Source: Patescibacteria group bacterium
Lineage (GTDB): Bacteria; Patescibacteriota; Dojkabacteria; J137
Length of the DNA: 64,000 nucleotides
Direction: 5' to 3'
NCBI GenBank assembly: GCA_016861265.1
Contig: BOLA01000001.1
Span: forward strand, 852,136-916,135
Shown piece by piece: positions 1 to 64,000 of this stretch. The notes below the pieces were generated by a model that was not told where the DNA came from, did no database searches, and saw only the letters and a program-made list of their open reading frames with translations. The translations under genes and the position numbers were made by a program. The number at the start of each line of letters is the position of its first letter. Position 1 is the first letter of the stretch.

Positions 1-26
1 AGATTAAAAACTATTAAATTATAAAT

Positions 27-506
27 ATGAAAAGTAACTATAAAGATTTTAATTGTGAATATAATGTTGAAGGAATGCACTGTGCTGCTTGTGAATTATT
101 AATTGAGAAAAAATTTTCTAAAGTTGATGGTATACAAAAAGTAGATGCCCAACTCTCAAAAAGTAAGGTTTTTATAAAAACTAACAAGGAACTTAATGTT
201 AGTGATTTAAATGCGTTAATAGAACAAGATGGTTACAGGTTAGTTGAACAAATAAATACAAGAAATAGATTTAATTTGAAAAATTATTTTGTACCTTTTA
301 TTGCTGCAATAGTAATTTTTCTTGTTTTTCTTTTATTGCAGAAACTGGGAATAATAAATTTAACTAACACAAATTCGGAAATCACCTTGCCTTTTGTATT
401 TTTTATAGGAGTAATCGCTTCGTTATCTACATGCATGGCAGTAGTTGGGGTTTGGTTCTATCAATTTCATCTAGTTATACAAAACAACAGAAAACAGTTC
501 CATTAA
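27..506 (+). CDS. Heavy-metal-associated (HMA) domain protein fused to the first TM helix of a CcdA/DsbD-like membrane protein. Probably the N-terminal part of a frameshifted gene.
   Basis: It carries the GMHCAACE metal-binding motif (GMxCxxC) typical of HMA/CopZ domains. The C-terminal hydrophobic helix has a Cys (SLSTCMAVVG). The ORF stops in an A-rich run (caaaacaacagaaaacag), where the +2 frame continues as ORF 431..1051. Confidence 0.5.
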   Translation: MKSNYKDFNCEYNVEGMHCAACELLIEKKFSKVDGIQKVDAQLSKSKVFIKTNKELNVSDLNALIEQDGYRLVEQINTRNRFNLKNYFVPFIAAIVIFLVFLLLQKLGIINLTNTNSEITLPFVFFIGVIASLSTCMAVVGVWFYQFHLVIQNNRKQFH

Positions 507-1051
507 TTTCTTTTCACTTATCAAGGTTGTTCAGTTTTTTTGTTTTAGGCGGGATTATTGGAATGATAGGCAGTGCAGCAACACTAACGCCTTTGACATC
601 GTTTATATTGAATATAGTACTGTTTCTTGTAATGTTAATAATGGCATTTAATTTACTAGAAATTTTTTCGTTTACTAATAAATTTCAACTTAAAATGCCT
701 AAGACTTTTGCAAAGCGAATTATTAATATTGAAGATAAAGATAGTATTGTTATTCCTTTATTATTAGGTGCAGCAACATTTTTTCTTCCCTGCGGCTTTA
801 CACAATCAATGCAGCTTTATTCTCTGACTACAGGTAATGCTCTTTCGGGAGCAATAACAATGCTGGTATTTGCTTTGGGAACATTCCCAGTACTAGCAGC
901 AATAAGTTTTGCTTCAGCTAGATTCTCTAAAACATCCAATTCAGGTTTATTCTTTAAGACTGCGGGTTTTGTTGTAATCCTATTTGCTATATTTAATCTT
1001 GTGACATCTTTAGTTTCAATAGGTGTTCTGCCGCCAATCTTTAATATATAG
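431..1051 (+). CDS. CcdA/DsbD-like polytopic membrane protein (thiol-disulfide or metal transporter family). Likely the C-terminal continuation of 27..506 after a frameshift.
   Basis: It has several TM helices and a second conserved membrane Cys in FFLPCGFTQ, comparable to the SPC/LPC motifs of CcdA. It overlaps the upstream HMA ORF in a different frame. Confidence 0.45.
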   Translation: MHGSSWGLVLSISSSYTKQQKTVPLISFHLSRLFSFFVLGGIIGMIGSAATLTPLTSFILNIVLFLVMLIMAFNLLEIFSFTNKFQLKMPKTFAKRIINIEDKDSIVIPLLLGAATFFLPCGFTQSMQLYSLTTGNALSGAITMLVFALGTFPVLAAISFASARFSKTSNSGLFFKTAGFVVILFAIFNLVTSLVSIGVLPPIFNI

Positions 1052-1110
1052 CTAATTTATAGCCAAATCCTGGTTTTATATAATATAATTCCAGGATTAG
1101 TTAAATTGTA

Positions 1111-2289
1111 ATGCTAGATAGACAAAGAAGATCCTCTTCCGAAGTAGGTAAATTTTTTAATGAATTCAACGAGCCTTTGATTATAGAGGTGTCAGACAAA
1201 GCACTACTTCTACTCCGATTTTGGCTTACATATGCCCAAACTCAACCCCTAAAGATCGAAGATACAGATACATTATTAAAGATAATTAGACTTTGTGTAC
1301 AAGACTATACAAGTCAGCAAATAGTTCAAAAGCTGTCTGCCTACGGTATAGATGTACCAGATTCGTTCATAGATAGAATATACATAAGAATAAAAAGATT
1401 AATAATGATTATTTTAAAGGATGAGTATTCGGATTTAGATTTGGTTACCCCGGAATTTGGACTTAGAGAAGAAGAAGCAAGGGTATACGGAATTTATAAA
1501 GCTTTCTCGGAATTATCATGGCGTATAGCTGTATTAATAGGTCATAATAGGCAATTTGCAGAATTAGCCGCCTACAATCCTTTTTATACTGACTTCCTAC
1601 AATTATTTTCTTCAGGAACGAATGTAACAACTGCTCTTGAAAACGATGGATTGGAAATGAACAATTCAAAAAAACAGTCAATTTCCGAAAGCATAATATC
1701 CGCTATTGTACGTAAGAATTTTACTAAAAGTTTATATAAAGAAGTTCAAGCGTGGACTGTTTTATCGATGTTTCCTCATATTATTGAATCCGAAGACTTT
1801 GTTGCCGCAATAAAAAAATCTTTATTGCTTTATGTTGAAGGCGATTCCACAACACTTCCCAGGGTTACGGAGGTAAGGCGTTTCATGGAATTTATTGTTG
1901 TTTATTTATTCCCTTCACAAATCTCTTCAGCTGATTTCTACAGTATGACCGTAAAGCAAAGAACCTCCGCCCTAAAAACTTTTCTGGAGGATCCTATAAA
2001 ACTAAAGGAGATTGTAAACTATCTTGAAAACCTAATATGGTACTATTCAAAAACGGGGGATTTTGACTCATTTGTAAATGCAGTAAAAAGACCCGAGCTT
2101 ATGTATTCTAAAAAATATATAATGAGCACATTTTCTGCATCAATATCACTAGTTTTTTCGTGCATTCTTATTGCAACTTATACAGATTTTAATACTCTAT
2201 CAGAACAGGAGTTTATAAATTGGATCTCAAGAAATAGAAACTCAGAATGTTCATCCATTTTAAAAATAGTTGCAGGTGTGGAATCTTAG
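1111..2289 (+). CDS. hypothetical protein (C-terminal TM segment)
   Basis: An intact 392-aa ORF with host-like AT-rich codon usage. No family was recognised. Confidence 0.4.
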   Translation: MLDRQRRSSSEVGKFFNEFNEPLIIEVSDKALLLLRFWLTYAQTQPLKIEDTDTLLKIIRLCVQDYTSQQIVQKLSAYGIDVPDSFIDRIYIRIKRLIMIILKDEYSDLDLVTPEFGLREEEARVYGIYKAFSELSWRIAVLIGHNRQFAELAAYNPFYTDFLQLFSSGTNVTTALENDGLEMNNSKKQSISESIISAIVRKNFTKSLYKEVQAWTVLSMFPHIIESEDFVAAIKKSLLLYVEGDSTTLPRVTEVRRFMEFIVVYLFPSQISSADFYSMTVKQRTSALKTFLEDPIKLKEIVNYLENLIWYYSKTGDFDSFVNAVKRPELMYSKKYIMSTFSASISLVFSCILIATYTDFNTLSEQEFINWISRNRNSECSSILKIVAGVES

Positions 2290-2317
2290 TCTATAATTAA
2301 ATGAATTAATAATTCCT

Positions 2318-3148
2318 ATGAAAGAATTCTGGTTAAAACTAAATTTAAGAACAAAAGTAATATTTATATTCTTTATTTTTGTAATCTTCCTTTCCTTTGT
2401 GGGGTTTGCAAATTATAAGCCTACCGAACCTACTAATACTACAGACAATTCCGAGTTTATAGATAAGATCACAAATTTAAATCCAATATTGTCTTATCCT
2501 GTTTCGTATACTAACGAATGGACGGGAAGAATTACATTAGTTCCTGTAAGGGCCCGTGAGCTTGAATATACAGCATCGAGCACTACTCAATGTACAGGAA
2601 TTATAGGAAATATGGATGTTTATTACACCCCAACTCTTGATTCCATAATGATTATAACTAATAAAAACCTCCAGAAAACCGAAACTGATTTACTCAAATT
2701 TAATACAGCTAAAGATATTATTATAGGCATAAAGGATTTTGAATCAAGTAATGCAGAACTAAACACATTTCAAACCTATTGCTCGTATTTTACTCTTTAT
2801 AAAATAGATGAATTAAATAACACTTATGTTGGAACCGATTCCTCGCGGTCAATCTTGGGTCTTGGCTTAAGAAAGGAAGACTATGTTGATAATATTTCAA
2901 ACGTAGGATTGTACATTTACGTATACGGCGTTAAAGATGATAACCTGATTCAACTCAGCAGAAGTTTACAGGGTAGCTTTATATTCTCCCAATCTAACTG
3001 GGAACTTTGTCGAACAAAAGCATTGCAAAAAGATCAAAATGAATGTTTAAGTAATTTATATGAATCGGATTTATCTATGAGAAGTAAAATTGAAAGTGAG
3101 GCGTTAAATTTAATCTCCGAATTTAAACTTATAGATGAAGCAGAATAA
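2318..3148 (+). CDS. hypothetical secreted or membrane-anchored protein
   Basis: It has an N-terminal signal-anchor (KVIFIFFIFVIFLSFVGF). No family was recognised. Confidence 0.4.
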   Translation: MKEFWLKLNLRTKVIFIFFIFVIFLSFVGFANYKPTEPTNTTDNSEFIDKITNLNPILSYPVSYTNEWTGRITLVPVRARELEYTASSTTQCTGIIGNMDVYYTPTLDSIMIITNKNLQKTETDLLKFNTAKDIIIGIKDFESSNAELNTFQTYCSYFTLYKIDELNNTYVGTDSSRSILGLGLRKEDYVDNISNVGLYIYVYGVKDDNLIQLSRSLQGSFIFSQSNWELCRTKALQKDQNECLSNLYESDLSMRSKIESEALNLISEFKLIDEAE

Positions 3149-3293
3149 TAAATTAACAATTGCTATTTTAATCCCGATATTTCTTCTAATCCTATTTTTG
3201 TGCGGATGTTGTATTCTAACGATTGTTTTATACAATCATTGATTTCTACTTAGTTAAAGTATAGACTTTTTATATATTTCATTAATTTTTTAT

Positions 3294-4034
3294 ATGAAAA
3301 AATTTCTAGTGGTGGCTACTTCCCTGGTAATGATTATTACCAATATTCTCGCGAATGCGGTTCCCTTTAATAATCAGACAACAAAACAAATCTCTGATTC
3401 CTTTAAAGTATTTTTTGTTCCTGCAGGCTATGTTTTTGCAATCTGGGGTGTAATTTATTTGGGAATAATATTATTCAATATACTATTACTAACTAAGAAG
3501 GATGATAGTAAAAAGTTAAACAAAGTATTATGGGCTGTTGTAATATCGAATTTGGCTAATACAGCTTGGATTTTCTTATGGCACTACAATTATGTTGTTT
3601 TAAGTGTGGTCGTTATGCTTGTTCTGCTTGCAAGTCTAATATATATATATTTAAATCTTAATGTAAGAAAAGATTTGAATAAAAATGAATATTTATTTGC
3701 AAAAATTCCCTTTGGAATTTATCTTGGTTGGATTACTGTCGCCACAGTTGCGAACATAACAGTAGCACTTTATTCGTTAAATTGGGATGGCTTTGGAATT
3801 GATGGTCCTACATGGGCTACCTTACTTGTAGTAGTCTCGGCATTGCTAGGCATAATAATGTTGTTAAGGCACAGAGATGTAGCTTACTCGCTTGTTATTA
3901 TATGGGCTCTTATGGGAATTGCGGTTAATTTTTCTGGACTCAGCTTATTAAATACGGTAAGCCTAGGAAGTTGTTTGGTACTTTCCTTTGTTGTTGTATA
4001 TACTGTTTATAAGAAGTTTTTAAAGAAGGCCTAA
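3294..4034 (+). CDS. TspO/MBR-like tryptophan-rich membrane protein (tentative)
   Basis: The N-terminal segment LANAVPF..FFVPAGYVFAIWGVIYL resembles the TspO signature (ANALP...TPAGWAFSIWGVIY). It has multiple TM helices and Trp-rich helices (AWIFLWHYNY). Confidence 0.45.
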   Translation: MKKFLVVATSLVMIITNILANAVPFNNQTTKQISDSFKVFFVPAGYVFAIWGVIYLGIILFNILLLTKKDDSKKLNKVLWAVVISNLANTAWIFLWHYNYVVLSVVVMLVLLASLIYIYLNLNVRKDLNKNEYLFAKIPFGIYLGWITVATVANITVALYSLNWDGFGIDGPTWATLLVVVSALLGIIMLLRHRDVAYSLVIIWALMGIAVNFSGLSLLNTVSLGSCLVLSFVVVYTVYKKFLKKA

Positions 4035-4747
4035 TGTCTAGAAAATTTATTGCATTTCTAATTACAGTTTTTATTATTGTGGTACTTTCGTTGGTTGGTG
4101 TAGGTATTACATATATTCTTAGAGTTACTAACATTGACAGTAGTGTCAGAAATTTTCTAGAACGAAGAGATGTAGTTTCCTACACCACGGTTACTACTGT
4201 GGTGTCTTCTCCAGTATCTGATTTGGATAAAATTCCAGATAAAATAACAGTTCTAGATGCCACAACATCAAAACTAACATCGGAAGTATTAAAATTAACA
4301 TTTAATTACCAGTCCCTTGTAGGAAACTTTTCAGTACTTACAAATAAAAAGGGTAACAGAATATCAATTAAATCGGCAGAACAGGCTGAGGCTGATTCTC
4401 AGTATGTAGAATTATATTCTAAAAAAACAGATGAAAGCTTTGAGCAGGCCATAAATAGAATATTTTTAGATGGCGTGCCGGAAACTTTCTGCTACTTTAA
4501 ACCAGAAGCATTAAGTTATAAATTCGACAATAAAAACTATATCTTTGCTAGTATTATTGCTGGTACAGGCGTCAATCCGGAACAATGCCCTACTCCTTAC
4601 ACACGTAATCCCAATTCTGGCACCAGATTCTTTTTCTACGACCCTGCATTCCCTGATAGATTAGGATTTATTTATGTAGGAAATACATTTATTCCGGGGT
4701 CCACGGCATCTTCAAATTGGTTTGAGTCACTTCAATTTATTCAATAG
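4034..4747 (+). CDS. hypothetical membrane-anchored protein
   Basis: It has an N-terminal TM anchor. The start overlaps the stop of the upstream gene (translational coupling). Confidence 0.4.
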   Translation: MSRKFIAFLITVFIIVVLSLVGVGITYILRVTNIDSSVRNFLERRDVVSYTTVTTVVSSPVSDLDKIPDKITVLDATTSKLTSEVLKLTFNYQSLVGNFSVLTNKKGNRISIKSAEQAEADSQYVELYSKKTDESFEQAINRIFLDGVPETFCYFKPEALSYKFDNKNYIFASIIAGTGVNPEQCPTPYTRNPNSGTRFFFYDPAFPDRLGFIYVGNTFIPGSTASSNWFESLQFIQ

Positions 4748-4806
4748 CTTTTCAAACGATAGGTTGTATATTATAATTATACACCGCTCGTTTATGGAGG
4801 TGTTGA

Positions 4807-5103
4807 ATGGAATCTGATGTAGTTTTACGAATGTCCGTTCAGATATGGCAATTAATCCAATTATTAGGATTTGGCTGTCTAATTCTGAGCTGGCTGCTAT
4901 TTGCTTATGGGCTTGCCCAAAAGTTGAACGGAAGTAAACGAAAATGGATTAGGACACTATTAGTGTCACTTATGTTCCTTGTGATCTTTGGTATTTCAGT
5001 TTTTATCACAATAACTACGGAGTTGTTTGATGAAAGAACCCAAAGAATGTTCGATGAGAACATAACAATCCCCTTAATTACTGAAGAAAATCAGGGGCAT
5101 TGA
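4807..5103 (+). CDS. small membrane protein (2 TM)
   Basis: A 98-aa ORF with two hydrophobic helices. GGAGG lies upstream (ttatggaggtgttgaATG). Confidence 0.4.
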   Translation: MESDVVLRMSVQIWQLIQLLGFGCLILSWLLFAYGLAQKLNGSKRKWIRTLLVSLMFLVIFGISVFITITTELFDERTQRMFDENITIPLITEENQGH

Positions 5104-5120
5104 CAGTAAAAGAGCGTATA

Positions 5121-5145
5121 AAGGGCAACAAATAATGTTGCCCTT
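5121..5145 (+). terminator. rho-independent terminator hairpin
   Basis: AAGGGCAACA-aataa-TGTTGCCCTT stem-loop after the 4807..5103 stop, followed by a T-rich tract. Confidence 0.5.
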
Positions 5146-5259
5146 CGCATTTCTTATGTACTGCCATATTCCGTTGACAATCACAAACGGCCTATGGCCC
5201 TTCTAGGGATAGATTTTAGAGACCTATATTGTAATGTTATTGTAAATTTACCATCTGTA

Positions 5260-5289
5260 TTGACAATTACATATAAATAAGGGTATAAT
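5260..5289 (+). promoter_or_regulatory. near-consensus sigma70 promoter driving the GC-rich ORF 5322..5663
   Basis: TTGACA-18nt-TATAAT, followed by SD GGAGG at about 5313 and the ATG at 5322. Confidence 0.55.
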
Positions 5290-5321
5290 ATATTTGTTCA
5301 TAAAAAATTTGCGGAGGATGT

Positions 5322-5663
5322 ATGGCACAGCAAGTACGCCACTATCGCTCGTCCACCCATCAGTTGGACTTTTCTCGCCTTGACCCGCGTAAGCGGACTT
5401 GGTTGGATAAGGCTCTTGATTGGGCTGGTATCGTATGGACAGTGGTAAGGCTTGCCGCTACTGCTGTCCTCTCAATTGTCTTCTTCGGGTATGTAGGCAC
5501 TGTAGGAATGAACTTCTTCGGTGTCAGCACCTATGCTCAGATGCCTCACAGCATCTATACCACGTGGTTGCTCATGTCCGGGGTTGGCACTTTCCTGATC
5601 GGTGTAGTATTTTTCTGGGGTGAGATTTTCCCTCAGAAGTCGAAAACTCGCCGCTCACGGTAG
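5322..5663 (+). CDS. small 2-TM membrane protein encoded by GC-rich island A
   Basis: A 113-aa ORF. Its GC content (about 52%) and codon usage differ strongly from the flanking genes (about 33-38%). It has its own consensus promoter and SD and a downstream terminator. Two hydrophobic helices are present. Confidence 0.5.
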   Translation: MAQQVRHYRSSTHQLDFSRLDPRKRTWLDKALDWAGIVWTVVRLAATAVLSIVFFGYVGTVGMNFFGVSTYAQMPHSIYTTWLLMSGVGTFLIGVVFFWGEIFPQKSKTRRSR

Positions 5664-5680
5664 TTCGTGAACACGCTCAG

Positions 5681-5712
5681 GAGCGTCACTTGTCTCAGAC
5701 AAGCTGACGCTC
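5681..5712 (+). terminator. rho-independent terminator of the island A gene
   Basis: GAGCGTCAcTTGTCT-cag-AGACAAgcTGACGCTC hairpin followed by taaccttttttag. Confidence 0.55.
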
Positions 5713-5810
5713 TAACCTTTTTTAGAGGCTAGACTTTCAATTTACACTAAATTTATAATCCCAGTCAAGGTATACTTTAGATATTGTTACTGTTATATTG
5801 TTTTACTATA

Positions 5811-5840
5811 AAAAAAGGAGCTTTCGCTCCCTTTTTTTAT
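5811..5840. terminator. bidirectional terminator hairpin
   Basis: aaaaaaGGAGCtttcGCTCCcttttttt, with A-run and T-run flanks, downstream of hsp20 (minus). Confidence 0.55.
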
Positions 5841-5854
5841 TCTTTTGAAATGTT

Positions 5855-6292
5855 TTATTTTTTAGAAGTCTTTATAGCAATCGTCTTTGGCTTAACTTCT
5901 TCCATTTTAGGTAATGTTACTGTAATTACACCATTCTCAAAGCTTGCTTCTGCCTTTTCTGCATCTACTCTGGTAGGCAAAGATATAGATCTAATAAAGC
6001 TCTCACTTCTGATTTCCTTTAGGTGATACTTCTTGCCGCCCTCTTTTTGTTCATTTTCCTCCTGAATTTTGCCTTCTATTGTTAAAACGTTATCCTCTGT
6101 TGTTATAGTTACATCTTCCTCTTTGTAACCGGGGGCCTTAGCCTTAATTACAACTTCCGATTCCGTTTCGTACATATCTACATCTAACTGGGTAGCCATC
6201 ATTGTGCTTAGTCCTGTAGTATTAAAAAATTCATCTAAAAAAGTATCGAAAATTTGTGATGGTCTTACAACTGTTATTCTTCTATCGTTCAT
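5855..6292 (-). CDS. hsp20: small heat shock protein, Hsp20/alpha-crystallin family
   Basis: It has an alpha-crystallin-domain-like core (VDMYETESEVVIKAKAPGYKEEDVTI...ENGVITVTLPK) and is 145 aa. Confidence 0.8.
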   Translation of the reverse strand: MNDRRITVVRPSQIFDTFLDEFFNTTGLSTMMATQLDVDMYETESEVVIKAKAPGYKEEDVTITTEDNVLTIEGKIQEENEQKEGGKKYHLKEIRSESFIRSISLPTRVDAEKAEASFENGVITVTLPKMEEVKPKTIAIKTSKK

Positions 6293-6375
6293 AATTTGAA
6301 TTTAACAAATAATTTAGCAGTCAACTTGTCCTGCTGCTAAATTATATATTACAAAAAAAAATATTGTCAAGAATT

Positions 6376-6696
6376 CTAACCTAGGGTCTGTAGAATAAGG
6401 TTTATACACTTATCTATTCTATCGATATCTTCACTATTAGTTAATCTAGAGTTAAATTCCTTAGAGCGTATGAATTTAATCTCAAATTTAACACTTTTTA
6501 GTATGGATTTAGGGATTAAGTTGTCTAGAATCGCAAGTTCAAGCAAGAATGCTAATTGAGTAAACCAACCTTTTCTAACCTTCCAACCTTTACTCCCCGC
6601 TTTTGCAGAAGTACTATGAACAAGCTCAGTAGGAATTTCGTTTGTAAACGAATCTCTATAAAAAATTAATCTTTGTTTGAATTTATCTGTAGTCAT
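6376..6696 (-). CDS. hypothetical protein
   Basis: A 106-aa ORF with no recognisable family. Confidence 0.3.
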   Translation of the reverse strand: MTTDKFKQRLIFYRDSFTNEIPTELVHSTSAKAGSKGWKVRKGWFTQLAFLLELAILDNLIPKSILKSVKFEIKFIRSKEFNSRLTNSEDIDRIDKCINLILQTLG

Positions 6697-6760
6697 ACAA
6701 ATAGTATTATTTACTGGTATTTTAGCATTGTTTACATATATTATAGGTTATAATTACAGA

Positions 6761-7879
6761 ATGTCTAAAAGCCAAATTATAGAAATAAAACATGGGAATT
6801 TAACACTGCCTGCATTCATGCCGGATGCTACATATGGCTCTGTTAAAGCAGTCAGTTTTGATGATGTAGCAAAGACGGGAACGGAGGCAATTGTTACCAC
6901 TACTCTACATATAGAACAAAAAATCGGCAGTTTGTATATAAAGGAGTTTGGGGGTTTGCACAAATTCTTTGGCTGGAATAGGCCAATTCTTACAGATAGT
7001 GGGGGATGGCAAGTATTTAGTCTTATACAAAGTAAAAGAGATAAGGGTAAAAACAAAATAACAGATTTGGGTTGCTCTTTTGTTGATCCCAATACGGGAG
7101 AGCATGCTTTACTTACTCCTGAATCATCTCAGGTTATTCAGAATAATCTAGGGGCAGACATAGTAACAGTTTTAGATAATCCTATACTTGGAGATGCAAG
7201 CTATGCAGAAAGAAAGGACTGTGTAAGAATAAATACTCTATGGGCTAAAAGAAGTAAGAAAGAATTTGAAAGATTAAACAAAGATGTTGACTGCAAGTCT
7301 TTGATAGGAGCGGTAATTCAAGGCGGTAATGATACCGAATTAAGAAAGATAAGCGCGGAACAACTACTGGAGATTGATTTTGATATATATAATTTTGGTG
7401 GAATGCCTTTACACACTCAAGTGACTTGGCTCACTGAATCGAAAAAGGGTTTCTATCATGAAATGCTTGAGTATGTGTCTAGCTTAATTCCGAATAGCAA
7501 ATATAAATATGCAATGGGTGTAGGACAACCCGACGACATTGCTTTTTGTGTGGATGTTGGCTGGGATTTATTCGATACCGTTTTGCCCACAAGAAATGCA
7601 AGACATGGTTTGCTCTACGTCAGTGAAGGGCAAGGTGAAACTACAAAATCATATAAGAATCTAAGTTACGACACATTGCACTTAAAAACCGAAAGATATA
7701 AATTTGATGACAAGCCACTAGATGAAAACTGCTCCTGTGAAGCTTGCAGGACCGTAAGCAGGGCATATTTAAGACACTTGGTAAGATTGGGTGAAGCAAG
7801 TGGATTGCGATTGGCAACAATTCATAATCTGCAGTTCTATGCTGATTGGATGAATAAAATTAGAACCAATAAAAAATAA
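6761..7879 (+). CDS. tgt: queuine tRNA-ribosyltransferase (tRNA-guanine transglycosylase)
   Basis: It carries the LTLPAFMPDATYGSVK motif (Tgt TPxFMPVGT) and a C-terminal zinc site CSCEACR..H. The ORF track starts at 6677, but the ATG at 6761 (MSKSQIIEIKHG) fits the Tgt N-terminus and avoids overlap with the minus-strand ORF. Confidence 0.8.
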   Translation: MSKSQIIEIKHGNLTLPAFMPDATYGSVKAVSFDDVAKTGTEAIVTTTLHIEQKIGSLYIKEFGGLHKFFGWNRPILTDSGGWQVFSLIQSKRDKGKNKITDLGCSFVDPNTGEHALLTPESSQVIQNNLGADIVTVLDNPILGDASYAERKDCVRINTLWAKRSKKEFERLNKDVDCKSLIGAVIQGGNDTELRKISAEQLLEIDFDIYNFGGMPLHTQVTWLTESKKGFYHEMLEYVSSLIPNSKYKYAMGVGQPDDIAFCVDVGWDLFDTVLPTRNARHGLLYVSEGQGETTKSYKNLSYDTLHLKTERYKFDDKPLDENCSCEACRTVSRAYLRHLVRLGEASGLRLATIHNLQFYADWMNKIRTNKK

Positions 7880-7991
7880 ATTCGTAGATTACAGCCACGC
7901 AATTGCAATAATATACACATGTTTGATTTCCAACTCTTAACTTATTAATATATACTGTAATAGTTTAGTTTATGTATTAAAAGTTAAGAAC

Positions 7992-9545
7992 ATGCCCATT
8001 TCTCCAAAAAGACCAAGACCAGTTGTATTAGTATCAATGGATGGTGTTGGAGTCGCTCCTCCAGGACCTGGAAATGCAATTACCTTAGCTAATACCCAAA
8101 ATTTAGATAAATATTGGCCAATGTATCCTCATACCTATTTAGAGGCTGCAGGTTTAAATGTTGGCCTACCTTCCGGTACAGATGGAAACAGCGAGGTAGG
8201 ACACATGACTATGGGAGCAGGAAAAGTAATTTTTCAGAACTTACCTAGAATTGATAATGCAATCAGAACTGGATCATTCTTTCAGAACCCTGCAATTAAA
8301 CAGGCATTTGACTTTGCTAAAAAACATAACGGGAACGTACATTTGCTAGGATTAGTAGGCAGTGGTTTTGTACACGCATCTATGGATCACCTAGAGGCAA
8401 TTATTAAATTTGCTGCATTAGAAAAAATAGATTCCAATAGATTATTTGTTCATGCAATTACAGATGGAAGAGATTCACCTCCAAAGTCGGCTATTGAAAT
8501 TCTTGAAAAAATTGAGACGTGGTTAATACAAAGAAGAGTTGGAAAGCTAGCTTCCATTATTGGTAGAGCCTATGCTATGGATAGAAACAGGAATTGGACA
8601 AGAACTAAAATGGCTTACGATTTGTATACAATTGGGGGAACTAAGACTAAAGATTGGCATAAGGCTATAGAAGAATCTTACAAAAAAAATATTCTAGATG
8701 AATATTTTGAACCGATGAGCATAGTTAAAGGTAATGAGGATCCTGTTGTTATAAAGGAAAATGATGCAGTAATATTCTTTAACTTTAGACCAGACAGAGC
8801 ATACCAAATTGATTTAGCATTCGAAGCGGAGGAATTTAAGGAATGGGACAGAAATAAAATTAATAATCTATATTGGGTAGGTATGACTGATTACGAAAAC
8901 GGCTATCCTAAGATTAAAGCATTCCCTCCTGAAAAGGTAACAGTTCCATTGGGTAAAGTTCTATCCAGCAATGGATTAAAACAGTTGAGAATTGCGGAAT
9001 CCGAGAAATTTCCTCATGTGACTTATTTTTTTAATGGTCAGAATAAGGAAATTTCAGCTGGTGAAACCTGGATTGAAGTACCTTCACCAAAAGATGTTGC
9101 AACTTACGACCTAAAACCCGAAATGAGTCAGAAATGGGTTACAGATGTTTTAGTAGATAAAATTAAATCTGAACAATACGATTTTATAATGGTTAACTAC
9201 GCTGGACCTGACATGGTTGGTCACACTGGAGTAATAGATGCTGCGGTCAAGGCAATGGATGTATGCGATCAATGTTTAGGTAGACTTGTTGATGCAGTGT
9301 TACAACAAGACGGCGCAGTCGTAATTGCTGCCGATCACGGAAATGCTGAGGAAATGATTGATACTCAAACAGGGGCACCTGATACAAAACATTCAACTAA
9401 CCAGATTCCATTCTTGGTTATTGCTAACAATTTACCAGGAAGAGAATTGCCTGTTGGTGGTTTGGCAGATATTGCACCAACAATATTAAGCCTAATGGGT
9501 TTAGAAATACCTCCAGAAATGACAGGAAGAAATTTATTGGGTTAA
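7992..9545 (+). CDS. gpmI: 2,3-bisphosphoglycerate-independent phosphoglycerate mutase
   Basis: N-terminal VVLVSMDGVGVAP, the GNSEVGHMTMGAGKV catalytic Ser/His region, a C-terminal metal-binding region (ADHGNAE), and 517 aa. Confidence 0.85.
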   Translation: MPISPKRPRPVVLVSMDGVGVAPPGPGNAITLANTQNLDKYWPMYPHTYLEAAGLNVGLPSGTDGNSEVGHMTMGAGKVIFQNLPRIDNAIRTGSFFQNPAIKQAFDFAKKHNGNVHLLGLVGSGFVHASMDHLEAIIKFAALEKIDSNRLFVHAITDGRDSPPKSAIEILEKIETWLIQRRVGKLASIIGRAYAMDRNRNWTRTKMAYDLYTIGGTKTKDWHKAIEESYKKNILDEYFEPMSIVKGNEDPVVIKENDAVIFFNFRPDRAYQIDLAFEAEEFKEWDRNKINNLYWVGMTDYENGYPKIKAFPPEKVTVPLGKVLSSNGLKQLRIAESEKFPHVTYFFNGQNKEISAGETWIEVPSPKDVATYDLKPEMSQKWVTDVLVDKIKSEQYDFIMVNYAGPDMVGHTGVIDAAVKAMDVCDQCLGRLVDAVLQQDGAVVIAADHGNAEEMIDTQTGAPDTKHSTNQIPFLVIANNLPGRELPVGGLADIAPTILSLMGLEIPPEMTGRNLLG

Positions 9546-9558
9546 ATTTGCATCTAGA

Positions 9559-9585
9559 AGTAGGGCGAGCTTTGCTCGCCCTACT
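9559..9585. terminator. bidirectional GC-rich terminator between convergent gpmI and pyrG
   Basis: AGTAGGGCGAGC-ttt-GCTCGCCCTACT perfect 12-bp stem followed by tttactatt. Confidence 0.6.
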
Positions 9586-9606
9586 TTACTATTACTTTTT
9601 CATTCC

Positions 9607-11280
9607 CTATTTATTCTTTCTCTTAAACTTTTCACTTGCCAGCACAAATTCAAGAAAGAAAGGATGAGGGTTTAACGGACTGGACTTGTACTCTGGATGA
9701 GCCTGTGTTGCAATAAAAAACGGATGCATCTTCTTAGGCAGTTCAATTACTTCTACAAAGAAATCATCAGGACTTGTTCCACTAAATATCATCCCCTTTG
9801 CTTCCAGGTCTTGTCTGAATTCATTATTGAATTCAAATCTATGTCTATGTCTTTCGCTAACTAGTAGGTTTCCATTCCTTTGTTTCTTCCCAATTCCATA
9901 CTTTGAGTAAATACTATGGGCCAGTGTGTCTTTTTTTATTACACAATCGAATGCACCTAACCGCATTGAAGTACCTTCTCCTTTAATTACCTGATATTTT
10001 GGATCGAATGGAATTGAATGTATTATTTTATGTTTTGACTTTGCACTTACCTCTTCTGAGTTTGCATCTGAAAATCCCACAACATTTCTTGCAAATTCTA
10101 CACATGCCAATTGCATTCCAAAACATAACCCTAAGTATGGAACTTTATTCTGTCTTGCATATTCAACAGCCAAAATCTTTCCCTCTACTCCTCGGCTTCC
10201 CCACCCTATTGGAACTATTATTCCATCAACTCCCGATAAATATTTTTCTGCACCTTCTCTTTCTATGTCTTCTGTATTCACAAATTTAAAATCTACCCCT
10301 ATTTCTGTTCCCCAGCTAGCATGTTTTAGAGCATGGGTTAATGAATTGTATGCATCTGGTAATTGATAATCTCCTGTCGCAATATATTTACCTGCAATTG
10401 CAATCATTACCCTATTCTTCCTTTGAGAAGTAACTGTGGAAACTAAAGATTTCCATTTATCAAATTTTAATATTTTTGTTGAGAGCCCTAAGACCTTTAA
10501 TACTTTTTTATCGAATTTCTGTTCTTCAAATTTTATTGGTAACTCATAAATACTTTTTAAGTCTGCATTCATAATTAATCTTTCCTTTGGAATGTTACAT
10601 TGAATTGCAACTTTGTCCTTTCGTAGGGAATCTATTGGAAGATTACTTCTTAATACCAAAAAGTCAGGTTGTATGCCCGACATATTTAAAAATCTTAGTG
10701 ATAACTGTGTGGGTTTTGTTTTTGGTTCACCAAGATGCTCGGGTACAGGAACATATGTAATGTGTACATGAATTACATCTTCAGGCAAATCAAGTTTCAT
10801 CATTCTAGCTGCTTCGTAATTGAATATATTCTGATATTCACCCGCGGTTCCGCCCAGTTCAACTAAACATATATCAAACCCCTCACCTGCAGCTTTAATT
10901 CGGCTAATTATTTCGTTAGGAACAGTTGGTATTGCGTCCACAGTCTTTCCCCCATAACCCATAGACCGTTCTCTATCTATTATTGTTTGATAAACAATTC
11001 CCATTGTCATAAAATTTTTCCTTCCAATTGGAATGTCTAAAAATCTTTCATAGGTTCCTAAATCCATATCGGCTTCTAAACCATCATTACATAGAAAAGT
11101 ATCCCCGTGTTCGATAGGGTTTATTGTTCCCGAATCGACATTTAAATAACTTTCGCATTTTATTGCGGTGACCTTATAACCTCTAGACTTGAGTAAAACA
11201 CCTAGAGAAGCTGATGTGACTCCTTTTCCAAGACCGGAAATTACGCCACCAGAAATAAAAATATATTTTGTGGAAGACAT
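9607..11280 (-). CDS. pyrG: CTP synthase
   Basis: N-terminal KYIFISGGVISGLGKG and the glutaminase domain GLCFGMQ, with a catalytic Cys; 557 aa. Confidence 0.9.
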   Translation of the reverse strand: MSSTKYIFISGGVISGLGKGVTSASLGVLLKSRGYKVTAIKCESYLNVDSGTINPIEHGDTFLCNDGLEADMDLGTYERFLDIPIGRKNFMTMGIVYQTIIDRERSMGYGGKTVDAIPTVPNEIISRIKAAGEGFDICLVELGGTAGEYQNIFNYEAARMMKLDLPEDVIHVHITYVPVPEHLGEPKTKPTQLSLRFLNMSGIQPDFLVLRSNLPIDSLRKDKVAIQCNIPKERLIMNADLKSIYELPIKFEEQKFDKKVLKVLGLSTKILKFDKWKSLVSTVTSQRKNRVMIAIAGKYIATGDYQLPDAYNSLTHALKHASWGTEIGVDFKFVNTEDIEREGAEKYLSGVDGIIVPIGWGSRGVEGKILAVEYARQNKVPYLGLCFGMQLACVEFARNVVGFSDANSEEVSAKSKHKIIHSIPFDPKYQVIKGEGTSMRLGAFDCVIKKDTLAHSIYSKYGIGKKQRNGNLLVSERHRHRFEFNNEFRQDLEAKGMIFSGTSPDDFFVEVIELPKKMHPFFIATQAHPEYKSSPLNPHPFFLEFVLASEKFKRKNK

Positions 11281-11363
11281 AGTGTGTGATTGATAACTAT
11301 GTAACTCAGTTTATGGGAAATTCTCAATTTCGTAAATAGGCAATTTTGTATTAGTAATAAGTA

Positions 11364-12122
11364 CTATTTTTTACTTATTATCCAGAATCTATTCTTTTGA
11401 TTTATATCGGGCTGTACATCAATACTCCAGTGTCCGTCAAATTCTGATGTATCGGTGTGTGTATCGTCTACTTCTAATATTATTACGCCTTTGCTTTTAA
11501 GAAATTTAGGTGCTTGATCTAAAAGTTTACGAATATATTTTAATCCATCCTTTCCTCCGTCTAGTGCACCAATTGGTTCATAATCCTTAACGGAGGAATT
11601 CAGCTGCTTGATTCTAGTACTTGGTATATATGGTAAATTTGCAAAAATTACATCGAATTCTATTTCTGGGTAATCATTCATTAAATCGGACTTTATTAGT
11701 TTTATACACTTGTCCTGCGGCATTAGTGATTCCAAATTATCTCTGGCCATATTTAGAGCTTTAGGTGAAATGTCTGAAAGAATTCCGTAGTAGGTTAAGT
11801 TTCTCTTTGCTAGTTCTATTCCAAAGGAAATACCAATAGCTCCACTTCCAGTTCCAACATCGCAGTAAATAACGCTCCTTTTATGAGCAACATGCTTTAG
11901 TGCAATATCTATTATTTCTTCAGTTTCAATTCTTGGTATAAGTACCGAAGGGTCAACCTCAAAATCTCTTCCTCTAAATTCACTAAAACAGGTTATATAC
12001 TCTATTGGAATATCGGGATTTATTATATCTGCAAGGGTAAATGGATCTAGACCGTGTTTTGTTAGTTGATTTATTTCGTAAGCTGTAAACTGTCTTTTAG
12101 ACATATGTATTGTAAAAATCAA
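11364..12122 (-). CDS. prmC: release factor glutamine N5-methyltransferase (PrmC/HemK family)
   Basis: SAM-binding motif DVGTGSGAIGISF and the NPPY-type motif (NLPYIP). Confidence 0.7.
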   Translation of the reverse strand: MIFTIHMSKRQFTAYEINQLTKHGLDPFTLADIINPDIPIEYITCFSEFRGRDFEVDPSVLIPRIETEEIIDIALKHVAHKRSVIYCDVGTGSGAIGISFGIELAKRNLTYYGILSDISPKALNMARDNLESLMPQDKCIKLIKSDLMNDYPEIEFDVIFANLPYIPSTRIKQLNSSVKDYEPIGALDGGKDGLKYIRKLLDQAPKFLKSKGVIILEVDDTHTDTSEFDGHWSIDVQPDINQKNRFWIISKK

Positions 12123-12181
12123 CTAATTATAAAAAATCCCACTATTAAATAGTAGGATTTTTCGAATATTTAAGCCAGTTA

Positions 12182-12589
12182 TCAATTTTTCTTAAAGAAT
12201 TTTTTCTTCTTTCCTTCGTTTTCACCATCACGCATTTCTTTTAATACGCTTACTACCTTTAGTTTTCTTCCATTTCGTTTTACTTCTTCTTGTGCTTTTT
12301 CTAATAAATCAATTCTAATTAATTCCTTCAATAAATCTAATCTTTCTTTCGAAGTTGAAATTTTTTCTTCTAAAGCTTTAATGCTTTCATCATCTTTAAT
12401 TTTTTCTCTAATCTCCTTAACTCTTTTTGTTAATTTATCAAGTTCCTCGACCTCAGGATTCTGCAATTTAAGATCTTTAAGATCGTTTCTTAAAGTTCTC
12501 ATAATGTCTTTCATTTTAAAATATTCTTCTACTTTATCTAAACCTTCTACAGTTAATAGTTCGTCGTTTGAAATATTTACATCTGCCAT
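12182..12589 (-). CDS. hypothetical coiled-coil, Lys/Glu-rich protein
   Basis: A 135-aa ORF rich in charged heptads. No family was recognised. Confidence 0.35.
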   Translation of the reverse strand: MADVNISNDELLTVEGLDKVEEYFKMKDIMRTLRNDLKDLKLQNPEVEELDKLTKRVKEIREKIKDDESIKALEEKISTSKERLDLLKELIRIDLLEKAQEEVKRNGRKLKVVSVLKEMRDGENEGKKKKFFKKN

Positions 12590-12666
12590 AAAAATTCTAT
12601 AAAAGCTAACGTTTTAAATCTTACACTAAGTCTTTTGTTTTATCTATAAAAACAGCTGATTGCCTT

Positions 12667-13962
12667 ATGTTATTATTTTATATGTTTAATGAAGATGATC
12701 TTCTAAAAGGTGAAAAACCATTCAAAATCGGTGATTACTTATTACCAGGAGTTTTAGATTTAGCAGGGCAGCTAGAATTCTTGCGTACAGTTATGCCTAA
12801 CCCCGACTTAATTTACTATGGAGAATTTCCCCCCGAGTTTGAGTCTCCACTACTACCCTCCTCAATTTTAAATGAATACAGCAATGCTGCAGCAAAGTTT
12901 AGAGTCTTAATGACACTAATGGAAACTGCCGAATCAGAAAACCTATACGATTCAATAAACCAAGCCGTAGATACATATAGATCTATGTACCCTGCAGATT
13001 ATCAGGGCCTTGAAGTTACTTTCCTGGACGGGAGACTTATTGTGAGTATTTATAACCAAGATAACTTGAGTCTTCAGGTAATTATTGAAAAATCCGACAA
13101 ATCATGGCATGTCACTAAGTCTATGATTCATTTTAAACTCTACGAATATAACTTTGAGATTAGGGACAATTTACAAGGTAACGAGGTTGTAATTATTTAT
13201 CCTCAAAACGATAATCTCGGCATTATTCCTCATGTTCGAGATTATTCAGCAATTGCCTCCATAAGAATTCCTAACGACGAAGTAGAATGGTATATAAATA
13301 TTTTTAATGTAATAGAACTCAGAGACGATAAAGATACTGTCTTATATGATTATTTTACTATAGCCCCAGGCAGGAAAAGAGTCATTGATATTCATGAAGG
13401 CAATAATGTATACGAACAAATAATAATTTATCCTAGTGACCACGGCATAAGCATTCAAAAAATAGAAAGGACGAAACAAGTTCTGCCTGATGGGCAAATA
13501 GAAACATTGAGTCGATATTTAAAAGTTGTGGAAGCGGAAATTGATATAAATGCATTAAAAGTACGAGCATTAATTTCTAGAAATCAAAATCTTGAATCTC
13601 GTGTAAGTTTAGTAAAAAAACAAGGTTCTGAACTTCCAAAATCTACAAGAGTAGAATATTTTAAAAGAAAAGGAATTAAATCCTTAGATGTCAGATTTAG
13701 AGATGACATGTCCATTAGCTCAATTCTTGTCGATGAAAAGTTATATTTAGATGGTGAATTTGATTTATTTTTATCTACCGAAGGATATTATATTTTTGTA
13801 CTTGGCGATAACTCAAGGCGAATACCGGTAAGTTTTAGTACTGATTACACAATAGCTGTTCCAGAAGAAAAAATTGGGCCAGTATTTGATGTTGTGGATA
13901 ATAACATGATATTACCATTCTCTAGTGCATCGGGATTGGTAAGAGTAGTCAGTTTGAATTAA
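12667..13962 (+). CDS. hypothetical protein
   Basis: An intact 431-aa ORF with host-like composition. Confidence 0.4.
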   Translation: MLLFYMFNEDDLLKGEKPFKIGDYLLPGVLDLAGQLEFLRTVMPNPDLIYYGEFPPEFESPLLPSSILNEYSNAAAKFRVLMTLMETAESENLYDSINQAVDTYRSMYPADYQGLEVTFLDGRLIVSIYNQDNLSLQVIIEKSDKSWHVTKSMIHFKLYEYNFEIRDNLQGNEVVIIYPQNDNLGIIPHVRDYSAIASIRIPNDEVEWYINIFNVIELRDDKDTVLYDYFTIAPGRKRVIDIHEGNNVYEQIIIYPSDHGISIQKIERTKQVLPDGQIETLSRYLKVVEAEIDINALKVRALISRNQNLESRVSLVKKQGSELPKSTRVEYFKRKGIKSLDVRFRDDMSISSILVDEKLYLDGEFDLFLSTEGYYIFVLGDNSRRIPVSFSTDYTIAVPEEKIGPVFDVVDNNMILPFSSASGLVRVVSLN

Positions 13963-14040
13963 GTGAAATGACCGGTCTTAAGGCAACTCTGTTGCCAGCA
14001 AAGCCGAACCCGGAATAATTAGCGTATTGCCCAGTACTTC
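13963..14040 (-). other. tRNA-Lys 3'-end-like fragment (T-arm and acceptor copy with a 25-nt insertion)
   Basis: The minus strand reads TTCCGGGTTCGG-[CTTTGCTGGCAACAGAGTTGCCTTAAGA]-CCGGTCATTTCAC, against TTCCGGGTTCGAGTCCCGGTCACTTCAC in the intact tRNA-Lys 8 bp away. Confidence 0.4.
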
Positions 14041-14047
14041 ACAAAAG

Positions 14048-14119
14048 TGAAGTGACCGGGACTCGAACCCGGAACCAACTGCTTAAAAGGCAGCTGCTCT
14101 ACCATTGAGCTATCACTCC
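14048..14119 (-). tRNA. tRNA-Lys (anticodon UUU)
   Basis: It has a manually folded cloverleaf: acceptor GGAGTGA/TCACTTC, D-arm GCTC-AATGGTA-GAGC, anticodon arm GCTGC-CTTTTAA-GCAGT and T-arm CCGGG-TTCGAGT-CCCGG. CCA is not encoded. Confidence 0.75.
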
Positions 14120-14474
14120 ATACACTAAGGCTCGTGAATTATATCTAATCCCCAGGCTCTTGTCTACCGAGTTTGAATTCAGATACCAGAAGTAGGTAAT
14201 AACTTTAGCGATTATTACTCAAAATTTCCGTTATTAATACGCCTGCCGATAAGATTTTACAACTTTATGACTTCTTCTGCAAAATTAAAGAAATCGCCCA
14301 AAGCCTTTTAGAGCCTAATCAATCGCAATTGATGCTTTAATGTCTAAAAGTATATATAAGTTTCTGGCCAAATTATCACAAAGCTTAGTCGCTAATTACA
14401 TGAAAATGTAATGATACTAAATTCCCCCTGATCATAGTAATTTAACCTTCGGATAGAAAAGGCAAAATATCCTC

Positions 14475-14840
14475 CTAGCTATCAAAACTACCGGATGATG
14501 CATATATCTCATATTCGCTAGTAGTATCAACTGGGAAATCTAGTATTTTAGTCTTAGATATAATCCTCCCTATGCCTCGTCTGTTTATAACGACTTGTGC
14601 GACATTATCTTTCACTCCTAAAAATTCTCCATTAATTACTTCTGGTAATACGTGAGGAGGTTTATGAATTATTGCAACCTTATACCCTGTCTCTATTTCC
14701 TTAAAACTGGAGTACCTTATAAATCCATCTGATTCAATCTTCTCACGAAGTTGCCTAGTATGGGATTGAATGTGAACCTTGTCATAACCATAACCACTGC
14801 CCAAATCACCACTTTCTAGTCCGTACCAATTGAAGTCCAT
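14475..14840 (-). CDS. small protein ending in a Ser-rich tail (SSGSFDS). It is the last gene of the kinase/nucleotidyltransferase operon and may be an RRE or substrate-like protein.
   Basis: A 121-aa ORF lying 14 nt downstream of the kinase gene on the same strand. Confidence 0.4.
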   Translation of the reverse strand: MDFNWYGLESGDLGSGYGYDKVHIQSHTRQLREKIESDGFIRYSSFKEIETGYKVAIIHKPPHVLPEVINGEFLGVKDNVAQVVINRRGIGRIISKTKILDFPVDTTSEYEIYASSGSFDS

Positions 14841-14853
14841 ATGATTACATTTA

Positions 14854-16014
14854 TTAAAGTAATTTGATTTTTTGTATTAAGTAATTAAAATTCTTTCTGT
14901 AGTCAAAGCCAGATGATACTGAATAACTTTTTGTATTTTTAAATATTTGTATTAGTTCTTTTCTTCTTTCTTCTGTTTTTAAATTGGTCATTTTTGTTAA
15001 ACTCTTGAAAAGCATAACCGTAGGTGCAAGGCTTACTTCTAAAAATCTATCAACAATTTCAGTGAGGCTATTTTTCTTAATTGATATGCCAGACTTATTT
15101 TTATCTAGAGAAACCTTTAAAACATGGGTTATTTGATCGGTTGAAAGATTACCTTTACTTTTGGATAGAGCATCAAAATATATCGACATTTGTTCTTTCT
15201 TCCCAAGTTCGAATAGTTCTTTTTTCTTCATATGTGCCATATCTAAAAAAGCATTATTGATAATGCCAGCGTTAACAAAGAAATCTTTAAATTCTAAGTA
15301 TGTACCGACTCTGATATTGAAATAGTTTCTTATATTATAATTAAGTATCGCCCCATATCTCGTAACATATGTTGTTTCCTCTGTAATGATTTGCCAGCCA
15401 CTTGCTAAAAACAACAAAGCAAAAGTTGTTTTCCCACCTAAAGATGAATTACTGAGAAGAATATTGTTTTTCCCATCACTTACTAACCCACCATGCACTG
15501 CGTATAAGTCACCGTATAATAAGTACGGTGTAAGCAATAAAATATTAATCATAGTCAATGCTTTTTTCTCATTTTTAACTGCCATTAAGCATTCGCTAGA
15601 TTCCGTATTATAAATATAATAAAAATGATCGTAGCATTTGATAATGTAAAATTTATTATCAACTGTGCATTTTGAGCCAGAGGTATTGTGTGTTGCTAAG
15701 TTAAATTTCTTTACTCTCGGATTAGTAGACCATTCCGCGTGTAGAAATATCAACTCAATCTTTTGGAAAATATCTTCGTTTTCTAAGATAAAAGCTTTGA
15801 TGTTATTACGATTATTTTTCTGTGAAGTGCTTAATAGTGTATTGAAAGAATGACTAAATTCTATTAAGTGATCAGAACATAAGTCATAATTACAAGTTAT
15901 AGTTGTTATTAGATTATCACTAATCAAACTATGTACAGTATGGCTTGATTCATTTGTTATAGCTTTTAAACTATCAATAAAAATTTCGTTTACTTTTGCG
16001 GTTAAATCATTCAT
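14854..16014 (-). CDS. HPr-kinase-C-terminal-domain-like P-loop serine kinase
   Basis: YAVHGGLVSDGKNNILLSNSSLGGKTTFALLFLASGWQIITEETTYV matches the HprK_C pattern (HG.lv...G.llLitG.SG.GKSt.AL.L...G..lvaDD). Confidence 0.55.
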   Translation of the reverse strand: MNDLTAKVNEIFIDSLKAITNESSHTVHSLISDNLITTITCNYDLCSDHLIEFSHSFNTLLSTSQKNNRNNIKAFILENEDIFQKIELIFLHAEWSTNPRVKKFNLATHNTSGSKCTVDNKFYIIKCYDHFYYIYNTESSECLMAVKNEKKALTMINILLLTPYLLYGDLYAVHGGLVSDGKNNILLSNSSLGGKTTFALLFLASGWQIITEETTYVTRYGAILNYNIRNYFNIRVGTYLEFKDFFVNAGIINNAFLDMAHMKKKELFELGKKEQMSIYFDALSKSKGNLSTDQITHVLKVSLDKNKSGISIKKNSLTEIVDRFLEVSLAPTVMLFKSLTKMTNLKTEERRKELIQIFKNTKSYSVSSGFDYRKNFNYLIQKIKLL

Positions 16015-16028
16015 AGAAAATCCAGTGT

Positions 16029-17051
16029 TTACTTATAATTTTTTATAATATCGTATGAAAATAGTCTATCTATCAAACTTCCAGTATCTTCCATCTTTTT
16101 TTCAGGCTTATACTGGTCAAAAATTACTGTCATAATATTATCGCTTATATAACTATATTTCTGATAAAGTAAATTAACATTGTTTAATGACAGTATCTCT
16201 GGAAAAATCTCAGCGGTATAATTTAGTGTAAAAAACACATGTTTATCAAAACCGTACTTTAGAGAGTCTTCGAATATTTGGTCGATGTTAATTTGTTCGA
16301 AATATTTTTGGATAAAAGTATATATATCAACAAATTTATATAAATCCAATACCTTTCTTTTTTTTACAAGGTCTAATAAGGCTGAATCTTTGTAAAGGTG
16401 GCTACACAGATGGATAAATAGGTGTTCTTCTTTTAACGAATAGATTGAAAAGTTGTCATCACTAGAAATGAGAACTCGTTCCTCCAAAAAATAATCTACC
16501 ACTCCATTAGAGGTGTTTGGCGTCCAGTCTAAAGAAAAATTAACATCGATATCAATAGTTTTAATAGTTATTTCATTAAGTATTTTAACAAAAGGAGCCA
16601 TTTCACCTCTAGTATTTATAGATTGCGTAAGTGTGTGTTGGTCAAATTCGTTAACAATATCTTTACTATAATCATACTTGCCTTGCAAAAAACCTAAATC
16701 ATACAAAATCCCTTTTACTTTTTGAATTGATTTTTTTGATACTAATATATCTATATCATTAAAAGCTCTAGTACCTGAGGGGTAAATAGTACTTGATAAG
16801 ACTGATCCTTTTAAGAATGTATGTTTTACATTTGCTTCCGATAACTTTGAAGAAATGCTTTTAATATATTCTTTTTGTAAATCTGTTCTTATGCTTTGTG
16901 CCTGATGGATCATATAAATTGTGAAAAAAACAGGAAAATCTAGTTTTCTTACATCGATGGAGTTTACAACTTGATATGCAAGGCCAGCAACTCGGTGGTA
17001 GCATAAGTATCCTAAAACTTCGATCCAATTTAAAGTTTTATCACTCAGCAC
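16029..17051 (-). CDS. uncharacterised nucleotidyltransferase (PF14907-like, MNT/pol-beta superfamily)
   Basis: GSVLSSTIYPSGTRAFNDIDILV is a G-S...DxD nucleotidyltransferase motif. The ORF is about 340 aa, typical for this family, and appears to start with GTG. Confidence 0.5.
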   Translation of the reverse strand: MLSDKTLNWIEVLGYLCYHRVAGLAYQVVNSIDVRKLDFPVFFTIYMIHQAQSIRTDLQKEYIKSISSKLSEANVKHTFLKGSVLSSTIYPSGTRAFNDIDILVSKKSIQKVKGILYDLGFLQGKYDYSKDIVNEFDQHTLTQSINTRGEMAPFVKILNEITIKTIDIDVNFSLDWTPNTSNGVVDYFLEERVLISSDDNFSIYSLKEEHLFIHLCSHLYKDSALLDLVKKRKVLDLYKFVDIYTFIQKYFEQINIDQIFEDSLKYGFDKHVFFTLNYTAEIFPEILSLNNVNLLYQKYSYISDNIMTVIFDQYKPEKKMEDTGSLIDRLFSYDIIKNYK

Positions 17052-17208
17052 TTCAATAAGTCTTTCATTTTTTTTATTGCCTAATTTTACTATCTCTAGT
17101 ACAGCATTATGTTCTTTTTTTATAGTGGTTTCTTTATTAAATATATAACAGGAATGATAATATGAAGACGAGGTAAAGTCAAATCTGTCCAGTAAATCAG
17201 TTGATTAG

Positions 17209-18144
17209 ATGCAATTAGTATGGTATAAATCTTTTTTAGAATTAAAAAGTTTTATGAATATGCTTGATAACAAATATCATTCTTCAAAAATCTGTTTAGG
17301 AACATGGCGAATGGGAGGAGACGTTAAGCCAAATCCTAATAATGATGATGAAAAAGACATTGATGCCATTAAATATGCAATCAGTAAAGGTATTTCACAT
17401 ATAGATACCTCAGAAAGCTATGCAGATGGCAAATCTGAGTTGCTCGTTGGAGAAGCAATAAAAAAGATATCTAGGGACAAATATTTTTTAGCTACTAAAG
17501 TTCGTGAATATAATCTTTCTTATGACAGTGTTATTAGCTCCTGTGAAAAATCTCTACAAAGACTTAATGTTCCAAGCATTGACTTATATTACATCCATAA
17601 ACAAAATCCACTCATTCCCATTGAAGAAACAACTAGAGCCTTAAATAAGCTCATTGATACTGGACTTATTAAACATATAGGGCTGAGTAATGTCGGAATT
17701 GCTACGATAAAAAAATATTCTCAACTACTAAACAGTCCAATTTATGCAGTTCAAAATCAATATAATCTCGTTTGTCGTGAGTCTCAAAGAAAAGGTGTTA
17801 CAGATTATTGTAAACTAAGTGGAATTCAATTCATTGCGTGGAGACCTATTCTACTTTCATATCCGGGAGTTGTAGATCCCTATTATCATACTGGCACGTA
17901 CAGATTATTGGATGAAATGGCTAAAAAATATAACAAAACAAATACACAAATTGTGGCCAAGTGGCTTGTACAACAAGATGGAGTTTCTATTGTTTTTAAA
18001 AGTTCTAACAAAGAACATATTGATGAAATTTTAGATATTGAAAATTTTAAGCTTTCCGATAGTGATTGGGAAATATTAGATAAAGATTTTCCAGTGCAAA
18101 AAGATTTAGGGTGTACTGCTGACGTTTATTTTGAGTTATCGTAA
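17209..18144 (+). CDS. aldo/keto reductase family oxidoreductase
   Basis: It carries GTWRMGG, IDTSESYADGKSE and LLDEMAKKY, consistent with an AKR (alpha/beta)8 barrel. The true start is probably the internal ATG near 17254 (MNMLDNK). Confidence 0.7.
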   Translation: MQLVWYKSFLELKSFMNMLDNKYHSSKICLGTWRMGGDVKPNPNNDDEKDIDAIKYAISKGISHIDTSESYADGKSELLVGEAIKKISRDKYFLATKVREYNLSYDSVISSCEKSLQRLNVPSIDLYYIHKQNPLIPIEETTRALNKLIDTGLIKHIGLSNVGIATIKKYSQLLNSPIYAVQNQYNLVCRESQRKGVTDYCKLSGIQFIAWRPILLSYPGVVDPYYHTGTYRLLDEMAKKYNKTNTQIVAKWLVQQDGVSIVFKSSNKEHIDEILDIENFKLSDSDWEILDKDFPVQKDLGCTADVYFELS

Positions 18145-18224
18145 CAAATCGTTATCCTTATATCGCAATTTAGTTTGCTTAATGAGATAATACAATTTAT
18201 TTTACCAAGTCTAGAAAATGATCC

Positions 18225-19373
18225 ATGGTTAATATTATACAAAGAGATACAAAAATCAAAGAACCATATGAATCCCTTTACAAATTGAATATTGGCCTAT
18301 CTATTGACGAGTTTGAAGCAGAAGAGGCAATGTTGGAGATTTTGAAGGAAGAAAATTTACAAAAAAGAGTAAGTCTTTTAACAATGTTACTAAATGGGGT
18401 TATGATTAAGGGACCTTCTGTTTCTGAAGTAAAAGGATTAATAAACGCCTCATTATCGTTGGATGGTATATTAAAAACACCAAGACCAAAAATTATTTTG
18501 CCAAATAAAGAACTCTTAGTTGGTGTAGCGTCAAGTGGTAAAAAGGGGTTTAAAACAATAAATATTACTACACCTGCTAGTTTTGTTGCGGCTGCTTGTG
18601 GTGCATTTACTGCAAAGGCATGTTCACATTCAACGTCTTCCAAAACAGGTTCCTCTGATCTTTTAGAAATAATTGGTATCAATATAAATATCCCTTTCAA
18701 AGAAAAAGTCACAATATTACAAGAAAAGAGAATTGCTTTTTTTTCAATTGAAGACACAACTCCAAATTTTGCTAAAGTTTATGAAGGCGTATTTTATGCT
18801 CCGCACGCCATGAGTTTTGCCCTAGCTGGACTTAGCTTTCCGGTCAAAATTGATGCTCTTGTATATGGTTTGTCACATCCCAATGTTAAATTGTCGTTAG
18901 AGGTGTATAAAGAATATGGTTTTAAAAATGTTTTAGTCTACTCATCTAGTGAAGACGGTGTACATTATTTAGATGAATTACCAATCTCTGGTTACGCTAA
19001 TATCATAGGTATGAAAAATGGCAAGGTTGTCCGGAAAATATCAGCTAATATAAAAGATACATTTCCTTTCAATCCAAGTAATAGTTTAAAAGAATTAGCC
19101 GAAAAGGAAACGAAAATTGATAATGTCAAGGCTTCTCTAAGAGTACTAAATGGTATAGGCTTAGAAAGCCATACTGATGCTATATGCATTAACGCAGCAC
19201 CTATTATTCTTTTAGCGGGAAAGGTTAAGTCGTTAAAAGAAGGATATTTATTGGCAAAGAAAAATATTCAGGAAGGAAAAGTATTTAAATTGTTTTTAGA
19301 AGTGGTTGAATTGTATGGGGGAGATTTAAATCAAATAACGAATCTATTATCAGAATCTGATCCTTTAATTTGA
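18225..19373 (+). CDS. TrpD-fold protein (anthranilate phosphoribosyltransferase / glycosyltransferase family 3-like) with degenerate catalytic motifs. It is possibly YbiB-like.
   Basis: TINITTPASFVAAACGAFTAKACSHSTSSKTGSSDLLE aligns with TrpD [38 protein letters not shown]. GTGGD is replaced by ASSGKKG and KHGN by KACSHS. Confidence 0.5.
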   Translation: MVNIIQRDTKIKEPYESLYKLNIGLSIDEFEAEEAMLEILKEENLQKRVSLLTMLLNGVMIKGPSVSEVKGLINASLSLDGILKTPRPKIILPNKELLVGVASSGKKGFKTINITTPASFVAAACGAFTAKACSHSTSSKTGSSDLLEIIGININIPFKEKVTILQEKRIAFFSIEDTTPNFAKVYEGVFYAPHAMSFALAGLSFPVKIDALVYGLSHPNVKLSLEVYKEYGFKNVLVYSSSEDGVHYLDELPISGYANIIGMKNGKVVRKISANIKDTFPFNPSNSLKELAEKETKIDNVKASLRVLNGIGLESHTDAICINAAPIILLAGKVKSLKEGYLLAKKNIQEGKVFKLFLEVVELYGGDLNQITNLLSESDPLI

Positions 19374-19465
19374 AAGCAAGGTATCAGATATTTAAAAAGA
19401 ATTATGCTCTATATGCCTGTCTGTGCTATAATCCATTAATATTTATGTTTGTTAGATTATAAAAT

Positions 19466-20578
19466 ATGAATTCAAATTTTGAGGATCCGAATAAAGAAAA
19501 AGAGGAAAGACAGACTATTATAGAAAGGCCTATTGCTGAACAGCCGCTCGCATCTTTTGAGCAACAGGAGAGTATCCAATGGAAAGTTGAAATCTTTACA
19601 GGTATTAGACCAACTGGGGATTTGACGGTGGCTAATTTTGTAGGGGCAGTAGCACCTATTCTTGAATTGCAAAATAATGGCAAACATCCTATGGTTTTTG
19701 TAGCTGATCTTCATGCAATGACAGATAAAGAACCTAAGATAGCAATGCAATTCACCAATGATGTTGTTGCAGATTATATAGCTTTAGGACTCAATCCAGA
19801 GCAAACGGATATATTTGTACAGTCTACAATTGCTCAACAGGTTGGACAACTCACATTATATTTAATGAGACATATTTCAATTGCTGAGCTTATTAGAGTA
19901 CCTACATTGAAAGATAAACTGAAAGATGGTCAAAGAGAAGAAAATGCAAGTGCTTTACTAGCAACTTACCCTGTCATGATGGCTGCAGATATTTTAATAC
20001 AGAGAGCAAAAGAAGTTCCTGTTGGAGAAGATCAAGTTCCACATATTGAAGTGACAAGATTACTTGCTAAACGCTTTAACGCACAATATGGTCAAACCTT
20101 GTATGTACCCAAAGTTCAACAAGTAGAAACATTAAGAATACGATCTTTGAAAGGTGAAGGTAAGATGAGTAAAACAAATCCCAATGGTGCTATTTTTTTA
20201 ACTGATAGCCTTGATGAGGTTGCAAAAAAAATTAAAAAGGCTGAAACAGCATTTGCAGGAGAAATGAGTCCTACTCTAGCAAGTCATGTTACTCTAGCAA
20301 AAAATCTAACCTATAAACCAGAAGATAAAGTTCTAATAGATGAGATAATAGAAGCACATATGCAGGGGCAAACTGTAATGGGTGATTTTAAAAAGATATT
20401 TACAGAAATTACATTAAGGTTTATAGAAAATTTCCAACAAAGAAGGGCACAAGTAATGTCCGATCCTACATATATTCCATCTATTCTAGAATACGGAGCT
20501 AAAAAGGCAAGAGAAAATGCGGACGAAACATTAGGTTCCGTTTACGAAGCTATGACTAGTGGCGCAAAGGAGGGATAA
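19466..20578 (+). CDS. trpS: tryptophanyl-tRNA synthetase (class I; TIGN-type HIGH variant) with an N-terminal extension of about 40 aa
   Basis: FTGIRPTGDLTVANFVGA resembles the Bacillus-type SGIQPSG..TIGNYIGA, with the KMSKT (KMSKS) motif downstream, and PVGEDQVPHIEVTRLLAKRFN. Confidence 0.7.
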   Translation: MNSNFEDPNKEKEERQTIIERPIAEQPLASFEQQESIQWKVEIFTGIRPTGDLTVANFVGAVAPILELQNNGKHPMVFVADLHAMTDKEPKIAMQFTNDVVADYIALGLNPEQTDIFVQSTIAQQVGQLTLYLMRHISIAELIRVPTLKDKLKDGQREENASALLATYPVMMAADILIQRAKEVPVGEDQVPHIEVTRLLAKRFNAQYGQTLYVPKVQQVETLRIRSLKGEGKMSKTNPNGAIFLTDSLDEVAKKIKKAETAFAGEMSPTLASHVTLAKNLTYKPEDKVLIDEIIEAHMQGQTVMGDFKKIFTEITLRFIENFQQRRAQVMSDPTYIPSILEYGAKKARENADETLGSVYEAMTSGAKEG

Positions 20579-20628
20579 GATTCTTAGGAGTGCAAAAAAT
20601 ATGGTATATATAAATTTGTATATTTCTT

Positions 20629-21726
20629 TTATGATTTGATCTGGTGTGCAAATTTTTGTGCTTGTTTACTAATCAGGTCTGCATCTTCAAAATAATTAAT
20701 CCCGATTGCACTTTTAACTCTCTGTGTCGTTTGGGAAGCCACATTACGTGCTTCTCGGCTGCCTTCAAGCAATATTTTATAAACTTGTGGAATGTTTTTT
20801 TGATATTCCTCTCTCCTAGTACGAAGTGGCATTAATTCTTCTTGAATAACATCATTTAAGAAACTTTTTATTTTCGTATCGCCTAGACCTCCTCTTCTGT
20901 AATGATCTTTCAGCTCATCTAAATTATTATAACCAGCTAGGTATCTTTGTAAATGATTAGGTTTACAAAAAGCATCTAAATAAGTAAAAACTGGATTATT
21001 TTCAACAGTGCCGGGATCTTCTACTTTTAAATGATTGGGATCTGTAAACATCCCCATAATTTTTTTCTTAATTTCCTCTGGCGAGTCTGCAAGGTAAATA
21101 CCATTATTTAAAGACTTGCTCATTTTCGCTTTCCCATCTAAGCCTGGTAATCTGCTACAAATATCATTCTCTGGTAATGATGCATTTGGTTCTACCAAAG
21201 TTTCTCCATAGATAGAATTAAAACTTCTAACAATTTCTCGTGTTTGTTCTATCATCGGTAGTTGATCGTCACCTACTGGAACAATATTAGCGTCAAATGC
21301 TGTAATGTCAGCAGCTTGGCTCACTGGATATGTCAAGAATCCAGCAGGAATACTTTTATTAAAACCTCTTAACTTTATTTCTTCCTTTACAGTAGGATTC
21401 CTTTGTAATCTTGCTACTGTAACTAAATTCAGAAAATAATATGTTAACTCACATAGCTCAGGAATCTGGGACTGAATAAAGATAGTAGATTTATTGGGGT
21501 CAATACCACATGCTAAATAATCTAATGCTACCTCTATTACATTTTGTCTTACTTTTTCAACATTGTCTGCGTTATCAGAAAGTGCCTGAGCATCCGCGAT
21601 CATAATAAAGATACCATCAAACTTTCCAGAGTTTTGCAATTCAACTCTTTTCTTTAATGATCCAACATAGTGACCTAAATGCAGTTTTCCTGTGGGCCTG
21701 TCCCCAGTTAGAATAATATTTTTCAT
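20629..21726 (-). CDS. trpS: tryptophanyl-tRNA synthetase (canonical HLGH-type)
   Basis: It carries TGDRPTGKLHLGHYVGSL (HIGH), KMSKSLNN and VPVGDDQLPMIEQTREI, and is 365 aa. Confidence 0.8.
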   Translation of the reverse strand: MKNIILTGDRPTGKLHLGHYVGSLKKRVELQNSGKFDGIFIMIADAQALSDNADNVEKVRQNVIEVALDYLACGIDPNKSTIFIQSQIPELCELTYYFLNLVTVARLQRNPTVKEEIKLRGFNKSIPAGFLTYPVSQAADITAFDANIVPVGDDQLPMIEQTREIVRSFNSIYGETLVEPNASLPENDICSRLPGLDGKAKMSKSLNNGIYLADSPEEIKKKIMGMFTDPNHLKVEDPGTVENNPVFTYLDAFCKPNHLQRYLAGYNNLDELKDHYRRGGLGDTKIKSFLNDVIQEELMPLRTRREEYQKNIPQVYKILLEGSREARNVASQTTQRVKSAIGINYFEDADLISKQAQKFAHQIKS

Positions 21727-21738
21727 AAAGAAACAGTC

Positions 21739-22935
21739 TTAATTCTTATATAAAAATAGTTCGTTGTATGTATCAATATCTTTTTCATATTTCGATTCTT
21801 CCCAAAGGGTTTTAATTTCAATAAAAAACTTCAAATATTCATACTTTATTTTAGTCCAATCTTCGTAATTTTGTTCTAGATTTTCAAAAGCACTTTTGGC
21901 TTCTATTAACTTGTCGGGACTCCAATTAGAAGCAAGTATCATCATTTGTAAAATAACCTCCTCATTTCTCTTCCCACAGTCAATAATTTTCCTATGTAAT
22001 TCCTCTTCGCTATCTCCAACATTAATAGAAGAGTCTGGAATGCTTTTTGACATTTTAACATAAGGGAAAAGACCACCAATAAGCTTTCCATACAATGCAC
22101 CGATTTCAGCATCTTGATGAACCAAGCTATCCACGCCTCCACTCTTCACTTTCATCCTATTAAGTGCAATTCTTGCTAAATACGGATGGTGATGTTCTTC
22201 CAATCCTACCGGCACTATTACACCTCGTTTTTTGTCACGAACTATCGGTAGGATAATATCTGTCATTGTATATGTCCTACTCACCATTTTTGAGAAATCG
22301 TTCCCAAGCAATTGTAATCTTTTATACATATCGTTAGTTACTTCACGATTTTCGAGCAAATCTTCAGTACTTAAAACACTAGAAACAAGTGAAAACACTC
22401 GGGAATGATCATGAAAGTTATGTGTTCTAATTTCACCGTTTTTTTCATTAAATCCCAATTTCTTAATAAAAGATATAAACTGATAGGAATTTCTTATTAG
22501 CTCATTTAATGGCTTTTGTCTTGAATTTAATGCACTTAATTCAGAAATGATTATATGAGTATAAATACCTGTTTGTTTTTGAAGTTCAAGTACTCTAAAA
22601 ATAGAAGAAAGTGTACCGGCCGTTGGGGAATTAGTAGGACCAAATCCTGTTACAATAGCTAACTCGGTCGTAGGAATTTTATTAAAGATTTCTAAATTAT
22701 CGTAACACAAATATTTAGAATTTAATTCATTGTGCTTCCCATAGCCATGTAATTGAATATTATTAGGAAACTTAACATACTTAAAATCTTCGATTATTTT
22801 GCCAAGTTTGTTATTGGAATATTCCAAATCCTTTAATGCATGCTTAAGATCATTTGCAACTTCTTCAATCGATTTATTTTGTTTCTCTGCTATTTCTTTT
22901 AATTCATCATTTGACAAATTTAAATTGGTTTTCAT
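21739..22935 (-). CDS. divergent TrpRS/TyrRS-family class I aminoacyl-tRNA-synthetase-like paralog with a degenerate HIGH motif
   Basis: KMSKSIPDSSINVGD and VPVGLEEHHHPYLARIA align to TrpRS. The HIGH position reads TGFGPTNSPTAGTL, with no His. A coiled N-terminal extension of about 100 aa is present. Confidence 0.5.
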   Translation of the reverse strand: MKTNLNLSNDELKEIAEKQNKSIEEVANDLKHALKDLEYSNNKLGKIIEDFKYVKFPNNIQLHGYGKHNELNSKYLCYDNLEIFNKIPTTELAIVTGFGPTNSPTAGTLSSIFRVLELQKQTGIYTHIIISELSALNSRQKPLNELIRNSYQFISFIKKLGFNEKNGEIRTHNFHDHSRVFSLVSSVLSTEDLLENREVTNDMYKRLQLLGNDFSKMVSRTYTMTDIILPIVRDKKRGVIVPVGLEEHHHPYLARIALNRMKVKSGGVDSLVHQDAEIGALYGKLIGGLFPYVKMSKSIPDSSINVGDSEEELHRKIIDCGKRNEEVILQMMILASNWSPDKLIEAKSAFENLEQNYEDWTKIKYEYLKFFIEIKTLWEESKYEKDIDTYNELFLYKN

Positions 22936-23300
22936 GATTCACAATAGAATGTTTATAAATAAGTATTAAACGCTACACTGTAGCGAAAATTTAACATTTA
23001 TAAGATGTAGTGTCAATTTGTTTGTATTTCATATGAATTCAAAAAATCAGACATTAATGCCATATTTTTTTATTAAAGAATTTATAATTTATTAAATTTC
23101 TTTAAAAAACTACAATAATAGATGTTATTGCAATTTCTTACAAAAATATACATACCCCACTAATTCCATTTCTATCCATTGGTTTGTCCAAATATCAAAA
23201 ATAAATACAGGTACTTTCTTCCCAGATTATATATTTTTCTTGACAAACATAAAAAAGATGGAATAAGATTAGTTAGTTCCTAAATATTAATACTATAAGT

Positions 23301-24104
23301 ATGAACATAAAAGAAGTGGTGATTGAGCCAATATATAAATTATTTAGAGCAGGTCAAAACGCATATTATGAGGCTGGGTTAAATCGTTATCAAGGAGATA
23401 AGTATGACTTAACAACCTTACAAATATCAAATTACTTTTCATTTAGGACTTCTCCGTTTAATGTAGATTTAAGGAAGTTAGCATACTATACAGAACATCA
23501 AATGATACCAGCTCCTAAAAGAGTTGGTATCAATTCTTTTTTAGGTGGAAGTATAGGTAAATATAAATACAAAACATCATTAATGCTTTGGTATATTGGT
23601 GAACTTAAAAAAAGAGGCATTAAAAGTCAGGATGAATTAAGACTACACATTTATAACTACTTTCACACTGAAAATTTACCTCCAAAGCCTGTTTCAGATA
23701 CGCCTTTTGCTGAAAGGTATATTTATACTTGGAGAATAAGCAAAATAACACCTGTACTTTTACCTGAATTTGAAGACTTTAATATTTATATGGAAAATGA
23801 AGAGCCAATTCCTGCAAAAAAGGCCACCTACTATTTTGAAGGTAAGCCATTTGATCAAATTCTCTTCTTTGAACGAAACCTAACAGAAAAAGAAAATGAA
23901 TTTCTTAAGATCTTACGAAAAAACAAAGAGTTTTTAAGTGCAAGTGGTATCAAAACCTATATTCTCAATTCTAAAGAAGAAGTTGAACAAAAAGACATTA
24001 TGGATTTATTCGTGTTTAAAGACTATCCAATAGTTTCAGATGATGATGATAAAAAATCTTATCGAGATTTACTTAATAAAAAATATACTTTTCAAAATAT
24101 ATGA
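23301..24104 (+). CDS. hypothetical protein (element cargo)
   Basis: A 267-aa ORF preceded by a long AT-rich leader. Confidence 0.4.
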   Translation: MNIKEVVIEPIYKLFRAGQNAYYEAGLNRYQGDKYDLTTLQISNYFSFRTSPFNVDLRKLAYYTEHQMIPAPKRVGINSFLGGSIGKYKYKTSLMLWYIGELKKRGIKSQDELRLHIYNYFHTENLPPKPVSDTPFAERYIYTWRISKITPVLLPEFEDFNIYMENEEPIPAKKATYYFEGKPFDQILFFERNLTEKENEFLKILRKNKEFLSASGIKTYILNSKEEVEQKDIMDLFVFKDYPIVSDDDDKKSYRDLLNKKYTFQNI

Positions 24105-24346
24105 TCAAACAAAACGATGAACTGTATGAAATAATATCTTTAAAGGTAAGAAAGCATAATTTGTTGAAAATGATCAAGCCTAAAGCAATTGAAAATCTAA
24201 TCAAGATGATACTTTGGCAGAAAGATGGGGTAATAACACTGATAATTAATAATGCGGAAATTACTAAGTTAAAACACGATTTTGAGATACGTTTAAATGA
24301 GGAAGGAGATTTAAAGACTGACGATAAGACAAAATTTATTAAGTAA
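24101..24346 (+). CDS. small hypothetical protein
   Basis: An 81-aa ORF overlapping the upstream stop (coupled). Confidence 0.3.
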   Translation: MIKQNDELYEIISLKVRKHNLLKMIKPKAIENLIKMILWQKDGVITLIINNAEITKLKHDFEIRLNEEGDLKTDDKTKFIK

Positions 24347-24477
24347 TTCTAATTAACCTTAGCTAACTTGATTGTTTAGAGAGGTCTAAGTTTCAGAAAA
24401 AAGAACATGTTTCTTAATCTGAGATTTGGATCTCTTTTTTTTGTATATATTTTACTTTTTAACAATTTACCAAAAAT

Positions 24478-24876
24478 ATGTCGCTAAACACACCAAAGAT
24501 CATTAAGAACTTTTTGAATGCTAATGAGAAAACAGAGAATAACTTTATCACTGCACTACTGTTAGATAAATCACTATTATTAAAAGAAAAAGAATTGTTG
24601 CTTTTTATCTTTCATTTAGCAAATCGTTCTGGTGATTTAAAAGTAAGTACCAAACAATTGGCTACATTTACTCTTACAGATTTAGAAAAACTCAGGATTG
24701 CCTACAGTGCTAATGCGAGTATAGCTTTTCAAAAACTTCACAGATTAGAAATTATTAATTGGAATAAAACTGAACATACCTTTGAAATCAATAACGACTG
24801 GATAGATGAAATATTAACTAGAGATCAAAACACTAGACTAGAGTTCTTTTACAAGTTATTACTCAAACAAAACTAA
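24478..24876 (+). CDS. hypothetical protein
   Basis: A 132-aa ORF whose stop overlaps the start of the next gene. Confidence 0.35.
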   Translation: MSLNTPKIIKNFLNANEKTENNFITALLLDKSLLLKEKELLLFIFHLANRSGDLKVSTKQLATFTLTDLEKLRIAYSANASIAFQKLHRLEIINWNKTEHTFEINNDWIDEILTRDQNTRLEFFYKLLLKQN

Positions 24877-25811
24877 TGTCTGAAAAGGTTGTTTTAAAAA
24901 TCTCAAAAGAGTTAGATAGAGGTAAAGCCTTTGTGCAAATTTTATCTAACCTAATTCGTAGTCCTGAAATTTCAGATTCAGAATTTAGAACATTCTTAGC
25001 TTTACTTGATTTTAAATGGAATGGGCAATCTAAAATCTTTCCGTCATTAACAACTCTTGAAAAAATACGTCATAAAAGCAGAAAAAGAATTGTTGCTCAT
25101 TTAAAAGGTTTAAAACAGATAGGTTTAATCTCTTATCAGAAATCCTCTGAAAGAAATAGTAATGAATATTTTTTTAACAAGATTGAATTTGAAGCAATAG
25201 ATAAAACGCCACTAGTAGACAAAAGTAAACTAGTGTACAAAACTACACCATCGCTAGGGTCGAAAAGTACACTACAGATAGTGGCGAAAACTACACCCGA
25301 AAGATACGAATATAAGAATACTAAATTTAATAAGACGTTAGCTGAAAACGACTTAAAAAAAATTGCTGATAAAAAGTCACAACGAAGTGACTTTGGAAGT
25401 TTCAAAGTTGATCCCAAAACAGAAGATTTTACTAAATACAATCCAGAAGCACTTGAATATGCAAAGTTACTGGACAATCTTGAAGATATTAAGTTTTATC
25501 AAAACTTGCTTGATGAAAAACAATTTACTCACGAAGAATTGCAATCTGCTTTCTGGAAAACATGTAACGAAATAAATACAGATAAAAAAGATGGCAAAAT
25601 TTTCTGGAAAAAGCCAGGAGCTTTATTTAATAAAAACTTGAAAGCAATTTTAGAACGAAAGAAACAAATTAAGAACGGCTTAGATAAATTAACAGACAGT
25701 AAAACAATTCCTAAAGAAAAAACAGAAAACGAAAAGTTGTCAGAATTTAATAAAAAACGAAATCATGCACTTAATTTATCTCAGAAATTACTAAATAGAG
25801 AAGGAATATAA
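24876..25811 (+). CDS. putative HTH replication-initiator-like protein (tentative)
   Basis: The N-terminal winged-helix-like segment (RTFLALLDFKWNGQSKIFPSLTTLEKIRHKSRKRIVAHLKGLKQIGLI) is followed by a charged region. It lies immediately upstream of the origin-like repeats. Confidence 0.35.
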   Translation: MSEKVVLKISKELDRGKAFVQILSNLIRSPEISDSEFRTFLALLDFKWNGQSKIFPSLTTLEKIRHKSRKRIVAHLKGLKQIGLISYQKSSERNSNEYFFNKIEFEAIDKTPLVDKSKLVYKTTPSLGSKSTLQIVAKTTPERYEYKNTKFNKTLAENDLKKIADKKSQRSDFGSFKVDPKTEDFTKYNPEALEYAKLLDNLEDIKFYQNLLDEKQFTHEELQSAFWKTCNEINTDKKDGKIFWKKPGALFNKNLKAILERKKQIKNGLDKLTDSKTIPKEKTENEKLSEFNKKRNHALNLSQKLLNREGI

Positions 25812-25904
25812 CTGATGAACGAAGTGATGAAACTATGGTGAAACTGCTAATCCGAAAAAATGACTATTTTACGATCTTTAAAAACCTACCAAAGCGAGAG
25901 CCAC

Positions 25905-26165
25905 TAAACCTTACTAACTCCGAACGGGAGTGATTGGGTGCCCTCCTATCGGAGCCCACCCAATCACTCCCTCGACAAAGTTACACGTTGTGTTGTTTGT
26001 CGTCTGAGTTAGTAAGGTTTAGTAGGGTAGGTAGTAGGTAGTTAGTAATAGTAAGTTAGGTAGGATAGATAGAGAAGAATAAAGAAGAGAGATTGAGAAG
26101 ATAGAGATTTTAGGTAGGTTAGTTTTTAAGTATTTGTTGAGATTTATTATTTTTTAATTTTTTTA
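25905..26165. repeat. nested inverted repeats plus C-free purine-rich repeat tract (candidate ori, oriT or att region)
   Basis: The 18-bp inverted repeat ACTAAACCTTACTAACTC...GAGTTAGTAAGGTTTAGT encloses a perfect 15-bp hairpin GGGAGTGATTGGGTG-(16 nt)-CACCCAATCACTCCC (about 25926..25971) and the 7-bp CGACAAA...TTTGTCG. About 150 nt follow with almost no C on the + strand, containing TAGGTAG-like and GAGA/AAGA repeats. Confidence 0.6.
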
Positions 26166-26170
26166 TATAA

Positions 26171-27148
26171 ATGATTGGTTCAAATATTTTAAAAAGTTCT
26201 GATGTGGAAATTTTGTATACAGTGAGTATTTTTAAGTTTATTCCGCTTAAAGTTTTGGCTGATATTTTGATTGCTAAGAATATTTATAGTTTTTATCAAG
26301 GAGTTGCCAGAAGTATTACAAGACTCGAAAAACAGGGGTTGTTAAGAACTAAATACTATGCAAATCATTCAAAAATCATATTTTTATCAAAGACAGGTGC
26401 AGGAGTTTTATCAGTGAATAAAGGTATTCCACTAGAAAACATTAACTGTCCTGACCGAATTACTAATGTAAATTTCTTTGCCATTGAACATACAATTGAA
26501 GTGTCTAAATTGTTTTACATATTTTCTACTGAGTGCGAAAGATATGGATTTAAGCTAGTAGAATTCCAAGGAGATGCTTATCAAAGATACATATATTCTT
26601 TTAAGGAATGGATTAACAATGACCAAAAGAAAATAACTAAATATGTAATTCCAGATGCTTTTGTAAGAATTGATGTTGGAGATGAAAAGATTTATGAATT
26701 TTATGTTGAATATGATAAAGGTTCTGAATATTCAAAAGATATTGCAGAAAAATATCAAAAGTATTTTGAATACTATTCCCTTTCAGAAAAGTACAAGCTT
26801 AATAACGATGATAAGTTTCCATCTGTTTTATTCATAACGACAACTAAGAAAAGAATATTGAACCTTATTCCTGATATGCCTAAAAAGGATGGGAATAGAT
26901 ATGAGCTATACGGAAACAGAGGCTTAAGGAATGTAGTATTTCAAGGAATTGAAAACGCAAAGGGAGATACGAATCACGATAGTTACAGAATTCACAAGTT
27001 TTTGAAAGATGAAAACAAGTTTCTGTTCATTGAGTACGAAAGCCTATTAAAGAATAAGTTTGAAGCTACTTGGTTAAACTTTATTCAACAGCCAATTTCC
27101 TTACATTACTTTTTAACAAATCCATTTATTGAACCTAAATCTTATTGA
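26171..27148 (+). CDS. replication-relaxation-family-like protein (tentative)
   Basis: It has an N-terminal wHTH-like region (ILYTVSIFKFIPLKVLADIL...ITRLEKQGLL), as in the PF13814-type plasmid proteins. Confidence 0.35.
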   Translation: MIGSNILKSSDVEILYTVSIFKFIPLKVLADILIAKNIYSFYQGVARSITRLEKQGLLRTKYYANHSKIIFLSKTGAGVLSVNKGIPLENINCPDRITNVNFFAIEHTIEVSKLFYIFSTECERYGFKLVEFQGDAYQRYIYSFKEWINNDQKKITKYVIPDAFVRIDVGDEKIYEFYVEYDKGSEYSKDIAEKYQKYFEYYSLSEKYKLNNDDKFPSVLFITTTKKRILNLIPDMPKKDGNRYELYGNRGLRNVVFQGIENAKGDTNHDSYRIHKFLKDENKFLFIEYESLLKNKFEATWLNFIQQPISLHYFLTNPFIEPKSY

Positions 27149-27407
27149 TGAAAATCTAAAGTTTATAAATCAATTTGATATTGATTCTAAAGAAATTTCT
27201 GCTGAAAGAGCCAGAGAAATCTTGGGTTCAAAGGCTGACGGCTTGAATGATGATGAATTACAGGTTGTTATAAATATGGTGATGACTATGGCTGAAATAG
27301 CTGTCGGAGATTTTTTTAATAAAAAAGTACCAGAAGATGAAAAGAAGTTATATAATTTAACTGCAAATCAATCAAAAAGGGTAAAACGAAAGAAAACTAG
27401 ACTTTAG
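27129..27407 (+). CDS. small hypothetical protein
   Basis: A 92-aa ORF overlapping the upstream stop. Confidence 0.3.
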   Translation: MNLNLIDENLKFINQFDIDSKEISAERAREILGSKADGLNDDELQVVINMVMTMAEIAVGDFFNKKVPEDEKKLYNLTANQSKRVKRKKTRL

Positions 27408-27509
27408 TCTGTTATCTTTACAGATAAGGGGCTACTTGGAACAGTCTTTACCCAAAGATTGATTTGCACCAGGTAGTCCCTTTTCTGTTTAGTTTTTACT
27501 ATTTAAAAT

Positions 27510-29084
27510 ATGAACAAACCAAAAGCAGTCATTTACACTAGAGTTTCATCAGATAGACAGATTGATAATACAAGTCTTGCCGATCAATTAAAAAAAGGTA
27601 AAGAGTATTGTGAGCGAAGAGGCTTAGAATTCGTTACAGAATTTAGAGAAGAAGGAGAATCAGCAGAACTAGCAGATAGAACAATTTTGAAAGAAGCATT
27701 GAATTATTGTGGCTTAAAGAAAAATGATATTACATATTTTCTAGTATTTAAGTTCGATAGATTCTCTCGTTCTGTTGAAAACCACCACCTAATTAAAGCT
27801 ATATTAAGCCGTAGTGGAGTTAAATTGATCTCAATGACAGAAGAGACACCTGACACTCCGGCAGGAAGATTAACAGAAAATATGCTTGCAACAATAGCCC
27901 AGTTTGATAACGAAGTCCGAACTGAAAGATGTATTAATGGGATTAAAGCAAAATTAAGACAAGGTATTTGGGTTTATGATTCTCCACTTGGATATATGAA
28001 AGATACAAACTTTAAAGGTAGTGGTGCTAAACCAGATATTCCAGATCCAGCAAAGTTTGAAATTGTAAAAGAAGGATGGAAAATGATGCTAACTGGAAGA
28101 TATAGGTCAAAAGATGTTTTAGAGTTTTTTCATAAAAAGGGATTAAGAAATAGGTATGGGAATAAATTAATTGCACAATCTGTTTCAAAGATTTTTTACA
28201 ATAAGTTCTATGCAGGATTATTGTTTGTTGATAGTTTTGGAATTGAAGAAAAAGGACAGCACCAACCAATGATTACGCTAGATGAATTCTATGCAGTTCA
28301 AGCAATTTTGGCTAAATACAATAATGGAAATCAAGTTAAGCATTTAGGTTACAATCCAGAATTTCCACTGAATAAAACAATTAAGTGTACTTGTTGTGGG
28401 AAATTTATGACTGGTGCTTGGTCTAAACAAAAAGGAGTATTTGGATATTACGCGTGCAGAAGACCCGAATGTAAGGAAAGAGATAAAATCAAGAAAGCTG
28501 ATGCAGAGACTTCATTTATTGAGCTATTGGAGAGAATTACTCCATCTCAAGAATTAGTAGATTTATACAAGGAAGCAGTTACCAAAGTATATTTGAAAAA
28601 ACTTCGAGAGAAAGAAGATATACAAAGGCATATTAAAAGTGAACTAAATGAGCTTGAGGTTAGATTATCTAAACTTGAAGAGCTTGTTGAAACAGATGTC
28701 TATTCTGTTGAAAAGTTTAAAGAAAAGTCTAAACCACTTGTACATGAGATTGCAGTTAAGAAAGTATCACTTTCTGAAACAAACATTGATTTATATGATG
28801 CGGAGGAATGTGTTAATTACTCCGTAAATTTTTTACAACTTTTACCTAAATATTGGATATCTCTGTCTGTAAAGGCAAAACATAGATTGCATGAGGTACT
28901 TTTCCCCGAAGGTCTAATTCTCGAAAATGGAAGAGTTACAACCAAGGCATTAGCCCAGTTCTATAATGATATTGAAGCAATTTCAGATGGTAATGTCCCA
29001 TCTGGTACACCCGGAGGGAGTCGAACCCCCAACCTTCGGTTCCGAAGACCGCTGCTCTATCCATTGAGCTACGGGTGCGCATAA
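27510..29084 (+). CDS. large serine recombinase/integrase
   Basis: It has an N-terminal resolvase domain with the catalytic Ser (AVIYTRVSSDRQ), a recombinase domain and a zinc ribbon (CTCCGKF...YYACRRPEC), followed by a coiled coil. The 3' end reads through tRNA-Arg. Confidence 0.8.
   Translation: MNKPKAVIYTRVSSDRQIDNTSLADQLKKGKEYCERRGLEFVTEFREEGESAELADRTILKEALNYCGLKKNDITYFLVFKFDRFSRSVENHHLIKAILSRSGVKLISMTEETPDTPAGRLTENMLATIAQFDNEVRTERCINGIKAKLRQGIWVYDSPLGYMKDTNFKGSGAKPDIPDPAKFEIVKEGWKMMLTGRYRSKDVLEFFHKKGLRNRYGNKLIAQSVSKIFYNKFYAGLLFVDSFGIEEKGQHQPMITLDEFYAVQAILAKYNNGNQVKHLGYNPEFPLNKTIKCTCCGKFMTGAWSKQKGVFGYYACRRPECKERDKIKKADAETSFIELLERITPSQELVDLYKEAVTKVYLKKLREKEDIQRHIKSELNELEVRLSKLEELVETDVYSVEKFKEKSKPLVHEIAVKKVSLSETNIDLYDAEECVNYSVNFLQLLPKYWISLSVKAKHRLHEVLFPEGLILENGRVTTKALAQFYNDIEAISDGNVPSGTPGGSRTPNLRFRRPLLYPLSYGCA
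29004..29078 (-). tRNA. tRNA-Arg (anticodon UCG) with encoded CCA
   Basis: It folds manually as acceptor GCACCCG/CGGGTGT, U8A9, D-arm GCTC-AATGGATA-GAGC, anticodon arm GCGGT-CTTCGGA-ACCGA and T-arm GGGGG-TTCGACT-CCCTC, then A-CCA. Confidence 0.75.
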
Positions 29085-29119
29085 AAATTTTAGCACTTAA
29101 GCGTGATCTTGGATAATAC

Positions 29120-29932
29120 TTAAATTCGAGTTGCACTTATAATTAATCGTCCTCTACCTGTATCAACCTTGCCTGTAGTCACTATCTTTAGACTTTTGCT
29201 GTCTGCACTTATATTATTATAAATATTATCGTAATTGCCGTTTAGGTATTCCTGCTTCGTAATTTTATAGGTGGATTTTTCGCCATTAAATTCTAATTTT
29301 ATTTCGTCGTTAATTTCTAGAAGATTTAAGAAATAGCAGCTTCTTGGATCTGTGTTATCAAAGAATCTTCTTGTACATAAAAATACTAGTTCTCCCTGAT
29401 TGTAGCTGTAAGATGATTTGTGCATCCAAAACCCAAACTTTAATGCCATTGAACTTTTAGGAGATATATATGCCGGTGAGTTAATCCCAAGTTCTTCTAT
29501 GTTTATTACAAAGTTCTTATTAGATTCCTCGGTAATCCTTACAGGGCCTAGCTCAGAATCGGAATAAATTTCTTCAAAAAAGTTAGTTGATCCAGCAACA
29601 AAAGAATCGTCCTTTTCCGGAATAAAAAAACTATAATTTAAATTCATATCGGCAACGGCTTGCTGTTCAACAGTAAGCTCAACTGATGACTTCTCTACTC
29701 CCTCCAATGGTTCAACAACTGCAACAGGAGTATCTCTTCTGACAGGTATTTCAAAGTTATAGTCTAATCTGTTAATTCTTACAATATTAGAGATTTCGGC
29801 AACCGCGATATCTACTCCAGGTTGAATTATCTTCCAAATAATATTACCTATGGCTACTAATGCAATTATTGATACTGCAAAGATTACCAAAATCATAACT
29901 AGTATATTTTTATCGTCTTTATTTGTGTACAT
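29120..29932 (-). CDS. hypothetical membrane-anchored extracytoplasmic protein
   Basis: It has an N-terminal TM (ILVMILVIFAVSIIALVAIG). No secure family was recognised; a weak sortase-like impression is unconfirmed. Confidence 0.4.
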   Translation of the reverse strand: MYTNKDDKNILVMILVIFAVSIIALVAIGNIIWKIIQPGVDIAVAEISNIVRINRLDYNFEIPVRRDTPVAVVEPLEGVEKSSVELTVEQQAVADMNLNYSFFIPEKDDSFVAGSTNFFEEIYSDSELGPVRITEESNKNFVINIEELGINSPAYISPKSSMALKFGFWMHKSSYSYNQGELVFLCTRRFFDNTDPRSCYFLNLLEINDEIKLEFNGEKSTYKITKQEYLNGNYDNIYNNISADSKSLKIVTTGKVDTGRGRLIISATRI

Positions 29933-30031
29933 TTAGCTAGTCAAATTAATGTCTTTTATATAAAATGTAAATCGAAGTAATTATAGCATAATAGCCCTGC
30001 TGTTTTAAATATTGGGTATATATCAATAATT

Positions 30032-30550
30032 ATGTTTCTTATTAAAAAATATAGAATAGCCTTATTAGTAACCTTAGTAGTTGGTGCAATTATAGGTGGA
30101 ATAGTTATATTCTCCAACCAACCAACTATAGCTCTGTACAAATTCAATTCCGGATTAACATTGAATTTTGATTTGAATAAGTGGAGATTAATACCTAATT
30201 CTACTAACGGAGATATAATTGAAAGCCAAAACAAAGACGTTTCAATTTTTCTTACTGCTGCAGAACTAGAAGACAAATCTAAAGCATTAGATAATATTGT
30301 AACGGATAGAGTATCTGCATTAAATAAACAGAACATATCGGTTACAACTACCCAAATAGAAATTAATGATTTACCTTTTTATAAAATCGAATATACAGAT
30401 ACCGGGGATGAGAATATAAAACCAGAAGAAGCAGGTGTGGGCTTTGTAACCTTGTATAATGGAACATATACTACCATTCAAATTTATTACAAAACAAATT
30501 CAGATATTACGGAGGCGCTAGATATTGTTTCGAGTGTTAAAGCTAATTAG
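30032..30550 (+). CDS. hypothetical membrane-anchored protein
   Basis: A 172-aa ORF with an N-terminal TM. Confidence 0.4.
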   Translation: MFLIKKYRIALLVTLVVGAIIGGIVIFSNQPTIALYKFNSGLTLNFDLNKWRLIPNSTNGDIIESQNKDVSIFLTAAELEDKSKALDNIVTDRVSALNKQNISVTTTQIEINDLPFYKIEYTDTGDENIKPEEAGVGFVTLYNGTYTTIQIYYKTNSDITEALDIVSSVKAN

Positions 30551-32618
30551 TACTAATAAGCTTTAAGGTATTTTCTGAAGGTATACTTGTAAAAATAATC
30601 TGCTGTGGTTTCAATCCATGTACAAACTTTACTAAATCATCTGAATAGTTATTTAGTCTAATAATCAGCTCAAGGTTTTTTTCCTTTGCTAACGCTTTGA
30701 GCAACTGCAATGTCTTTACACCAATTTCGTGATCAACATCTCGAATCTCACTTCTGAAAGTAAGAGCCTTAAGCAATTTTGAATAGTTAACAACAATTCC
30801 GTCTATTCTATTTTTTTCAATTCTATCGAGTTCAAATATAAAGGAAGGAATTGCAACTTCTGCATAAATTCTAAAATTGCCTGTCCTCTTTAATCCATTT
30901 ATAGTAAATACTTTTTCTATGTCCTCTAAGTTGCTTAGATTTCGGACAGCTGGAATACATACATTAATATTTCTGCTGTTATGTGTAATTCTAGATTTTT
31001 TTATTGCGGCAACCTCTAGTCCTAAGCTTTCCGGGTAGTCAATAAATCTTTCATCAAGGTTGTACTTGTATTTATTTTCTTTTACTCCTAATAGTGTCAA
31101 TTCCGCCGATGAAATTGACGACAGCTGATAAATCATTGGCTTATGAATTGCACATCTAGCAGCGGTGGATAAGTCTAGAGAATATTTTTCCAACAAGTTA
31201 ATTAATACTTTTTGGTTTGTAGAATATTCTTCAGGGAGAATATTATTATTTAAAATCATTTCGGTTCCGTCAAAGAAGCTTCCGCTAAAATACTGTAATG
31301 CACTTAAGTGTTTTGAATTCATTTTTGAAATATCCAAAAACACACCGGAATCAAAAAAGAAATCGTCTATATATTTTATTCTTGCATCTTCAGGTTCCTT
31401 ATCCTTTTTTAGCTCTGGGAAGTTCATTTCTCGTTCTTTTATAGGTTCTTCTACTTCAGGTATTACCTCTATTATTGGTTCATCTTCCTTCCCGTCGACT
31501 ATATCAAAGACTTCCTCTGCAAGCTTTTCTATGTCCGGCTCTTTATTTTTTGTTTGCTTCTCTTCTTTTTTCTCCGGTTTTTTCTCAGCAACTTTTACTT
31601 CCCTTTTTCGTTCTACAGTAGGTAGTTCCAATGGGTCTAATGCTAGTATATATATTTCCCCGGCTTCTATTCCCCATTTTACGCTTACATCTTGTTTAAA
31701 AAGTAACTCAATTTTTCTTGTAACTTTGGAAATATATACAATTGTCTCGTCATCTAATTTAGGATTCTTTTTCCAATTAGAAGATAATTCCACTTTTATG
31801 AATTTTTGTTTATCGGTTTTTTTTAATTCGTGAATATACATATGGTCTTGAGGAACAATATGGCTATTCACAATCGCAAATGTTTTATTATCTACCACAT
31901 AACTATCGCTGAACTCTTCAAAATTTTCATTCTCAATTCCATAAACAGCTCGTACTTGAATTTCGTTTTTGCTGAATACTGTGGCACTGTTAGCAATTCC
32001 AGAAACTTCTGCACGAATTAACTTTTGAATAATTAATCCTACACTAATTTCTCCCTTGTAATAACCATTTGCTCTGAATTCAATTGCCTCCTCACTAAAT
32101 AATTGAGCCCAAGAAGCTTTTATTTGATGTATTAAATCATCCTGTCCCTGTAATAGTATCTCTCCGGTATTTAGCCTGGTTGGAGGAACAAACTTTTCTT
32201 CAATAATATTCGAAGTGATGATTGTTACTATCGGGTTTTCGTTATTCTGACTTAGTTTTTTATATGCAAATTCAAGATCCTTTTGCAGCTTTTCCGGAAG
32301 TTTTGCTTCCATTATCAATTTTTTTATAGAAGCCGATGCTTCCTTCGCTGATTGTTTAATGAATGGTCTAACTTTTTTTAATTCTTTTGCAATAGGTGAA
32401 ACTAAATTGTTACTAACCAAAAATTCATCAAAGGCAACAGTGGAAATAATAAATGACGAAGGTATAGGAATATTTTCCTTTACTAGAAAAGCCAAATCAA
32501 TCGCTTCTCTTCCCGAAAGTTCAAAATCTCTTTCTCTTAAATTTTTTGGAATAAGAATAAATTCCGGAATTTTGTTGGCCATAGTTATCAATTCATTATG
32601 AAAGTTTAAAAAACCCAT
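30543..32618 (-). CDS. PEP-utilising-enzyme-like protein: a PPDK/PEP-synthase N-terminal nucleotide-binding domain and a C-terminal PEP-utiliser barrel-like domain joined by a Lys/Glu-rich linker
   Basis: The N-terminal segment GREAIDLAFLVKENIPIPSSFIISTVAFDEF resembles PPDK_N. The C-terminal RIDGIVVNYSKLLKAL region resembles the PEP-utiliser catalytic region. A low-complexity KE-rich linker of about 90 aa lies between them. Confidence 0.4.
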   Translation of the reverse strand: MGFLNFHNELITMANKIPEFILIPKNLRERDFELSGREAIDLAFLVKENIPIPSSFIISTVAFDEFLVSNNLVSPIAKELKKVRPFIKQSAKEASASIKKLIMEAKLPEKLQKDLEFAYKKLSQNNENPIVTIITSNIIEEKFVPPTRLNTGEILLQGQDDLIHQIKASWAQLFSEEAIEFRANGYYKGEISVGLIIQKLIRAEVSGIANSATVFSKNEIQVRAVYGIENENFEEFSDSYVVDNKTFAIVNSHIVPQDHMYIHELKKTDKQKFIKVELSSNWKKNPKLDDETIVYISKVTRKIELLFKQDVSVKWGIEAGEIYILALDPLELPTVERKREVKVAEKKPEKKEEKQTKNKEPDIEKLAEEVFDIVDGKEDEPIIEVIPEVEEPIKEREMNFPELKKDKEPEDARIKYIDDFFFDSGVFLDISKMNSKHLSALQYFSGSFFDGTEMILNNNILPEEYSTNQKVLINLLEKYSLDLSTAARCAIHKPMIYQLSSISSAELTLLGVKENKYKYNLDERFIDYPESLGLEVAAIKKSRITHNSRNINVCIPAVRNLSNLEDIEKVFTINGLKRTGNFRIYAEVAIPSFIFELDRIEKNRIDGIVVNYSKLLKALTFRSEIRDVDHEIGVKTLQLLKALAKEKNLELIIRLNNYSDDLVKFVHGLKPQQIIFTSIPSENTLKLISTN

Positions 32619-32685
32619 GTCAATGATTTTCTATTTTGTTTAAACTAAGTTTAGAGATTGTGATATATTTTGCTGCCGGTTTGTG

Positions 32686-32715
32686 TTGACGATATGCGAT
32701 ATTGTGATATATAAT
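32686..32715 (+). promoter_or_regulatory. sigma70-like promoter (TTGACG-18-TATAAT) for the island B gene 1
   Basis: SD AGAGGAG follows, 8 nt before the ATG at 32762. Confidence 0.45.
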
Positions 32716-32761
32716 AATTATATCTATTGGCAATGCGAATGCATTCAGAGGAGTTTTTAAA

Positions 32762-33070
32762 ATGGCTGTTACACAGCAACAATCAGATACGGTGAGGGTC
32801 AGTGGAATCTCTTGGCTTGAGCGGACATGGTACATGTTGCTTGCACTCATCCGCTCCACTGCCGTTCTGATTTTCGCCATCGGGATTCTTTTAATCGGAG
32901 TTGCGCTTATCTCGGAAAGCAATGTCCGGGTAATCGCCCAAACTGATGAGGAAGGCTGCATCACCTCGGTGTATGCGACCAACCACCCGATGAACGACCA
33001 ATGGGTCGTCCGTATCTGGGGTGATAAACCCGCAGACGATGGCAAGCCCGATCCGCACTTCTGCCACTAG
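32762..33070 (+). CDS. small TM-anchored protein encoded by GC-rich island B
   Basis: A 102-aa, GC-rich ORF with a central TM (LIFAIGILLIGVALI). Its own terminator hairpin lies at about 33076..33100. Confidence 0.45.
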   Translation: MAVTQQQSDTVRVSGISWLERTWYMLLALIRSTAVLIFAIGILLIGVALISESNVRVIAQTDEEGCITSVYATNHPMNDQWVVRIWGDKPADDGKPDPHFCH

Positions 33071-33075
33071 CACAA

Positions 33076-33100
33076 AGGGGGTACTGCTAACAGCACCCCC
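33076..33100 (+). terminator. terminator hairpin after the island B gene 1
   Basis: GGGGGTaCTG-ctaa-CAGcACCCCC. Confidence 0.4.
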
Positions 33101-33176
33101 CAAACTTTTCCAATTTCAATTCTGTATATACTGTTTATATATGTTATAATATATTCAGCACTAAGGAGGTGCACGA

Positions 33177-33482
33177 ATGTTAAAAAAGCTCTTAGTAGTT
33201 ACCCTATTGGCTGTGTTGCTCGGAGTGTTTCCAGTAGCAGCGCAGGAAGACGATTCGCAGGTCAGCGAGTTTACCGTCTACTTGCCTCCATTCTCCGTAG
33301 AATTCTTCTACGCGGACTGGCTGGCTGACGACACTACTTGCCAGTTCTGGGGAACGTCGTTCGGTCTCATGCGTGAGATTGGCGAGCAAATGCCGAAAGC
33401 CTACCGCTTAAATGTGGTGTACGGCGGATGTGGCGTGTTGCGAACGTCAATCTTCACCTACGATGCCAATAGCGAGAAATAA
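33177..33482 (+). CDS. small secreted protein (signal peptide) encoded by GC-rich island B
   Basis: A 101-aa ORF with signal peptide MLKKLLVVTLLAVLLGVFPVAAQ. Upstream are TATAAT at about 33145 and SD AAGGAGG. It is GC-rich. Confidence 0.5.
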   Translation: MLKKLLVVTLLAVLLGVFPVAAQEDDSQVSEFTVYLPPFSVEFFYADWLADDTTCQFWGTSFGLMREIGEQMPKAYRLNVVYGGCGVLRTSIFTYDANSEK

Positions 33483-33505
33483 CTACCCTCCGTAACGTGT
33501 CCGCA

Positions 33506-33530
33506 GGCTTCGGGAGTAACTCCCGAAGCC
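33506..33530. terminator. bidirectional terminator hairpin
   Basis: GGCTTCGGGAG-taa-CTCCCGAAGCC lies between island B and the clpC stop. Confidence 0.55.
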
Positions 33531-33540
33531 TTAAGTTTGC

Positions 33541-36006
33541 CTAGGCAATTGAGAATTTTTTCCCCTTATAAACAATTCTTACTTTCTGTCCTGACTTTAT
33601 TTTATCGTCAAGAATTAAACTAGAAAGTAAATTATCGATTTCACTTTGGACAGCCCTTTTTATTGGTCTAGCACCATATTGAGGATTGTAGCTGATATCC
33701 GCAATTTCATTCACAACACTTTCGTCGAATTCAACTTCAATATTTTGCGACCTCATTAGGGTTTTTGTATTATCTAGAATTAGCCTTACAATTTCGTTAA
33801 CTTCTTGCCTTGTAAGAGCTTTAAATACAATAATTTCATCAAGTCGATTTAAGAACTCCGGTCTAAAAAATTTTCTTAAGAGTTGAAATATGCCGGCTCT
33901 AACTTCGTCCCATGATGGAGTATCTTCGGAATTATCCTTTAATTTTATTAAGCCTTCGTGGCTTTCCTTGGGTCTGGTAACCTTACTTTGCTCATTTAAC
34001 CCAATTGAAGTTAGTATTAAATCACTTCCTATATTGCTTGTTGCAATAATTATCGTATTTTTAAAGTCTACTACTCTACCTTTCCCGTCTGTTAATTTCC
34101 CGTCGTCCAAGACTTGTAGCAGAATATTAAATACATCTGGATGTGCCTTTTCGAGCTCGTCTAGAAGTATTACAGAATAAGGTTTACGTCGTACTTTTTC
34201 GGTGAGTTGTCCGCCTTCTTCGTAGCCTACATAACCTGGAGGGGCTCCAATTAAACGTGTTACGGAGAATTTTTCCATATATTCACTCATATCAATTCTT
34301 ATGAGTGCATCTTCGTCCCCAAATACAATCTCAGATAAAGCTTTGGCTAGCTCAGTTTTTCCAACTCCAGTTGGTCCTAGAAATAGAAAACTGGCGATAG
34401 GTCTTCTGGGATCTTTTAATCCAGTTCTAGATCTCCTAATTGCCTGGGCAACTAAATGCACGGCCTCATGCTGGCCAATAACTCTTTCGTGCAATTTCTG
34501 CTCAAGATTCTTTAAACTTTCCTTTTCCGCCTTATTTAATTCAGTAATAGGAATACCAGTCATTCTACTTATAATCTCGTGAATGTCTGAAACAGTAACT
34601 TCTGGAGTTCCTGTGCCTCTTTGTTTTAACCAGTCTTCTTCAATAGGCTTGAGTTCTTCTTTAAGTTGTTCAATTTTCACTTTTATTTCGGCAGCTTCTT
34701 TGTGTTGAGAGGCTCTAGTTAAAGACTCTCTTTCCGTTTCAAGTTTCTTGATTTCATCTTTGAGTGTTCTAAGTTCTTTTGGTTCGCTAGTAAATTTTAT
34801 TCTTACTCTGCTTGCAGCTTCGTCCACAATGTCTATTGCCTTGTCGGGTAAAAAACGGTTTTTTATATATCTATCCGATAGATTTGCTGCAGCTACTAAA
34901 GCTTCTTCTTGTATTTTTAATTTGTGATGAGCTTCGTATCTTTCTTTTATTCCCTTCAAAATTAATACAGTTTGATCCACACTTGGCTCATTTACTAATA
35001 CGGGCTGAAATCTTCTTTCTAATGCCGCATCTTTTTCTATATATTTTTGATATTCATTTAGTGTAGTTGCACCAATTACTTGTAATTCGCCCCTTGCAAG
35101 AGCGGGTTTAATCATATTACTAAAGTCTAGTTCTCCGCTCTGAGCTCCGCTTCCAACAATTGTATGCAATTCGTCAATAAACAGAATTACGTTTCGTTCT
35201 ACTTTCTCTAGGTCATCAATTAATTTTTTAACTCTTTCTTCGAATTCGCCTCTAAATTTTGAACCTGCAACTAGCTTACTTAAATCTAGTGCACGTACGG
35301 TTTTGTTGCGTAAAACTTCGGGAACCTGATCTAAGACTATTTTTTGTGCTAGTCCTTCTGCTATTGCAGTTTTTCCTACTCCGGGTTCACCAATTAGCAC
35401 TGGGTTATTCTTTTTTCTTCGGGATAAAATTTCAATTACCCTAGTTATTTCATCTTCTCTGCCGATGACGGGATCAATTTTATCTTGTCTAGCAAGCTCA
35501 TTAAGATCTTTTGAAAATTCGTTAAGAGTAGGTGTATCTAGACCATTTCCCACTTTGTTACCTTCTTTATCACCTTCGCCAACAACTTTTATAACCGCTT
35601 GCCTTGCTTGAACATGATTAATGGCATATTTTCTAAGAATTTGCGCAGCCAAACCTTCCTGTTCAAGAATTAATCCTAGGAAAATATGTTCTGTTCCAAT
35701 GTAATTATGTCTTAGTTCAATGGATTCATTGTTTGCTAGTTGTAGTACCTGATAGGCTCTAGGAGTAAAGTTTGGAGTTTCCATAGAGAAGCTTCCTTGA
35801 GGGATTTGCTTATCAAGGTATTCTCTTAATTCATTTACGTTAACGCCTAGTTCCTTAAATACCCTCTTCATCACAACTTCGTCTTCGGTAATGCCATAAA
35901 GTATATGTTCAGTATCTATAGCTCTTTGCCCTTTCTGTTGGGCAACTTCAAATGCTTTTTGAAGTGCTTCTTGTGTTCTTTTTGAAAATTGATCTGGTAA
36001 ATTCAT
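33541..36006 (-). CDS. clpC: Clp/Hsp100 AAA+ chaperone (ClpC/ClpB family), ATP-binding subunit
   Basis: It has Clp_N repeats and two AAA modules ([14 protein letters not shown]; [18 protein letters not shown]), with a short middle domain. At 821 aa it is called ClpC-type rather than ClpB. Confidence 0.85.
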
Positions 36007-36155
36007 ATATTTTTCATTTTAAAATTTAAAAATGAATTATTTATACATATAAGCATATTTTAGCAGACAACCCGGCAGTCTGCTAATTTTTTAATTACAA
36101 GTGTAATCAATAGCTTTATCTGTTAGAATTTTAAAAGTTATACGTTTCTAATTTA

Positions 36156-36881
36156 ATGAGTTCTGCAGTGTATCCTGACGACAACCTAGAGCCAGATTTT
36201 CTTGATCAATTGGACGAAGAATCTGCACAGCCAAATGCAGTTAATCAGGATGCAAATCCTACATCATTTGCTGCAGGCAGAAAACTTTTAAGAGATTCTG
36301 TTTACAAGGGTGCTAATTTAGAAATCAGAAGAAAGGCCATTATTGCTAACATTGCTAAGTCCAAATATAGTCAATATAGCGAACAGAGATCTCTAAGAAT
36401 GGCTGCATCTGAGTATGATCAGATGGTTCAATTAGCATATGCAAAAATAAGAGGAGAAATGCCGGATTTAGATGCTGCTCAAGCAAGACTGCTGGCTGAA
36501 CAGGAGGTCTTAAAGGCCCAAGGTACATTGAAAACAAATGCACAAGCCCTAGCCTCTAAAGGAGGAAAGTTAGCAAAAAAAGGATTTAAAAAAGGAGTTA
36601 AATATGTAGGTAATATTTTATTACCGGGACTTGGTTCCGTATTGCACTTCTTTATTTTCAATAAAATTGGGAGAATAATCATTGTCTTAATTTGTTTATG
36701 CTGTTTCTTTTTAATTATAGAGGTATGGCAGACTTTTGCATCGGAAGATAAATGGAACTCTATTAGAGAATCAGCTAACTTAGTAAGCTGTGCTGGAGGT
36801 ACCGATAACGATAAGCTAGCTAAATGTTTATTTGATCAGAAAATTGAAGAGTATTCGCTTCAAGAACCAACACCTGAATAA
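36156..36881 (+). CDS. hypothetical membrane protein
   Basis: A 241-aa ORF with a C-terminal TM segment, lying 3 nt upstream of the giant hydrolase gene. Confidence 0.4.
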   Translation: MSSAVYPDDNLEPDFLDQLDEESAQPNAVNQDANPTSFAAGRKLLRDSVYKGANLEIRRKAIIANIAKSKYSQYSEQRSLRMAASEYDQMVQLAYAKIRGEMPDLDAAQARLLAEQEVLKAQGTLKTNAQALASKGGKLAKKGFKKGVKYVGNILLPGLGSVLHFFIFNKIGRIIIVLICLCCFFLIIEVWQTFASEDKWNSIRESANLVSCAGGTDNDKLAKCLFDQKIEEYSLQEPTPE

Positions 36882-36884
36882 AAC

Positions 36885-39800
36885 ATGGGAGACAAATTTT
36901 TGAATTTAAAAAATGAACTAAAGAATAAATTAATTGAAAGATTACCAATAATATTTATTGTAATAATTTCAATACTATTCACCTACTCCTTCATTAAGGA
37001 GAGTATTACGGTAAATATACAAACAGGAGCAGCTATTCCCAACTCTATAGTCAATTCTATTGTAGTGGCATTAGATAGTACAGTTAATCCAAATGGAATA
37101 ATTGCCGCAGCAGTAGATATTTCTGAAAAGGTACAAAACGGAGAGGGAATAATTGTAAAAGATGTATTCGATAGGTGTGTAATTCAAAGTGATAACAGAG
37201 TCAGCGATGGATTTTACCAGCCATTCGATACAAAAGCCGGTGTAAACAATGGTGATCCTATTGGAGATGGTAATGGTGGCGACGAAATTAGAAAATATTT
37301 AAGATACGACAACAGATCTTCGTTGGATTTAGAAGCAAGTCAAAACGTTGTAATTTTAATGAAAGGAACAGGACCAACTGTTCTGGCATCGGCAATTAGG
37401 AATATAAACGAAAAAGGAATGATACCTATAATCAGATTAGGTGTAATTGACATGGGAGATTATCCGTTTCAACTAACTGAAGATGCAAGTGAAATGGTTA
37501 ACTACTTTACACAAGTAGGTGATGAATTAATGCGTGAAAATAAAGGTTGGAAGGCCGTATTATCTTTAGGGCCTAATGAACCTACTACAGGAGGTGCTGG
37601 AGAAGGTAATATTCAGGTTATGGGTATTCCTGATTACCAGACAATGGTACAAAGAGAAAATCAGGCTGCTGATCAGTTACAAAAATACAGAGTTGTTAAT
37701 GGTGGTCCATTCTGGCTTGCACCTGCCATCTTTAATGGAACGGCATCTTATCAGGCAAATGGAAGAGAATATTCTCAAGATGTATATAGGCACTTGTATA
37801 TTGATGGAGAAGATACGAGTACAGAAAAAGACTACTGGAAAAGAAAAAGCATTGACCCAGACCTATTCGACGTGATGCTTGCAAACATATACATGAATGT
37901 GGCAAAACCTGCATATAACTTTTATAAGGAATTTGGGTTAAAAGAATATGTAGATAAAAGACCTGGATTAGTAACAATCGTTACAGAATTTGGAATAGAT
38001 CCATTCTCACCATCTTTAGTTACTGCTGATTTGAAACCTGACTTTAAGGCGTTCTACGAGGATCCTAAGGTAGAAGGAATAAATTGGTTTAGAGCACTTA
38101 AAGATAAGCCAGCCCCAGCCCCTGCTCCTTCACCAGAGCAAAGTGCTACCCTTGAGGACTTTATTAAATTCTTGGAACAATCCGGGAAGACGGCTAAAAA
38201 AATATCTCTAAAGAACTTTTCTTGGGTTAATTGCGCTTTGGGTACAACAATAGAACGAACTTCTACATCTTCAAGTGGTTCCAGCAGCGGAACTTTAAAT
38301 CCAACAACAAAGGGTGGTTTAAATGAAGGAGAGAACGCACCAGGCGGTGGTGCAACAATGGATACAGCTAAATCTTATGGGTTGGCAGGCTATAGTTTAG
38401 CAATTATAAACAATCCAGGCGACAGTGCTGCAGCAATTCAATTCATTAGCGAGTCAATTTCTAAAGGCTTCACACCGATTATACGTTTATGCGTAAACGT
38501 ATCTGGTTCATGTGGGTTTAATCTTTCCGGAGGCAGAGCCGATGATTTAGTGAGCTTTTATAATGCTGTATCACAAGGTGCATCTGGTAGCTTTATTGGA
38601 ATTGTGGGACCTAATGAACCTAGCACCGAATGGGGTGTATTTAATGCCTCGAGTATGGACGAAGTAAAAAGAGCTGCCGTTACAGCAGCAAAAACAATAA
38701 ACAAGAATGGAAAGATGCTGATTGGTACCCCAGCATTTAATCTCCAAACTCAGGATTTAACACAATTCAAAAGTGCATTTGGCGAAGCTAAGTTCGATGT
38801 TTTAATCGGCAATGCCTACAATATTGGAACAGCAAAAGCGGATGAAATTGCGGGCGAAGCCATCTCAACTTCTAAAGCAAACGGACTAAAATTTATTTTG
38901 ACGGAAACCGGTGCTATAAAAGGTGCTGCAGAAGATTTTGAAACTACAATCGGAAGATTATGTTCCCAAGTAGATGGATTCATGTTATTTAGATCTCAGG
39001 AAAGTTCTCCGGGGGGGAATTATGAGAATGTACCCCAGCCATTCGGGCCTGAAAAACTAAAGGCAATTGCTGCTGCATGCAATGGTAGCAACCCAACTTC
39101 CAGTAACGATAGTAATTCTACCGATAGCCGAGATGATTCATCAAATTCTGCTATTCAATGTACATCCGGGGTGGCAGATGACCAGATCATATTCCTAGGT
39201 GACAGTCTAACTAACGAACTTGTAGCAAAACAGTTTCCTGGCTCAAAAAATTTAGGATTTCCAGGAGCCAGCACTGAATGGTTAGTACCTGGATCCGAAC
39301 CAGCCAACGATAAGTCCGATCAATTAAATACGACTTTAAACGATCCAAAGTATAAAGCAATTGTAATTGAATTTGGAACGAACGACTGCGGAGGAGTAGA
39401 TGTAGGTAGGTTTAAACAAAATTTAACAACAATTATTAATAATATTAAGAATGTTAATGCTGAAGTAGACATTATCTTGAGTACAATACCGAGAGCGCAT
39501 AAAGCATGTTCAGCAAGTACAATAGACAGTTTTAATGCAGCTATTAACGAAGTTCGTTCATCTACAGGAGTTTTAGGCAGGGAACTTGGAGGTTCATTAT
39601 TCGATGAATCTGACTTAAGATCAGGTGACGACAGACACTTAACCGACGAAGCTTATGCTGAAATTGCACAAATAACCAAGGAGGCATTAGGCGGAGTTTG
39701 CGTAGGATCTAATACAGGAACAACTACAGAAACTACATTAGGTGCAGGATCTCTTGCACTTAGTTGTGGTGTTGAAGAAGACAAACCTGCTGAATTCTAC

Positions 39801-42800
39801 CAAGGCAAGAATGCCGCAGCATTAAGAGTTAGGTGTGCAGGAGGATCATGTACAACAAAAATGGTGGGAACAATCGAGATCGAAGCACCAACAAAATTAT
39901 TCTCTACAAATACTCCAAATGGGACCATGAGATTAAGATACGTACCGGTTTCTCAAGTTGCAGCAAGTCAATCAAAAACTGATGGCTACGACGGACTAAA
40001 TATGTTTGCCGGAGAAATAAAAATTGGTTCCGACAGTTATCCTCTACCGGGTTTGGGTAGTGCAATTAATTCAGCTACAGAGATATTAGAGGAAACAATG
40101 ACGTCGGGTGATCCTAAGAGATTCTCCACTCCAAGCGGACAATCATTATTAAAATGGACAAGAAATAAACTTGAAATACAGAGTCAACAGGGAAAAACAA
40201 TCGGTGTTGTTGGCGAGAAGAATGTAGGAGGGTTCACCACGAATGCATTCTCTATACAGGAAAAAGAAGGAAATAGCCTAGAGTCTATAAATGAAAGAGC
40301 TGTTACTTACGATGGCTTAACATTTAATAACGATGCTGGTTTAGCTGATTGGAGGAAAAACTTAATGCCTTATGACCCTTCAATTGCATTCCCAACCTAT
40401 ATTGCACCTAAAGCTTGTCAGCAAAGTGAAATGAAATTTATTAATAATTTAGATAATTACGTTACTGGTCCTGAATTAGTGGTAGAGGAAGAAAAAACTG
40501 TTACTACAAATACAACTCAGCAAATCTGTTGGATGTATGCCGGAAGAAGTATTCCAGGAAGAACTCCATATATGTCTGGTGACGGTGTTAAGACTTGCGG
40601 TTATATTTTTGATACAAGAATATTCTCAGATGCAAATATAGATGCAATTTCACCAAGAAAGGGTAAGCCGTTACATAGAATCTACGAGACTGTATATAAC
40701 GAACTATTGGGTACTTATGTAACAACAAGTCGAATTGAAGAAGGCAATTGGACTTGTCAGGAATTATTTACCGGGCAGGCAAATGGTACAGACGGTGTGG
40801 ACGAAGATGCAGAATTCAAGAATGTTGAAGCACCTAAGGTATTACCAAATTGTGACTTCGACGATTATTATTTTGAATTATATAAAGGTAAACTATCAGA
40901 TGCACCAGGCAATCCTGCTAGAAGCGGTAGATGCGATATTCCTGCGGATCTAGTTTCCTGCTTAAGATACGATGCTCAGGATTCAGACGAGGTCTATATT
41001 CATACCGAAAAATACCCAATAGCAAGTAAAGTTAAAATTCCAAAAATCTACTCTGCTCTTTACGGCCTTTACGATAGATTACAAACAATGATGAGTAACC
41101 GAAACATGAAGATGGTATTCAGGGAAAATATTGGAATGAAATTCAAGGTAAACTCAAAAATTCGAGACGCAAACGAATCCATTAGTGCAGTTCAATATGA
41201 CTTCTCAACACAGTACGATAATTATTATCAACCTGAATTAATTGATAATACTTTACCTTTGGCATCAAACAATCCTACAAAGACTCAATTTCAATATTTT
41301 GATGATCTAGGTTACCTGGATATTTTGCAGGAATATACTGTAGCCTATGCTAATGAACAAGCAATAATAGGAGATCATGTAATGGATAATCCTTTTGTAG
41401 AAAAAGGAATCTTTAACCCACTACAGGATAGAACAAAAATTGTTGCAGGAGGAGAATCTAATTTAAGTCTAGCAAATCCAATACTAACCTGCGATCAAGT
41501 CGAGATCTGTAAAAACTATACGTATACTGAACTTGAAACAACTTTCGGACCAACAATGGCGCTTAGGCTTTGTCCATTAACCGAAAAACTACCGGTTGAT
41601 GCTAAGAAGAACTGTATAACAAATATTTCAGATGATAGATTTATTGATAGGTTGAATACAACGCTATGTGCTAGAGGTTTTAATGTAGACGAAAACTGTC
41701 ATTTTCAATGTTCAGTTTCAGGTCAAGGTGGTAATAACAGTGGTGGTAATGGTACAACACCCGTAATTATTAATGGTACATATTCAACGCTATTTCCTGT
41801 AAGTAAATCTAGACAAATTCCAAACTGTACTGAACCTGCAAGTGTTCAAGTTGTAAATACTGATAGACCTGTACAAAACGATGAAGGTATGACCAGCATT
41901 AGTCTAATACCTGTTGCCAAGCAGGCGCTAGAACAGATGATGGCCGCTATGAAACAAAACGATCCTTCTACCTACGCAAAATGCGGATTTGCATATGGCT
42001 ACAGAAGTGCCGAAATGCAGGGTACGTACACTTGTGGATCCGGTACGGCATGTAAGTGTCACAGTGAACATCAACTAGGTACTACTGTAGACTTTAGAAA
42101 TGCCGAAGATATGTCTGCCGCAAATAAGTTTAACGGTTCAGCATGTAGTAATTGGCTAAGGTCTAATGCTGCTAATTACGGATTTATTCAGTCTTATACT
42201 GGTGCAGATCCAGATTACGTTGCAGAATCGTGGCACTACAGATACATTGGAATAGAAGAAGCTCAGAAATTCAAGGCACAAAGTCAATATACATACTTAA
42301 GAGCCTATCTTGAAAGTATACAATCGGGAGGTAACTCTTCAGGGAATGGTAATACATCAAATATTCCAGGAGACTTTAAAGTAAGATATCCTACGGAGTT
42401 CGATACCTTAACCGGAAATTACGGAACTAAGGGAGGTTATGCAACCCATACTGGTGTAGATATAAGAGTTTCGGGGGTTGGAGGAACTATATTCGCTGCA
42501 GAATCCGGTACGGTTCTTTATGCTGGACCAGATAACGAAAATAATGCTAACTATACATGCGTAACCGATTCTAATAGCAATAAATATAGTCCATTATGTC
42601 AACAATTAGGTCTAAGTAATATTGGTGCATACGGATTCATGGTAAAAATACTACATCCAAATGGTAAGGTAACCCTATATGCCCATAATTCCGATTTAAA
42701 GGTAAAGACTGGAGATTGTGTTAATAAAGGGGATTTAATTGCACTAGCAGGCAGTGTTGGTAATTCTACTGGCCCACATAGTCACTTTGAAATTAGAAAG

Positions 42801-44306
42801 AACTCTTCATGTTCTTGGGACGGTAACAGTTTGGGAGTATGTACTGAACCACCAGAAGATTATCTTGTTCCAGGTGGCGGAAACACTTCGGTATTTACTA
42901 GCGATCAAATTAAAAGTGTATGTAATGGTGTGCTGCCACCTACAGATCCTGGAACGGGTGATGGGGATGAAATCGTATGTAGACCAACAGGTGAAGATGA
43001 AATTCCTACAGATGATAATCCAAAGCAGACACCTGGAGGTGCATTGTGCTTAATTAAGAAAGCAGCAGATTCACTAACTGCTAACGGTATACCTACAAAT
43101 CCATATATGATGTATGCAATATTACATCAAGAAACACAGTCACTATTAGATCCTTTAGCAGGTAAGAATGACTTTATTTGTCCTACAACCTGGGACGATT
43201 GGGCTCTAAATATTGGTAATTTGTCTTCCTTGCCAAAGTGTACAGGTGATCCAAATCAGAAAGCATTTGCGTCATTTAACAGATCGAATCCACCAAATAT
43301 TGATGTAAGAGGATTAACACAGTTCTACTCTGCTACGTTTAATGGGATTATTAATAATTACGATAGCGTAATGACAAATTGCATTAACGATTTAGGTGTA
43401 GATAACACAATTGCAAACAGTATTTGGTTAGATCCATTAAGTAGTCAGCCAGGTAAATTCAGTAGGCATAGAGTTGGAGATGCTATCTGTGCTCAAGCTG
43501 TTAAGTTAATGAACGATGCAAGAACTGCAAATGGAGGCACTTACCTTACAGTGGAAGAATGGTTGAGTAATCCGGAGATAATAAGGCAAACCGCATGTAC
43601 TTATTATGGTGCATGTCAGGACAATTACGAGGTCAATGTATTGAGATACTTTAATGAAGCAGTTCAAGCAAAGGTATTCGACAATTTAGATTGTAGCGGA
43701 AATTCAACCGGTCCAGATCCAAGCGGCGTACTAAGTTGTAATGTTAATACAAGTGCAGCATCTACCACACCCGACTTTAGTAAGAGTGCATTGTCCTGGG
43801 AAGCTTACATTAGAGCTTTAAATCTTGATAATAATTCAAGCTATGTATGGTTTGCAAACCCTAATGGCGAAAGTGACAACCTAAAGCAAAGGTTAATAAA
43901 TAAGCTAGGCAGTGAGTCTGCTTACCAACAGGACTATAATCAAAGATTACAGGTTACTAATGCGTTTATAGACAAGGCCAAGTCATTGGGAATAAATCCT
44001 CAGTTTGCATTAACACTGTGGTTTGAAGAAACTGAATTCTCTGCTGTGGGTAAGGCTGCATTAGGCTGTTTGTATTTTAGAAATGGTACACAAACAACAG
44101 ACATTCCTAGAGATGGTAATCCCGCAAGCCAAATAGCCCACTTAAATCAGCAATTAGAATGTTTAAACACCTATGTTGATGAATTCACGGAGTTTAGACA
44201 ATTTATGTGTACATATTCCGGAGAAGTTGGTAGGCCTAACTGTACGGAATTCAAGAACAATCCGAACTTCCCGAAAAATATTTGCAGATATTACGATTGG
44301 TTTTAA
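36885..44306 (+). CDS. giant (2473-aa) membrane-anchored multi-domain cell-wall hydrolase carrying SGNH/GDSL esterase, peptidase M15 (VanY-like D-Ala-D-Ala carboxypeptidase) and peptidase M23 domains
   Basis: N-terminal TM. GDSL block IIFLGDSLTNE plus DRHLTDEAYAEIA (SGNH block V). M15 motifs CHSEHQLGTTVDFRN and ESWHYRY. M23 motifs YATHTGVDI...HNSDLKVKTGDCVNKGDLIALAGSVGNSTGPHSHFEI. A PAPAPAPSPE linker. An uninterrupted 7.4-kb ORF. Confidence 0.7.
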   Translation: MGDKFLNLKNELKNKLIERLPIIFIVIISILFTYSFIKESITVNIQTGAAIPNSIVNSIVVALDSTVNPNGIIAAAVDISEKVQNGEGIIVKDVFDRCVIQSDNRVSDGFYQPFDTKAGVNNGDPIGDGNGGDEIRKYLRYDNRSSLDLEASQNVVILMKGTGPTVLASAIRNINEKGMIPIIRLGVIDMGDYPFQLTEDASEMVNYFTQVGDELMRENKGWKAVLSLGPNEPTTGGAGEGNIQVMGIPDYQTMVQRENQAADQLQKYRVVNGGPFWLAPAIFNGTASYQANGREYSQDVYRHLYIDGEDTSTEKDYWKRKSIDPDLFDVMLANIYMNVAKPAYNFYKEFGLKEYVDKRPGLVTIVTEFGIDPFSPSLVTADLKPDFKAFYEDPKVEGINWFRALKDKPAPAPAPSPEQSATLEDFIKFLEQSGKTAKKISLKNFSWVNCALGTTIERTSTSSSGSSSGTLNPTTKGGLNEGENAPGGGATMDTAKSYGLAGYSLAIINNPGDSAAAIQFISESISKGFTPIIRLCVNVSGSCGFNLSGGRADDLVSFYNAVSQGASGSFIGIVGPNEPSTEWGVFNASSMDEVKRAAVTAAKTINKNGKMLIGTPAFNLQTQDLTQFKSAFGEAKFDVLIGNAYNIGTAKADEIAGEAISTSKANGLKFILTETGAIKGAAEDFETTIGRLCSQVDGFMLFRSQESSPGGNYENVPQPFGPEKLKAIAAACNGSNPTSSNDSNSTDSRDDSSNSAIQCTSGVADDQIIFLGDSLTNELVAKQFPGSKNLGFPGASTEWLVPGSEPANDKSDQLNTTLNDPKYKAIVIEFGTNDCGGVDVGRFKQNLTTIINNIKNVNAEVDIILSTIPRAHKACSASTIDSFNAAINEVRSSTGVLGRELGGSLFDESDLRSGDDRHLTDEAYAEIAQITKEALGGVCVGSNTGTTTETTLGAGSLALSCGVEEDKPAEFYQGKNAAALRVRCAGGSCTTKMVGTIEIEAPTKLFSTNTPNGTMRLRYVPVSQVAASQSKTDGYDGLNMFAGEIKIGSDSYPLPGLGSAINSATEILEETMTSGDPKRFSTPSGQSLLKWTRNKLEIQSQQGKTIGVVGEKNVGGFTTNAFSIQEKEGNSLESINERAVTYDGLTFNNDAGLADWRKNLMPYDPSIAFPTYIAPKACQQSEMKFINNLDNYVTGPELVVEEEKTVTTNTTQQICWMYAGRSIPGRTPYMSGDGVKTCGYIFDTRIFSDANIDAISPRKGKPLHRIYETVYNELLGTYVTTSRIEEGNWTCQELFTGQANGTDGVDEDAEFKNVEAPKVLPNCDFDDYYFELYKGKLSDAPGNPARSGRCDIPADLVSCLRYDAQDSDEVYIHTEKYPIASKVKIPKIYSALYGLYDRLQTMMSNRNMKMVFRENIGMKFKVNSKIRDANESISAVQYDFSTQYDNYYQPELIDNTLPLASNNPTKTQFQYFDDLGYLDILQEYTVAYANEQAIIGDHVMDNPFVEKGIFNPLQDRTKIVAGGESNLSLANPILTCDQVEICKNYTYTELETTFGPTMALRLCPLTEKLPVDAKKNCITNISDDRFIDRLNTTLCARGFNVDENCHFQCSVSGQGGNNSGGNGTTPVIINGTYSTLFPVSKSRQIPNCTEPASVQVVNTDRPVQNDEGMTSISLIPVAKQALEQMMAAMKQNDPSTYAKCGFAYGYRSAEMQGTYTCGSGTACKCHSEHQLGTTVDFRNAEDMSAANKFNGSACSNWLRSNAANYGFIQSYTGADPDYVAESWHYRYIGIEEAQKFKAQSQYTYLRAYLESIQSGGNSSGNGNTSNIPGDFKVRYPTEFDTLTGNYGTKGGYATHTGVDIRVSGVGGTIFAAESGTVLYAGPDNENNANYTCVTDSNSNKYSPLCQQLGLSNIGAYGFMVKILHPNGKVTLYAHNSDLKVKTGDCVNKGDLIALAGSVGNSTGPHSHFEIRKNSSCSWDGNSLGVCTEPPEDYLVPGGGNTSVFTSDQIKSVCNGVLPPTDPGTGDGDEIVCRPTGEDEIPTDDNPKQTPGGALCLIKKAADSLTANGIPTNPYMMYAILHQETQSLLDPLAGKNDFICPTTWDDWALNIGNLSSLPKCTGDPNQKAFASFNRSNPPNIDVRGLTQFYSATFNGIINNYDSVMTNCINDLGVDNTIANSIWLDPLSSQPGKFSRHRVGDAICAQAVKLMNDARTANGGTYLTVEEWLSNPEIIRQTACTYYGACQDNYEVNVLRYFNEAVQAKVFDNLDCSGNSTGPDPSGVLSCNVNTSAASTTPDFSKSALSWEAYIRALNLDNNSSYVWFANPNGESDNLKQRLINKLGSESAYQQDYNQRLQVTNAFIDKAKSLGINPQFALTLWFEETEFSAVGKAALGCLYFRNGTQTTDIPRDGNPASQIAHLNQQLECLNTYVDEFTEFRQFMCTYSGEVGRPNCTEFKNNPNFPKNICRYYDWF

Positions 44307-44315
44307 AATATAATT

Positions 44316-44774
44316 ATGGAAGATAAACAACAGACAAAAAAGAAAAAACGATTTAATTTAGACTTCACGAATGCTTTTATTGCATTAATGGGTGTGGCAT
44401 TAGTTTCTGTTGTGATTTATGCAATAATCTTAAACATTACAGGGGTTAATAATACAGATACATCAACCAATCAGCTTAATGGCCAGATTCAAGAACCAAA
44501 GAAAGAAGTTACGATAGCTGGTGATGGCTATATTGTTTATAAAATAGGCTCACAATACTATTTAGAGGTTACGGATGGAAGAAAAGTTAAAGATGTAAAC
44601 GCACTTTTAAGAAGTCTTGAATTACCTACAGACACCGAAATTATTAATCCTGCAGCGGCGTACCCTAGACCTGTACCTACAGAAGAAATGCCTACGGATA
44701 CGGAACATGAAGATGATAATTTCGATCCAATAAATCCAAATCCGTCAACTCCTGAAAGTGACCCTAACGAATAG
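44316..44774 (+). CDS. small membrane-anchored protein with a Pro/Thr/Glu-rich C-terminus
   Basis: A 152-aa ORF with a TM (IALMGVALVSVVIYAIIL) and a C-terminal PTEEMPTDTEHEDD stretch. Confidence 0.4.
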   Translation: MEDKQQTKKKKRFNLDFTNAFIALMGVALVSVVIYAIILNITGVNNTDTSTNQLNGQIQEPKKEVTIAGDGYIVYKIGSQYYLEVTDGRKVKDVNALLRSLELPTDTEIINPAAAYPRPVPTEEMPTDTEHEDDNFDPINPNPSTPESDPNE

Positions 44775-44866
44775 GCTTATCACATAATGTTCATAGCCTG
44801 TGCAGTTGAATAAATTTGATTATTGAATTATACTTTTTCCTGTTACATTAAGCGTTTCCCAAAATT

Positions 44867-47800
44867 ATGGCAAATAAAATCTCATCAATATTTGACTTGA
44901 ACTCAAGACAAATTAAGTCTACCGACAAAGCATTCCAAAAGATAAGATCATTAAAAGATGACGTTGAAAAAATGTCTTATGAAGACATGCAGAAAAGAAT
45001 AAAGGAAATGAAGGCCGAGTTAACTAAAATGACGGATGAAATTCCTTTCGAAAAAAAATTATCCTTAAGAAAGATAGATAGAACAAAGCCTCTACCAAAG
45101 GAAGAAATCGCAATTCAGAATAAATTAAATGAATTTCTACCAGAAGTTTTCGCATTCATGGATGAGGTCTTTTTTAGAAAAGTCGGTTTTAGATATCATG
45201 ATGTTCAGTTAAGAGCAGGAATAATTTTGGCACAAGGTCAAAGACTAGTAGAACTCTATACTGGAGAAGGTAAAACAATGACCTTCCAATTACCTTTAGT
45301 GCTCTACTCTCTAGCTGGACGAGGAGCCCATTTGGTAACTGTGAATGACTATTTATCACGAAGAGATGGTGAGTATGCAGGTCATATTGCATCTGCCCTA
45401 GGCTTAACGGTAGGTATTGTAAGTTCAACTGCTTCTTATAAATTTGTTTTCGATGAACAGCTAAAATTTGTAAAAGGTGAAGGAGCGGCTGAATTAAGAG
45501 AAAAAATGCCAAAGATTCAGATTAGTGCAATGGATGGTATAAACTTAGTGGAATGTGTAAAACGGGAATCCTATAACTGTGATATTACATATGGAACAAA
45601 CAATGAATACGGCTTTGATTATCTAAGGGATAATATGTCTTGGGATTTAAATAATATTTCCCAACGAGAATTATACTTCTGTATTATTGACGAGGCTGAC
45701 TCAATCTTAATTGATGAAGCCAGAACTCCACTTATTATCTCCGGCATTCCTACTGATGCAAATGTAAGTAAATATAAATTATTTGCAGAGGCAGTAAATG
45801 ACTTGGTTGAAAATGAACACTACGAAGTAGATCATAAAACTAGAAGAGTAATGCTTACTGAAGAAGGTATTCAAATGGTAGAAAATAAACTTGGCGTTGA
45901 TAACCTATGGAAGGATTACTCAATGGCATACCATATTGAAAATGCACTGAAAGCACAGACAATGTTTAATCGGGATGAACATTACCTTGTTAAGGGAGGT
46001 GAAGTTTTAATAGTAGATGAATTCACCGGAAGAATTTTAAAAGGAAGACGATATTCAGAAGGTTTACATCAAGCCATTGAAGCAAAAGAAGGTGTAGAAG
46101 TAAGACAAGAAAGTAAGACTTATGCAACAATCACATTCCAAAACTTTTTCAGACTCTATAAAGTATTATGTGGTGGTTCCGGAACAGTTATGACAGAAGC
46201 AGAAGAATTCTACAAAATCTATGGTCTTGAGACTGTTCAAGTACCTACAAATAGACCCGTAGTTAGAGTTGATAGTCCTGACTTAATTTACAAGAACCAG
46301 AATGCGAAATATAAGGCAGTGGTTGCAGAAATAAAAGAAAGGCACTCTAAAGGCCAACCTGTATTAGTTGGTACTACATCTGTAGATAAATCAGAAATAA
46401 TTTCAAATTTACTAGACATAGAAAGAATTCCACACGAAGTCTTGAATGCTAAATACCACGAACAGGAAGCTAAGATTATTGAAAAGGCAGGTAGAAAAGG
46501 AGCTGTAACAGTTGCAACTAATATGGCAGGAAGAGGTGCTGACATTGTTATCGGAGGAGGATCAAGAGGCGATGAGGCCTATGAAGAGATTAAAGCATTA
46601 GGCGGTTTGCATGTAATCGGTACAGAAAGGCACGAATCTAGAAGAATTGATAATCAGCTAAGAGGTAGAACGGGACGACAGGGTGAGCCCGGTTCATCAA
46701 GATTTTACGTTGCCCTAGATGATCAATTAATGAGAATTCTTGGTGGAGACATGATGGGAAGTCTTATGGCAAGAGTCGGCATGGATGACGATACACCAAT
46801 TGAATTAAAGCTTATTTCAAAACAAATTGAATCCGCTCAAAAAAGAATTGAAGGAATGAATTTTGACTCAAGAAAACAAATTGTTGACTACGACGATGTT
46901 ATGAATCAACATAGAGAAATTTTCTATAGCAGGAGAAGAAACTTCCTACAGAGTGCTGAGGAAGCATCAGGGAAATTTATCGAACAGGGTAATCTAGTAG
47001 TAGTTAGTTCTTTAGATAAACAACACCAGGAGCAATACAACTCCAAAATAGAATCTGCACAAGAAAATTTAATAAAAATTATTAAAGCTTTAGTAGATTT
47101 AGAGGTTTCTAATTTTACTAAAACTCAATTATCCAATAACAAGAAATGGAATAAGGAAGTAGTTTCAAATATTGTAAAGAATTTTACTGAAATTATTCCT
47201 GTTTCGATATTGGCTAAAGTTCTAAATATTCAGACCAGCAAAGTAACGGAATTCTTGTCAGAAGAGTTATTAAAAGATAAATCTGATAAGTCCGAGAAAT
47301 ATCTTGTAGAACTAGCAGATAAGGTAATAGATGAAAAACAAAAAGAATTTGGAAAAGAATTCTATTATGTAGCTAAGGCAATCACACTACAGACAATGGA
47401 TAATATTTGGGTCGATCATCTTGAGTTGATGAAAGATATTAGAGATGGGATTGGATTACAAGCATACGCACAAAAGGATCCGTTGGTTGAATATAAAAAT
47501 GAGGCGTATATTGTATTTGAATCCTTCATTCAAAATATTAATAAAGATGTGGTAAAGCAGATACTATCAATTCAGAGACTAACACCTGAAATGGTAAATG
47601 CTCAACCTACGTTAGCAAATGCAGTAACCAATGAAGATCAAATTACAGATGTTCTAACCGAAGACAGAGAGTTTATTGCAGACCAAGGTAACGACAATAA
47701 GGTTCTGGCATCGTCATTAGTTGGAAGACTCGAAAGTGAAAGAAAGCAGAATGCTGTAAGTGGCGGATTAGGCCAGGAAAATAATACAAGAAAAATTAAC

Positions 47801-47935
47801 GCGAAGGCATTTAAACAATTTAATAGAAACGATAGAGTTACTGTTAGATATTCAGATGGTGAAGTTCAAAAGGATGTTAAGTTCAAGAAGGTTGAAAACG
47901 ATTTATTAACCGGTAAGGCAGTTATTGTAGATTAA
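44867..47935 (+). CDS. secA: preprotein translocase ATPase SecA
   Basis: It has the DEAD-like motor (ELYTGEGKTMTFQLP, IIDEADSILIDEARTPLIISG), the preprotein cross-linking and helical scaffold domains, and a long C-terminal tail; 1022 aa. Confidence 0.9.
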   Translation: MANKISSIFDLNSRQIKSTDKAFQKIRSLKDDVEKMSYEDMQKRIKEMKAELTKMTDEIPFEKKLSLRKIDRTKPLPKEEIAIQNKLNEFLPEVFAFMDEVFFRKVGFRYHDVQLRAGIILAQGQRLVELYTGEGKTMTFQLPLVLYSLAGRGAHLVTVNDYLSRRDGEYAGHIASALGLTVGIVSSTASYKFVFDEQLKFVKGEGAAELREKMPKIQISAMDGINLVECVKRESYNCDITYGTNNEYGFDYLRDNMSWDLNNISQRELYFCIIDEADSILIDEARTPLIISGIPTDANVSKYKLFAEAVNDLVENEHYEVDHKTRRVMLTEEGIQMVENKLGVDNLWKDYSMAYHIENALKAQTMFNRDEHYLVKGGEVLIVDEFTGRILKGRRYSEGLHQAIEAKEGVEVRQESKTYATITFQNFFRLYKVLCGGSGTVMTEAEEFYKIYGLETVQVPTNRPVVRVDSPDLIYKNQNAKYKAVVAEIKERHSKGQPVLVGTTSVDKSEIISNLLDIERIPHEVLNAKYHEQEAKIIEKAGRKGAVTVATNMAGRGADIVIGGGSRGDEAYEEIKALGGLHVIGTERHESRRIDNQLRGRTGRQGEPGSSRFYVALDDQLMRILGGDMMGSLMARVGMDDDTPIELKLISKQIESAQKRIEGMNFDSRKQIVDYDDVMNQHREIFYSRRRNFLQSAEEASGKFIEQGNLVVVSSLDKQHQEQYNSKIESAQENLIKIIKALVDLEVSNFTKTQLSNNKKWNKEVVSNIVKNFTEIIPVSILAKVLNIQTSKVTEFLSEELLKDKSDKSEKYLVELADKVIDEKQKEFGKEFYYVAKAITLQTMDNIWVDHLELMKDIRDGIGLQAYAQKDPLVEYKNEAYIVFESFIQNINKDVVKQILSIQRLTPEMVNAQPTLANAVTNEDQITDVLTEDREFIADQGNDNKVLASSLVGRLESERKQNAVSGGLGQENNTRKINAKAFKQFNRNDRVTVRYSDGEVQKDVKFKKVENDLLTGKAVIVD

Positions 47936-47946
47936 TATGTAGGTCG

Positions 47947-47967
47947 GCCTGAGCTTCGCTCAGGCCT
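47947..47967 (+). terminator. rho-independent terminator after secA
   Basis: GGCCTGAGC-ttcg-CTCAGGCC followed by ttttta. Confidence 0.6.
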
Positions 47968-47969
47968 TT

Positions 47970-49160
47970 TTATAGACTTAAACTTCCTTCGTCGCCCAAT
48001 CTCCAATAGGAAATTCCGTTTATTCCGTAATCTGCCGCTAACTTCTTTCTAACTTCAATAGAATCTTTATTAGAATATACTATCCATCTTTTTTGTCCAT
48101 TAAAATCATAAGACCCAAGCATTTCGCCCCAATTCTCAATAAATTTTTGATCTACAGAATAGTTAGAAAATAGTTTATCTACTCCATTATGATAATATGC
48201 AACAGCTGCCTCGGAACCAAAATCATTATCAGGAAGTCCTTCTGTAGTGTAATAAAGTAGATCATATTGAATTGGTCTATCAGACCAATCTTGTGCATAA
48301 GTATTAATTCCTAATACTATTTTCTCTCTTGGAACTCCCTCTTTTATTGCGTACCTAATAATATCTTCTAGCCAGTCTAAAGGCCCAATTGGACCAATAG
48401 TATTGCTATTAGTTGGAGTGTAGGAATATCCTTGTATTATAAATACATCAACTATCTCTCCTAGCTTTTTGTAATCTAGGGTTGCCCTAGTCTGAGCGTA
48501 CGATATATTATTGCCCCACTTAGCTAACGCACTAAAATATAGTTTTTTATTGATTGTATTAAGTCTCTCTTTTAGCTGGGCAAGCATATCAAGAAAGGGT
48601 TTTTGATCGTTTACATAAAAGCTTTCAAAGTCTAAATCAATTCCCTGATAATTATTTTGTTGAATATATTCAATTGTCTCGTTAATAAATCTGTTTACGT
48701 ATTCTTGGGAATTTAGTACCCGATTTAGTTTATCTCTTTCGAATGCTGTAATTGTGGGAACAAGATCAATATTATTATTTGAAGTATACTCTATAAATGT
48801 ACTCCAATTTGTATACCCGTTAGTAGCTAGGCTTCCATTATCATTTAAATCAAACCAAAAAGGGCTTACGCTGGTTATCAATGAGTTATTCTGTAGTGTT
48901 GTTAAACCATCCTGCATATCCCAATCAGGTATCCATCCGTAAAACTTTAGTTCGCCTATGTCTTTTTGTTGCTTTGGAATAGATTGTATAGCATCAATTT
49001 CAAGGTCGAAATCGGTCTTGTTAGATGTGTAAATCTTTATTTCATTTGTCTCTTCTATCGTTTTAATGTTTGGATTATTATATTTTTGATATGCAAAAAA
49101 GGAAGCAACTCCAATTACTAAAAATAATACAATTACAATTATTAATCGCATATTAATCAC
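47970..49160 (-). CDS. glycoside hydrolase family 18-like protein (chitinase / YaaH-type peptidoglycan hydrolase-like), membrane-anchored
   Basis: The GH18 catalytic motif variant QGIDLDFESF (DxxDxDxE) is present, with an N-terminal TM. Confidence 0.5.
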   Translation of the reverse strand: MINMRLIIVIVLFLVIGVASFFAYQKYNNPNIKTIEETNEIKIYTSNKTDFDLEIDAIQSIPKQQKDIGELKFYGWIPDWDMQDGLTTLQNNSLITSVSPFWFDLNDNGSLATNGYTNWSTFIEYTSNNNIDLVPTITAFERDKLNRVLNSQEYVNRFINETIEYIQQNNYQGIDLDFESFYVNDQKPFLDMLAQLKERLNTINKKLYFSALAKWGNNISYAQTRATLDYKKLGEIVDVFIIQGYSYTPTNSNTIGPIGPLDWLEDIIRYAIKEGVPREKIVLGINTYAQDWSDRPIQYDLLYYTTEGLPDNDFGSEAAVAYYHNGVDKLFSNYSVDQKFIENWGEMLGSYDFNGQKRWIVYSNKDSIEVRKKLAADYGINGISYWRLGDEGSLSL

Positions 49161-50301
49161 CTAAAGTTAAAGGTTTCTCAACATCTTCACTTGTTAGTTC
49201 AATAACTTCACCAGTAATTTTATAAATATCTTTATCGATTTTCTTATATTCTGTTCTAGCATCATTATAGGCAACTACTGATGTACCTAGATTCTTGCCC
49301 AACTTGGCCATATTGGATTCAAAACTTGCTAAGTGTTTTTGTAATTTTTCCACATTACTTTTTATTTCTAAAGCCTGCTCCTCTATTTTTAGAGCATTAA
49401 GTCCTTGTAAAACTGTTTGTAGGTAAGCGAGGAATGACGTAGGAGATGTTATTATTACATTTTTCTGTTTAAATGCGTATTCAATTAAATCGGTAGTACT
49501 GGTTTTTACTGCGCCGATTTGGTTTATTAGTAAATCATAATAAATTCCTTCTGAAGGTATAAACATAAAAGCAAAACCCATGGTTTTTTCGTCGGGTCGA
49601 ATATACTTAGATGTTTCATCAATTCTATTTTTTAAATCGATTTTAAATAATTTCTCTAGTCTTTCTCTTTCAGTGTCGTCTTTACATTCAATTATCTTAT
49701 TATAATTTTCCAGTGAGAATTTAGAATCAATTGGAATTATCTTATCCTTAACAAAAACGACCGAGTCTACTATTTCCCCATTCGTAAATTTGTATTGCAT
49801 TTGGAACGATCCCGGAGGAAGAACATTTTTAAGTAATGTTTCAAGGAAATATTCTCCCAAGATACCTCTTTGCTTAGGGTTCTTTAAAATATTCTCTAGA
49901 CCCTGCAGTTGTTCCGCAACTCCAACTACTTGTTTATTAGTTTCGTCTAACTTAGTAAGCTTCTCGGTGACCTCTTTAATTATCTTGCTGGCAGTATCGC
50001 TAGTATCTTTCATGCTTCTTTGGGTTAGCTGAAACTGTTGTAACAAACCAGTATTAGAACTTTTAAACTGTTCATTTATTGTTAAGTTTTGCTCCCTTAA
50101 CCTGTCGTTCAATTCTTTTAAAGTTCTATCAAGTTTTTCATCTTGCTTAGAAGTTAGAGCATTGATTTGGTTTTGTAAGAATAGGATAGATTTATCCAGA
50201 CCTGAGTCTTGGCTTGGCTTATTTACTTTGGAAATTAAGTACACGACTGCACCTATTAAGACAATCAATAGAACAATGGCTACAATTATTAAGGCGTCCA
50301 T
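49153..50301 (-). CDS. rmuC: DNA recombination protein RmuC-like (N-terminal TM, long coiled coil, C-terminal RmuC domain)
   Basis: It has this architecture together with the conserved FMFIPSEGIYYDL region. Confidence 0.5.
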   Translation of the reverse strand: MDALIIVAIVLLIVLIGAVVYLISKVNKPSQDSGLDKSILFLQNQINALTSKQDEKLDRTLKELNDRLREQNLTINEQFKSSNTGLLQQFQLTQRSMKDTSDTASKIIKEVTEKLTKLDETNKQVVGVAEQLQGLENILKNPKQRGILGEYFLETLLKNVLPPGSFQMQYKFTNGEIVDSVVFVKDKIIPIDSKFSLENYNKIIECKDDTERERLEKLFKIDLKNRIDETSKYIRPDEKTMGFAFMFIPSEGIYYDLLINQIGAVKTSTTDLIEYAFKQKNVIITSPTSFLAYLQTVLQGLNALKIEEQALEIKSNVEKLQKHLASFESNMAKLGKNLGTSVVAYNDARTEYKKIDKDIYKITGEVIELTSEDVEKPLTLGD

Positions 50302-50356
50302 AAATATTAAGTTAATATAAACTTAATTATTCTATCATAAGTATACCTGTGGGATT

Positions 50357-50387
50357 TATTGTTGCACTTTGTTGTCGGAACTTTCCC
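50357..50387 (-). terminator. terminator hairpin downstream of the island C gene 50413..50634
   Basis: CTTTGTTGTCGG-aactttc-CCGACAACAAAG (12-bp perfect stem). Confidence 0.5.
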
Positions 50388-50412
50388 GACAACAAAGTTT
50401 AGCGCGGTGAGC

Positions 50413-50634
50413 CTAAGCAGCTTGGGATGCAACTAGCTTAATATGATCGTCCATCTGTTGCTTTACATCAGATGAAGCGCACTCATAAGAGCTTGTGTAG
50501 CAATTCTGAGCTTCAAAAAGCTCCATTCCGGCTTCTTCACTGGAACTCCCAGTTCCATGACGCGCCAGTCTTTTTGAACGCTCCTGTGCTTCCACCAGTC
50601 GCTCCCAACATTGCTTCAGTTCTTCAAAGTTCAT
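50413..50634 (-). CDS. small cytoplasmic protein encoded by GC-rich island C
   Basis: A 73-aa, GC-rich ORF with an SD-like GAGGA upstream on the minus strand. It is flanked by hairpins. Confidence 0.4.
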   Translation of the reverse strand: MNFEELKQCWERLVEAQERSKRLARHGTGSSSEEAGMELFEAQNCYTSSYECASSDVKQQMDDHIKLVASQAA

Positions 50635-50709
50635 TGAAAAGTCCTCATGTCTTTACCGTGCCAGGAAGTATATCATTTGTTATTAATTTTAGACAACATT
50701 TGAAGTGTT

Positions 50710-50733
50710 GTGGGCGAGCATTACGCTCGCCCA
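50710..50733 (-). terminator. terminator hairpin immediately after the stop of 50738..51010
   Basis: GTGGGCGAGC-atta-GCTCGCCCAC. Confidence 0.5.
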
Positions 50734-50737
50734 CGGA

Positions 50738-51010
50738 TCACTCCGAAGGCACGTTATTTTTCATGTCTTCGAAGGCAGCTACAATATGCGGCTCGCATTC
50801 TGCGAGCCGCCTTTCCAGTTTCCCATTCTCAGAATCTTTGATTGCCAGAGCCTTTTTGTATTCAAACTCTGGTACCAAATTGATTTTGGTAACTGGATTC
50901 TCATAGCTGTTAATGATTTCCTCAGCAGCAAGTACAAGGCTGTATATGCCGCATAAGCCGACTAACAGCCACATCTCAGCAGCTGTTAACGAGTGCTTTG
51001 CAGATTCCAT
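50738..51010 (-). CDS. small TM-anchored protein encoded by GC-rich island C
   Basis: A 90-aa ORF with a TM (MWLLVGLCGIYSLVLAA). On the minus strand upstream are the promoter TTGCAA-16-TATAAT (about 51043..51070) and SD AGGAG. Confidence 0.45.
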   Translation of the reverse strand: MESAKHSLTAAEMWLLVGLCGIYSLVLAAEEIINSYENPVTKINLVPEFEYKKALAIKDSENGKLERRLAECEPHIVAAFEDMKNNVPSE

Positions 51011-51042
51011 TGTTTACTCCTACTATAAAAGCACAACTGGGA

Positions 51043-51070
51043 TTATATGTTGATTAGATAATCTTTGCAA
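51043..51070 (-). promoter_or_regulatory. sigma70-like promoter for the island C gene 50738..51010
   Basis: The reverse complement reads TTGCAA-agattatctaatcaaca-TATAAT ... AGGAGtaaacaATG. Confidence 0.45.
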
Positions 51071-51124
51071 AACTTTAGTAGTTTTATCGGCTGTGATAAA
51101 CTTTATGCATTTAATACTCAATTT

Positions 51125-52132
51125 ATGGAACAACTATCAGTAATTTTAGGATTCACTATACTTTCAATGATTGTAACTGCTCTGTACGCTCCCCTATTAA
51201 TTAAGCTTTTATACAAAATGCAAATTGTAGTAAGGCATTCACTTATGGGAAATAAAATGAATGAGGAGTTTATCAAAATACAAGGTCATAAAACTGGAAC
51301 TCCTACTCTTGGCGGACTAATGATTTCAATTTCTGTTTTAGTATTAGGGCTAGTATTTTTGCCAGAGAATAATCTAAAGTTACTATTTCTTATTTTTTGG
51401 GGGTTATTTACACTCTATGGTTTAATTGAAGGTCTTATAGTTTACGCTAGAAAGCTAAGTGATAAGTTCAAACTCTTAGAATCAAGCTTTGAATGGAGAA
51501 TGGGAAAATTATTTGTACTTTACTTAATATGTTTAATGGCTGTAGCCGCAACATGTAAGTTTTTAGCGATTGATCAAATAGAATTATTTGGAATAACTAT
51601 TATTATTAACACACTGTCTGTTTTTATAGGCTCATTTTTCTTTGTGTTGGCAATGTATGCTATGGAAATCACAGATGGTGCAGATGGTCTTGTAACTGGG
51701 CAATTCTTAATTGCAATTATTTCCTATGTAGTTATAAGTATGCTTACTGGTAAAACAGAATTAGTTCCAATCCTTGGGTTAATTCTTGGTTCCAGTATTG
51801 TGTATTTATACTTTAATATAAATCCTGCTAGAGTATTTATGGGGGGGACAGGGACTTTTCCTATTGCCTTTGCAATACTTATATCTTCTGTAATTACTAA
51901 TACAGTAGATATTCTTCTAATAATCGGAATTATATTCTGGATTGAATTAGGATCAAGTGCACTACAAATATTATGGATAAAATTATTCAAAAAACGATTG
52001 TTTAAAATAGCCCCATTTCACCATTACTTTGAGTCCGTTGGATGGCCTGAAACTAAGATGGTACAAAGATTCTGGTTGTTTTCAGCTATATTTGCATTGG
52101 TGGGATTATGGATATTTAGTCTTATTAAATAG
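51125..52132 (+). CDS. mraY: phospho-N-acetylmuramoyl-pentapeptide transferase (MraY; glycosyltransferase family 4)
   Basis: KTGTPTLGG (MraY KxGTPTMGG), ITDGADGLVTG, and the C-terminal PFHHYFESVGWPE (MraY PxHHHFEL.GW.E). The start is chosen at ATG 51125 (MEQLS) rather than the TTG at 51065, which is the -35 of the minus-strand promoter. Confidence 0.75.
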   Translation: MEQLSVILGFTILSMIVTALYAPLLIKLLYKMQIVVRHSLMGNKMNEEFIKIQGHKTGTPTLGGLMISISVLVLGLVFLPENNLKLLFLIFWGLFTLYGLIEGLIVYARKLSDKFKLLESSFEWRMGKLFVLYLICLMAVAATCKFLAIDQIELFGITIIINTLSVFIGSFFFVLAMYAMEITDGADGLVTGQFLIAIISYVVISMLTGKTELVPILGLILGSSIVYLYFNINPARVFMGGTGTFPIAFAILISSVITNTVDILLIIGIIFWIELGSSALQILWIKLFKKRLFKIAPFHHYFESVGWPETKMVQRFWLFSAIFALVGLWIFSLIK

Positions 52133-52134
52133 TA

Positions 52135-52644
52135 TTATAACCAGCTTTGATCAATATTATTTAAGAAGTTGTCGTCCTTGAAAATGTTAAAGCTTTTATT
52201 GTATAGTCTAAATAGTTCAATTGTTGCCTTATAAAAGTCGTTTACTAATTCATGGCTAACCCGGTCAAATGCTTTATCTAGTCTTTCTTCGGCATCTCTA
52301 TGTACAAAAATATTTCTATACTTAATGAGTGAATTCAACCTTTGGTATAGATTATCTTTCTCATGCAATATTTCCTTTGAGTGATATTTTGAGATCTTAG
52401 GTAGGATTATTAACCTATTTTTAATTGAAATTCTTTCTAGGTATTCATAGTTAATAACGTAGGTGTATCCAAAGTCGTTAACAAAACTTTCTAAAGCGAG
52501 CTCAATAAGTATTAAACAATTTATTAGATAAACTTTTCTATGTTCACTAATGTATTTAGAAGATTGTTTCGAGGAGTCTGATTTATTGAACTGCTCTTTG
52601 GCAAGTTCAAGATATTTCTTATATAGTTTTCTATCGGTATTCAA
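52135..52644 (-). CDS. hypothetical protein
   Basis: A 169-aa ORF with no family recognised. Confidence 0.35.
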   Translation of the reverse strand: MNTDRKLYKKYLELAKEQFNKSDSSKQSSKYISEHRKVYLINCLILIELALESFVNDFGYTYVINYEYLERISIKNRLIILPKISKYHSKEILHEKDNLYQRLNSLIKYRNIFVHRDAEERLDKAFDRVSHELVNDFYKATIELFRLYNKSFNIFKDDNFLNNIDQSWL

Positions 52645-52689
52645 TCTAATTAATAATCATGTATTTTTACATTATATCATTCGTTTCTG

Positions 52690-53330
52690 GGGTGTATAAA
52701 ATTGCAAAAGGCGGTCCCTCATAAAGAGAAACCGCCTTCCGCTGCTAACCTTTCGGATCGCAGCTTTCACAGCCTTTCGGCTGTGTGTAGAACCTAGAGT
52801 AAACTCTGGTATCCTAAGCGGGAACCCAACACTTCTGCTGGGAACTGGAATACCTTACCCTAGGTCAGTGAGTGATACCGATACCGAATTTTGTAGCGAG
52901 CAAGCTGCTACAAACCTTCGTCCGCTAATATCGGTATCGTGCCGAATGTGGGGGACACACTCGGCAGTCAATTTTGGTGCCGCATTTCACCGCTTCCTTG
53001 CGAGTGAATGCTGCAAATTGAAAACGTGATTTTCACTTTGCAATATTCAGTTGAGATTTTCGCTCGGTATACAAAGATACCGAGCGGTCCGTTAAGCGTA
53101 TTTCTACGCATTATTCTAGACTTTTCCATCCCCATGTTTTGGTTCAAAGTCCTGACAGGGGCCTTGCCTTGGCTTTCTTTCGAAAGACGGCCTAAATAAA
53201 CTGAATTTACTTAAGTTGTCCTTTGAAATTATGTTGTTAAATGTCTGGGAAGCATTCTATGAATGCTTCCCGCTAGTTCGTGAAAGTCCGGTTCCTCAAT
53301 GAGGACCAGTCAGCACTAACGGGTGGATTT
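52690..53330. ncRNA. GC-rich, highly structured non-coding region (candidate large ncRNA, class undetermined)
   Basis: About 640 nt at about 52% GC with no credible ORF and many perfect stems. These include CACAGCC-tttc-GGCTGTG, TTTGTAGC-gagcaa-GCTGCTACAAA, GATACCGATA...TATCGGTATC (long-range), CGCTCGGTAT-acaaag-ATACCGAGCG, GGGAAGCATTC-tat-GAATGCTTCCC and TCTTTCGAAAGA. It contains GAAAGUCCGG, an RNase P CR-I-like decamer, but in the wrong position for RNase P. Confidence 0.45.
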
Positions 53331-53441
53331 AAATTTTCATTAAATACTTATATCCAACCCACTAGTACATTTAATTTAACGAGCTATAATCATTATATAC
53401 CAAAGCACGCTTAAAGTAAATACTCCTGGGACGCGTTGATT

Positions 53442-53600
53442 TAGTTATAACTCTGCCGCAACCTTATTCGGTAGATATTCCAACAGTAAATTATGTCTAT
53501 CGACTTTATATCGATATCTAACCTTCCCAGTAGGTCTTTGTCTTCTACTGTAGAAACTTACTATACCAAAGGCCACGATTACTGAGACGATTTCGCCCAT
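53442..53600 (-). CDS. possible small Arg-rich TM protein (52 aa). Low confidence.
   Basis: AAGGAG lies 8 nt upstream of the ATG. The ORF reads MGEIVSVIVAFGIVSFYSRRQRPTGKVRYRYKVDRHNLLLEYLPNKVAAEL. It is adjacent to the structured RNA region. Confidence 0.25.
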
Positions 53601-53800
53601 ATAATCTGCTCCTTAAAAATAGTATATATGGTTACTATACAGAGCTGTTGGTTCTTTGTACGTATGCCATACATAGAGATTATATAATATCTTACCCATA
53701 AGTCAATAAACAATGGCGACAAAATTTGCACATAATTTATTATTTAAATAGTTGTGAATTGCTTTACCTGCTATAATAATTCCGTATTAAACAAATTCAA

Positions 53801-55732
53801 ATGAATAAGAAAATTAGAAATTTTTGTATTATTGCTCATATCGACCATGGAAAATCAACCTTAGCTGACAGATTGATTGAAACTACAGGAGCAGTATCTT
53901 CTCGAGAAATGAAGGACAGAATGTTAGATACACTTGAATTGGAACAAGAAAGAGGTATTACCATAAAGCTTCAGACTGCCCGATTAAAGTATGAATATAA
54001 AGGCGAAAACGCCGAAAAGGGTGATTATATTCTTAACCTTATTGATACACCGGGTCATGTAGATTTTAGTTACGAGGTATCTCGTTCAGTTGCTGCCAGT
54101 GAAGGTTGCTTGTTATTGGTTGACGCGACCCAAGGTGTTCAGGCTCAAACACTAACTACTGTTTATAAGGCAATGGAATATGATTTAAAAATAATTCCTG
54201 TAATTAATAAGGTAGATATGGACATTGCCGAAGTTGAAAGAACCAAGCAAGAGATGATTGAAACCTTTGGATTTTCCGAGGACGAAATTATTATGGCATC
54301 TGGTAAGTCAGGAATCGGTGTTCACGAAATATTAGATGCAATTGTAGAAAGAATTCCTCCTTATAAAAAAGAGGAAACAAAAATATTAGCTGACGAAGAT
54401 GAGTTGTTAATTCTAGAAGGCAAAGAGACTAAAATTACAAAGGCGTTAATCTTTGACGCGTTCTTCCATGAATATAAGGGTGTAACTGCTTTAGTTAAGG
54501 TAATAAGTGGAGAAATCAAAAAAGGAGATAAGGTTTACTTTATAAGTACTCAAACCGATGTAACACCAATAGAAATTGGTTATCTACTGCCCAAAATGAC
54601 AGAGTCCGACTCTATAAAAGAAGGCGAAGTAGGTTATGTAGCAACGGGTTTAAAGGATATTCACAGAATTCATTCAGGCGATACAATCACTCTATTCCAC
54701 TCAAATCATAGTCATGAATCTGTTGAACCGCTTAAGGGTTACCGACAGCCAAAACCAATGGTGTACGCAAGCTTATATCCTGTAGAAGCTAGTGATTACG
54801 AAAGTTTTAAAGAAGCTTTAGAAAAATTATCACTAAACGATGCTGCTTTAACTTACCAAAAAGAATATTCTCAGGCATTAGGAACAGGTTTTGTTTGCGG
54901 ATTTTTAGGACTTTTACATTTAGAAATTACTCAAGACAGATTAGAGCGAGAACACAATATTGATTTAATTAGTACTACTCCGACTGTAGAATTTAAAGTG
55001 CTGTTAAAAACGAGGGATTACTCCAAGATTCCAAATATAAATGTGTCTAATATTGAAACCGAAACAAATATTGCAACTATACGTACAGCTGCAGAATTCC
55101 CTGAAGGAAGTATGTACGAAGAAGTTTACGAGCCTTGGGTAAAACTAGATATTATTACTCCTGAAGAATACATTGGTCCAATAATGGAACTTTGTCAAAA
55201 CAGAAGAGGTGTATATAAGCACATGAACTTCTTGAACAAGTCAGGGAATAAGAATCATGCAATTATAGAATATGAAATGCCTACTGTAGAGATTATTGTT
55301 AACTTTTTTGACAGATTAAAGTCAATTAGTCACGGATACGCCTCTATGGACTATTCGTTAATTGAATACAGGAGAGGTGATATTGTTAAGGTCTCTATTT
55401 TGGTTAATGAAGAACCTGCCGAATCTTTAAGCTTTTTAACTCACAGAAGCAATGCCGTAAGAAGGGGTCGTGAAATGGCTGATAAATTAAAGGAGTTAAT
55501 CCCAAGACAGAACTTTAAGGTTCCAATTCAGGCTGCAATTGGTGCGCAGATTATTGCAAGGGTAACAATAGACGCCTATAGAAAAGACGTCCTCGCAAAG
55601 TTATATGGAGGTGATGTTACTAGAAAATTAAAACTTCTTGAAAAGCAAAAGAAGGGAAAAAAGAAAATGAAGGCAATTGGTAATGTTGAAATTCCTAAAG
55701 AAGCTTTCTTAGCTGCATTAAAGATTGATTAA
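53801..55732 (+). CDS. lepA: elongation factor 4 (LepA)
   Basis: N-terminal NFCIIAHIDHGKSTLADRL, then DTPGHVDF and NKVD, and the LepA-specific C-terminal domain. Confidence 0.9.
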   Translation: MNKKIRNFCIIAHIDHGKSTLADRLIETTGAVSSREMKDRMLDTLELEQERGITIKLQTARLKYEYKGENAEKGDYILNLIDTPGHVDFSYEVSRSVAASEGCLLLVDATQGVQAQTLTTVYKAMEYDLKIIPVINKVDMDIAEVERTKQEMIETFGFSEDEIIMASGKSGIGVHEILDAIVERIPPYKKEETKILADEDELLILEGKETKITKALIFDAFFHEYKGVTALVKVISGEIKKGDKVYFISTQTDVTPIEIGYLLPKMTESDSIKEGEVGYVATGLKDIHRIHSGDTITLFHSNHSHESVEPLKGYRQPKPMVYASLYPVEASDYESFKEALEKLSLNDAALTYQKEYSQALGTGFVCGFLGLLHLEITQDRLEREHNIDLISTTPTVEFKVLLKTRDYSKIPNINVSNIETETNIATIRTAAEFPEGSMYEEVYEPWVKLDIITPEEYIGPIMELCQNRRGVYKHMNFLNKSGNKNHAIIEYEMPTVEIIVNFFDRLKSISHGYASMDYSLIEYRRGDIVKVSILVNEEPAESLSFLTHRSNAVRRGREMADKLKELIPRQNFKVPIQAAIGAQIIARVTIDAYRKDVLAKLYGGDVTRKLKLLEKQKKGKKKMKAIGNVEIPKEAFLAALKID

Positions 55733-55735
55733 CTT

Positions 55736-55766
55736 CAGAGGGTTGGGGATAAATCCCCTTCCCTCT
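55736..55766 (+). terminator. terminator hairpin after lepA
   Basis: AGAGGGTTGGGG-ataaat-CCCCTTCCCTCT. Confidence 0.45.
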
Positions 55767-55795
55767 TAAAACACCACGTGGATGTTATTAAAGCC

Positions 55796-55817
55796 GATCT
55801 CGCGCTAGCGCGAGATC
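55796..55817 (-). terminator. perfect palindromic hairpin overlapping the stop of 55805..56146
   Basis: GATCTCGCGC-TAGC-GCGCGAGATC, with the stop codon in the loop. Confidence 0.45.
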
Positions 55818-56146
55818 AGCAGGTCGATTCCGTAGCATCCGTAATCCGGATTTTGCGGTTCGGCGTGCGCGAGACTGTGGAATTGCTGCGGCATATTATC
55901 GAGCGGCAAGCAAACCTCATCACCACTTTGAAGGTTAAAGGTTTCGCTTCCTAGAATCACGTCATAGTCCGTGTTGTTGTTGGTACGGAAAATGGCGGTT
56001 TCGCCGGGTTCCACTTCAACAACATAACTGTGACCGATTCCATTCTGGTATTGAATCTTCACGGCCACTTGGGCAGTGGGTGTTCCGAAAACCAGAGCCA
56101 TGAGAATCGACAGTAGCCAGCGAATCAATTCGTACATACGACACAC
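55805..56146 (-). CDS. small secreted protein (signal peptide) encoded by GC-rich island E
   Basis: A 113-aa ORF with signal peptide LIRWLLSILMALVFGTPTAQV. On the minus strand upstream are TTGTAT-16-TATAAT and SD AAGGAG. It is GC-rich. Confidence 0.45.
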   Translation of the reverse strand: MCRMYELIRWLLSILMALVFGTPTAQVAVKIQYQNGIGHSYVVEVEPGETAIFRTNNNTDYDVILGSETFNLQSGDEVCLPLDNMPQQFHSLAHAEPQNPDYGCYGIDLLISR

Positions 56147-56293
56147 TCCTTGCTTTTTAAGTTGCTTTTAATTATAGCACTTATTGCTATATATACAATA
56201 TATACTGGGGTTGGATTGAAGGGAAAGTTTATTATAAAAAGCAATTGGCAGGTTGGGAGTTTTATTTCCCTTCCTGCCAATGTAGTGCGCTAC

Positions 56294-56683
56294 TTACTGT
56301 GCGTCTGCAACAGTGAAGCAGCGTTTGTCGCCGTCAACCTCTCCGCGAGTGTTGAACGGCGCCGGAATCACGAAGCTGCTGACGCAAACCCGATCATCCG
56401 CTGCAATCTGCACCTGCTGGGTATTTACCGTCAGCAAGGCGCCCCCATTGTTACTTTTTACGAAGGTAAACACCGTGTGCGGGGGGCGCACCGGGTACCG
56501 GTCATTCATGCCACTTGCGTGGCTGACCGCGATCTCTGCGTTTGGAACGACAGTGGGTTGCCCCGCCTGTCGAGCCTCGGTGATGATCTGACGAGCCGTA
56601 TTGCGGTACTTTACCGCTAACGCTGCCAGTATCACCAAAATAATCACCAACGCAAGCCGCTTCACTCTCTTGGATTTCTTCAT
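56294..56683 (-). CDS. small membrane-anchored protein encoded by GC-rich island E
   Basis: A 129-aa ORF with an N-terminal KR-rich region plus TM (LALVIILVILAALAV). SD GGAGG and TATAAT lie upstream on the minus strand, and a hairpin lies downstream. The overlapping + ORF 56150..56620 is judged spurious. Confidence 0.45.
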   Translation of the reverse strand: MKKSKRVKRLALVIILVILAALAVKYRNTARQIITEARQAGQPTVVPNAEIAVSHASGMNDRYPVRPPHTVFTFVKSNNGGALLTVNTQQVQIAADDRVCVSSFVIPAPFNTRGEVDGDKRCFTVADAQ

Positions 56684-56806
56684 CTGACACCTCCGTCAAT
56701 AATCAAGAGACATATATATTATATCATATTTAGATATATTAGGTATATATTCAGTACTTTAGTGCTTATTTTGCCACTTATTCAATAATCGTATATAATC
56801 CAATCT

Positions 56807-57916
56807 ATGGGAATTTTAGAAAAAATTGACTTAATCCAAAGCAGAATAGATGCAATTGTATCCAAGAAAGATCTTAATAAGCTTATCGCCGAAAGAGATC
56901 AAATGGAGGCTAGCACTATGGCTAATGGCTTTTGGAATAATAACGAAGAAGCTCAAAAGACTATGCAATCATTAGGCGGGTTAAAGTCAGAAATTGCTGA
57001 TGTAGAAAATTTGGTTAAAACTATAAAAGACATTAAAGATTTGGCTTCTGACGATTCAATCTCTTCCATTAAAGATCAATCCGAAGAAGAAGATAATGAA
57101 CTGATTCAAATGATTAACTCAGGTCTAGAAGATTTAGAAAAGAAAGTAGAAGAAGTTGAACTAACAACATTCTTAAGTGGTAAATTTGATACAAGTAATG
57201 CGATTCTTAAAATTATTGCGGGACAAGGAGGAACCGAGGCATGTGACTGGGCGAGTATGGTTTTAAGAATGTATACAAGGTATGCTAACGATAAAGGTTG
57301 GACAGTAACAATTTTAGATAAAGTGGATGGTACGGAAGCAGGTATTGCTAGTGCTGAATTGTTAATTGAAGGTAGATATGCTTATGGCTATTTAAAACAC
57401 GAACATGGAACTCATAGATTAGTTAGAAACTCCCCTTTTAACGCACAGGGCTTAAGGCAGACTTCCTTTGTTGGGGTAGAAGTACTTCCGGAAGTAAATG
57501 AAGATATTGACATAGAGGTGAGGGACGAGGATATTGAATTCAATGCAATAAGATCCAGCGGAGCCGGAGGGCAAAATGTAAATAAAGTTGCCTCTAAAGT
57601 AAGGATTGTTCATAAGCCAAGCGGTATTGTTATTGAGGCATCGGCCCAAAGAACTCAGCACGCTAACCGAGAAGCTGCAATGCGTTTGCTTAAGGCAAGG
57701 CTATACGAAATTGAAGAAAATAAGCAAAAAGCAGAACTGGCTTCTAATAAAGGGGAATATAAAATTGCCGGTTGGGGCAATCAAATTCGAAATTATGTTC
57801 TTCAGCCCTATAAATTAGTTAAGGATGTTAGAACTGAAATTGAAACTCCAAATGCAGACGGTGTTTTGGATGGTGATTTGCAAATGTTTATTGATGCAGA
57901 AATTCGTATGCTTTAA
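56807..57916 (+). CDS. prfB: peptide chain release factor 2
   Basis: It has the SPF tripeptide (VRNSPFNAQG) and GGQ (SSGAGGQNVNK). It is a single uninterrupted frame with no programmed +1 frameshift site. Confidence 0.85.
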   Translation: MGILEKIDLIQSRIDAIVSKKDLNKLIAERDQMEASTMANGFWNNNEEAQKTMQSLGGLKSEIADVENLVKTIKDIKDLASDDSISSIKDQSEEEDNELIQMINSGLEDLEKKVEEVELTTFLSGKFDTSNAILKIIAGQGGTEACDWASMVLRMYTRYANDKGWTVTILDKVDGTEAGIASAELLIEGRYAYGYLKHEHGTHRLVRNSPFNAQGLRQTSFVGVEVLPEVNEDIDIEVRDEDIEFNAIRSSGAGGQNVNKVASKVRIVHKPSGIVIEASAQRTQHANREAAMRLLKARLYEIEENKQKAELASNKGEYKIAGWGNQIRNYVLQPYKLVKDVRTEIETPNADGVLDGDLQMFIDAEIRML

Positions 57917-58368
57917 TTGGTAATATCTACCAGTATAGATTTATTTCCTACCTGTGTATTGAATAATACATTTTTAACTAGATCTACCAAGTCGTTTACG
58001 TCTGTATCGGATTTTGCGGCATAAGAATGTGCTCCAAGTCCCATTAACTGCTTTATTACAAGGTCTCCACCCATATTGCTAATTACTACAAATTTGGGTT
58101 TTCTATCAGGAATATTTTTAAAGTGTTGTAATGTTTCAAATCCGTCCATTCTAGGCATAAAAACGTCTAGTAAAACTAAATCGTAGTTATTATTCTCTAT
58201 TTTTTCTATACATTCTTTTCCATCGCCTGCGTAATCAATAACAAAATCAAAATATCTCAAAAGAATTTCGCCAAAAATTTCTCTAGCTTCGGGCTCATCA
58301 TCTACAATTAGGATTCTATTAAAAACAGGAGTGTCATTTGAGTCTGACGAAGATGCTATATCTGCCAT
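57913..58368 (-). CDS. single-domain response regulator (CheY-like receiver)
   Basis: ILIVDDEPEAREI...YDLVLLDVFMPRMDGF...KFVVIS, with the phospho-acceptor Asp context. 151 aa. Confidence 0.7.
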   Translation of the reverse strand: MADIASSSDSNDTPVFNRILIVDDEPEAREIFGEILLRYFDFVIDYAGDGKECIEKIENNNYDLVLLDVFMPRMDGFETLQHFKNIPDRKPKFVVISNMGGDLVIKQLMGLGAHSYAAKSDTDVNDLVDLVKNVLFNTQVGNKSILVDITN

Positions 58369-58559
58369 TGTTGAAGCATAATATTTTATAAGGGAATTAT
58401 ATTTTGAAATTTAAATTCTGTCAAACCCTTTTGGAAAGTTCTATATCTAGTAACAAATTCCCGGATATATACTACATATTTTTTATATTAAATACAATGA
58501 GCATTGCTGTAATTATGCGTAGTATTATAATGATATAATCAATTGATTAACTAAATATT

Positions 58560-60023
58560 ATGGACATTAGAACAAGATTTGCTCCAAGCCCAACAGGCTC
58601 TTTGCATATTGGTGGTATTAGAACTGCTTTATATTGTTACGCCTGGGCAAAAAAGAATAGCGGAAAATTTATTGTAAGAATTGAAGATACTGACCAGACT
58701 CGTTTTGTAGAGGGTGCAACAGAGGAAGTTTTTGAAATGCTGAATGCTTATGGCCTTAACCCTGATGAAAGTATGAACAATGGGGGCGATTACGGGCCAT
58801 ACATACAAAGCCAACGAAAAGATATTTATTTAAAATATGCAGAAGAATTAATAAAGAAGGGTTATGCATATTATTGTTTCTTGGAACCAGAGGAATTAAA
58901 AATTCTACAGGAAGCAACAAGAGGTACAGGTTTTAGGTCTAAATATAGAGATCAGGATATAGAAACTTCTAAAAAAATGGTAGACGAAGGTAAGCCCTAT
59001 GTAATAAGGCTTAAAGTTCCTGAGAATGAAACTATAATCTATAAAGATGGTGTTCAAGGAAGTATAAAATTCGATACAAATCTTGTTAATGACGAAATTC
59101 TAATTAAATCCAATGGATTTGGGTCTTATCATTTGGCTGTTGTAGTTGACGACCACCTAATGAAGGTCAGTCATGTATTTAGAGCTGTGGAGTGGTTACC
59201 GAGTACACCAAAGCAAATTCTTTTATATAGATATTTAGGTTGGGAAATGCCTCCTTTCTATCATGTGAGCGCAATCCTCGATCCATCGGGAGGAAAGTTG
59301 TCGAAAAGAAAAGGCTCAGTATCTGCTAAGGGTTTTCTACAAGACGGTTATCTACCAGAAGCAATGCTTAATTTCTTAATGTTATTAGGTTGGTCTTCTC
59401 CGGAGAAAAGGGAATTCGGTGAGAAAGAAAGAGAAATCTACTCTCTCGAAGAATTTGTAGAATTATTCGATGTTAAAGATTTCAATAAAAGCAATCCTGT
59501 ATTTAATAGGGAAAAGTTAACATGGTTCAATAAAGAGTATTTTAAAATTAAAACTAACGCAGAATTGAAGGAGAGTTTTATAAATTGGTTTAAGGAATAC
59601 TCCGAAGATATTGATTTAAGCAATTATATTCTTCAGGATTACGATCTTGAAGAAAAGATAGGCCTAGTAAAAGAAAGAGCAACAACTTTAATGGAAATAT
59701 TAGAGCAAATTAAATTCTTCTATAAATCACCTAAAGATATAGATTGGAATATAAAACAAACTCAGAATACTATTGAAATTATTTCTGATTTAAAGAAAGA
59801 TTTTGTTGAAATGTTTACTGGTTTCGCTGATAATTCAAAAGAATGGAAGCATGAGGATTGGGAGCCAAGAATGAGATCAATTGGAGATAAGTATTCAAAA
59901 AAACATGGAGATATATTTATGGTACTTAGAATGGCAATTGTAGGAAGTCCATTCTCTCCTCCATTGTTCGAATCTATGCAGTTATTAGGTAAGAATGAAG
60001 TGTTAAAAAGATTAACTGCCTAA
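58560..60023 (+). CDS. gltX: glutamyl-tRNA synthetase
   Basis: It carries RFAPSPTGSLHIGGIRTALY (HIGH) and KLSKR (KMSKS), and is 487 aa. Confidence 0.85.
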   Translation: MDIRTRFAPSPTGSLHIGGIRTALYCYAWAKKNSGKFIVRIEDTDQTRFVEGATEEVFEMLNAYGLNPDESMNNGGDYGPYIQSQRKDIYLKYAEELIKKGYAYYCFLEPEELKILQEATRGTGFRSKYRDQDIETSKKMVDEGKPYVIRLKVPENETIIYKDGVQGSIKFDTNLVNDEILIKSNGFGSYHLAVVVDDHLMKVSHVFRAVEWLPSTPKQILLYRYLGWEMPPFYHVSAILDPSGGKLSKRKGSVSAKGFLQDGYLPEAMLNFLMLLGWSSPEKREFGEKEREIYSLEEFVELFDVKDFNKSNPVFNREKLTWFNKEYFKIKTNAELKESFINWFKEYSEDIDLSNYILQDYDLEEKIGLVKERATTLMEILEQIKFFYKSPKDIDWNIKQTQNTIEIISDLKKDFVEMFTGFADNSKEWKHEDWEPRMRSIGDKYSKKHGDIFMVLRMAIVGSPFSPPLFESMQLLGKNEVLKRLTA

Positions 60024-60053
60024 ACCTAAAAAATGGTGTAGAATAATGCAGTT

Positions 60054-61115
60054 ATGTCCCAAATTCGAAAGAAAAATTCTAAACAATATATTGGCGGCTT
60101 TGGTCTATTTTCAGAAATAAAAAGACGAATAGTCAGTAGATTATTCTGGGGAAGAAGTTCGCTTTATAAGAATGTTGTCCACGTTCTAGTCATTTTTATT
60201 ACCATATCTGTTACGTTAAGTGGAATAATATATCGAGTTTCAGATGTTAGCGCGAGCGGCTCCGCATTAAGTGGTGAATATACAATCGGAACAAATGATT
60301 TACTAACCCAAGGGGGTTCTATTGCCACTGTACTTAGAACTGATAATACAAACCTTAGCGCACTTCAGAACAGAAGGTACACCGTTCAATCGGGTGATAC
60401 TTTAGAGTCTATTGCAAACTCCTATAGTGTTTCTATGGATACAATCAGATGGGCAAATCCTAATTTAATTAGTCCTTTTACTAACGATATTCAAGCAGGC
60501 TGGGAATTGGCAATTCCTGAAATTAATGGAGTTTTATATACTGTTAGAGATAACCAATCCCTAGACGATATTATTTCATTGACTAGTGTAAATAACAACG
60601 AGTCCAACAGGTTTAACATTATTGAGTTGAATCAACTTGAGCCTCCCTATTCTTTGCGAGCCGGAACAAAGCTATTTATTCCCGATGGTAATTTATATAC
60701 GCAAAGCGTAAATGTTGAGGGAATTCCTAGAGGCGTATTTGTAAATCCATTATCCAGTGAGGACTGCAGTGGGTATATTTATCAGAGAGGTTTTACTTCC
60801 TATCACGATGGAGTGGACTTATCGAAATGGGACGGATGTACAATCGAAGCCATGGCCAACGGAACAGTTTACTATGCAGGTTGGGAGACTCTTTCCGGTC
60901 TTTGTGTAAAAATTGATCATGGTGGAGGAATTCATACATACTATTATCATTTGCAAGATATATACGTTAAAGCTGGAGATAGAATTCAGCAGGGCGACAA
61001 AATCGGTTACATGGGATCTACTGGAAACAGTACAGGAACTCATTTGCACTTTGTGTTAAAAAAAGACTTTATTCCTGTAGACCCGGAACCATATGTTCCA
61101 TATAATAAGTATTAA
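60054..61115 (+). CDS. LysM-domain peptidase M23 (peptidoglycan endopeptidase)
   Basis: It has two LysM repeats (YTVQSGDTLESIANSY; YTVRDNQSLDDIISL) and an M23 core YHDGVDL...GYMGSTGNSTGTHLHFVL, with an N-terminal TM. Confidence 0.8.
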   Translation: MSQIRKKNSKQYIGGFGLFSEIKRRIVSRLFWGRSSLYKNVVHVLVIFITISVTLSGIIYRVSDVSASGSALSGEYTIGTNDLLTQGGSIATVLRTDNTNLSALQNRRYTVQSGDTLESIANSYSVSMDTIRWANPNLISPFTNDIQAGWELAIPEINGVLYTVRDNQSLDDIISLTSVNNNESNRFNIIELNQLEPPYSLRAGTKLFIPDGNLYTQSVNVEGIPRGVFVNPLSSEDCSGYIYQRGFTSYHDGVDLSKWDGCTIEAMANGTVYYAGWETLSGLCVKIDHGGGIHTYYYHLQDIYVKAGDRIQQGDKIGYMGSTGNSTGTHLHFVLKKDFIPVDPEPYVPYNKY

Positions 61116-62431
61116 TGCTTAAAATTAATTGGACTACAAAATATTTACTTCTGTTAGGAATGCTTTCTATAACCACATTTCTGTGGATTTTTACCAAGCT
61201 GAGCATTGAACAAGTAAATCTACTAGATAAACCTTTCCGGAACTTAGCACAACTATTAGGCTTATTAGCGATAAATTTTTTTACAGTTAATTTTATTCTT
61301 GCAACAAGATTTTATTTTATTGAAAAGTTATTCGGTGGACTCGATAAAATGTACAAGTTTCATAAATTTGTTGCTAGGATTGCATTTACTCTCGCTTGGG
61401 CACATCCAATATTGCTTATATTAGAAAACTTCATGGGTACGGCAACAATTCAAAGATATTTTTTGTTCGGGAGTAATACTCGTTGGAATGCCGGAATGGC
61501 GGCTCTCTATTTAATGACGCTACTTGTGTTATTTAGTGTTACAAAGTTTTTACCTTATCACATATGGAAGAACTCCCATAGATTTATGGTTTTTGTGATG
61601 GGCTTTCTATTTATTCATGTACTAACTGCTCCAGGAAGTGTAGATGCTAATGTTTTTCTTAAGCTCTGGATTATTGGATTAATTACTGTTGCAATCTTAT
61701 GCTGGTTATATATAGAACTACTATACAAAAGAATTGGTCCGGTTTTTTATTATAAAGTTACAAGTAATAATAAAATAGGAGCAATAAATGAATTAATTCT
61801 CGAACCACAAAATCGACCCATGACTTATAAGGCAGGACAATTTACCTTTTTATCCTTCCTGAATAATAAAAATATATCAAGAGAATTGCATCCATTCACA
61901 ATTTCTTCCAATCCGCATGAATATCATATTAGAATATCTGCAAAAGATTCTGGTGACTATACCTCGGAGCTATTTAACGCAAAGCCAGGAGATCTGGTTA
62001 AACTTATTGGTCCTTATGGTTATTTTACAAGGGATCGATTGCTTAATTCCAGAAAACAAATCTGGATTGCAGGAGGAATTGGTATTACTCCATTCTTAAG
62101 TATGCTTGCTGCCGAGAGTGCTGAACCATCGGGCAATAAGATAAACCTATTTTATACAGTTAAATCAGAACAGGAAGCCGTGTATAAGGATGAACTAATA
62201 AAAAATTCTGACCAAATAACAGATTTAGAATTGACTCTTAACTTCGACTCAATTGAAGGATACTTAACAGCAAAAAGAATTGAAGAAAACTTAGACTATA
62301 ATATTAAAGAAGCAAGTATTCTGCTATGCGGTCCCACACAAATGATGCATTCACTTAGGAAACAATTCATGGATATGGGATTAGATAGTGAACAAATAAT
62401 ATTCGAGGACTTTGCTTTGAAACCTGTGTAG
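61115..62431 (+). CDS. ferric reductase / NADPH oxidase (NOX)-like transmembrane flavoprotein
   Basis: It has a 6-TM ferric-reductase-like domain with heme-ligand His residues, the FAD motif HPFTISS and the NAD(P)H motif GGIGITPFLSML. Confidence 0.65.
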   Translation: MLKINWTTKYLLLLGMLSITTFLWIFTKLSIEQVNLLDKPFRNLAQLLGLLAINFFTVNFILATRFYFIEKLFGGLDKMYKFHKFVARIAFTLAWAHPILLILENFMGTATIQRYFLFGSNTRWNAGMAALYLMTLLVLFSVTKFLPYHIWKNSHRFMVFVMGFLFIHVLTAPGSVDANVFLKLWIIGLITVAILCWLYIELLYKRIGPVFYYKVTSNNKIGAINELILEPQNRPMTYKAGQFTFLSFLNNKNISRELHPFTISSNPHEYHIRISAKDSGDYTSELFNAKPGDLVKLIGPYGYFTRDRLLNSRKQIWIAGGIGITPFLSMLAAESAEPSGNKINLFYTVKSEQEAVYKDELIKNSDQITDLELTLNFDSIEGYLTAKRIEENLDYNIKEASILLCGPTQMMHSLRKQFMDMGLDSEQIIFEDFALKPV

Positions 62432-62486
62432 CATATAATAAATTATTAGTGTTTTGATTAGTTTGTAGGCCTAAAGGCAAATAAAA

Positions 62487-64000
62487 ATGGATTTATCAAC
62501 ATTCCTTCTAATAATTGGAGCTTTTATAGTATTTACTTTTGTAGCTAATATTGTTCTGCAAAGATATTACAACCTCTTAACGAAAGTTAACGAAACTATA
62601 AAGGATAAAGTCATATTAAAAATTGCGGTTCCCGTTAAAAACGACAAGAAAGCATTGGCAGCGGAACAGCTTTTTCAATCCCTGCATGGAATATTAAAAG
62701 GTGACAAGGCATCAAAGGATCTTTACTCTTTCGAAATTTTTGCGGCAAACCACGGAATATATTTTGTTGTGGTCTGCTCAAACCGATATAGAACTTTCCT
62801 TGAGAATCAAATTTACGCCCAATACCCTGAAGCTCAACTAAACGTAGTTCCAGATTATTCTGTACTTCACCCACTAGACAAAGTTTCTATAACTGAATTA
62901 GGGCTAACCAAGGATTTCTTTTTGCCAATTAGAACTTTTACAAGTTTCGAAGTTGACCCTCTGGCGTCAATAACTAGTGCCGTATCAAATTTAACTCCAG
63001 GCTTTGAAGTGTGGATTCAACTCTTAACAAGGCCAATAGATAATGAATGGCAGGTAAAGGGTAAAGAATATGTTGAGAAGCTTAAAAATCAAAAAGATTC
63101 TGAAGGTAATAAGAAGGATCCAGATTCTGCTCTCGCAGAAACATTTAAAGATATTTCAACTAAGTCGGATAAGGTTGGTTTTCAGTTTAAAGTTAGGATT
63201 CTAGCAAAGGGACCAGACGAAAGTATTGTAAAAAGCCTAGTTGAAGATACAGAGGCTGCATTTAAGCAATTCCAAACAACAAAATTGAATAGTATTGGAA
63301 AATCAAAACAAAAGAAAAAGAATGCTCTCGAAAAGTGGCTCGATAATATAAACAAAAAATTAACCTTCTTCTTTTCTGGAAAAAGACTGGGGGATAATCT
63401 TAACTCTATTCAAAAGTATCAGTTAAGGTATTTAGACGAAAGGGAAAAAAATATCGCAAACATTGAAGAACTAGCATCTTTATATCATTTACCAAATGAA
63501 TCCGTAAAAACACCAAATATTGCATGGGCAAAATCTAAAAAGTTAGAATTCCCATTAAATCTGCCGGTTCTTAGACAGAATCCTGCAGAAAACAAAGGTA
63601 TTCGTGCTTTAGCGCTAACGGATTATAGAAATATACATATACCTTTTGGCATAAAGGCAGAAGACAGAAGAAGGCACATGTACCTATTAGGAAAAACCGG
63701 TACAGGTAAATCAACTTTCTTAAAGAATATGATTGTTGGAGATATATTAGACGGTAATGGTTTAGCAGTATTAGATCCTCACGGCGATTTAGTAGAAGAG
63801 ATTCTAGACTTAATACCTGAGTATAGAATTAAAGATGTAATTTATCTTGACCCATCTGATATGGAATATCCAATAGGTTTAAACATGTTGGATATTAAAG
63901 AAGGAGAAACATTAGATTTATTAGCAGATGGTATTGTAAATGTATTTAAAAAATTCTTTGGCGAAATGAGTTGGGGACCTAGGCTTCAGCACTTGCTATA
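62487..64000 (+). CDS. partial (3'-truncated by the window end) P-loop ATPase of the TrwB/VirD4/TraD (type IV coupling protein)-like family with an N-terminal TM
   Basis: The frame is open from the ATG at 62487 to the window end and is not in the ORF track because there is no stop. Walker A YLLGKTGTGKSTFL is followed by AVLDPHGDL, as in TrwB (GATGTGKSV...IVDPNGD). The N-terminal TM reads LLIIGAFIVFTFVANIVL. Confidence 0.5.
   Translation, partial: MDLSTFLLIIGAFIVFTFVANIVLQRYYNLLTKVNETIKDKVILKIAVPVKNDKKALAAEQLFQSLHGILKGDKASKDLYSFEIFAANHGIYFVVVCSNRYRTFLENQIYAQYPEAQLNVVPDYSVLHPLDKVSITELGLTKDFFLPIRTFTSFEVDPLASITSAVSNLTPGFEVWIQLLTRPIDNEWQVKGKEYVEKLKNQKDSEGNKKDPDSALAETFKDISTKSDKVGFQFKVRILAKGPDESIVKSLVEDTEAAFKQFQTTKLNSIGKSKQKKKNALEKWLDNINKKLTFFFSGKRLGDNLNSIQKYQLRYLDEREKNIANIEELASLYHLPNESVKTPNIAWAKSKKLEFPLNLPVLRQNPAENKGIRALALTDYRNIHIPFGIKAEDRRRHMYLLGKTGTGKSTFLKNMIVGDILDGNGLAVLDPHGDLVEEILDLIPEYRIKDVIYLDPSDMEYPIGLNMLDIKEGETLDLLADGIVNVFKKFFGEMSWGPRLQHLL

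Follow-up and report, generated by a model that had tools for sequence, protein, structure and literature searches.

Why would a bacterium with a tiny genome of about 1.1 Mb place several cell-wall-cutting domains in one very large protein, and whose wall would such a protein cut? The question is raised by a gene at 36885..44306 (+ strand) of the window, by which we mean the whole 64,000-nt stretch of DNA analysed here, which derives from a Patescibacteria group bacterium that is Dojkabacteria-like (CPR). The gene starts with an ATG and encodes 2473 amino acids followed by a stop codon. Our sequence analysis suggests that its product combines three or more types of cell-wall-cutting enzyme, probably five, arranged around a large module that we term D4.

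Integrity and topology of the giant protein

The reading frame contains no in-frame stops (translation table 11), and full-length homologs showing 52-100% identity were found, strictly syntenic, on many independent contigs. An identical protein is also encoded on a 123-kb contig, and homologs with 52-74% identity and the same architecture are present on independent contigs from Logan, ENA, JGI and NCBI, with both the linkers and the domain order kept among them. These observations all speak against an assembly or gene-calling artefact that fused adjacent hydrolase genes, a possibility that the preliminary description had flagged for checking: since full-length homologs occur in independent assemblies from different sources, the fusion is genuine, and the artefact, to which we assign a negligible probability, was rejected.

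The initial view of this locus as a single 7.4-kb ORF encoding a membrane-anchored protein of 2473 aa was likewise upheld, by the open frame and by a single N-terminal hydrophobic segment. This sole transmembrane (TM) helix spans aa 20-40 (36942..37004, + strand; Kyte-Doolittle mean up to 2.24) and is preceded by a long charged N-region; an LPXTG motif, sought at the C-terminus, was not found. We infer that the helix is an uncleaved signal anchor, so that about 2430 amino acids would be placed outside the cell. In the topology that we propose, the giant protein would be a type-II membrane protein, with its N-terminus inside and one uncleaved signal-anchor helix, and its ectodomain would form a chain of at least eight folded modules connected by short Ser/Gly/Asn/Pro-rich linkers and probably stabilized by disulfides. 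The protein contains a total of 54 Cys residues.

Between the helix and the first barrel module lies a membrane-proximal sub-domain (aa 45-154; 37017..37346, + strand), which is 56-80% identical among homologs and has no Pfam match. Regions that had been taken for long Cys-rich spacers proved to be conserved globular modules, as seen in the homolog alignments and in the AF2 model of D4. Beyond the three domains recognized by Pfam, ~1,700 residues make up five further conserved modules, namely two barrels (D1 and D2), D4, D7 and D8. As single sequences, the unassigned segments gave no matches in Pfam, NCBIfam or PHROG.

Catalytic and orphan modules

The first of the three Pfam domains, an SGNH/GDSL hydrolase (aa 765-940; 39177..39704, + strand), matches Lipase_GDSL_2 (PF13472) over aa 778-925 with 41.1 bits (Pfam cut-off 32.9). 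Blocks I, II, III and V are present, and S774 (GDS), G791, N833 (GTND) and H918 (DDRH) are invariant across eight homologs; D915, of the same DDRH motif, is found in the five homologs aligned at that column and falls in a gap in three others. The second, a peptidase of the M15B (VanY) type (aa 1625-1805; 41757..42299, + strand), matches VanY (PF02557) over aa 1674-1789 with 58.0 bits (Pfam cut-off 25). Its two motifs, SEHQLGTTVD (H1729, D1736), which corresponds to SxHxxGxAxD with Thr in place of Ala, and ESWH (E1781, H1784), are conserved in four VanY-type homologs. The third, an M23 peptidase of the LytM/lysostaphin type (aa 1825-1992; 42357..42860, + strand), matches Peptidase_M23 (PF01551) over aa 1854-1974 with 75.3 bits (Pfam cut-off 28.7) and M23 structures in the PDB with E-values down to 4.5e-22. 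It contains an insertion of ~35 aa, and its zinc ligands H1855/D1859 (HTGVD) and H1965/H1967 (HSH), together with the catalytic H1934, are invariant across eight homologs. Besides M23, a full-length family profile retrieved from the PDB sequences only weak SGNH matches; with the family profile, these were to sialate O-acetylesterase and lysophospholipase L1 (E 0.03-0.04).

With scores above the curated Pfam cut-offs and with intact active-site residues that are conserved in homologs, we take the SGNH, M15B and M23 domains to be genuine hydrolases whose active sites are complete, in agreement with the three catalytic domains named in the preliminary description. The specificities attached to two of them there, O-acetylesterase-like for SGNH and D-Ala-D-Ala carboxypeptidase for the VanY domain, go further than the comparison with NCBIfam supports: the SGNH domain has no match, and the M15 domain reaches 39.3 bits against vanY_BG (cut-off 400) and 38.3 bits against LdcB (cut-off 275). 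Since the NCBIfam equivalog scores are all far below the cut-offs, a specificity is not assignable to either domain.

Two barrel modules precede the SGNH domain. D1 (aa 155-452; 37347..38240, + strand) carries the motifs IIRLG, GPNEP (E232), N-x-Y and TEFG (E368), and D2 (aa 495-745; 38367..39119, + strand) carries IIRLC, GPNEP (E578), NAY and TETG (E674); the two are homologous to each other (hhalign, 99.1%). A Pro-Ala stretch pointed out earlier, KPAPAPAPSPEQ, is indeed present, at aa 408-419, in a loop of D1 (aa 406-419). The motif order R / NEP / NxY / TExG / FFR is kept in 18 diverse members. Among 18 diverse modules, the nucleophile Glu of TE[FT]G never varies and Asn-Glu is present in at least 90%, and the putative catalytic residues E232, E368, E578 and E674 are invariant across eight homologs. 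The best PDB profile matches of the barrels were to GH2 (E 0.046) and GH5 (E 0.074-0.74), aligned on the nucleophile strand, with the TExG motif of the barrels facing the GH5 strand 'VVITETGA'. None of the GH-A family models scored above threshold against the barrels; Pfam Cellulase (PF00150) matched 2/18 members (best E 0.009), and Glyco_hydro_cc remained sub-threshold (E 0.13).

D1 and D2 are probably retaining glycosidases of the clan GH-A type that use the Glu pairs E232/E368 and E578/E674, respectively. Their likeness to this clan (GH5 and GH2; 4w85, 9fz9) lies in the same order of residues, namely Arg, Asn-Glu (acid/base), x-Tyr, the nucleophile Glu in TExG and an aromatic residue, whereas they differ from it in being short (250-300 aa) and in having sub-threshold matches (E 0.046-1.6). 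We know of no GH-A family that cleaves peptidoglycan.

Toward the C-terminus, D7 (aa 2050-2277; 43032..43715, + strand) is a probable lysozyme-like module of the GH23/SLT type, marked by HQETQ (E2083), RGLTQF and YYGA. The family also includes a canonical D7 subtype with the motifs LSLES / GPxQF / AYNGG, to which the window subtype (HQETQ / GLTQF / YYGA) aligns with an hhalign probability of 90.4%. When the canonical subtype was compared with the PDB, all matches below E 10 were lysozymes, and those to goose-type (GH23) enzymes (E 0.09-0.5) were collinear on the catalytic Glu and on AYNxG. E2083 is invariant across eight homologs. No SLT or GH23 model scored above threshold against D7 (Pfam SLT_2, E 0.14, in 1/9 members). 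The module is a probable GH23-type lysozyme or lytic transglycosylase: as in goose-type lysozymes and family-1 lytic transglycosylases (3gxk, 3wyh; SLT, SLT_2), Glu-Ser/Thr after a hydrophobic helix, G-x-x-Q-F and an AYNxG-like motif follow one another in the same order, but matches reach an E of only ~0.1, and the window D7 is more diverged (Glu-Thr, YYGA) and has Cys-rich insertions. The protein ends in an orphan module, D8 (aa 2280-2473; 43722..44303, + strand), with the motifs LWFEETEF, ALGC, CTYSGE and NNPNFP. We considered, and rejected, that D7 and D8 form a duplicated pair or that D8 is a cryptic lysozyme-like domain (hhalign probabilities of 0.2% and 0.1%).

D4 (aa 950-1615; 39732..41729, + strand), a Cys-rich orphan of ~660 aa that defines the family, is predicted by AF2 to adopt a mixed alpha/beta fold. 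The model built from 28 diverse sequences has a pLDDT of 84.5 and a pTM of 0.80, and was used instead of one built from 10 sequences (pLDDT 51). Conservation extends to the Cys residues, 12/17 of which are kept in at least 89% of the 28 diverse members. A Foldseek comparison of the model with the PDB and BFVD yielded no relative, sequence comparison gave no PDB match at E up to 10 and nothing above noise in Pfam, and no internal repeat was found. D4 might act as a conserved scaffold, as a substrate-recognition element or as a novel catalytic unit.

A rare family, its C-terminal cassette and its neighbors

Among 1.84 billion proteins, the combination of D4 and the barrel has 74 representatives, nearly all of them 1300-2450 aa long. 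The few labelled members are Patescibacteria, and the labelled relatives are Candidatus Dojkabacteria. We define these giant hydrolases here as a rare Patescibacteria family, the conserved core of which, judging from the alignments, is the barrel and D4 rather than the peptidases. The features that characterize the family (an N-terminal TM helix, one or more barrels, D4, wall hydrolases and a small single-pass partner gene) were all found in the giant protein and at its locus, and the window protein represents a variant with two barrels and SGNH before D4, followed by M15, M23, D7 and D8.

The modules after D4 vary among members (M23, M15, amidase, GH25, NAGPA, SGNH), and every accessory domain seen in the family is directed at the wall (M23, SGNH, NAGPA, VanY, M15_4, GH25, Amidase_2). 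For example, in the subfamily P0005-P0008 a second M23 occurs instead of M15. Replacement of the C-terminal cassette (M15 to M23, a change of D7 subtype, loss of D8) is seen between genomes whose SecA and ClpB are ~85% identical, in which the N-terminal 1600 aa of the giant protein are 46-61% identical; divergence faster than that of SecA is normal for extracellular proteins. We read the post-D4 modules as a swappable set of wall-directed enzymes.

At the locus itself, the giant gene appears to belong to a four-gene unit, consisting of a gene for a 241-aa protein, the giant gene, a 152-aa gene and secA. Its putative start is a sigma-70-like promoter match (35982..36011, + strand; 10/12 consensus positions), the best in the intergenic region between the divergent clpB and 241-aa genes, a region in which the promoter-match total is no higher than the shuffle expectation. 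The 241-aa membrane protein (36156..36881, + strand) is helical in its N-terminal part, continues with a TM hairpin rich in Cys and ends in a short tail, and its gene stops 3 nt ahead of the start of the giant gene. This gene occurs in the close lineage only, where its position is conserved and the positional homologs are 25-35% identical, and it is absent from contexts L010-L013; its product has no match in Pfam, NCBIfam or PHROG. On the other side of the giant gene lies the small P/T/E-rich protein reported earlier, a 152-aa single-pass membrane protein (44316..44774, + strand) that turned out to have, additionally, an N-terminal TM helix (aa 21-39), behind a basic N-terminal tail and ahead of an ectodomain with the P/T/E-rich tail. 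A small single-pass partner is found next to the giant gene in 10/10 contexts examined.

The putative unit closes with secA (44867..47935, + strand; identified by domain search), a gene linked with the giant one in contexts L001-L005 and L010 and unlinked in L006, L011 and L012; context L013 ends 27 nt past the small partner gene and is uninformative on this linkage. Directly after secA comes an intrinsic-terminator-like hairpin (47946..47966, + strand; 9-bp stem with 7 GC pairs, T-run), the only terminator-like site on the + strand in the scanned region 35800-48200. The two further wall-related genes mentioned for this window are both real according to domain searches: a GH18 gene (47970-49160, minus strand), conserved nearby in related contexts, and a separate small LysM-M23 gene (60054-61115), which could serve in housekeeping septal cleavage. 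The housekeeping neighbors of the giant gene comprise clpB, secA, rmuC, a GT4/MraY-like gene, lepA and tRNA synthetases. The locus offers no direct pointer to a host: no adhesin, pilus, secretion-system or recognizable immunity genes were found there, nor were other copies of D1-D4, D7 or D8 found in the window, and the giant gene is apparently single-copy.

Proposed mechanism, possible target and comparison with known systems

The overall explanation that we regard as best, and somewhat favor, is that the giant protein is a Sec-exported, membrane-tethered multi-enzyme wall degrader, with a host wall as its likeliest target. It would be exported via Sec, with secA presumably co-transcribed, and would remain tethered to the membrane of its producer, where each module would act on one type of bond. 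SGNH would remove ester substituents on glycans and D7 would cut the glycan strands; the barrels perhaps do likewise, or act on wall-associated polysaccharide instead. M15 would act on the termini of the stem peptides and M23 on the cross-links, and the small single-pass partner may be a regulator, an anchor or a self-protection factor. As for the target, the likeliest is the envelope of a neighboring (host) cell at the contact zone, and the main alternative is the producer's own wall; our confidence in this choice is evenly poised. All cultivated Patescibacteria are described as obligate episymbionts (PMC11623550). A predatory or episymbiotic reading, which had been suggested from the start, is plausible for a member of the Patescibacteria in which the C-terminal cassette is swapped between close genomes.

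A housekeeping autolysin would account equally well for vertical inheritance and for the strict synteny with clpB and secA, since a single-copy, vertically inherited gene that resides among housekeeping genes is as expected for a core autolysin. The giant protein would in this case be the principal autolysin or wall-remodeling enzyme, combining growth, septum splitting and turnover of the cell's own peptidoglycan in one tethered protein, the activity of which is controlled by the small partner. Consistent with this, the synteny includes rmuC and the GT4 gene as well, inheritance is apparently vertical down to 27% identity, apparently one copy exists, with no further module matches in the window, the membrane tether holds the enzymes at the producer surface, and the NCBI name of a close relative is simply that of a peptidoglycan DD-metalloendopeptidase family protein. 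Moreover, Patescibacteria usually retain peptidoglycan synthesis (PMC13293708) and therefore need autolysins. However, an enzyme fitted to the producer's own, slowly evolving wall would not usually swap its cassette at ~85% SecA identity, the family, with its 74 representatives, is non-universal in Patescibacteria, the window also contains a conventional LysM-M23 gene, and an ectodomain of 2430 aa far exceeds those of known housekeeping autolysins. We consider the autolysin possible but somewhat unlikely.

The two GH-A-like barrels, the NAGPA or GH25 domains of relatives, the GH18 gene conserved nearby and the many biosynthetic pathways missing in Patescibacteria (PMC13293708) would suit a scavenger of free wall debris or environmental polysaccharide, which has no specific host and whose surface-bound barrels and hydrolases release sugars, amino sugars and peptides from dead cells for uptake. 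This is quite improbable in our view: transporter or sugar-catabolic genes are unlinked in all 10 contexts examined, no carbohydrate-binding modules are recognizable with Pfam, and the peptidase modules belong to cross-link-specific families typical of attack on intact walls. Very improbable is a wall-piercing hydrolase for a trans-envelope machine (a T4SS or type IV pilus), analogous to PrgK, TraG and CwlT, with which the giant protein has in common the N-terminal TM anchor and the combination of M23 and SLT-like domains; Patescibacteria do have a monoderm-type T4SS (PMC12102498). VirB4, VirD4, pilus and other machine genes are, however, absent next to the gene in 10 contexts, and a T4SS-associated role was rejected on this gene context. 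The giant protein is also three times larger, and its barrel and D4 core is not known from PrgK-type proteins.

For the host-directed wall degrader, a fuller version can be put forward tentatively, although taken jointly we hold it unlikely. The barrel and D4 would constitute a new unit for recognition or cleavage of the host envelope, and episymbionts of the Dojkabacteria type would use the family to breach walls, as a tethered functional analogue of phage tail lysins. The cassette would be recombined to match the wall chemistry of the host, the small partner would shield the producer wall or gate the activity, and D4 would have a novel fold and, with it, a novel activity or binding specificity. 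We know of few molecular candidates for host access by ultrasmall Patescibacteria beyond type IV pili and the monoderm-type T4SS; the family offers a concrete one, being surface-tethered and carrying candidate enzymes for nearly every class of peptidoglycan bond. If the protein is the producer's own autolysin, it would show that a genome of ~1.1 Mb has merged wall remodeling into a single protein. Either way, enzyme discovery gains the orphan modules D4 and D8 as well as a divergent barrel of the GH-A-like type.

Several known systems bear comparison. For the Archaeovorin giants of Omnitrophota, prey-wall binding and degradation have been proposed (West-Roberts et al. 2023, bioRxiv 10.1101/2023.11.21.568195). 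These are likewise very large, are encoded by ultrasmall bacteria with a putatively predatory or symbiotic life, and include SLT-type domains, as the giant protein probably does; they differ in reaching tens of thousands of residues, in belonging to another phylum and in consisting mainly of glycosyltransferase, TPR and other domains, whereas the giant protein has 2.5 k residues and a defined set of hydrolases, and homology between the two was not found. PrgK, TraG and CwlT, which are ~300-900 aa long, are N-terminally anchored, combine LytM, SLT and CHAP domains and are encoded inside T4SS operons. PrgK (pCF10), TraG (pIP501) and CwlT (ICEBs1) are multidomain peptidoglycan hydrolases that are anchored in the membrane and serve conjugation in Gram-positive bacteria (Laverde Gomez et al. 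2014, cited in PMC12102498). Both they and the giant protein have an N-terminal TM anchor and several wall-cutting domains per chain, including LytM/M23 and, probably so in the giant protein, SLT-type ones, but these proteins are not known to have GH-A-like barrels, D4, SGNH, M15 or D8, and the giant gene, unlike theirs, adjoins clpB and secA, with no T4SS gene near.

In its M23 domain, the giant protein resembles modular autolysins, bacteriocins and phage lysins (LytM, lysostaphin, zoocin A, 9m7n Gp16 and the 9k2v internal protein; E 1e-11 to 1e-17), and its zinc and catalytic residues are identical to theirs; in 9m7n Gp16 and the 9k2v internal protein, the M23 domain is situated inside a large phage virion or internal protein. 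Modular autolysins and lysins have two or three modules and rely on SH3b, LysM or CBD targeting, whereas the giant protein has no known wall-binding domain according to Pfam, at least eight modules and a membrane tether, and would share with them the use of one enzyme per bond type.

Three intact hydrolase domains in a genuine, conserved protein

The giant protein is encoded by an ORF at 36885-44306 on the plus strand, which, as claimed in the preliminary description, opens with an ATG and runs for 2473 codons with zero internal stops (table 11). Its three proposed catalytic assignments, SGNH, VanY/M15 and M23, all exceeded the curated Pfam cut-offs: Lipase_GDSL_2 at aa 778-925 (41.1 bits; cut-off 32.9), VanY at aa 1674-1789 (58.0 bits; cut-off 25) and Peptidase_M23 at aa 1854-1974 (75.3 bits; cut-off 28.7). 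The full set of catalytic residues is present (SGNH: S774, G791, N833, D915/H918; M15: H1729, D1736, E1781/H1784; M23: H1855/D1859, H1934, H1965/H1967) and is invariant in the 8 closest homologs with two exceptions, namely D915 of the SGNH domain, which is a gap in 3/8, and D1736 and H1784 of the M15 domain, which are retained only in the 4 VanY-type homologs. The protein has 54 cysteines, a sole strongly hydrophobic segment (aa 20-40) and no sortase motif at its C-terminus. It is genuine, conserved and N-terminally anchored, with three intact wall-hydrolase domains; we infer that it is exported through Sec with its anchor uncleaved.

The concern that so long an ORF might be a fusion artefact was not borne out, as full-length homologs in strict synteny were found on Logan, ENA, JGI and NCBI assemblies. 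In a single-sequence homolog search, a 123-kb contig proved to encode the identical protein. The search also returned full-length homologs sharing 74, 62 and 56% identity with the query, and 4 that cover ~65% of it at 52-61%. GTDB species genomes with relatives are labelled Candidatus Dojkabacteria, apart from two TPA bins labelled Saccharibacteria; the G+C content of the window, ~30-40%, is in keeping with a CPR/Patescibacteria genome. In public databases, family members are listed under automatic names only: ‘M15 family metallopeptidase’, ‘LdcB’, ‘exopolysaccharide biosynthesis protein’, ‘hypothetical’ and ‘peptidoglycan DD-metalloendopeptidase family protein’, the last carried by MBE0573533.1 (NCBI; Candidatus Dojkabacteria bacterium), which is 99% identical to the homolog P0004.

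Modules outside the recognised domains

The three Pfam domains cover ~400 residues of the giant protein. The regions outside them, previously taken for Cys-rich spacers, proved instead to consist of paralogous barrel-like modules and of modules that we term D4, D7 and D8, all of them conserved, when the family alignment was split at low-complexity linkers and the pieces were compared profile to profile. An hhalign comparison (99.1%, E 8e-19) identifies the two barrels, at aa 45-405 and aa 495-740, as paralogous, and 18 diverse copies drawn from the whole family share the motif order Arg (IIRL), GPNEP, N-x-Y, TE(F/T)G, whose Glu is invariant, and FFR. The same residue order characterizes the retaining glycosidases of clan GH-A. 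The best PDB matches of the barrel profile were a GH2 catalytic domain (E 0.046) and GH5 xyloglucanases (0.074), followed by a GH5_4 endoglucanase (0.74) and a glucuronidase (1.6), and all the best matches align at the N-x-Y...TExG block, with the barrel TExG falling on the enzyme strand VVITETGA in the xyloglucanase alignment. Pfam Cellulase (GH5) was matched by 2/18 copies (E 0.009). These GH-A matches are mutually concordant, yet all sub-threshold, and suggest that the modules are probably GH-A-like barrels and putative glycosidases.

Module D7 (aa 2050-2277) comes in two subtypes. For the canonical subtype (LSLES / GP(F/M)QF / AYNGG), 4/4 PDB matches at E <10 were lysozymes, the goose-type (GH23) ones being collinear over two blocks, that of the catalytic Glu and that of AYNxG; the subtype found in the window (HQETQ / GLTQF / YYGA) matches the canonical one with an hhalign probability of 90% and with the corresponding motifs aligned. 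On these profile matches, D7 is quite probably a lysozyme- or lytic-transglycosylase-like (GH23-like) module. The C-terminal D8 (aa 2280-2473) has the conserved motifs W-x-EE-[ST], ALGC, CTYSGE and NNPNFP; no relatives were found in PDB or Pfam, and it is unrelated to D7.

The core of the family is D4. Two distant homologs, P0009 (Dojkabacteria, 27% identity) and P0010, have only a barrel and the Cys-rich ~660-aa region at aa 950-1615 in common with the query. An exhaustive HMMER search of 1.84 billion representative proteins with the D4 profile returned 74 proteins at E <=0.001 (70 at E <=1e-10 and 53 at E <=1e-30), nearly all of 1300-2450 aa and most with D4 following an N-terminal barrel. 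Mapping the module HMMs gave a common plan of a TM helix, 1-2 barrels, D4 and a variable tail. Among 27 members surveyed with Pfam, the tails contained M23 (14), SGNH (5-7), NAGPA (4), VanY (3), M15_4 (2), GH25 (1) and Amidase_2 (1), each of which is a cell-wall-directed enzyme, and no LysM, SH3b or PG_binding domains; Amidase_2 is also carried by P0072. The SGNH domain precedes D4 in the window protein, and in ~8 members (P0014, P0025, P0029, P0031, P0035, P0040, P0047, P0048) lies inside it, after its initial ~110-170 residues, a position at which the D4 model has its lowest-confidence loop (residues 164-171).

An AlphaFold model of D4 built from 28 diverse sequences reached a mean pLDDT of 84.5 and a pTM of 0.80 (pLDDT 51 with 10 sequences), predicting a mixed alpha/beta fold that includes long beta-hairpins. 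Foldseek found nothing significant in PDB (best E 0.14, TM 0.06) or BFVD, the D4 profile had zero matches to PDB sequences up to E 10, and comparison with Pfam gave only noise; D4 is also free of internal repeats. The family is rare, belongs to Patescibacteria and is defined by the barrel and the orphan D4; literature searches found no description of it. The giant protein represents a new architecture for a familiar type of enzyme, with a ~660-aa module of confidently predicted, unmatched fold at its centre.

A conserved neighbourhood and an exchanged tail

In the syntenic contexts, a sortase-like gene, a PPDK_N protein gene and clpB lie upstream on the minus strand, followed by a plus-strand run of a ~240-aa gene, the giant gene, a ~150-180-aa gene and secA, and then, back on the minus strand, by GH18 and rmuC. 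The neighbours named in the preliminary description were recovered, namely a 152-aa protein whose tail is P/T/E-rich, encoded after the giant gene (44316-44774), the GH18 gene (47970-49160, minus strand) and the LysM-M23 gene (60054-61115, plus strand). A 100-180-aa gene follows the giant gene on the same strand in 10/10 contexts, overlapping it or <=25 nt away. These small partners all have a short basic tail, a single TM helix and an ectodomain of ~80-140 aa (10/10), with near-zero sequence similarity across the family. Upstream, clpB is divergent in 8/10 contexts, and the ~240-aa gene is confined to the close lineage, the near relatives of the window with the same gene order. Downstream secA occurs in this lineage, P0009 and P0020, and is absent there in P0010, P0015 and P0057; the P0072 contig stops before any further downstream gene, leaving secA unreadable. 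No linked secretion-system, pilus, transporter or toxin/immunity genes were found.

The best promoter-like site (35982-36011, 10/12 match) lies upstream of the run, the sole plus-strand terminator-like hairpin within the scanned 35800-48200 (47946-47966) is directly 3’ of secA, and the intergenic gaps are 3, 9 and 92 nt, making it plausible that the 241-aa gene, the giant gene, the small partner and secA form one transcription unit. In the 241-aa protein (36156-36881, plus strand), whose stop is 3 nt ahead of the giant-gene start, the TM hairpin is rich in Cys (LICLCCFFLII) and the tail is conserved (SCAG...C).

Comparing the window with three syntenic genomes (L001, L002 and L004) revealed 84-87% identity for SecA and ClpB, 45-63% for the N-terminal modules of the giant protein and merely 26-51% for the small flanking proteins. 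In the L001/L004 lineage, whose SecA (84-85%) is as near to the window as that of L002, the entire post-D4 part is replaced: a second M23 domain stands in place of M15, D7 is of the other subtype (17-18% identity) and D8 is lost. Such replacement at close SecA identity indicates that the conserved core carries a recombining enzyme cassette.

The L002 RmuC (22114-23259) is only 31.5% identical to that of the window (49153-50301, minus strand), against 84-87% for L001/L004, despite L002 SecA and ClpB being equally near; replacement by a paralog or an exchange limited to this locus may account for the difference. Immediately upstream of the syntenic block, a 524-aa large serine recombinase (27510-29084, plus strand; Resolvase, Recombinase, Zn_ribbon_recom), missing from the matching gene lists of L001, L002 and L004, may mark the edge of an integrated element. 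The adjacent 270-aa ORF (29120-29932, minus strand) has no Pfam match at E <=1e-4, but PF04203 Sortase is found in the proteins at the corresponding position in L001 and L004, and the ORF probably encodes a divergent sortase; the giant protein itself ends without an LPXTG-type motif. The 691-aa protein at 30543-32618 (minus strand), with PPDK_N (pyruvate phosphate dikinase ATP-binding) as its only domain, adjoins clpB in every close genome and in the context L010. The LysM-M23 product (353 aa; LysM E 8e-16, M23 E 4e-30) is the sole paralog of any giant-protein module within the window and plausibly a housekeeping septal hydrolase or activator. It is followed at 61115-62431 (plus strand) by a NOX/ferric-reductase-like membrane protein (Ferric_reduct, FAD_binding_8, NAD_binding_1), which seems unusual for a Patescibacteria genome of reduced redox metabolism.

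Target wall and known systems

The modules of the giant protein would act jointly on different cell-wall bonds. Of the preliminary description, the observation was confirmed and the interpretation is partly supported. We give a foreign (host) wall an about even chance of being the target: cassette swapping, the very large ectodomain, the separate conventional LysM-M23 gene and the obligate episymbiotic lifestyle that PMC11623550 ascribes to all cultivated Patescibacteria speak for it, but no host-interaction genes are linked to the giant gene. That absence, together with synteny with housekeeping genes and vertical inheritance, points towards self-directed autolysis or remodelling of the own wall, which we consider a tentative, less probable explanation. 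Scavenging of debris is improbable, and a machine-assembly hydrolase or an artefact highly so. These functional assignments, host-directed attack included, are computational, and bear on CPR biology and enzyme discovery.

A conceptual parallel is offered by the Omnitrophota ‘Archaeovorins’ (bioRxiv 10.1101/2023.11.21.568195), which are likewise giant, carry SLT-type domains and have been proposed to break down the walls of prey cells, although no evidence of kinship to the giant protein was found. As a modular peptidoglycan hydrolase, it would resemble the PrgK/TraG-type T4SS hydrolases, lysostaphin/LytM-type enzymes and phage virion-associated lysins; its gene context is not that of the T4SS class. 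It differs from these three classes in its size, in being without known wall-binding domains, in combining a membrane tether with at least 8 modules, and in its core of barrel and D4.

What the first reader, a model, noticed from the sequence alone, without database searches (positions are those of the whole stretch)
52690..53330. Island D: ~640-nt GC-rich highly structured non-coding RNA candidate of unknown class
There is no credible ORF, yet the region is dense with perfect 7-12-bp stems, UUCG-like loops and a long-range pairing (GATACCGATA...TATCGGTATC). It sits in an AT-rich intergenic gap between a hypothetical gene and lepA. It contains a GAAAGUCCGG decamer identical to the RNase P CR-I core, but the position and context do not fit RNase P. 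tmRNA and SRP motifs were also not found. It could be a novel large structured RNA (OLE/GOLLD/ROOL-like size class) or an RNA component partnering with the small proteins of the other islands.
Basis: seen in the sequence. Interest (0 to 1): 0.7.

Follow-up and report, generated by a model that had tools for sequence, protein, structure and literature searches.

The report
New modular structured RNA gene
The GC-rich gap next to lepA is a real non-coding RNA gene on the opposite (minus) strand, about 690 bases long, with a conserved folded core that matches no known RNA family; in related uncultured bacteria the same locus gains and loses extra folded RNA modules, each introduced by the same hairpin.

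Summary
Window 52690-53330 is GC-rich (0.41-0.50 against about 0.33), has no conserved ORF, and folds far better than shuffles. The RNA is on the MINUS strand. GNRA loops, G·U pairs, a conserved sigma-70 promoter (53420-53392) and an intrinsic terminator (52742-52704) all point that way.

The organism is a Dojkabacteria-like Patescibacterium. Seven sequences from about six related lineages share a 218-nt core (53218-53001). It has 68 base pairs, 98.4% of cells are paired, and 31 pairs show compensatory changes. Window, L001, L099 and L100 also share a 5' leader; L083's 5' region is different.

Between leader and core, relatives carry 0-3 extra modules that are non-homologous yet each highly structured. 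Each starts with the same roughly 40-nt AU-rich hairpin repeat.

Rfam 15, phage, plasmid and viral searches find nothing related. Every complete locus has a 51-aa basic membrane protein gene upstream. A HEPN-fold gene lies downstream in most, but is absent in one.

Function is unknown. My best guess is a stable protein-binding RNA co-expressed with the small protein. The rival is a HEPN antitoxin-like RNA. This is a candidate new RNA family restricted to one clade.

The parts
53679..53706 (-). Promoter-like site for the small ORF (TTGACT-16-TATAAT, 11 of 12 matches)
53445..53600 (-). 51-aa ORF with an N-terminal hydrophobic helix and an Arg/Lys-rich tail, preceded by a strong AAGGAG Shine-Dalgarno sequence. 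It is conserved at 65-90% identity in every complete related locus. No terminator was detected between it and the RNA promoter.
53392..53420 (-). Sigma-70-type promoter of the RNA (TTTACT-17-TATAAT). The same position reads TTGACT-16/17-TATAAT, followed by conserved RGATATAG, in L099, L100 and L083. The inferred transcription start is near 53385.
53219..53385 (-). 5' leader domain: conserved AUAGCUCGUUAAAUUAAAUGUACU, a long hairpin, UAGUGCUGAC, GGACUUU, and a perfect 11-bp hairpin at 53247-53271. It is homologous to the leaders of L099 and L100. A G-C to A-U compensatory change separates the window from L001.
   Evidence: (z -5.3)
53192..53214 (-). AU-rich hairpin repeat (P1 of the core; CUUAAGUAAAU-loop-GUUUAUUUAGG, of which UUAAGUAAAU pairs with GUUUAUUUAG over 10 modelled pairs), preceded by a conserved UUUYAARG linker. 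The same hairpin heads every internal module in relatives (1 to 4 copies per locus). Two of its pairs covary.
53001..53218 (-). Conserved core domain of 218 nt, 7 helices and 68 bp, with conserved CUGUCAGGAC...CCAAAACAUGGRG. Covariance-model scores are 236-276 bits here and 49-185 bits in five other lineages.
52743..53000 (-). Lineage-specific 3' domain made of GC-rich hairpins, including GAUACCGAUAU/GUAUCGGUAUC, GCCGAGUGUG/CACAUUCGGC and CACAGCC-GAAA-GGCUGUG. It has no homologue outside this species. Sense z is -6.0 against antisense -3.3.
52694..52742 (-). Intrinsic terminator: a 15-17 bp stem that needs U·G pairs valid only on the minus strand, then UUUUGCAAUUUU. The equivalent terminator ends the locus in L099, L092, L086, L100 and L083.
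52135..52644 (-). 169-aa HEPN-fold protein with an invariant RNIFVH (Rx4H) motif. It lies directly downstream with its own extended -10 (TGATATAAT). It is present in most related loci but absent in L100.

Best explanation
Shown:
- The island is an independent RNA gene on the minus strand. It runs from about 53385 to 52694 (about 690 nt), from a conserved sigma-70 promoter to an intrinsic terminator.
- The RNA has three locally folded domains: a 5' leader, a 218-nt conserved core of seven helices, and a species-specific 3' domain.
- It belongs to a family not in Rfam, seen only in one genus-level clade of Dojkabacteria-like Patescibacteria.
- In that clade the locus is an expandable array. Between leader and core lie 0-3 further modules that are non-homologous but each unusually stable. 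Each is headed by the same roughly 40-nt AU-rich hairpin repeat. Strains 98% identical differ by whole modules, through recombination between these repeats.

Inferred (about 0.3-0.35 each, not mutually exclusive):
- The RNA acts as RNA, not as a cis-regulatory leader.
- It is a stable, abundant, protein-binding scaffold, co-expressed and probably co-transcribed with the upstream 51-aa membrane-anchored protein. That protein's Arg/Lys-rich tail would tether the RNA at the membrane, the same logic as OLE RNA with OapA.
- The AU hairpin repeats serve as recognition or processing sites that separate the modules.

The confidence value given (0.55) is for the statement as a whole. The 'shown' part alone I hold at about 0.9.
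For: Strand and transcription unit:
- The sense strand folds 17-56 kcal/mol better than the antisense in five loci, and GNRA loops occur almost only on the sense strand (one antisense exception, in L083).
- The terminator and several stems need G·U pairs.
- The -35 and -10 elements are conserved in four lineages.

Structure is selected:
- In the core alignment of seven sequences, 98.4% of cells are paired and 31 of 68 pairs have changes on both sides. Column shuffles give 11.4±2.4 and slid partners give 0-5.
- All four stem substitutions between the window and L001 keep pairing, including one G-C to A-U double change.
- Every module has z between -2.9 and -9.5. Native coding controls are near 0.

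Not a known family.

Array architecture.

Restricted distribution: model R2 finds nothing in 80 lepA loci of other taxa, 1.3 Mb in total.

Link to the small ORF:
- It sits upstream on the same strand in all complete loci: window, L001, L097, L083, L098/L099 and L100.
- No terminator was detected between the two.
- It shares island-type signals, namely a strong Shine-Dalgarno sequence and raised GC.
- L100 keeps the small ORF and an enlarged RNA array although the HEPN gene is gone.
Against: - There are no expression data. The transcription start, single-transcript status and any processing are inferred.
- The covariation alignment was fitted to my own structure by the covariance model. It holds only seven sequences from about six lineages.
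- Nothing shows that the small protein binds RNA. A basic juxtamembrane tail is also ordinary membrane topology.
- The non-conservation of most of the sequence sits oddly with a single fixed scaffold function. It fits a conflict or defence role better.
- L083 has a terminator-like hairpin with a U-run inside the array (L083 about 5040-5075). The locus may therefore yield more than one RNA.
Confidence: 0.55

Rival explanations
1. RNA antitoxin or regulator of the downstream HEPN RNase, in the manner of a type III toxin-antitoxin or AbiF system. The RNA, probably its conserved core, binds and neutralises the HEPN protein. The terminator between them sets the RNA:toxin ratio. The variable modules reflect an arms race with phages.
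For: - No protein antitoxin gene is adjacent.
- The layout is RNA, then terminator, then toxin on one strand. This matches type III systems.
- There is an experimental precedent. The HEPN-family AbiF toxin is neutralised by the upstream ncRNA RCd22 (PMC12373285).
- The RNA is found directly upstream of the HEPN gene wherever upstream sequence exists.
- Hypervariability is typical of conflict systems.
Against: - L100 keeps the RNA, in its largest form with four hairpin-led modules, while the HEPN gene is precisely absent.
- The HEPN gene has native-like composition (about 30% GC, no Shine-Dalgarno) and its own promoter. The RNA and the small ORF share island-type signals instead.
- The RNA has no tandem short repeats like ToxI and no abiF motif.
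- PADLOC models do not recognise the protein.
- The HEPN protein is highly conserved while most of the RNA is not.
Confidence: 0.2
2. The element works mainly at the DNA level. It would be an array of cassettes in which the AU-rich hairpin is a recombination site, similar to an integron attC site or an IS200/IS605 or REP hairpin. RNA structure would be secondary, or a property of the captured pieces.
For: - Whole modules are gained or lost between 98%-identical strains, exactly at the repeats.
- Copy number ranges from 1 to 4.
- Variable units are leader-proximal while the conserved unit sits at the far end.
- Several contigs break inside the locus at module borders.
- The loop of a perfect palindrome is inverted between strains.
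Against: - No integrase, transposase or HUH (IS200/IS605-type) enzyme lies nearby in the window or related loci.
- By inspection, the hairpin does not fit the attC R'/R'' boxes.
- Strand-asymmetric folding, G·U-dependent stems and GNRA loops argue for selection on the RNA.
- Non-homologous modules are all far more structured than chance. That is not expected of randomly captured DNA.
- Plain homologous recombination between 40-55 nt repeats explains the indels.
Confidence: 0.1
3. Cis-acting untranslated region. The region would be a long structured 3' UTR of the small-ORF mRNA, controlling its stability or translation, or a 5' leader or attenuator of the HEPN gene.
For: - No terminator was detected between the small ORF and the RNA, so read-through transcripts are likely.
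- A terminator sits just upstream of the HEPN gene.
Against: - A conserved near-consensus promoter lies between the small ORF and the RNA.
- A length of 0.7-1.6 kb with swappable modules is far beyond known leaders or UTR elements.
- The HEPN gene has its own promoter and is absent in L100.
- Complementarity to either gene's translation start region is no better than for shuffled controls.
- No riboswitch or leader family matches.
Confidence: 0.08
4. A divergent housekeeping RNA (RNase P, tmRNA, SRP or 6S), or a decayed protein-coding gene.
For: - A GAAAGUCCGG decamer occurs at 53282-53291 (+).
- The GC-rich island resembles neighbouring islands that do encode small proteins.
Against: - There are no Rfam hits even at E<=10, and no tmRNA by ARAGORN.
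- The decamer is antisense to the RNA and is mutated at two positions in the nearest strain.
- Module number varies between strains, and the locus is absent next to lepA in relatives with 76% LepA identity. Housekeeping RNAs do not behave this way.
- Stops occur in all frames in all lineages, and substitutions preserve pairing rather than codons.
Confidence: 0.02

Closest known systems
OLE RNA with OapA (also the ROOL, GOLLD and raiA size class of large 'ornate' bacterial ncRNAs)
   Same: - It is a stand-alone RNA gene of 0.6-1 kb with many GNRA-capped helices.
- It has its own promoter and terminator, and its function is unknown.
- It is encoded next to a membrane protein gene on the same strand.
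- Like GOLLD, it combines a conserved part with a variable part.
   Different: - There is no sequence or structure match to any of these Rfam models.
- Distribution is one narrow Patescibacteria clade.
- The neighbouring protein is a 51-aa single-helix peptide, not OapA.
- Most of the RNA is not conserved.
- Whole modules, headed by a repeated hairpin, come and go between strains.
Type III toxin-antitoxin systems and AbiF/RCd22 (RNA antitoxin upstream of an endoribonuclease toxin)
   Same: - A structured ncRNA, a terminator and then an RNase-type gene lie on one strand.
- The downstream protein belongs to the HEPN superfamily, as AbiF does.
   Different: - There are no ToxI-like 34-36 nt tandem repeats and no abiF motif.
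- The RNA is 3-8 times larger.
- The toxin candidate is a minimal HEPN domain, not ToxN/AbiQ or Abi_2.
- The RNA persists without the HEPN gene in L100.
CRISPR and TIGR arrays (leader, repeats and variable units)
   Same: - A promoter-bearing leader is followed by partly palindromic repeats of about 27-40 nt.
- The repeats separate units that differ between strains.
- Variable units are leader-proximal and the conserved unit lies at the far end.
   Different: - Units are 160-400 nt and are themselves highly structured RNAs. They are not 30-40 nt spacers or 36-nt TIGR units.
- There are only 1-4 repeats.
- No cas or tas genes are nearby.
Bacterial RNase P RNA
   Same: Only a 10-nt match to the CR-I core, on the plus strand.
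   Different: - The match is on the wrong strand.
- It is not conserved in the nearest strain.
- There is no Rfam RNase P hit at E<=10, which leaves no sign of the P4 or CR-V elements.

Membership tests
RNase P RNA (bacterial type A/B) | Match to the Rfam RNase P covariance models (CR-I to CR-V, P4 pseudoknot) | tested here: not met
   No hit on either strand at gathering score or at E<=10.
RNase P RNA (bacterial type A/B) | Universally conserved CR-I sequence on the transcribed strand | tested here: not met
   The decamer lies on the plus strand, antisense to the RNA. It reads TAAAGTCCGA in the 98%-identical strain L001.
tmRNA / SRP RNA / 6S RNA | Match to Rfam models; tRNA-like domain and tag ORF (ARAGORN) | tested here: not met
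   Searches gave no match.
OLE, ROOL, GOLLD, raiA, HEARO and other large ncRNA families in Rfam 15 | Score against the family covariance model | tested here: not met
   Nothing at E<=10 in the window region, and nothing at E<=1 in six related loci.
Type III toxin-antitoxin system (ToxIN, CptIN, TenpIN) | Antitoxin made of tandem direct repeats of about 34-36 nt that the toxin processes | tested here: not met
   The only repeat is the AU hairpin. It occurs 1-4 times, separated by 160-400 nt of unrelated sequence.
Type III toxin-antitoxin system (ToxIN, CptIN, TenpIN) | RNA gene, terminator, then endoribonuclease toxin gene on one strand | tested here: inconclusive
   The layout is present, with a HEPN-fold protein downstream. 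However, the HEPN gene is absent in L100 while the RNA remains. Toxicity was not tested.
AbiF / abiF-motif RNA | abiF RNA motif (Rfam) upstream of an Abi_2-family protein | tested here: not met
   No abiF motif hit. Pfam gives only a weak DUF3644 match, not Abi_2.
CRISPR array | Repeats of 23-47 nt alternating with spacers of 21-72 nt; cas genes nearby | tested here: not met
   Units are 160-400 nt. Nothing cas-like was seen among the ORFs and called genes with Pfam labels.
TIGR-Tas array | Tandem units of about 36 nt with dual spacers, next to a Nop-domain Tas protein | tested here: not met
   The unit size does not fit and the neighbours are not Tas-like. The family was described in PMC12045711, listed.
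Integron cassette array | attC sites with R''/R' boxes (RYYYAAC / GTTRRRY) and an intI integrase | tested here: not met
   By inspection, the hairpin CTTAAGTAAAT...GTTTATTTAAG does not fit the boxes. No integrase is present in the window or the loci. Not tested with a dedicated attC model.
Riboswitch or cis-regulatory leader | Lies in the 5' UTR of the regulated gene with no separate promoter for that gene; matches a known aptamer | tested here: not met
   The RNA has its own promoter and terminator, and so does the downstream gene. No Rfam cis-regulatory family matches.
Proposed new family (lepA-adjacent modular RNA of Dojkabacteria-like bacteria) | 218-nt core: AU hairpin, GC hairpin, CYCC/GGRG helix around UGUCAGGAC..CCAAAACAU, nested P4-P5, a 10-bp P6 and a long AU-rich P7 | tested here: met
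   The window scores 275.7 bits with R1 and 236 bits with R2. Covariation is reported.

The most novel reading that the evidence does not exclude
The locus is an RNA-level cassette array. A leader promoter drives one precursor. In that precursor a conserved AU-rich hairpin repeat delimits interchangeable, independently folded RNA modules, which are cut out into separate functional RNAs. These could be aptamer-like decoys or binders used in phage-host or epibiont-host conflict. New modules would enter at the leader-proximal end, while an ancestral core unit stays fixed at the far end. This would be a CRISPR- or integron-like diversification logic applied to structured RNAs instead of spacers or genes.
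Probability: 0.15. Interest if true: 0.9.

Novelty: categorically new. Interest (0 to 1): 0.68.

Why it matters
Few large structured bacterial RNAs of unknown function are known (OLE, GOLLD, ROOL, raiA). As far as I found, none is described from the Candidate Phyla Radiation, whose biology is largely inferred from protein genes.

This locus offers two things. First, a compact 218-nt core with clear covariation, suitable for structure and binding studies. Second, an unusual evolutionary behaviour. Whole, non-homologous but strongly folded RNA modules, each headed by the same hairpin, are swapped between near-identical strains.

If the modules are processed and functional, that would be a new way for bacteria to diversify an RNA repertoire. 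If the RNA neutralises the neighbouring HEPN RNase, it would extend RNA-antitoxin control of HEPN toxins to a new, much larger RNA type.

The limits are real. The family has been seen only in one genus-level clade of uncultured bacteria, and no expression or functional data exist.

Tried and rejected
- Rfam 15, window at gathering score: only two tRNAs, both elsewhere in the window.
- Rfam 15 at E<=10 on 52400-53600: only chance microRNA and snoRNA hits.
- Rfam 15 at E<=1 on six related loci: one chance terminator hit.
- ARAGORN: no tmRNA.
- BLAST of the island against phage and plasmid collections: only matches of about 26-38 nt at E 0.2-0.8.
- Viral contig scans. The core pattern gave 0 hits. 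The hairpin pattern gave one hit, inside a protein-coding ORF of a 238-kb IMG/VR viral contig, which the covariance model rejected.
- Metagenome scan with the core pattern: only two contigs, from the same species as L085.
- lepA neighbourhoods of 80 other genomes. The two closest (76% LepA identity) have no GC-rich island and no synteny. Model R2 finds nothing in any of the 80.
- Repeats shared between Island D and the other GC-rich islands: none.
- Antisense pairing of the RNA with the translation start regions of the small ORF and the HEPN gene: no better than shuffled targets.
- PADLOC and Pfam on all the small island proteins: nothing significant.
- Paralogy of the variable modules with the core. 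R2 gives 18.6-35 bits, but much of that is the shared hairpin, so this is unresolved.
- MAFFT plus RNAalifold misaligned P4-P6. I therefore gave a hand-derived structure to the covariance model and let it realign the sequences.
- A shared 3' module family exists in L085, L086, L092 and L100. It is not present in the window, so I did not model it.
- CRISPR, TIGR, integron, group I/II intron and retron readings were rejected on unit size, missing proteins or missing Rfam hits.

Full report
OBSERVATION

Window 52690-53330 is a GC-rich island (0.41-0.50) in a genome of about 0.33 GC. No ORF longer than 63 aa touches it. The region folds far better than dinucleotide shuffles on both strands: z = -8.6 on plus and -10.6 on minus.

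Rfam 15 gives nothing there, either at gathering score or at E<=10. ARAGORN finds no tmRNA.

STRAND AND TRANSCRIPTION UNIT

Four lines of evidence put the RNA on the minus strand.
- Hairpin loops read GAAA (GNRA) on minus and UUUC on plus. In MFE folds of five homologous loci, GNRA loops appear almost only on this strand (one antisense exception, in L083). This strand is also 17-56 kcal/mol more stable than the antisense.
- Several stems, including the terminator, need G·U pairs that become A·C mismatches on plus.
- An intrinsic terminator at 52742-52704, followed by a U-tract, exists only on minus. Every relative has an equivalent one.
- A sigma-70-type promoter (TTTACT-17-TATAAT, 53420-53392) is conserved as TTGACT-16/17-TATAAT followed by RGATATAG in L099, L100 and L083.

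The inferred transcript runs from about 53385 to 52694, about 690 nt. Its full-length z-score is -14.3.

The decamer also differs at two positions in a strain that is 98% identical.

ORGANISM AND RELATIVES

The exact LepA protein occurs on two Logan contigs: L001 (96-98% identical DNA) and L002 (identical). The closest genomes in GTDB are a Dojkabacteria MAG and a Patescibacteria MAG at 76% LepA identity. Neither has a GC-rich island or synteny around lepA.

Homologues of the adjacent 169-aa protein (63-99% identity) and of the 51-aa ORF led to further loci from at least five other lineages: L083, L085/L098/L099, L086, L087, L092, L097 and L100. These keep the gene order lepA, small ORF, GC-rich gap, then (169-aa gene), then the mraY-like gene. 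Independent assemblies from many samples rule out a chimera.

ANATOMY

The gap is a mosaic. It has five kinds of part.

(a) 5' leader. Window 53385-53219 is homologous to the leaders of L099 and L100. Its hairpins covary. One example is GGUCCUC...GAGGAACC in the window against GAUCCUC...GAGGCAUC in L001.

(b) AU-rich hairpin repeat. It reads CUUAAGUAAAU-loop-GUUUAUUUAAG and is preceded by a conserved UUUUAARG linker, about 40 nt in all.

(c) 218-nt core. Window 53218-53001 begins with that hairpin (P1). It continues as follows:
- a GC hairpin (P2);
- a CYCC/GGRG helix enclosing the conserved UGUCAGGAC...CCAAAACAU (P3);
- nested helices P4-P5;
- a 10-bp hairpin (P6);
- a long AU-rich helix (P7).

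(d) 3' domain. Window 53000-52743 is specific to this species. L085, L086, L092 and L100 share a different 3' module.

(e) Terminator.

Relatives carry extra modules between leader and core, each headed by another copy of the hairpin repeat. There are none in the window, one in L001 (about 310 nt), one in L099 (about 330 nt), three in L100 and at least one in L087.

These extra modules share no detectable sequence homology beyond the repeat. Even so, each folds well beyond chance, with z from -3.1 to -9.1 for these extra modules. Native coding controls give -0.7 and +0.5.

The window and L001 differ by exactly one module. The window's junction is a hybrid of L001's two repeats, which indicates recombination between repeats. 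Several contigs break inside the locus, consistent with heterogeneity within populations.

CONSERVED STRUCTURE

MAFFT with RNAalifold misaligned P4-P6. I therefore wrote the structure from the window sequence and built covariance model R1. The model then realigned the homologues.

R1 finds the core in every lineage of the clade at 49-276 bits. On the seven-sequence alignment:
- 98.4% of 430 cells form standard pairs;
- 31 of 68 pairs show changes on both sides;
- column shuffles give 11.4±2.4 such pairs, and none of 500 shuffles reaches the observed value;
- sliding the 3' partners by 1-3 columns gives 0-5 such pairs and 31-46% pairing (for six sequences).

P5 and P6 covary at almost every position. 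The alignment is model-fitted and small, so these numbers lean towards the structure, but the margin is large.

The rebuilt model R2 finds nothing in 80 lepA loci of other taxa, 1.3 Mb in total. All reading frames of the core carry stops in every lineage.

NEIGHBOURS

Upstream gene. A 51-aa ORF (53600-53445, minus strand) has a strong Shine-Dalgarno sequence, a hydrophobic N-terminal helix and a tail with a net charge of about +6. It is conserved at 65-90% identity and is present in every complete locus. No terminator was detected between it and the RNA promoter.

In L100 the HEPN gene is precisely absent, while the small ORF and the largest RNA array remain.

The RNA shows no antisense complementarity to either neighbour's translation start region beyond shuffled controls.

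INTERPRETATION

Shown: this is a real, structured, non-coding RNA locus on the minus strand. It belongs to a family absent from Rfam 15 and has a conserved leader and core and a variable number of hairpin-led modules.

Inferred: it is transcribed as one unit from the conserved promoter. I think it most likely acts as a stable protein-binding RNA, together with the always-linked small basic membrane protein (about 0.3-0.35). The hairpin repeats may serve as recognition or processing sites.

The main rival (about 0.2) is an antitoxin-like partner of the HEPN RNase. That idea has an experimental precedent in AbiF/RCd22 (PMC12373285). It is weakened by L100 and by the different compositional and translation signals of the HEPN gene.

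The other readings fare worse:
- A DNA-level cassette or recombination reading (about 0.1) explains the indels. It does not explain the strand-asymmetric, G·U-dependent folding of every module.
- A cis-regulatory UTR (about 0.08) is unlikely given the internal promoter, the size of the locus and the negative pairing test.
- A housekeeping RNA or a pseudogene (about 0.02) is contradicted by the negative Rfam and ARAGORN searches, by stops in every frame, and by module counts that vary between strains.

COMPARISON WITH KNOWN SYSTEMS AND NOVELTY

In size and ornateness the RNA resembles OLE, GOLLD and ROOL. In layout it resembles type III and AbiF systems. In array logic it resembles CRISPR or TIGR arrays. 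It fails the defining features of each; the membership tests give the details.

I rate it as a candidate new RNA family with an architecture I could not match to any described system. Its function is unknown, it has been seen in only one narrow clade, and there are no expression data.

Noticed in passing
window 32762-33482, 50413-51010, 53445-53600, 55805-56683: All seven small genes of the GC-rich islands have a strong Shine-Dalgarno motif. Only 1 of 35 ORFs of 200 aa or more in the window has one upstream of its first ATG. The islands also carry near-consensus sigma-70 promoters and hairpin terminators. They look like a separate, probably highly expressed or foreign-derived, class of transcription units.
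   Followed up: partly
window 50413-51010 and 55805-56683; L083, L085, L086, L092, L098: The small island proteins have signal peptides or transmembrane helices and no Pfam or PADLOC match. They are kept in synteny in relatives at only 27-51% identity, whereas LepA, PrfB and the MraY-like protein are 79-91% identical. They are real genes that evolve very fast.
   Followed up: partly
window 56294-56683 (-) and 33177-33482 (+): The mRNAs of two island protein genes are themselves unusually structured (z -4.5 and -3.3). Native coding controls are near 0.
   Followed up: no
window 53258-53260 within hairpin 53247-53271: The loop of this perfect 11-bp palindrome reads AUA in the window and UAU in strain L001. 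The hairpin has been inverted, as by template switching, rather than hit by point mutations.
   Followed up: no
window 53283-53289 and 53118-53124 (minus strand): The MFE fold pairs the leader's GGACUUU (the antisense of the 'RNase P' decamer) with the core's AAAGUCU. This competes with helix P4a, which covariation supports. The same pairing is possible in L099. It could be an alternative conformation or a leader-core contact.
   Followed up: no
L100 1374-2215: This locus holds four copies of the AU hairpin repeat and three unique modules. The HEPN gene is absent, and the terminator directly abuts the mraY-like gene.
   Followed up: yes
L086 about 375-400 and L092 about 425-450: The shared 3' module of some relatives displays AAGGAGGUG, a perfect Shine-Dalgarno sequence, beside a conserved hairpin. 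In L086 an AUG and a 7-codon mini-ORF follow it; in L092 they do not. It could be a ribosome-binding mimic.
   Followed up: no
L093 650-702: In the most distant relative that has both genes (LepA 85%, HEPN 73% identity), lepA and the HEPN gene are separated by a scaffold gap of Ns. Sister contigs break 22-62 nt upstream of the HEPN gene. Whether the RNA locus exists there cannot be told.
   Followed up: partly
L099 6815-6855 (minus strand): The variable module of this lineage contains a 19-nt tandem duplication (AGGTTAAGTCGAATTCGAT x2). It pairs with a downstream GATCAATTCGACTTAAC segment.
   Followed up: no
L098 780-1002, L100 1371-1628 and 1988-2176, L001 1651-1929: Core model R2 gives full-length hits of 20-35 bits to the variable modules. 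These might be very distant paralogues of the core, or the score may come mostly from the shared hairpin.
   Followed up: partly

Follow-up and report, generated by a model that had tools for sequence, protein, structure and literature searches.

Small GC-rich paralogous genes occupy a strain-variable slot between prfB and lepA in a Dojkabacteria-like clade

The window analysed here (the whole 64,000-nucleotide stretch of DNA from a Patescibacteria group bacterium) carries two minus-strand ORFs, hereafter genes A and S, between the plus-strand genes lepA and prfB (Table 1). The preliminary description of this DNA had proposed two minus-strand mini-genes within a GC-rich island (island E) at this location, and both ORFs are indeed found there, in an island that is compositionally clear: its GC content is 0.48-0.53, with a peak of 0.62, against 0.345 for the whole 64-kb window. 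Genes A and S themselves have a GC content of 0.50-0.56, compared with 0.33-0.37 in the neighbouring genes, and the difference is even more pronounced at third codon positions, where GC3 reaches 0.66 in gene A and 0.59 in gene S but only 0.24-0.29 in lepA, prfB, gltX and other neighbours. The window contains 53 non-overlapping ORFs of 80 aa or more; their median GC3 is 0.26, and values above 0.40 are seen in island ORFs only. Since the 100 nt upstream of each of the two genes have a GC content of only 28-30%, it is just the coding sequences of A and S that are GC-rich.

The ORF of gene S as originally listed (55805-56146) would begin at a GTG codon that directly abuts the AAGGAG motif and would encode 113 aa, the length given in the preliminary description. 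Relatives invariably have the ATG codon found at position 56137, 8 nt 3' of AAGGAG, and public gene calls start there; the product of gene S is therefore taken to be 110 rather than 113 aa long.

Table 1. Coordinates of genes, ORFs and expression signals in and around the lepA-prfB interval (positions in the window; gene A and gene S coordinates include the stop codon).
Feature	Position	Strand	Description
lepA	53801..55732	+	
GC-rich hairpin 3' of lepA stop	55737..55766	.	Common to the convergent lepA and gene S transcripts; bidirectional terminator-like
Hairpin at gene S end	55793..55820	-	12-bp stem as folded, TAG stop in CUAG loop
Gene S	55805..56137	-	110 aa; short N-terminal hydrophobic leader (probable signal peptide), paralogous predicted all-beta domain with Cys76 and Cys101
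SD of gene S	56146..56151	-	AAGGAG, 8 nt before ATG 56137; invariant
Plus-strand 156-aa ORF	56150..56620	+	Antisense shadow of GC-rich gene A; no gene
Promoter of gene S	56171..56203	-	ATATAT-TG-TATATAT dyad, then extended -10 TGCTATAAT
Intrinsic terminator of gene A	56233..56281	-	TTGGCAGG...CCTGCCAA hairpin, then UUGCUUUUUAU
Gene A	56294..56683	-	129 aa; K/R-rich N-terminus, predicted 20-residue signal anchor, linker, predicted all-beta domain with Cys100 and Cys122
SD of gene A	56690..56694	-	GGAGG, 6 nt before ATG; invariant in a six-locus alignment
Promoter of gene A	56718..56750	-	ATATAT-N5-ATATAT dyad, then extended -10 TGATATAAT
prfB	56807..57916	+	

The coding test was based on five related metagenome contigs (L001-L005) that carry both genes between prfB and lepA. 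Genes A and S are intact in all of these contigs that cover them, and dN/dS values of 0.10-0.33 (0.12-0.33 for gene A in its own frame) are obtained in the annotated frame only. Substitutions cluster at the third positions of the minus-strand frame, and all indels in the gene A alignment are 3 or 6 nt long and keep the frame. Judged by these substitution patterns, both minus-strand ORFs are real protein genes, and the dN/dS of 0.1-0.3 indicates that they are kept under purifying selection. The frame of the plus-strand 156-aa ORF, which overlaps gene A, behaves differently: its dN/dS is about 2 (1.7-2.3), and it is disrupted by five stops in L001 and L002 and by a frameshift in L004. It can accordingly be discarded as the true product, in agreement with the preliminary description, which had regarded it as an artefact; a conserved plus-strand product, the outcome that would speak against that view, was looked for, and it is the minus-strand frames that proved to be conserved instead. 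A related proposal would treat the GC-rich stretches as structured non-coding RNAs (or the plus-strand ORF as the true product) and the two minus-strand ORFs as incidental. Structured RNAs are frequent among the GC-rich islands of AT-rich genomes, and a long plus-strand ORF is undeniably present; however, the Rfam 15 covariance models produced no match to positions 55700-56810 at the gathering score or even at E<=1, the third-position substitutions and frame-keeping indels fit the minus-strand frame, the plus-strand ORF is broken in relatives, and the SD and ATG of the minus-strand genes are invariant. We therefore give this proposal practically no chance of being correct.

Both genes appear to be equipped with complete sets of expression signals. 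The TATAAT box and SD that had been attributed to each of them were recovered at both, the former as part of an extended -10 element (Table 1). A simple sigma-70 promoter and terminator scan of the island recognised neither the promoters nor the terminators of A and S, because there is no canonical -35 and not every hairpin is followed by a long T-run. The hairpin of gene A (56244-56281), folded together with its U-run (UUGCUUUUU), has a predicted stability of -25.6 kcal/mol (z -5.2); its outer stem is invariant, and its inner stem, although remodelled in L001, is still paired there. Gene S ends in a perfect palindrome of 22 nt, GATCTCGCG-CTAG-CGCGAGATC; with 13/14 pairs per arm when extended, it folds into a hairpin with a predicted stability of -22.2 kcal/mol (z -5.2). 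A GC-rich palindrome had been reported after each gene, and these stable hairpins bear that out; as for the palindrome of gene S, its 4-nt loop indeed contains the TAG stop, but the letters had been misquoted, with two extra bases. In diverged alleles the gene S hairpin is preserved through G-U pairs and bulges, and it is clearly more stable on the sense than on the antisense transcript (-19.5 versus -11.9 and -18.8 versus -14.3 kcal/mol). Given this preference, the hairpin acts in the mRNA transcribed from the minus-strand gene. The additional hairpin located 3' of the lepA stop is conserved in L088 and L094.

The two promoters share an unusual architecture, in which an AT-rich dyad precedes the extended -10. 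The 64-kb window contains three instances of the corresponding pattern, ATATAN{3,9}TATATN{2,20}TAWAAT, where 0.32 would be expected; of 100 shuffles, only one reached this number. Two of the three are the island E promoters, and the third (33126-33150) lies ahead of a GC-rich gene (33177-33482) whose small product has a signal peptide and is not a homologue of A or S. Related loci totalling 84 kb contain 19 instances of the pattern, each of them directly before a family gene, so that 19 of the approximately 25 such genes are covered, and none of the related loci is without it; the promoter motif is specific to the family cassettes. The build recurs in every lineage: with few exceptions, a family gene comes with an extended -10, a GGAGG-containing leader of ~26-36 nt and a GC-rich hairpin of its own. 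A subgroup of A-type genes encoding 116-aa proteins (L087 and L097) has a host-like GC content of 0.37-0.38 and is devoid of the dyad. These AT-rich, dyad-less members thus demonstrate that neither GC-richness nor the dyad is obligatory. The dyad ATATA-N3-9-TATAT may have a regulatory function, but the spacing between it and the -10 ranges from ~4 to 11 nt, unusual for an element fixed within a promoter.

The mini-genes had also been described as an echo of islands B and C elsewhere in the window. This likeness holds for their general character and, in the case of the gene at 33177-33482, for the common promoter motif, but it does not extend to the sequences: in the comparison of island proteins that had been suggested, A and S showed no sequence relation to those encoded at 5322-5663, 32762-33070 and 33177-33482.

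The products of genes A and S are related to each other. BLASTP aligned S with A over 85 residues (E 3e-4), with both cysteines in register, and hhalign of the A and S subfamily profiles returned a probability of 94.3% (E 9.8e-8) over 80 columns. In an alignment of 14 sequences only G58, C100 and C122 are invariant. On the strength of these profile comparisons, A and S are distant paralogues of one orphan domain, predicted to be all-beta. AF2 models computed from 11-sequence alignments are all-beta for both proteins (pLDDT 82 and pTM 0.66 for gene S; pLDDT 78 for gene A), with a long N-terminal helix in the gene A model, and they position the two invariant cysteines in strand 6 and the last strand, where the pair probably forms one disulfide. 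Searches with Pfam, NCBIfam, PHROGs and PADLOC profiles gave nothing above threshold for A or S, only sub-threshold noise (ShyC, XrtO); a sequence profile search of the PDB produced no significant match (best E 0.048), and Foldseek found nothing in the PDB better than E 0.3 and TM 0.3.

The two proteins differ in the way they would reach the cell exterior. All seven A-type members possess a hydrophobic segment of 19-25 residues preceded by 3-7 K/R, which lends good support to the earlier proposal that the 129-aa protein is N-anchored. Such a predicted N-in signal anchor would place the domain outside the cell. The S-type leader comprises a hydrophobic stretch of 14-17 residues, an n-region with 0-1 K/R and 0-2 D/E, and G at the putative -1 position. 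By comparison, the n-region of a normal Sec signal peptide is positively charged, its h-region spans 7-15 residues, and small residues occupy -1 and -3. The view that the gene S product is secreted is thus made plausible by the hydrophobic leader, but export remains uncertain because the S-type n-region is not positively charged. Homology to the A domain, together with the two invariant cysteines, leads us to infer that the gene S product is exported, and it would probably be released or loosely attached. More generally, the domain shared by the two proteins is likely to be extracytoplasmic and disulfide-bonded.

The distribution of this family is extremely narrow. Word-indexed searches of a collection of 5.8 billion clusters retrieved 11 clusters in total, including that of the window gene A and the one holding gene S. 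An HMMER profile search of 1.84 billion representatives recovered nine true relatives and two repeat proteins that we regard as spurious, and the family profile had no match in 185,579 GTDB species genomes. All nine relatives reside in the prfB|lepA slot of contigs whose LepA is 90-99% identical to that of the window, so that the family is confined to this slot of one Dojkabacteria-like (CPR/Patescibacteria) clade. LepA of the window organism, an AT-rich, ultra-small bacterium, is 76% identical to its counterparts in 'Ca. Dojkabacteria PAT1' and a Patescibacteria MAG; these two nearest species (L006 and L007) are devoid of the island and have different lepA neighbours. Literature searches retrieved no description of the A/S family or of GC-rich mini-genes in Dojkabacteria. 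The paralogy of the two genes, the strain-variable slot and the restriction of the family to one clade all go beyond the preliminary description.

Within the clade, the content of the slot varies considerably, from one to three mini-genes in 0.4-1.3 kb. The order A then S, found in the window, is also that of L086 and L088, whereas L091 and L092 have S then A; S stands alone in L094-L096 and A alone in L099-L101, and L097 has the order A, S, A. No empty prfB|lepA junction was found among the related loci. In L003, an unrelated AT-rich insertion of 1,070 bp is present at the lepA stop. The variability of the slot bears on the possibility that A and S constitute a secreted toxin (bacteriocin) with its membrane immunity protein, or another obligate two-component module. 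A small secreted protein adjoining a small membrane protein, both rapidly diversifying into strain-specific alleles, is what would be expected of such a pair. An obligate partnership is nevertheless difficult to reconcile with the loci in which only S or only A is found, with the swaps in order and the occurrence of three copies, and with the organisation of A and S as separate transcription units. Moreover, A and S are paralogues of one domain, unlike toxin-immunity pairs, and PADLOC, Pfam and PHROGs yielded no matches. This scenario consequently appears very improbable.

The slot proteins diverge far more than the products of the flanking housekeeping genes. Between related loci, LepA and PrfB are 90-99.5% and 80-100% identical, respectively, and identity drops to as low as 29-40% for A and S. 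Relative to L001, dN is 0.002-0.015 for lepA, prfB, gltX and the response regulator, 0.044 for gene S and 0.30 for gene A. Synonymous divergence from the same contig is uneven: dS is 0.135 for gene S, 0.31 for the C-terminal 60 codons of gene A and ~0.5 for the flanks, and it is saturated in the N-terminal 69 codons of gene A, where the nucleotide identity is 42-65% compared with 90-95% elsewhere. In the comparison with L004, dS is 0.45 for lepA and 0.06 for prfB. Such a mosaic of dS across the slot is the mark left by frequent homologous recombination whose breakpoints lie within the slot and in its surroundings. The overall dN/dS of A and S stays below 1, with no direct sign of positive selection, and their fast divergence could result from relaxed constraint combined with allele replacement.

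The composition of the two genes raises the question of whether they are foreign. In such a scenario, the island would be DNA recently acquired from a GC-richer donor (the host organism, a plasmid or a phage), would have no special role and would be decaying to the composition of the recipient. A GC3 of 0.6 against 0.26 in the recipient genome, with the island ORFs as the only outliers, is compatible with this view, as are the absence of the island from the nearest other species and the existence of one subgroup with host-like GC, as if ameliorated. However, no homologue was found outside the clade, be it in the 1.84 billion representatives, the GTDB genomes or 50,697 phage records. Only the coding sequences are GC-rich, and the promoters, leaders and spacers are AT-rich and bear a clade-specific motif. 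High GC persists even in alleles with just 30-40% identity, from loci whose LepA sequences are less than 10% different, and the dN/dS of 0.1-0.3 shows that the genes are maintained. In addition, GC-to-AT changes do not dominate: the ratio of S>W to W>S substitutions is 13:14 in S and 11:14 in the C-terminal part of A, although these polarised counts, which come from a small sample with rough polarisation and noisy backbone controls, are suggestive and underpowered. With no donor or outside homologue in the very large collections searched, GC-richness limited to the coding sequences, diverged alleles that remain GC-rich and a balanced substitution flux, a simple recent import is poorly supported, and we consider it unlikely. 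Instead, selection at the mRNA level might keep the genes GC-rich, or the slot might be a recombination hot spot subject to GC-biased gene conversion.

Taken together, these observations are best accommodated if genes A and S are variable extracytoplasmic paralogues, carried as autonomous cassettes in a recombination-prone prfB|lepA slot and contributing to contact with the host or with phages; we assign this reading a probability of roughly 0.6. The two genes encode paralogous members of a clade-restricted orphan family and would be autonomous single-gene transcription units, each cassette opening with an AT-rich dyad (ATATA-N3-9-TATAT) and an extended -10, continuing with a ~30-nt leader that carries a strong SD and with a GC-rich CDS, and closing with a GC-rich hairpin. 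A and S have in common a domain of ~80 residues, all-beta in the models, with two invariant cysteines. In gene A, this domain would be held on the outer face of the membrane by the N-in signal anchor; gene S, with only a short hydrophobic leader, would give a product that is probably released or loosely attached. Recombination in the slot would bring together one to three family members in either order, leaving the flanks nearly unchanged. The resulting proteins could then serve as strain-variable surface or secreted factors when the symbiont meets its host cell or phages.

Patescibacteria (CPR) live attached to other microbes. To our knowledge, the molecules that determine host specificity and phage susceptibility in CPR are largely unknown, and most of the candidates are unannotated small proteins. 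The A/S locus provides a concrete and testable set of such candidates: its products belong to a family confined to one clade and are predicted to be extracellular, they diverge more than 10 times faster than those of the neighbouring genes, and they are exchanged between strains at a fixed slot. The recognisable promoter motif that the cassettes have in common could define a regulon. The presence of coding sequences with a GC3 of ~0.6 in a genome at 0.26, for which no donor was detected, also bears on the reading of deviant composition as a mark of horizontal transfer.

A bolder version of the same idea would posit a lineage-specific system of surface variation in a CPR symbiont, in which GC-rich cassettes of one orphan domain with dyad-operator promoters are shuffled between strains by recombination at fixed slots between housekeeping genes, their GC content is actively maintained instead of stemming from a donor, and a regulon sets strain-specific host or phage recognition. 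We hold this version to be doubtful. The dyad promoter is also used by at least one unrelated gene for a GC-rich small secreted protein elsewhere. What the A/S genes represent is a well-defined new orphan family and a compositional puzzle, and not a new kind of system.

Several known protein classes and mobile elements were considered for comparison. Ig-like and Calx-beta-like adhesin modules are, like the domain of A and S, all-beta, and they share with it a size of ~80 residues and, presumably, an extracytoplasmic location; weak matches to P0015 and P0016 fall in the same region. Membership in these groups is nevertheless unsupported, as the Cys spacing of 21-25 residues does not fit an Ig domain and Foldseek found no convincing structural neighbour. 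The long repeat proteins P0015 (Ig-like repeats) and P0016 (Calx-beta-like repeats) were rejected as homologues, their scores being judged to be sums of weak matches over 7-12 repeats. The S-type leaders do not conform to the lipobox [LVI][ASTVI][GAS]C of bacterial lipoproteins: a Cys is present in one of seven (LLLC, in L088), and the others have G in this position. A DGR target is equally excluded, since no second copy of the island sequence exists in the 64-kb window and there is thus no template repeat; furthermore, the variable N-terminal part of gene A displays indels and all types of substitution, as opposed to the adenine-specific changes of DGR. An integron gene cassette is a promoterless ORF with an attC site, arrayed next to intI. 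The genes studied here come with promoters of their own, their hairpins differ in sequence from cassette to cassette and no integrase is encoded in the loci.

Type IV pilins and pseudopilins resemble A and S in having an N-terminal hydrophobic helix, a small beta domain and a C-terminal disulfide pair, the last two being predicted by the models in the case of A and S, and in being (presumably, for A and S) surface proteins of episymbionts. Type IV pili are reported to be used by Patescibacteria for host contact (PMC11623550). The class III signal G|(F/M)xxxE is, however, absent from all 14 aligned N-termini, and the A/S loci contain no pilus genes nearby, so that A and S cannot be assigned to this group.

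A closer parallel in organisation is offered by the phage moron, defined as an autonomous promoter-gene-terminator unit of deviant composition inserted between conserved genes (PMC4378225). Like morons, A and S are single ORFs with their own promoter and hairpin terminator and with a composition unlike that of their neighbours (GC3 0.59-0.66 versus 0.24-0.29); the presence and number of cassettes vary among close relatives, and the predicted products are small membrane or secreted proteins, as is typical of lysogenic-conversion genes. It could therefore be argued that A and S are themselves phage-derived morons or prophage remnants encoding, for example, superinfection-exclusion or receptor-masking proteins. 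Unlike morons, however, they lie in a cellular chromosome between housekeeping genes, with prfB and lepA as flanks in every locus, no phage or prophage present and no phage genes within the slot or beside it. The slot units are all members of a single paralogous family with a dedicated promoter motif, and phage relatives were not found in PHROGs, BFVD or a tblastn search of the 50,697 phage records. A phage origin is thus distinctly improbable, and the resemblance of the A/S cassettes to morons is one of build.

The slot itself can be compared with the flexible or hypervariable genomic islands of free-living bacteria, which harbour surface-polysaccharide or surface-protein loci between core genes and in which the GC content is usually lower. 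The features shared with these 'replacement' islands are conserved flanks, strain-specific content, swapping by recombination, mosaic dS and, as we infer for A and S, surface-exposed products. The A/S slot differs in being very small (0.4-1.3 kb), in having a GC content far above that of the backbone, and in that its contents are homologous but extremely diverged, instead of being unrelated sets of genes.

In L003, a metagenome contig related to the window, an AT-rich insertion lies exactly at the stop codon of lepA, both of its ends reading TTAATC, and this provides further evidence that the strain-variable slot between prfB and lepA, which holds one to three genes of the island E family, takes up insertions. 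The inserted segment encodes a 351-aa ORF with coiled-coil and transmembrane regions, for which no match was found in Pfam. On the other side of the slot, the prfB gene of the window has a continuous reading frame from which the programmed +1 frameshift site is absent; its promoter is a near-consensus sigma-70 sequence (TTGCCA-17-TATAAT), oriented divergently from that of gene A, the membrane-anchored (A-type) member of island E.

The interval between rmuC and the mraY-like gene is a second variable slot. In the window it is occupied by genes for 73 and 90 aa (GC 0.45-0.46), the counterparts of which in L097 encode 86 and 97 aa with an identity of only ~32%, and L099 possesses a single 92-aa gene at this location. 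At 52645-53445, a partly GC-rich stretch (GC up to 0.46-0.51 across ~52676-53100) is 99.9% identical to L005, and blastn returned no match to it in L097 or L099. No convincing ORF was found in this stretch, and a search of Rfam at E<=1 yielded only chance miRNA matches.

Within the island E family, three A-type relatives possess extra cysteines, located in a GC[RK][RK] motif directly N-terminal to the membrane anchor and on its cytoplasmic side. This motif is missing from gene A of the window.

Features discussed in this section (window coordinates unless a contig is named)
Feature	Position	Strand	Description
Insertion	L003 2811-3880		AT-rich, 1,070 bp, 31% GC
P0017	L097 7430-7849		A-type, GC[RK][RK]
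P0018	L091 5292-5720		A-type, GC[RK][RK]
P0020	L099 6001-6402		A-type, GC[RK][RK]
Membrane-protein gene	5322-5663	+	113 aa, GC3 0.59
Membrane-protein gene	32762-33070	+	102 aa, GC3 0.62
Dyad + extended -10	33126-33150	+	GTATATACTGTTTATATATGTTATAAT then AAGGAGGT; third copy in window
GC-rich gene	33177-33482	+	101 aa, GC3 0.63
rmuC	49153-50301		
Second variable slot	50413-51010	-	two genes
mraY-like gene	51065-52132		
GC-rich stretch	52645-53445		
prfB promoter	56771-56799		sigma-70
prfB	56807-57916	+	369 aa, single uninterrupted ORF

Two further small membrane proteins are encoded by GC-rich genes of the window, neither of them detectably related to the island E family in protein comparisons. 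The 113-aa protein, whose gene is preceded by a canonical TTGACA-17-TATAAT promoter, gave a sub-threshold Pfam match to IncD. The promoter motif found upstream of the island E family genes (ATATA-N3-9-TATAT followed by an extended -10) also precedes the gene for a 101-aa protein with two cysteines and a classical signal peptide, which is unrelated to the island E family. The occurrence of the motif before an unrelated GC-rich gene for an exported protein suggests that GC-rich genes for small exported proteins share a common promoter type or belong to a regulon.
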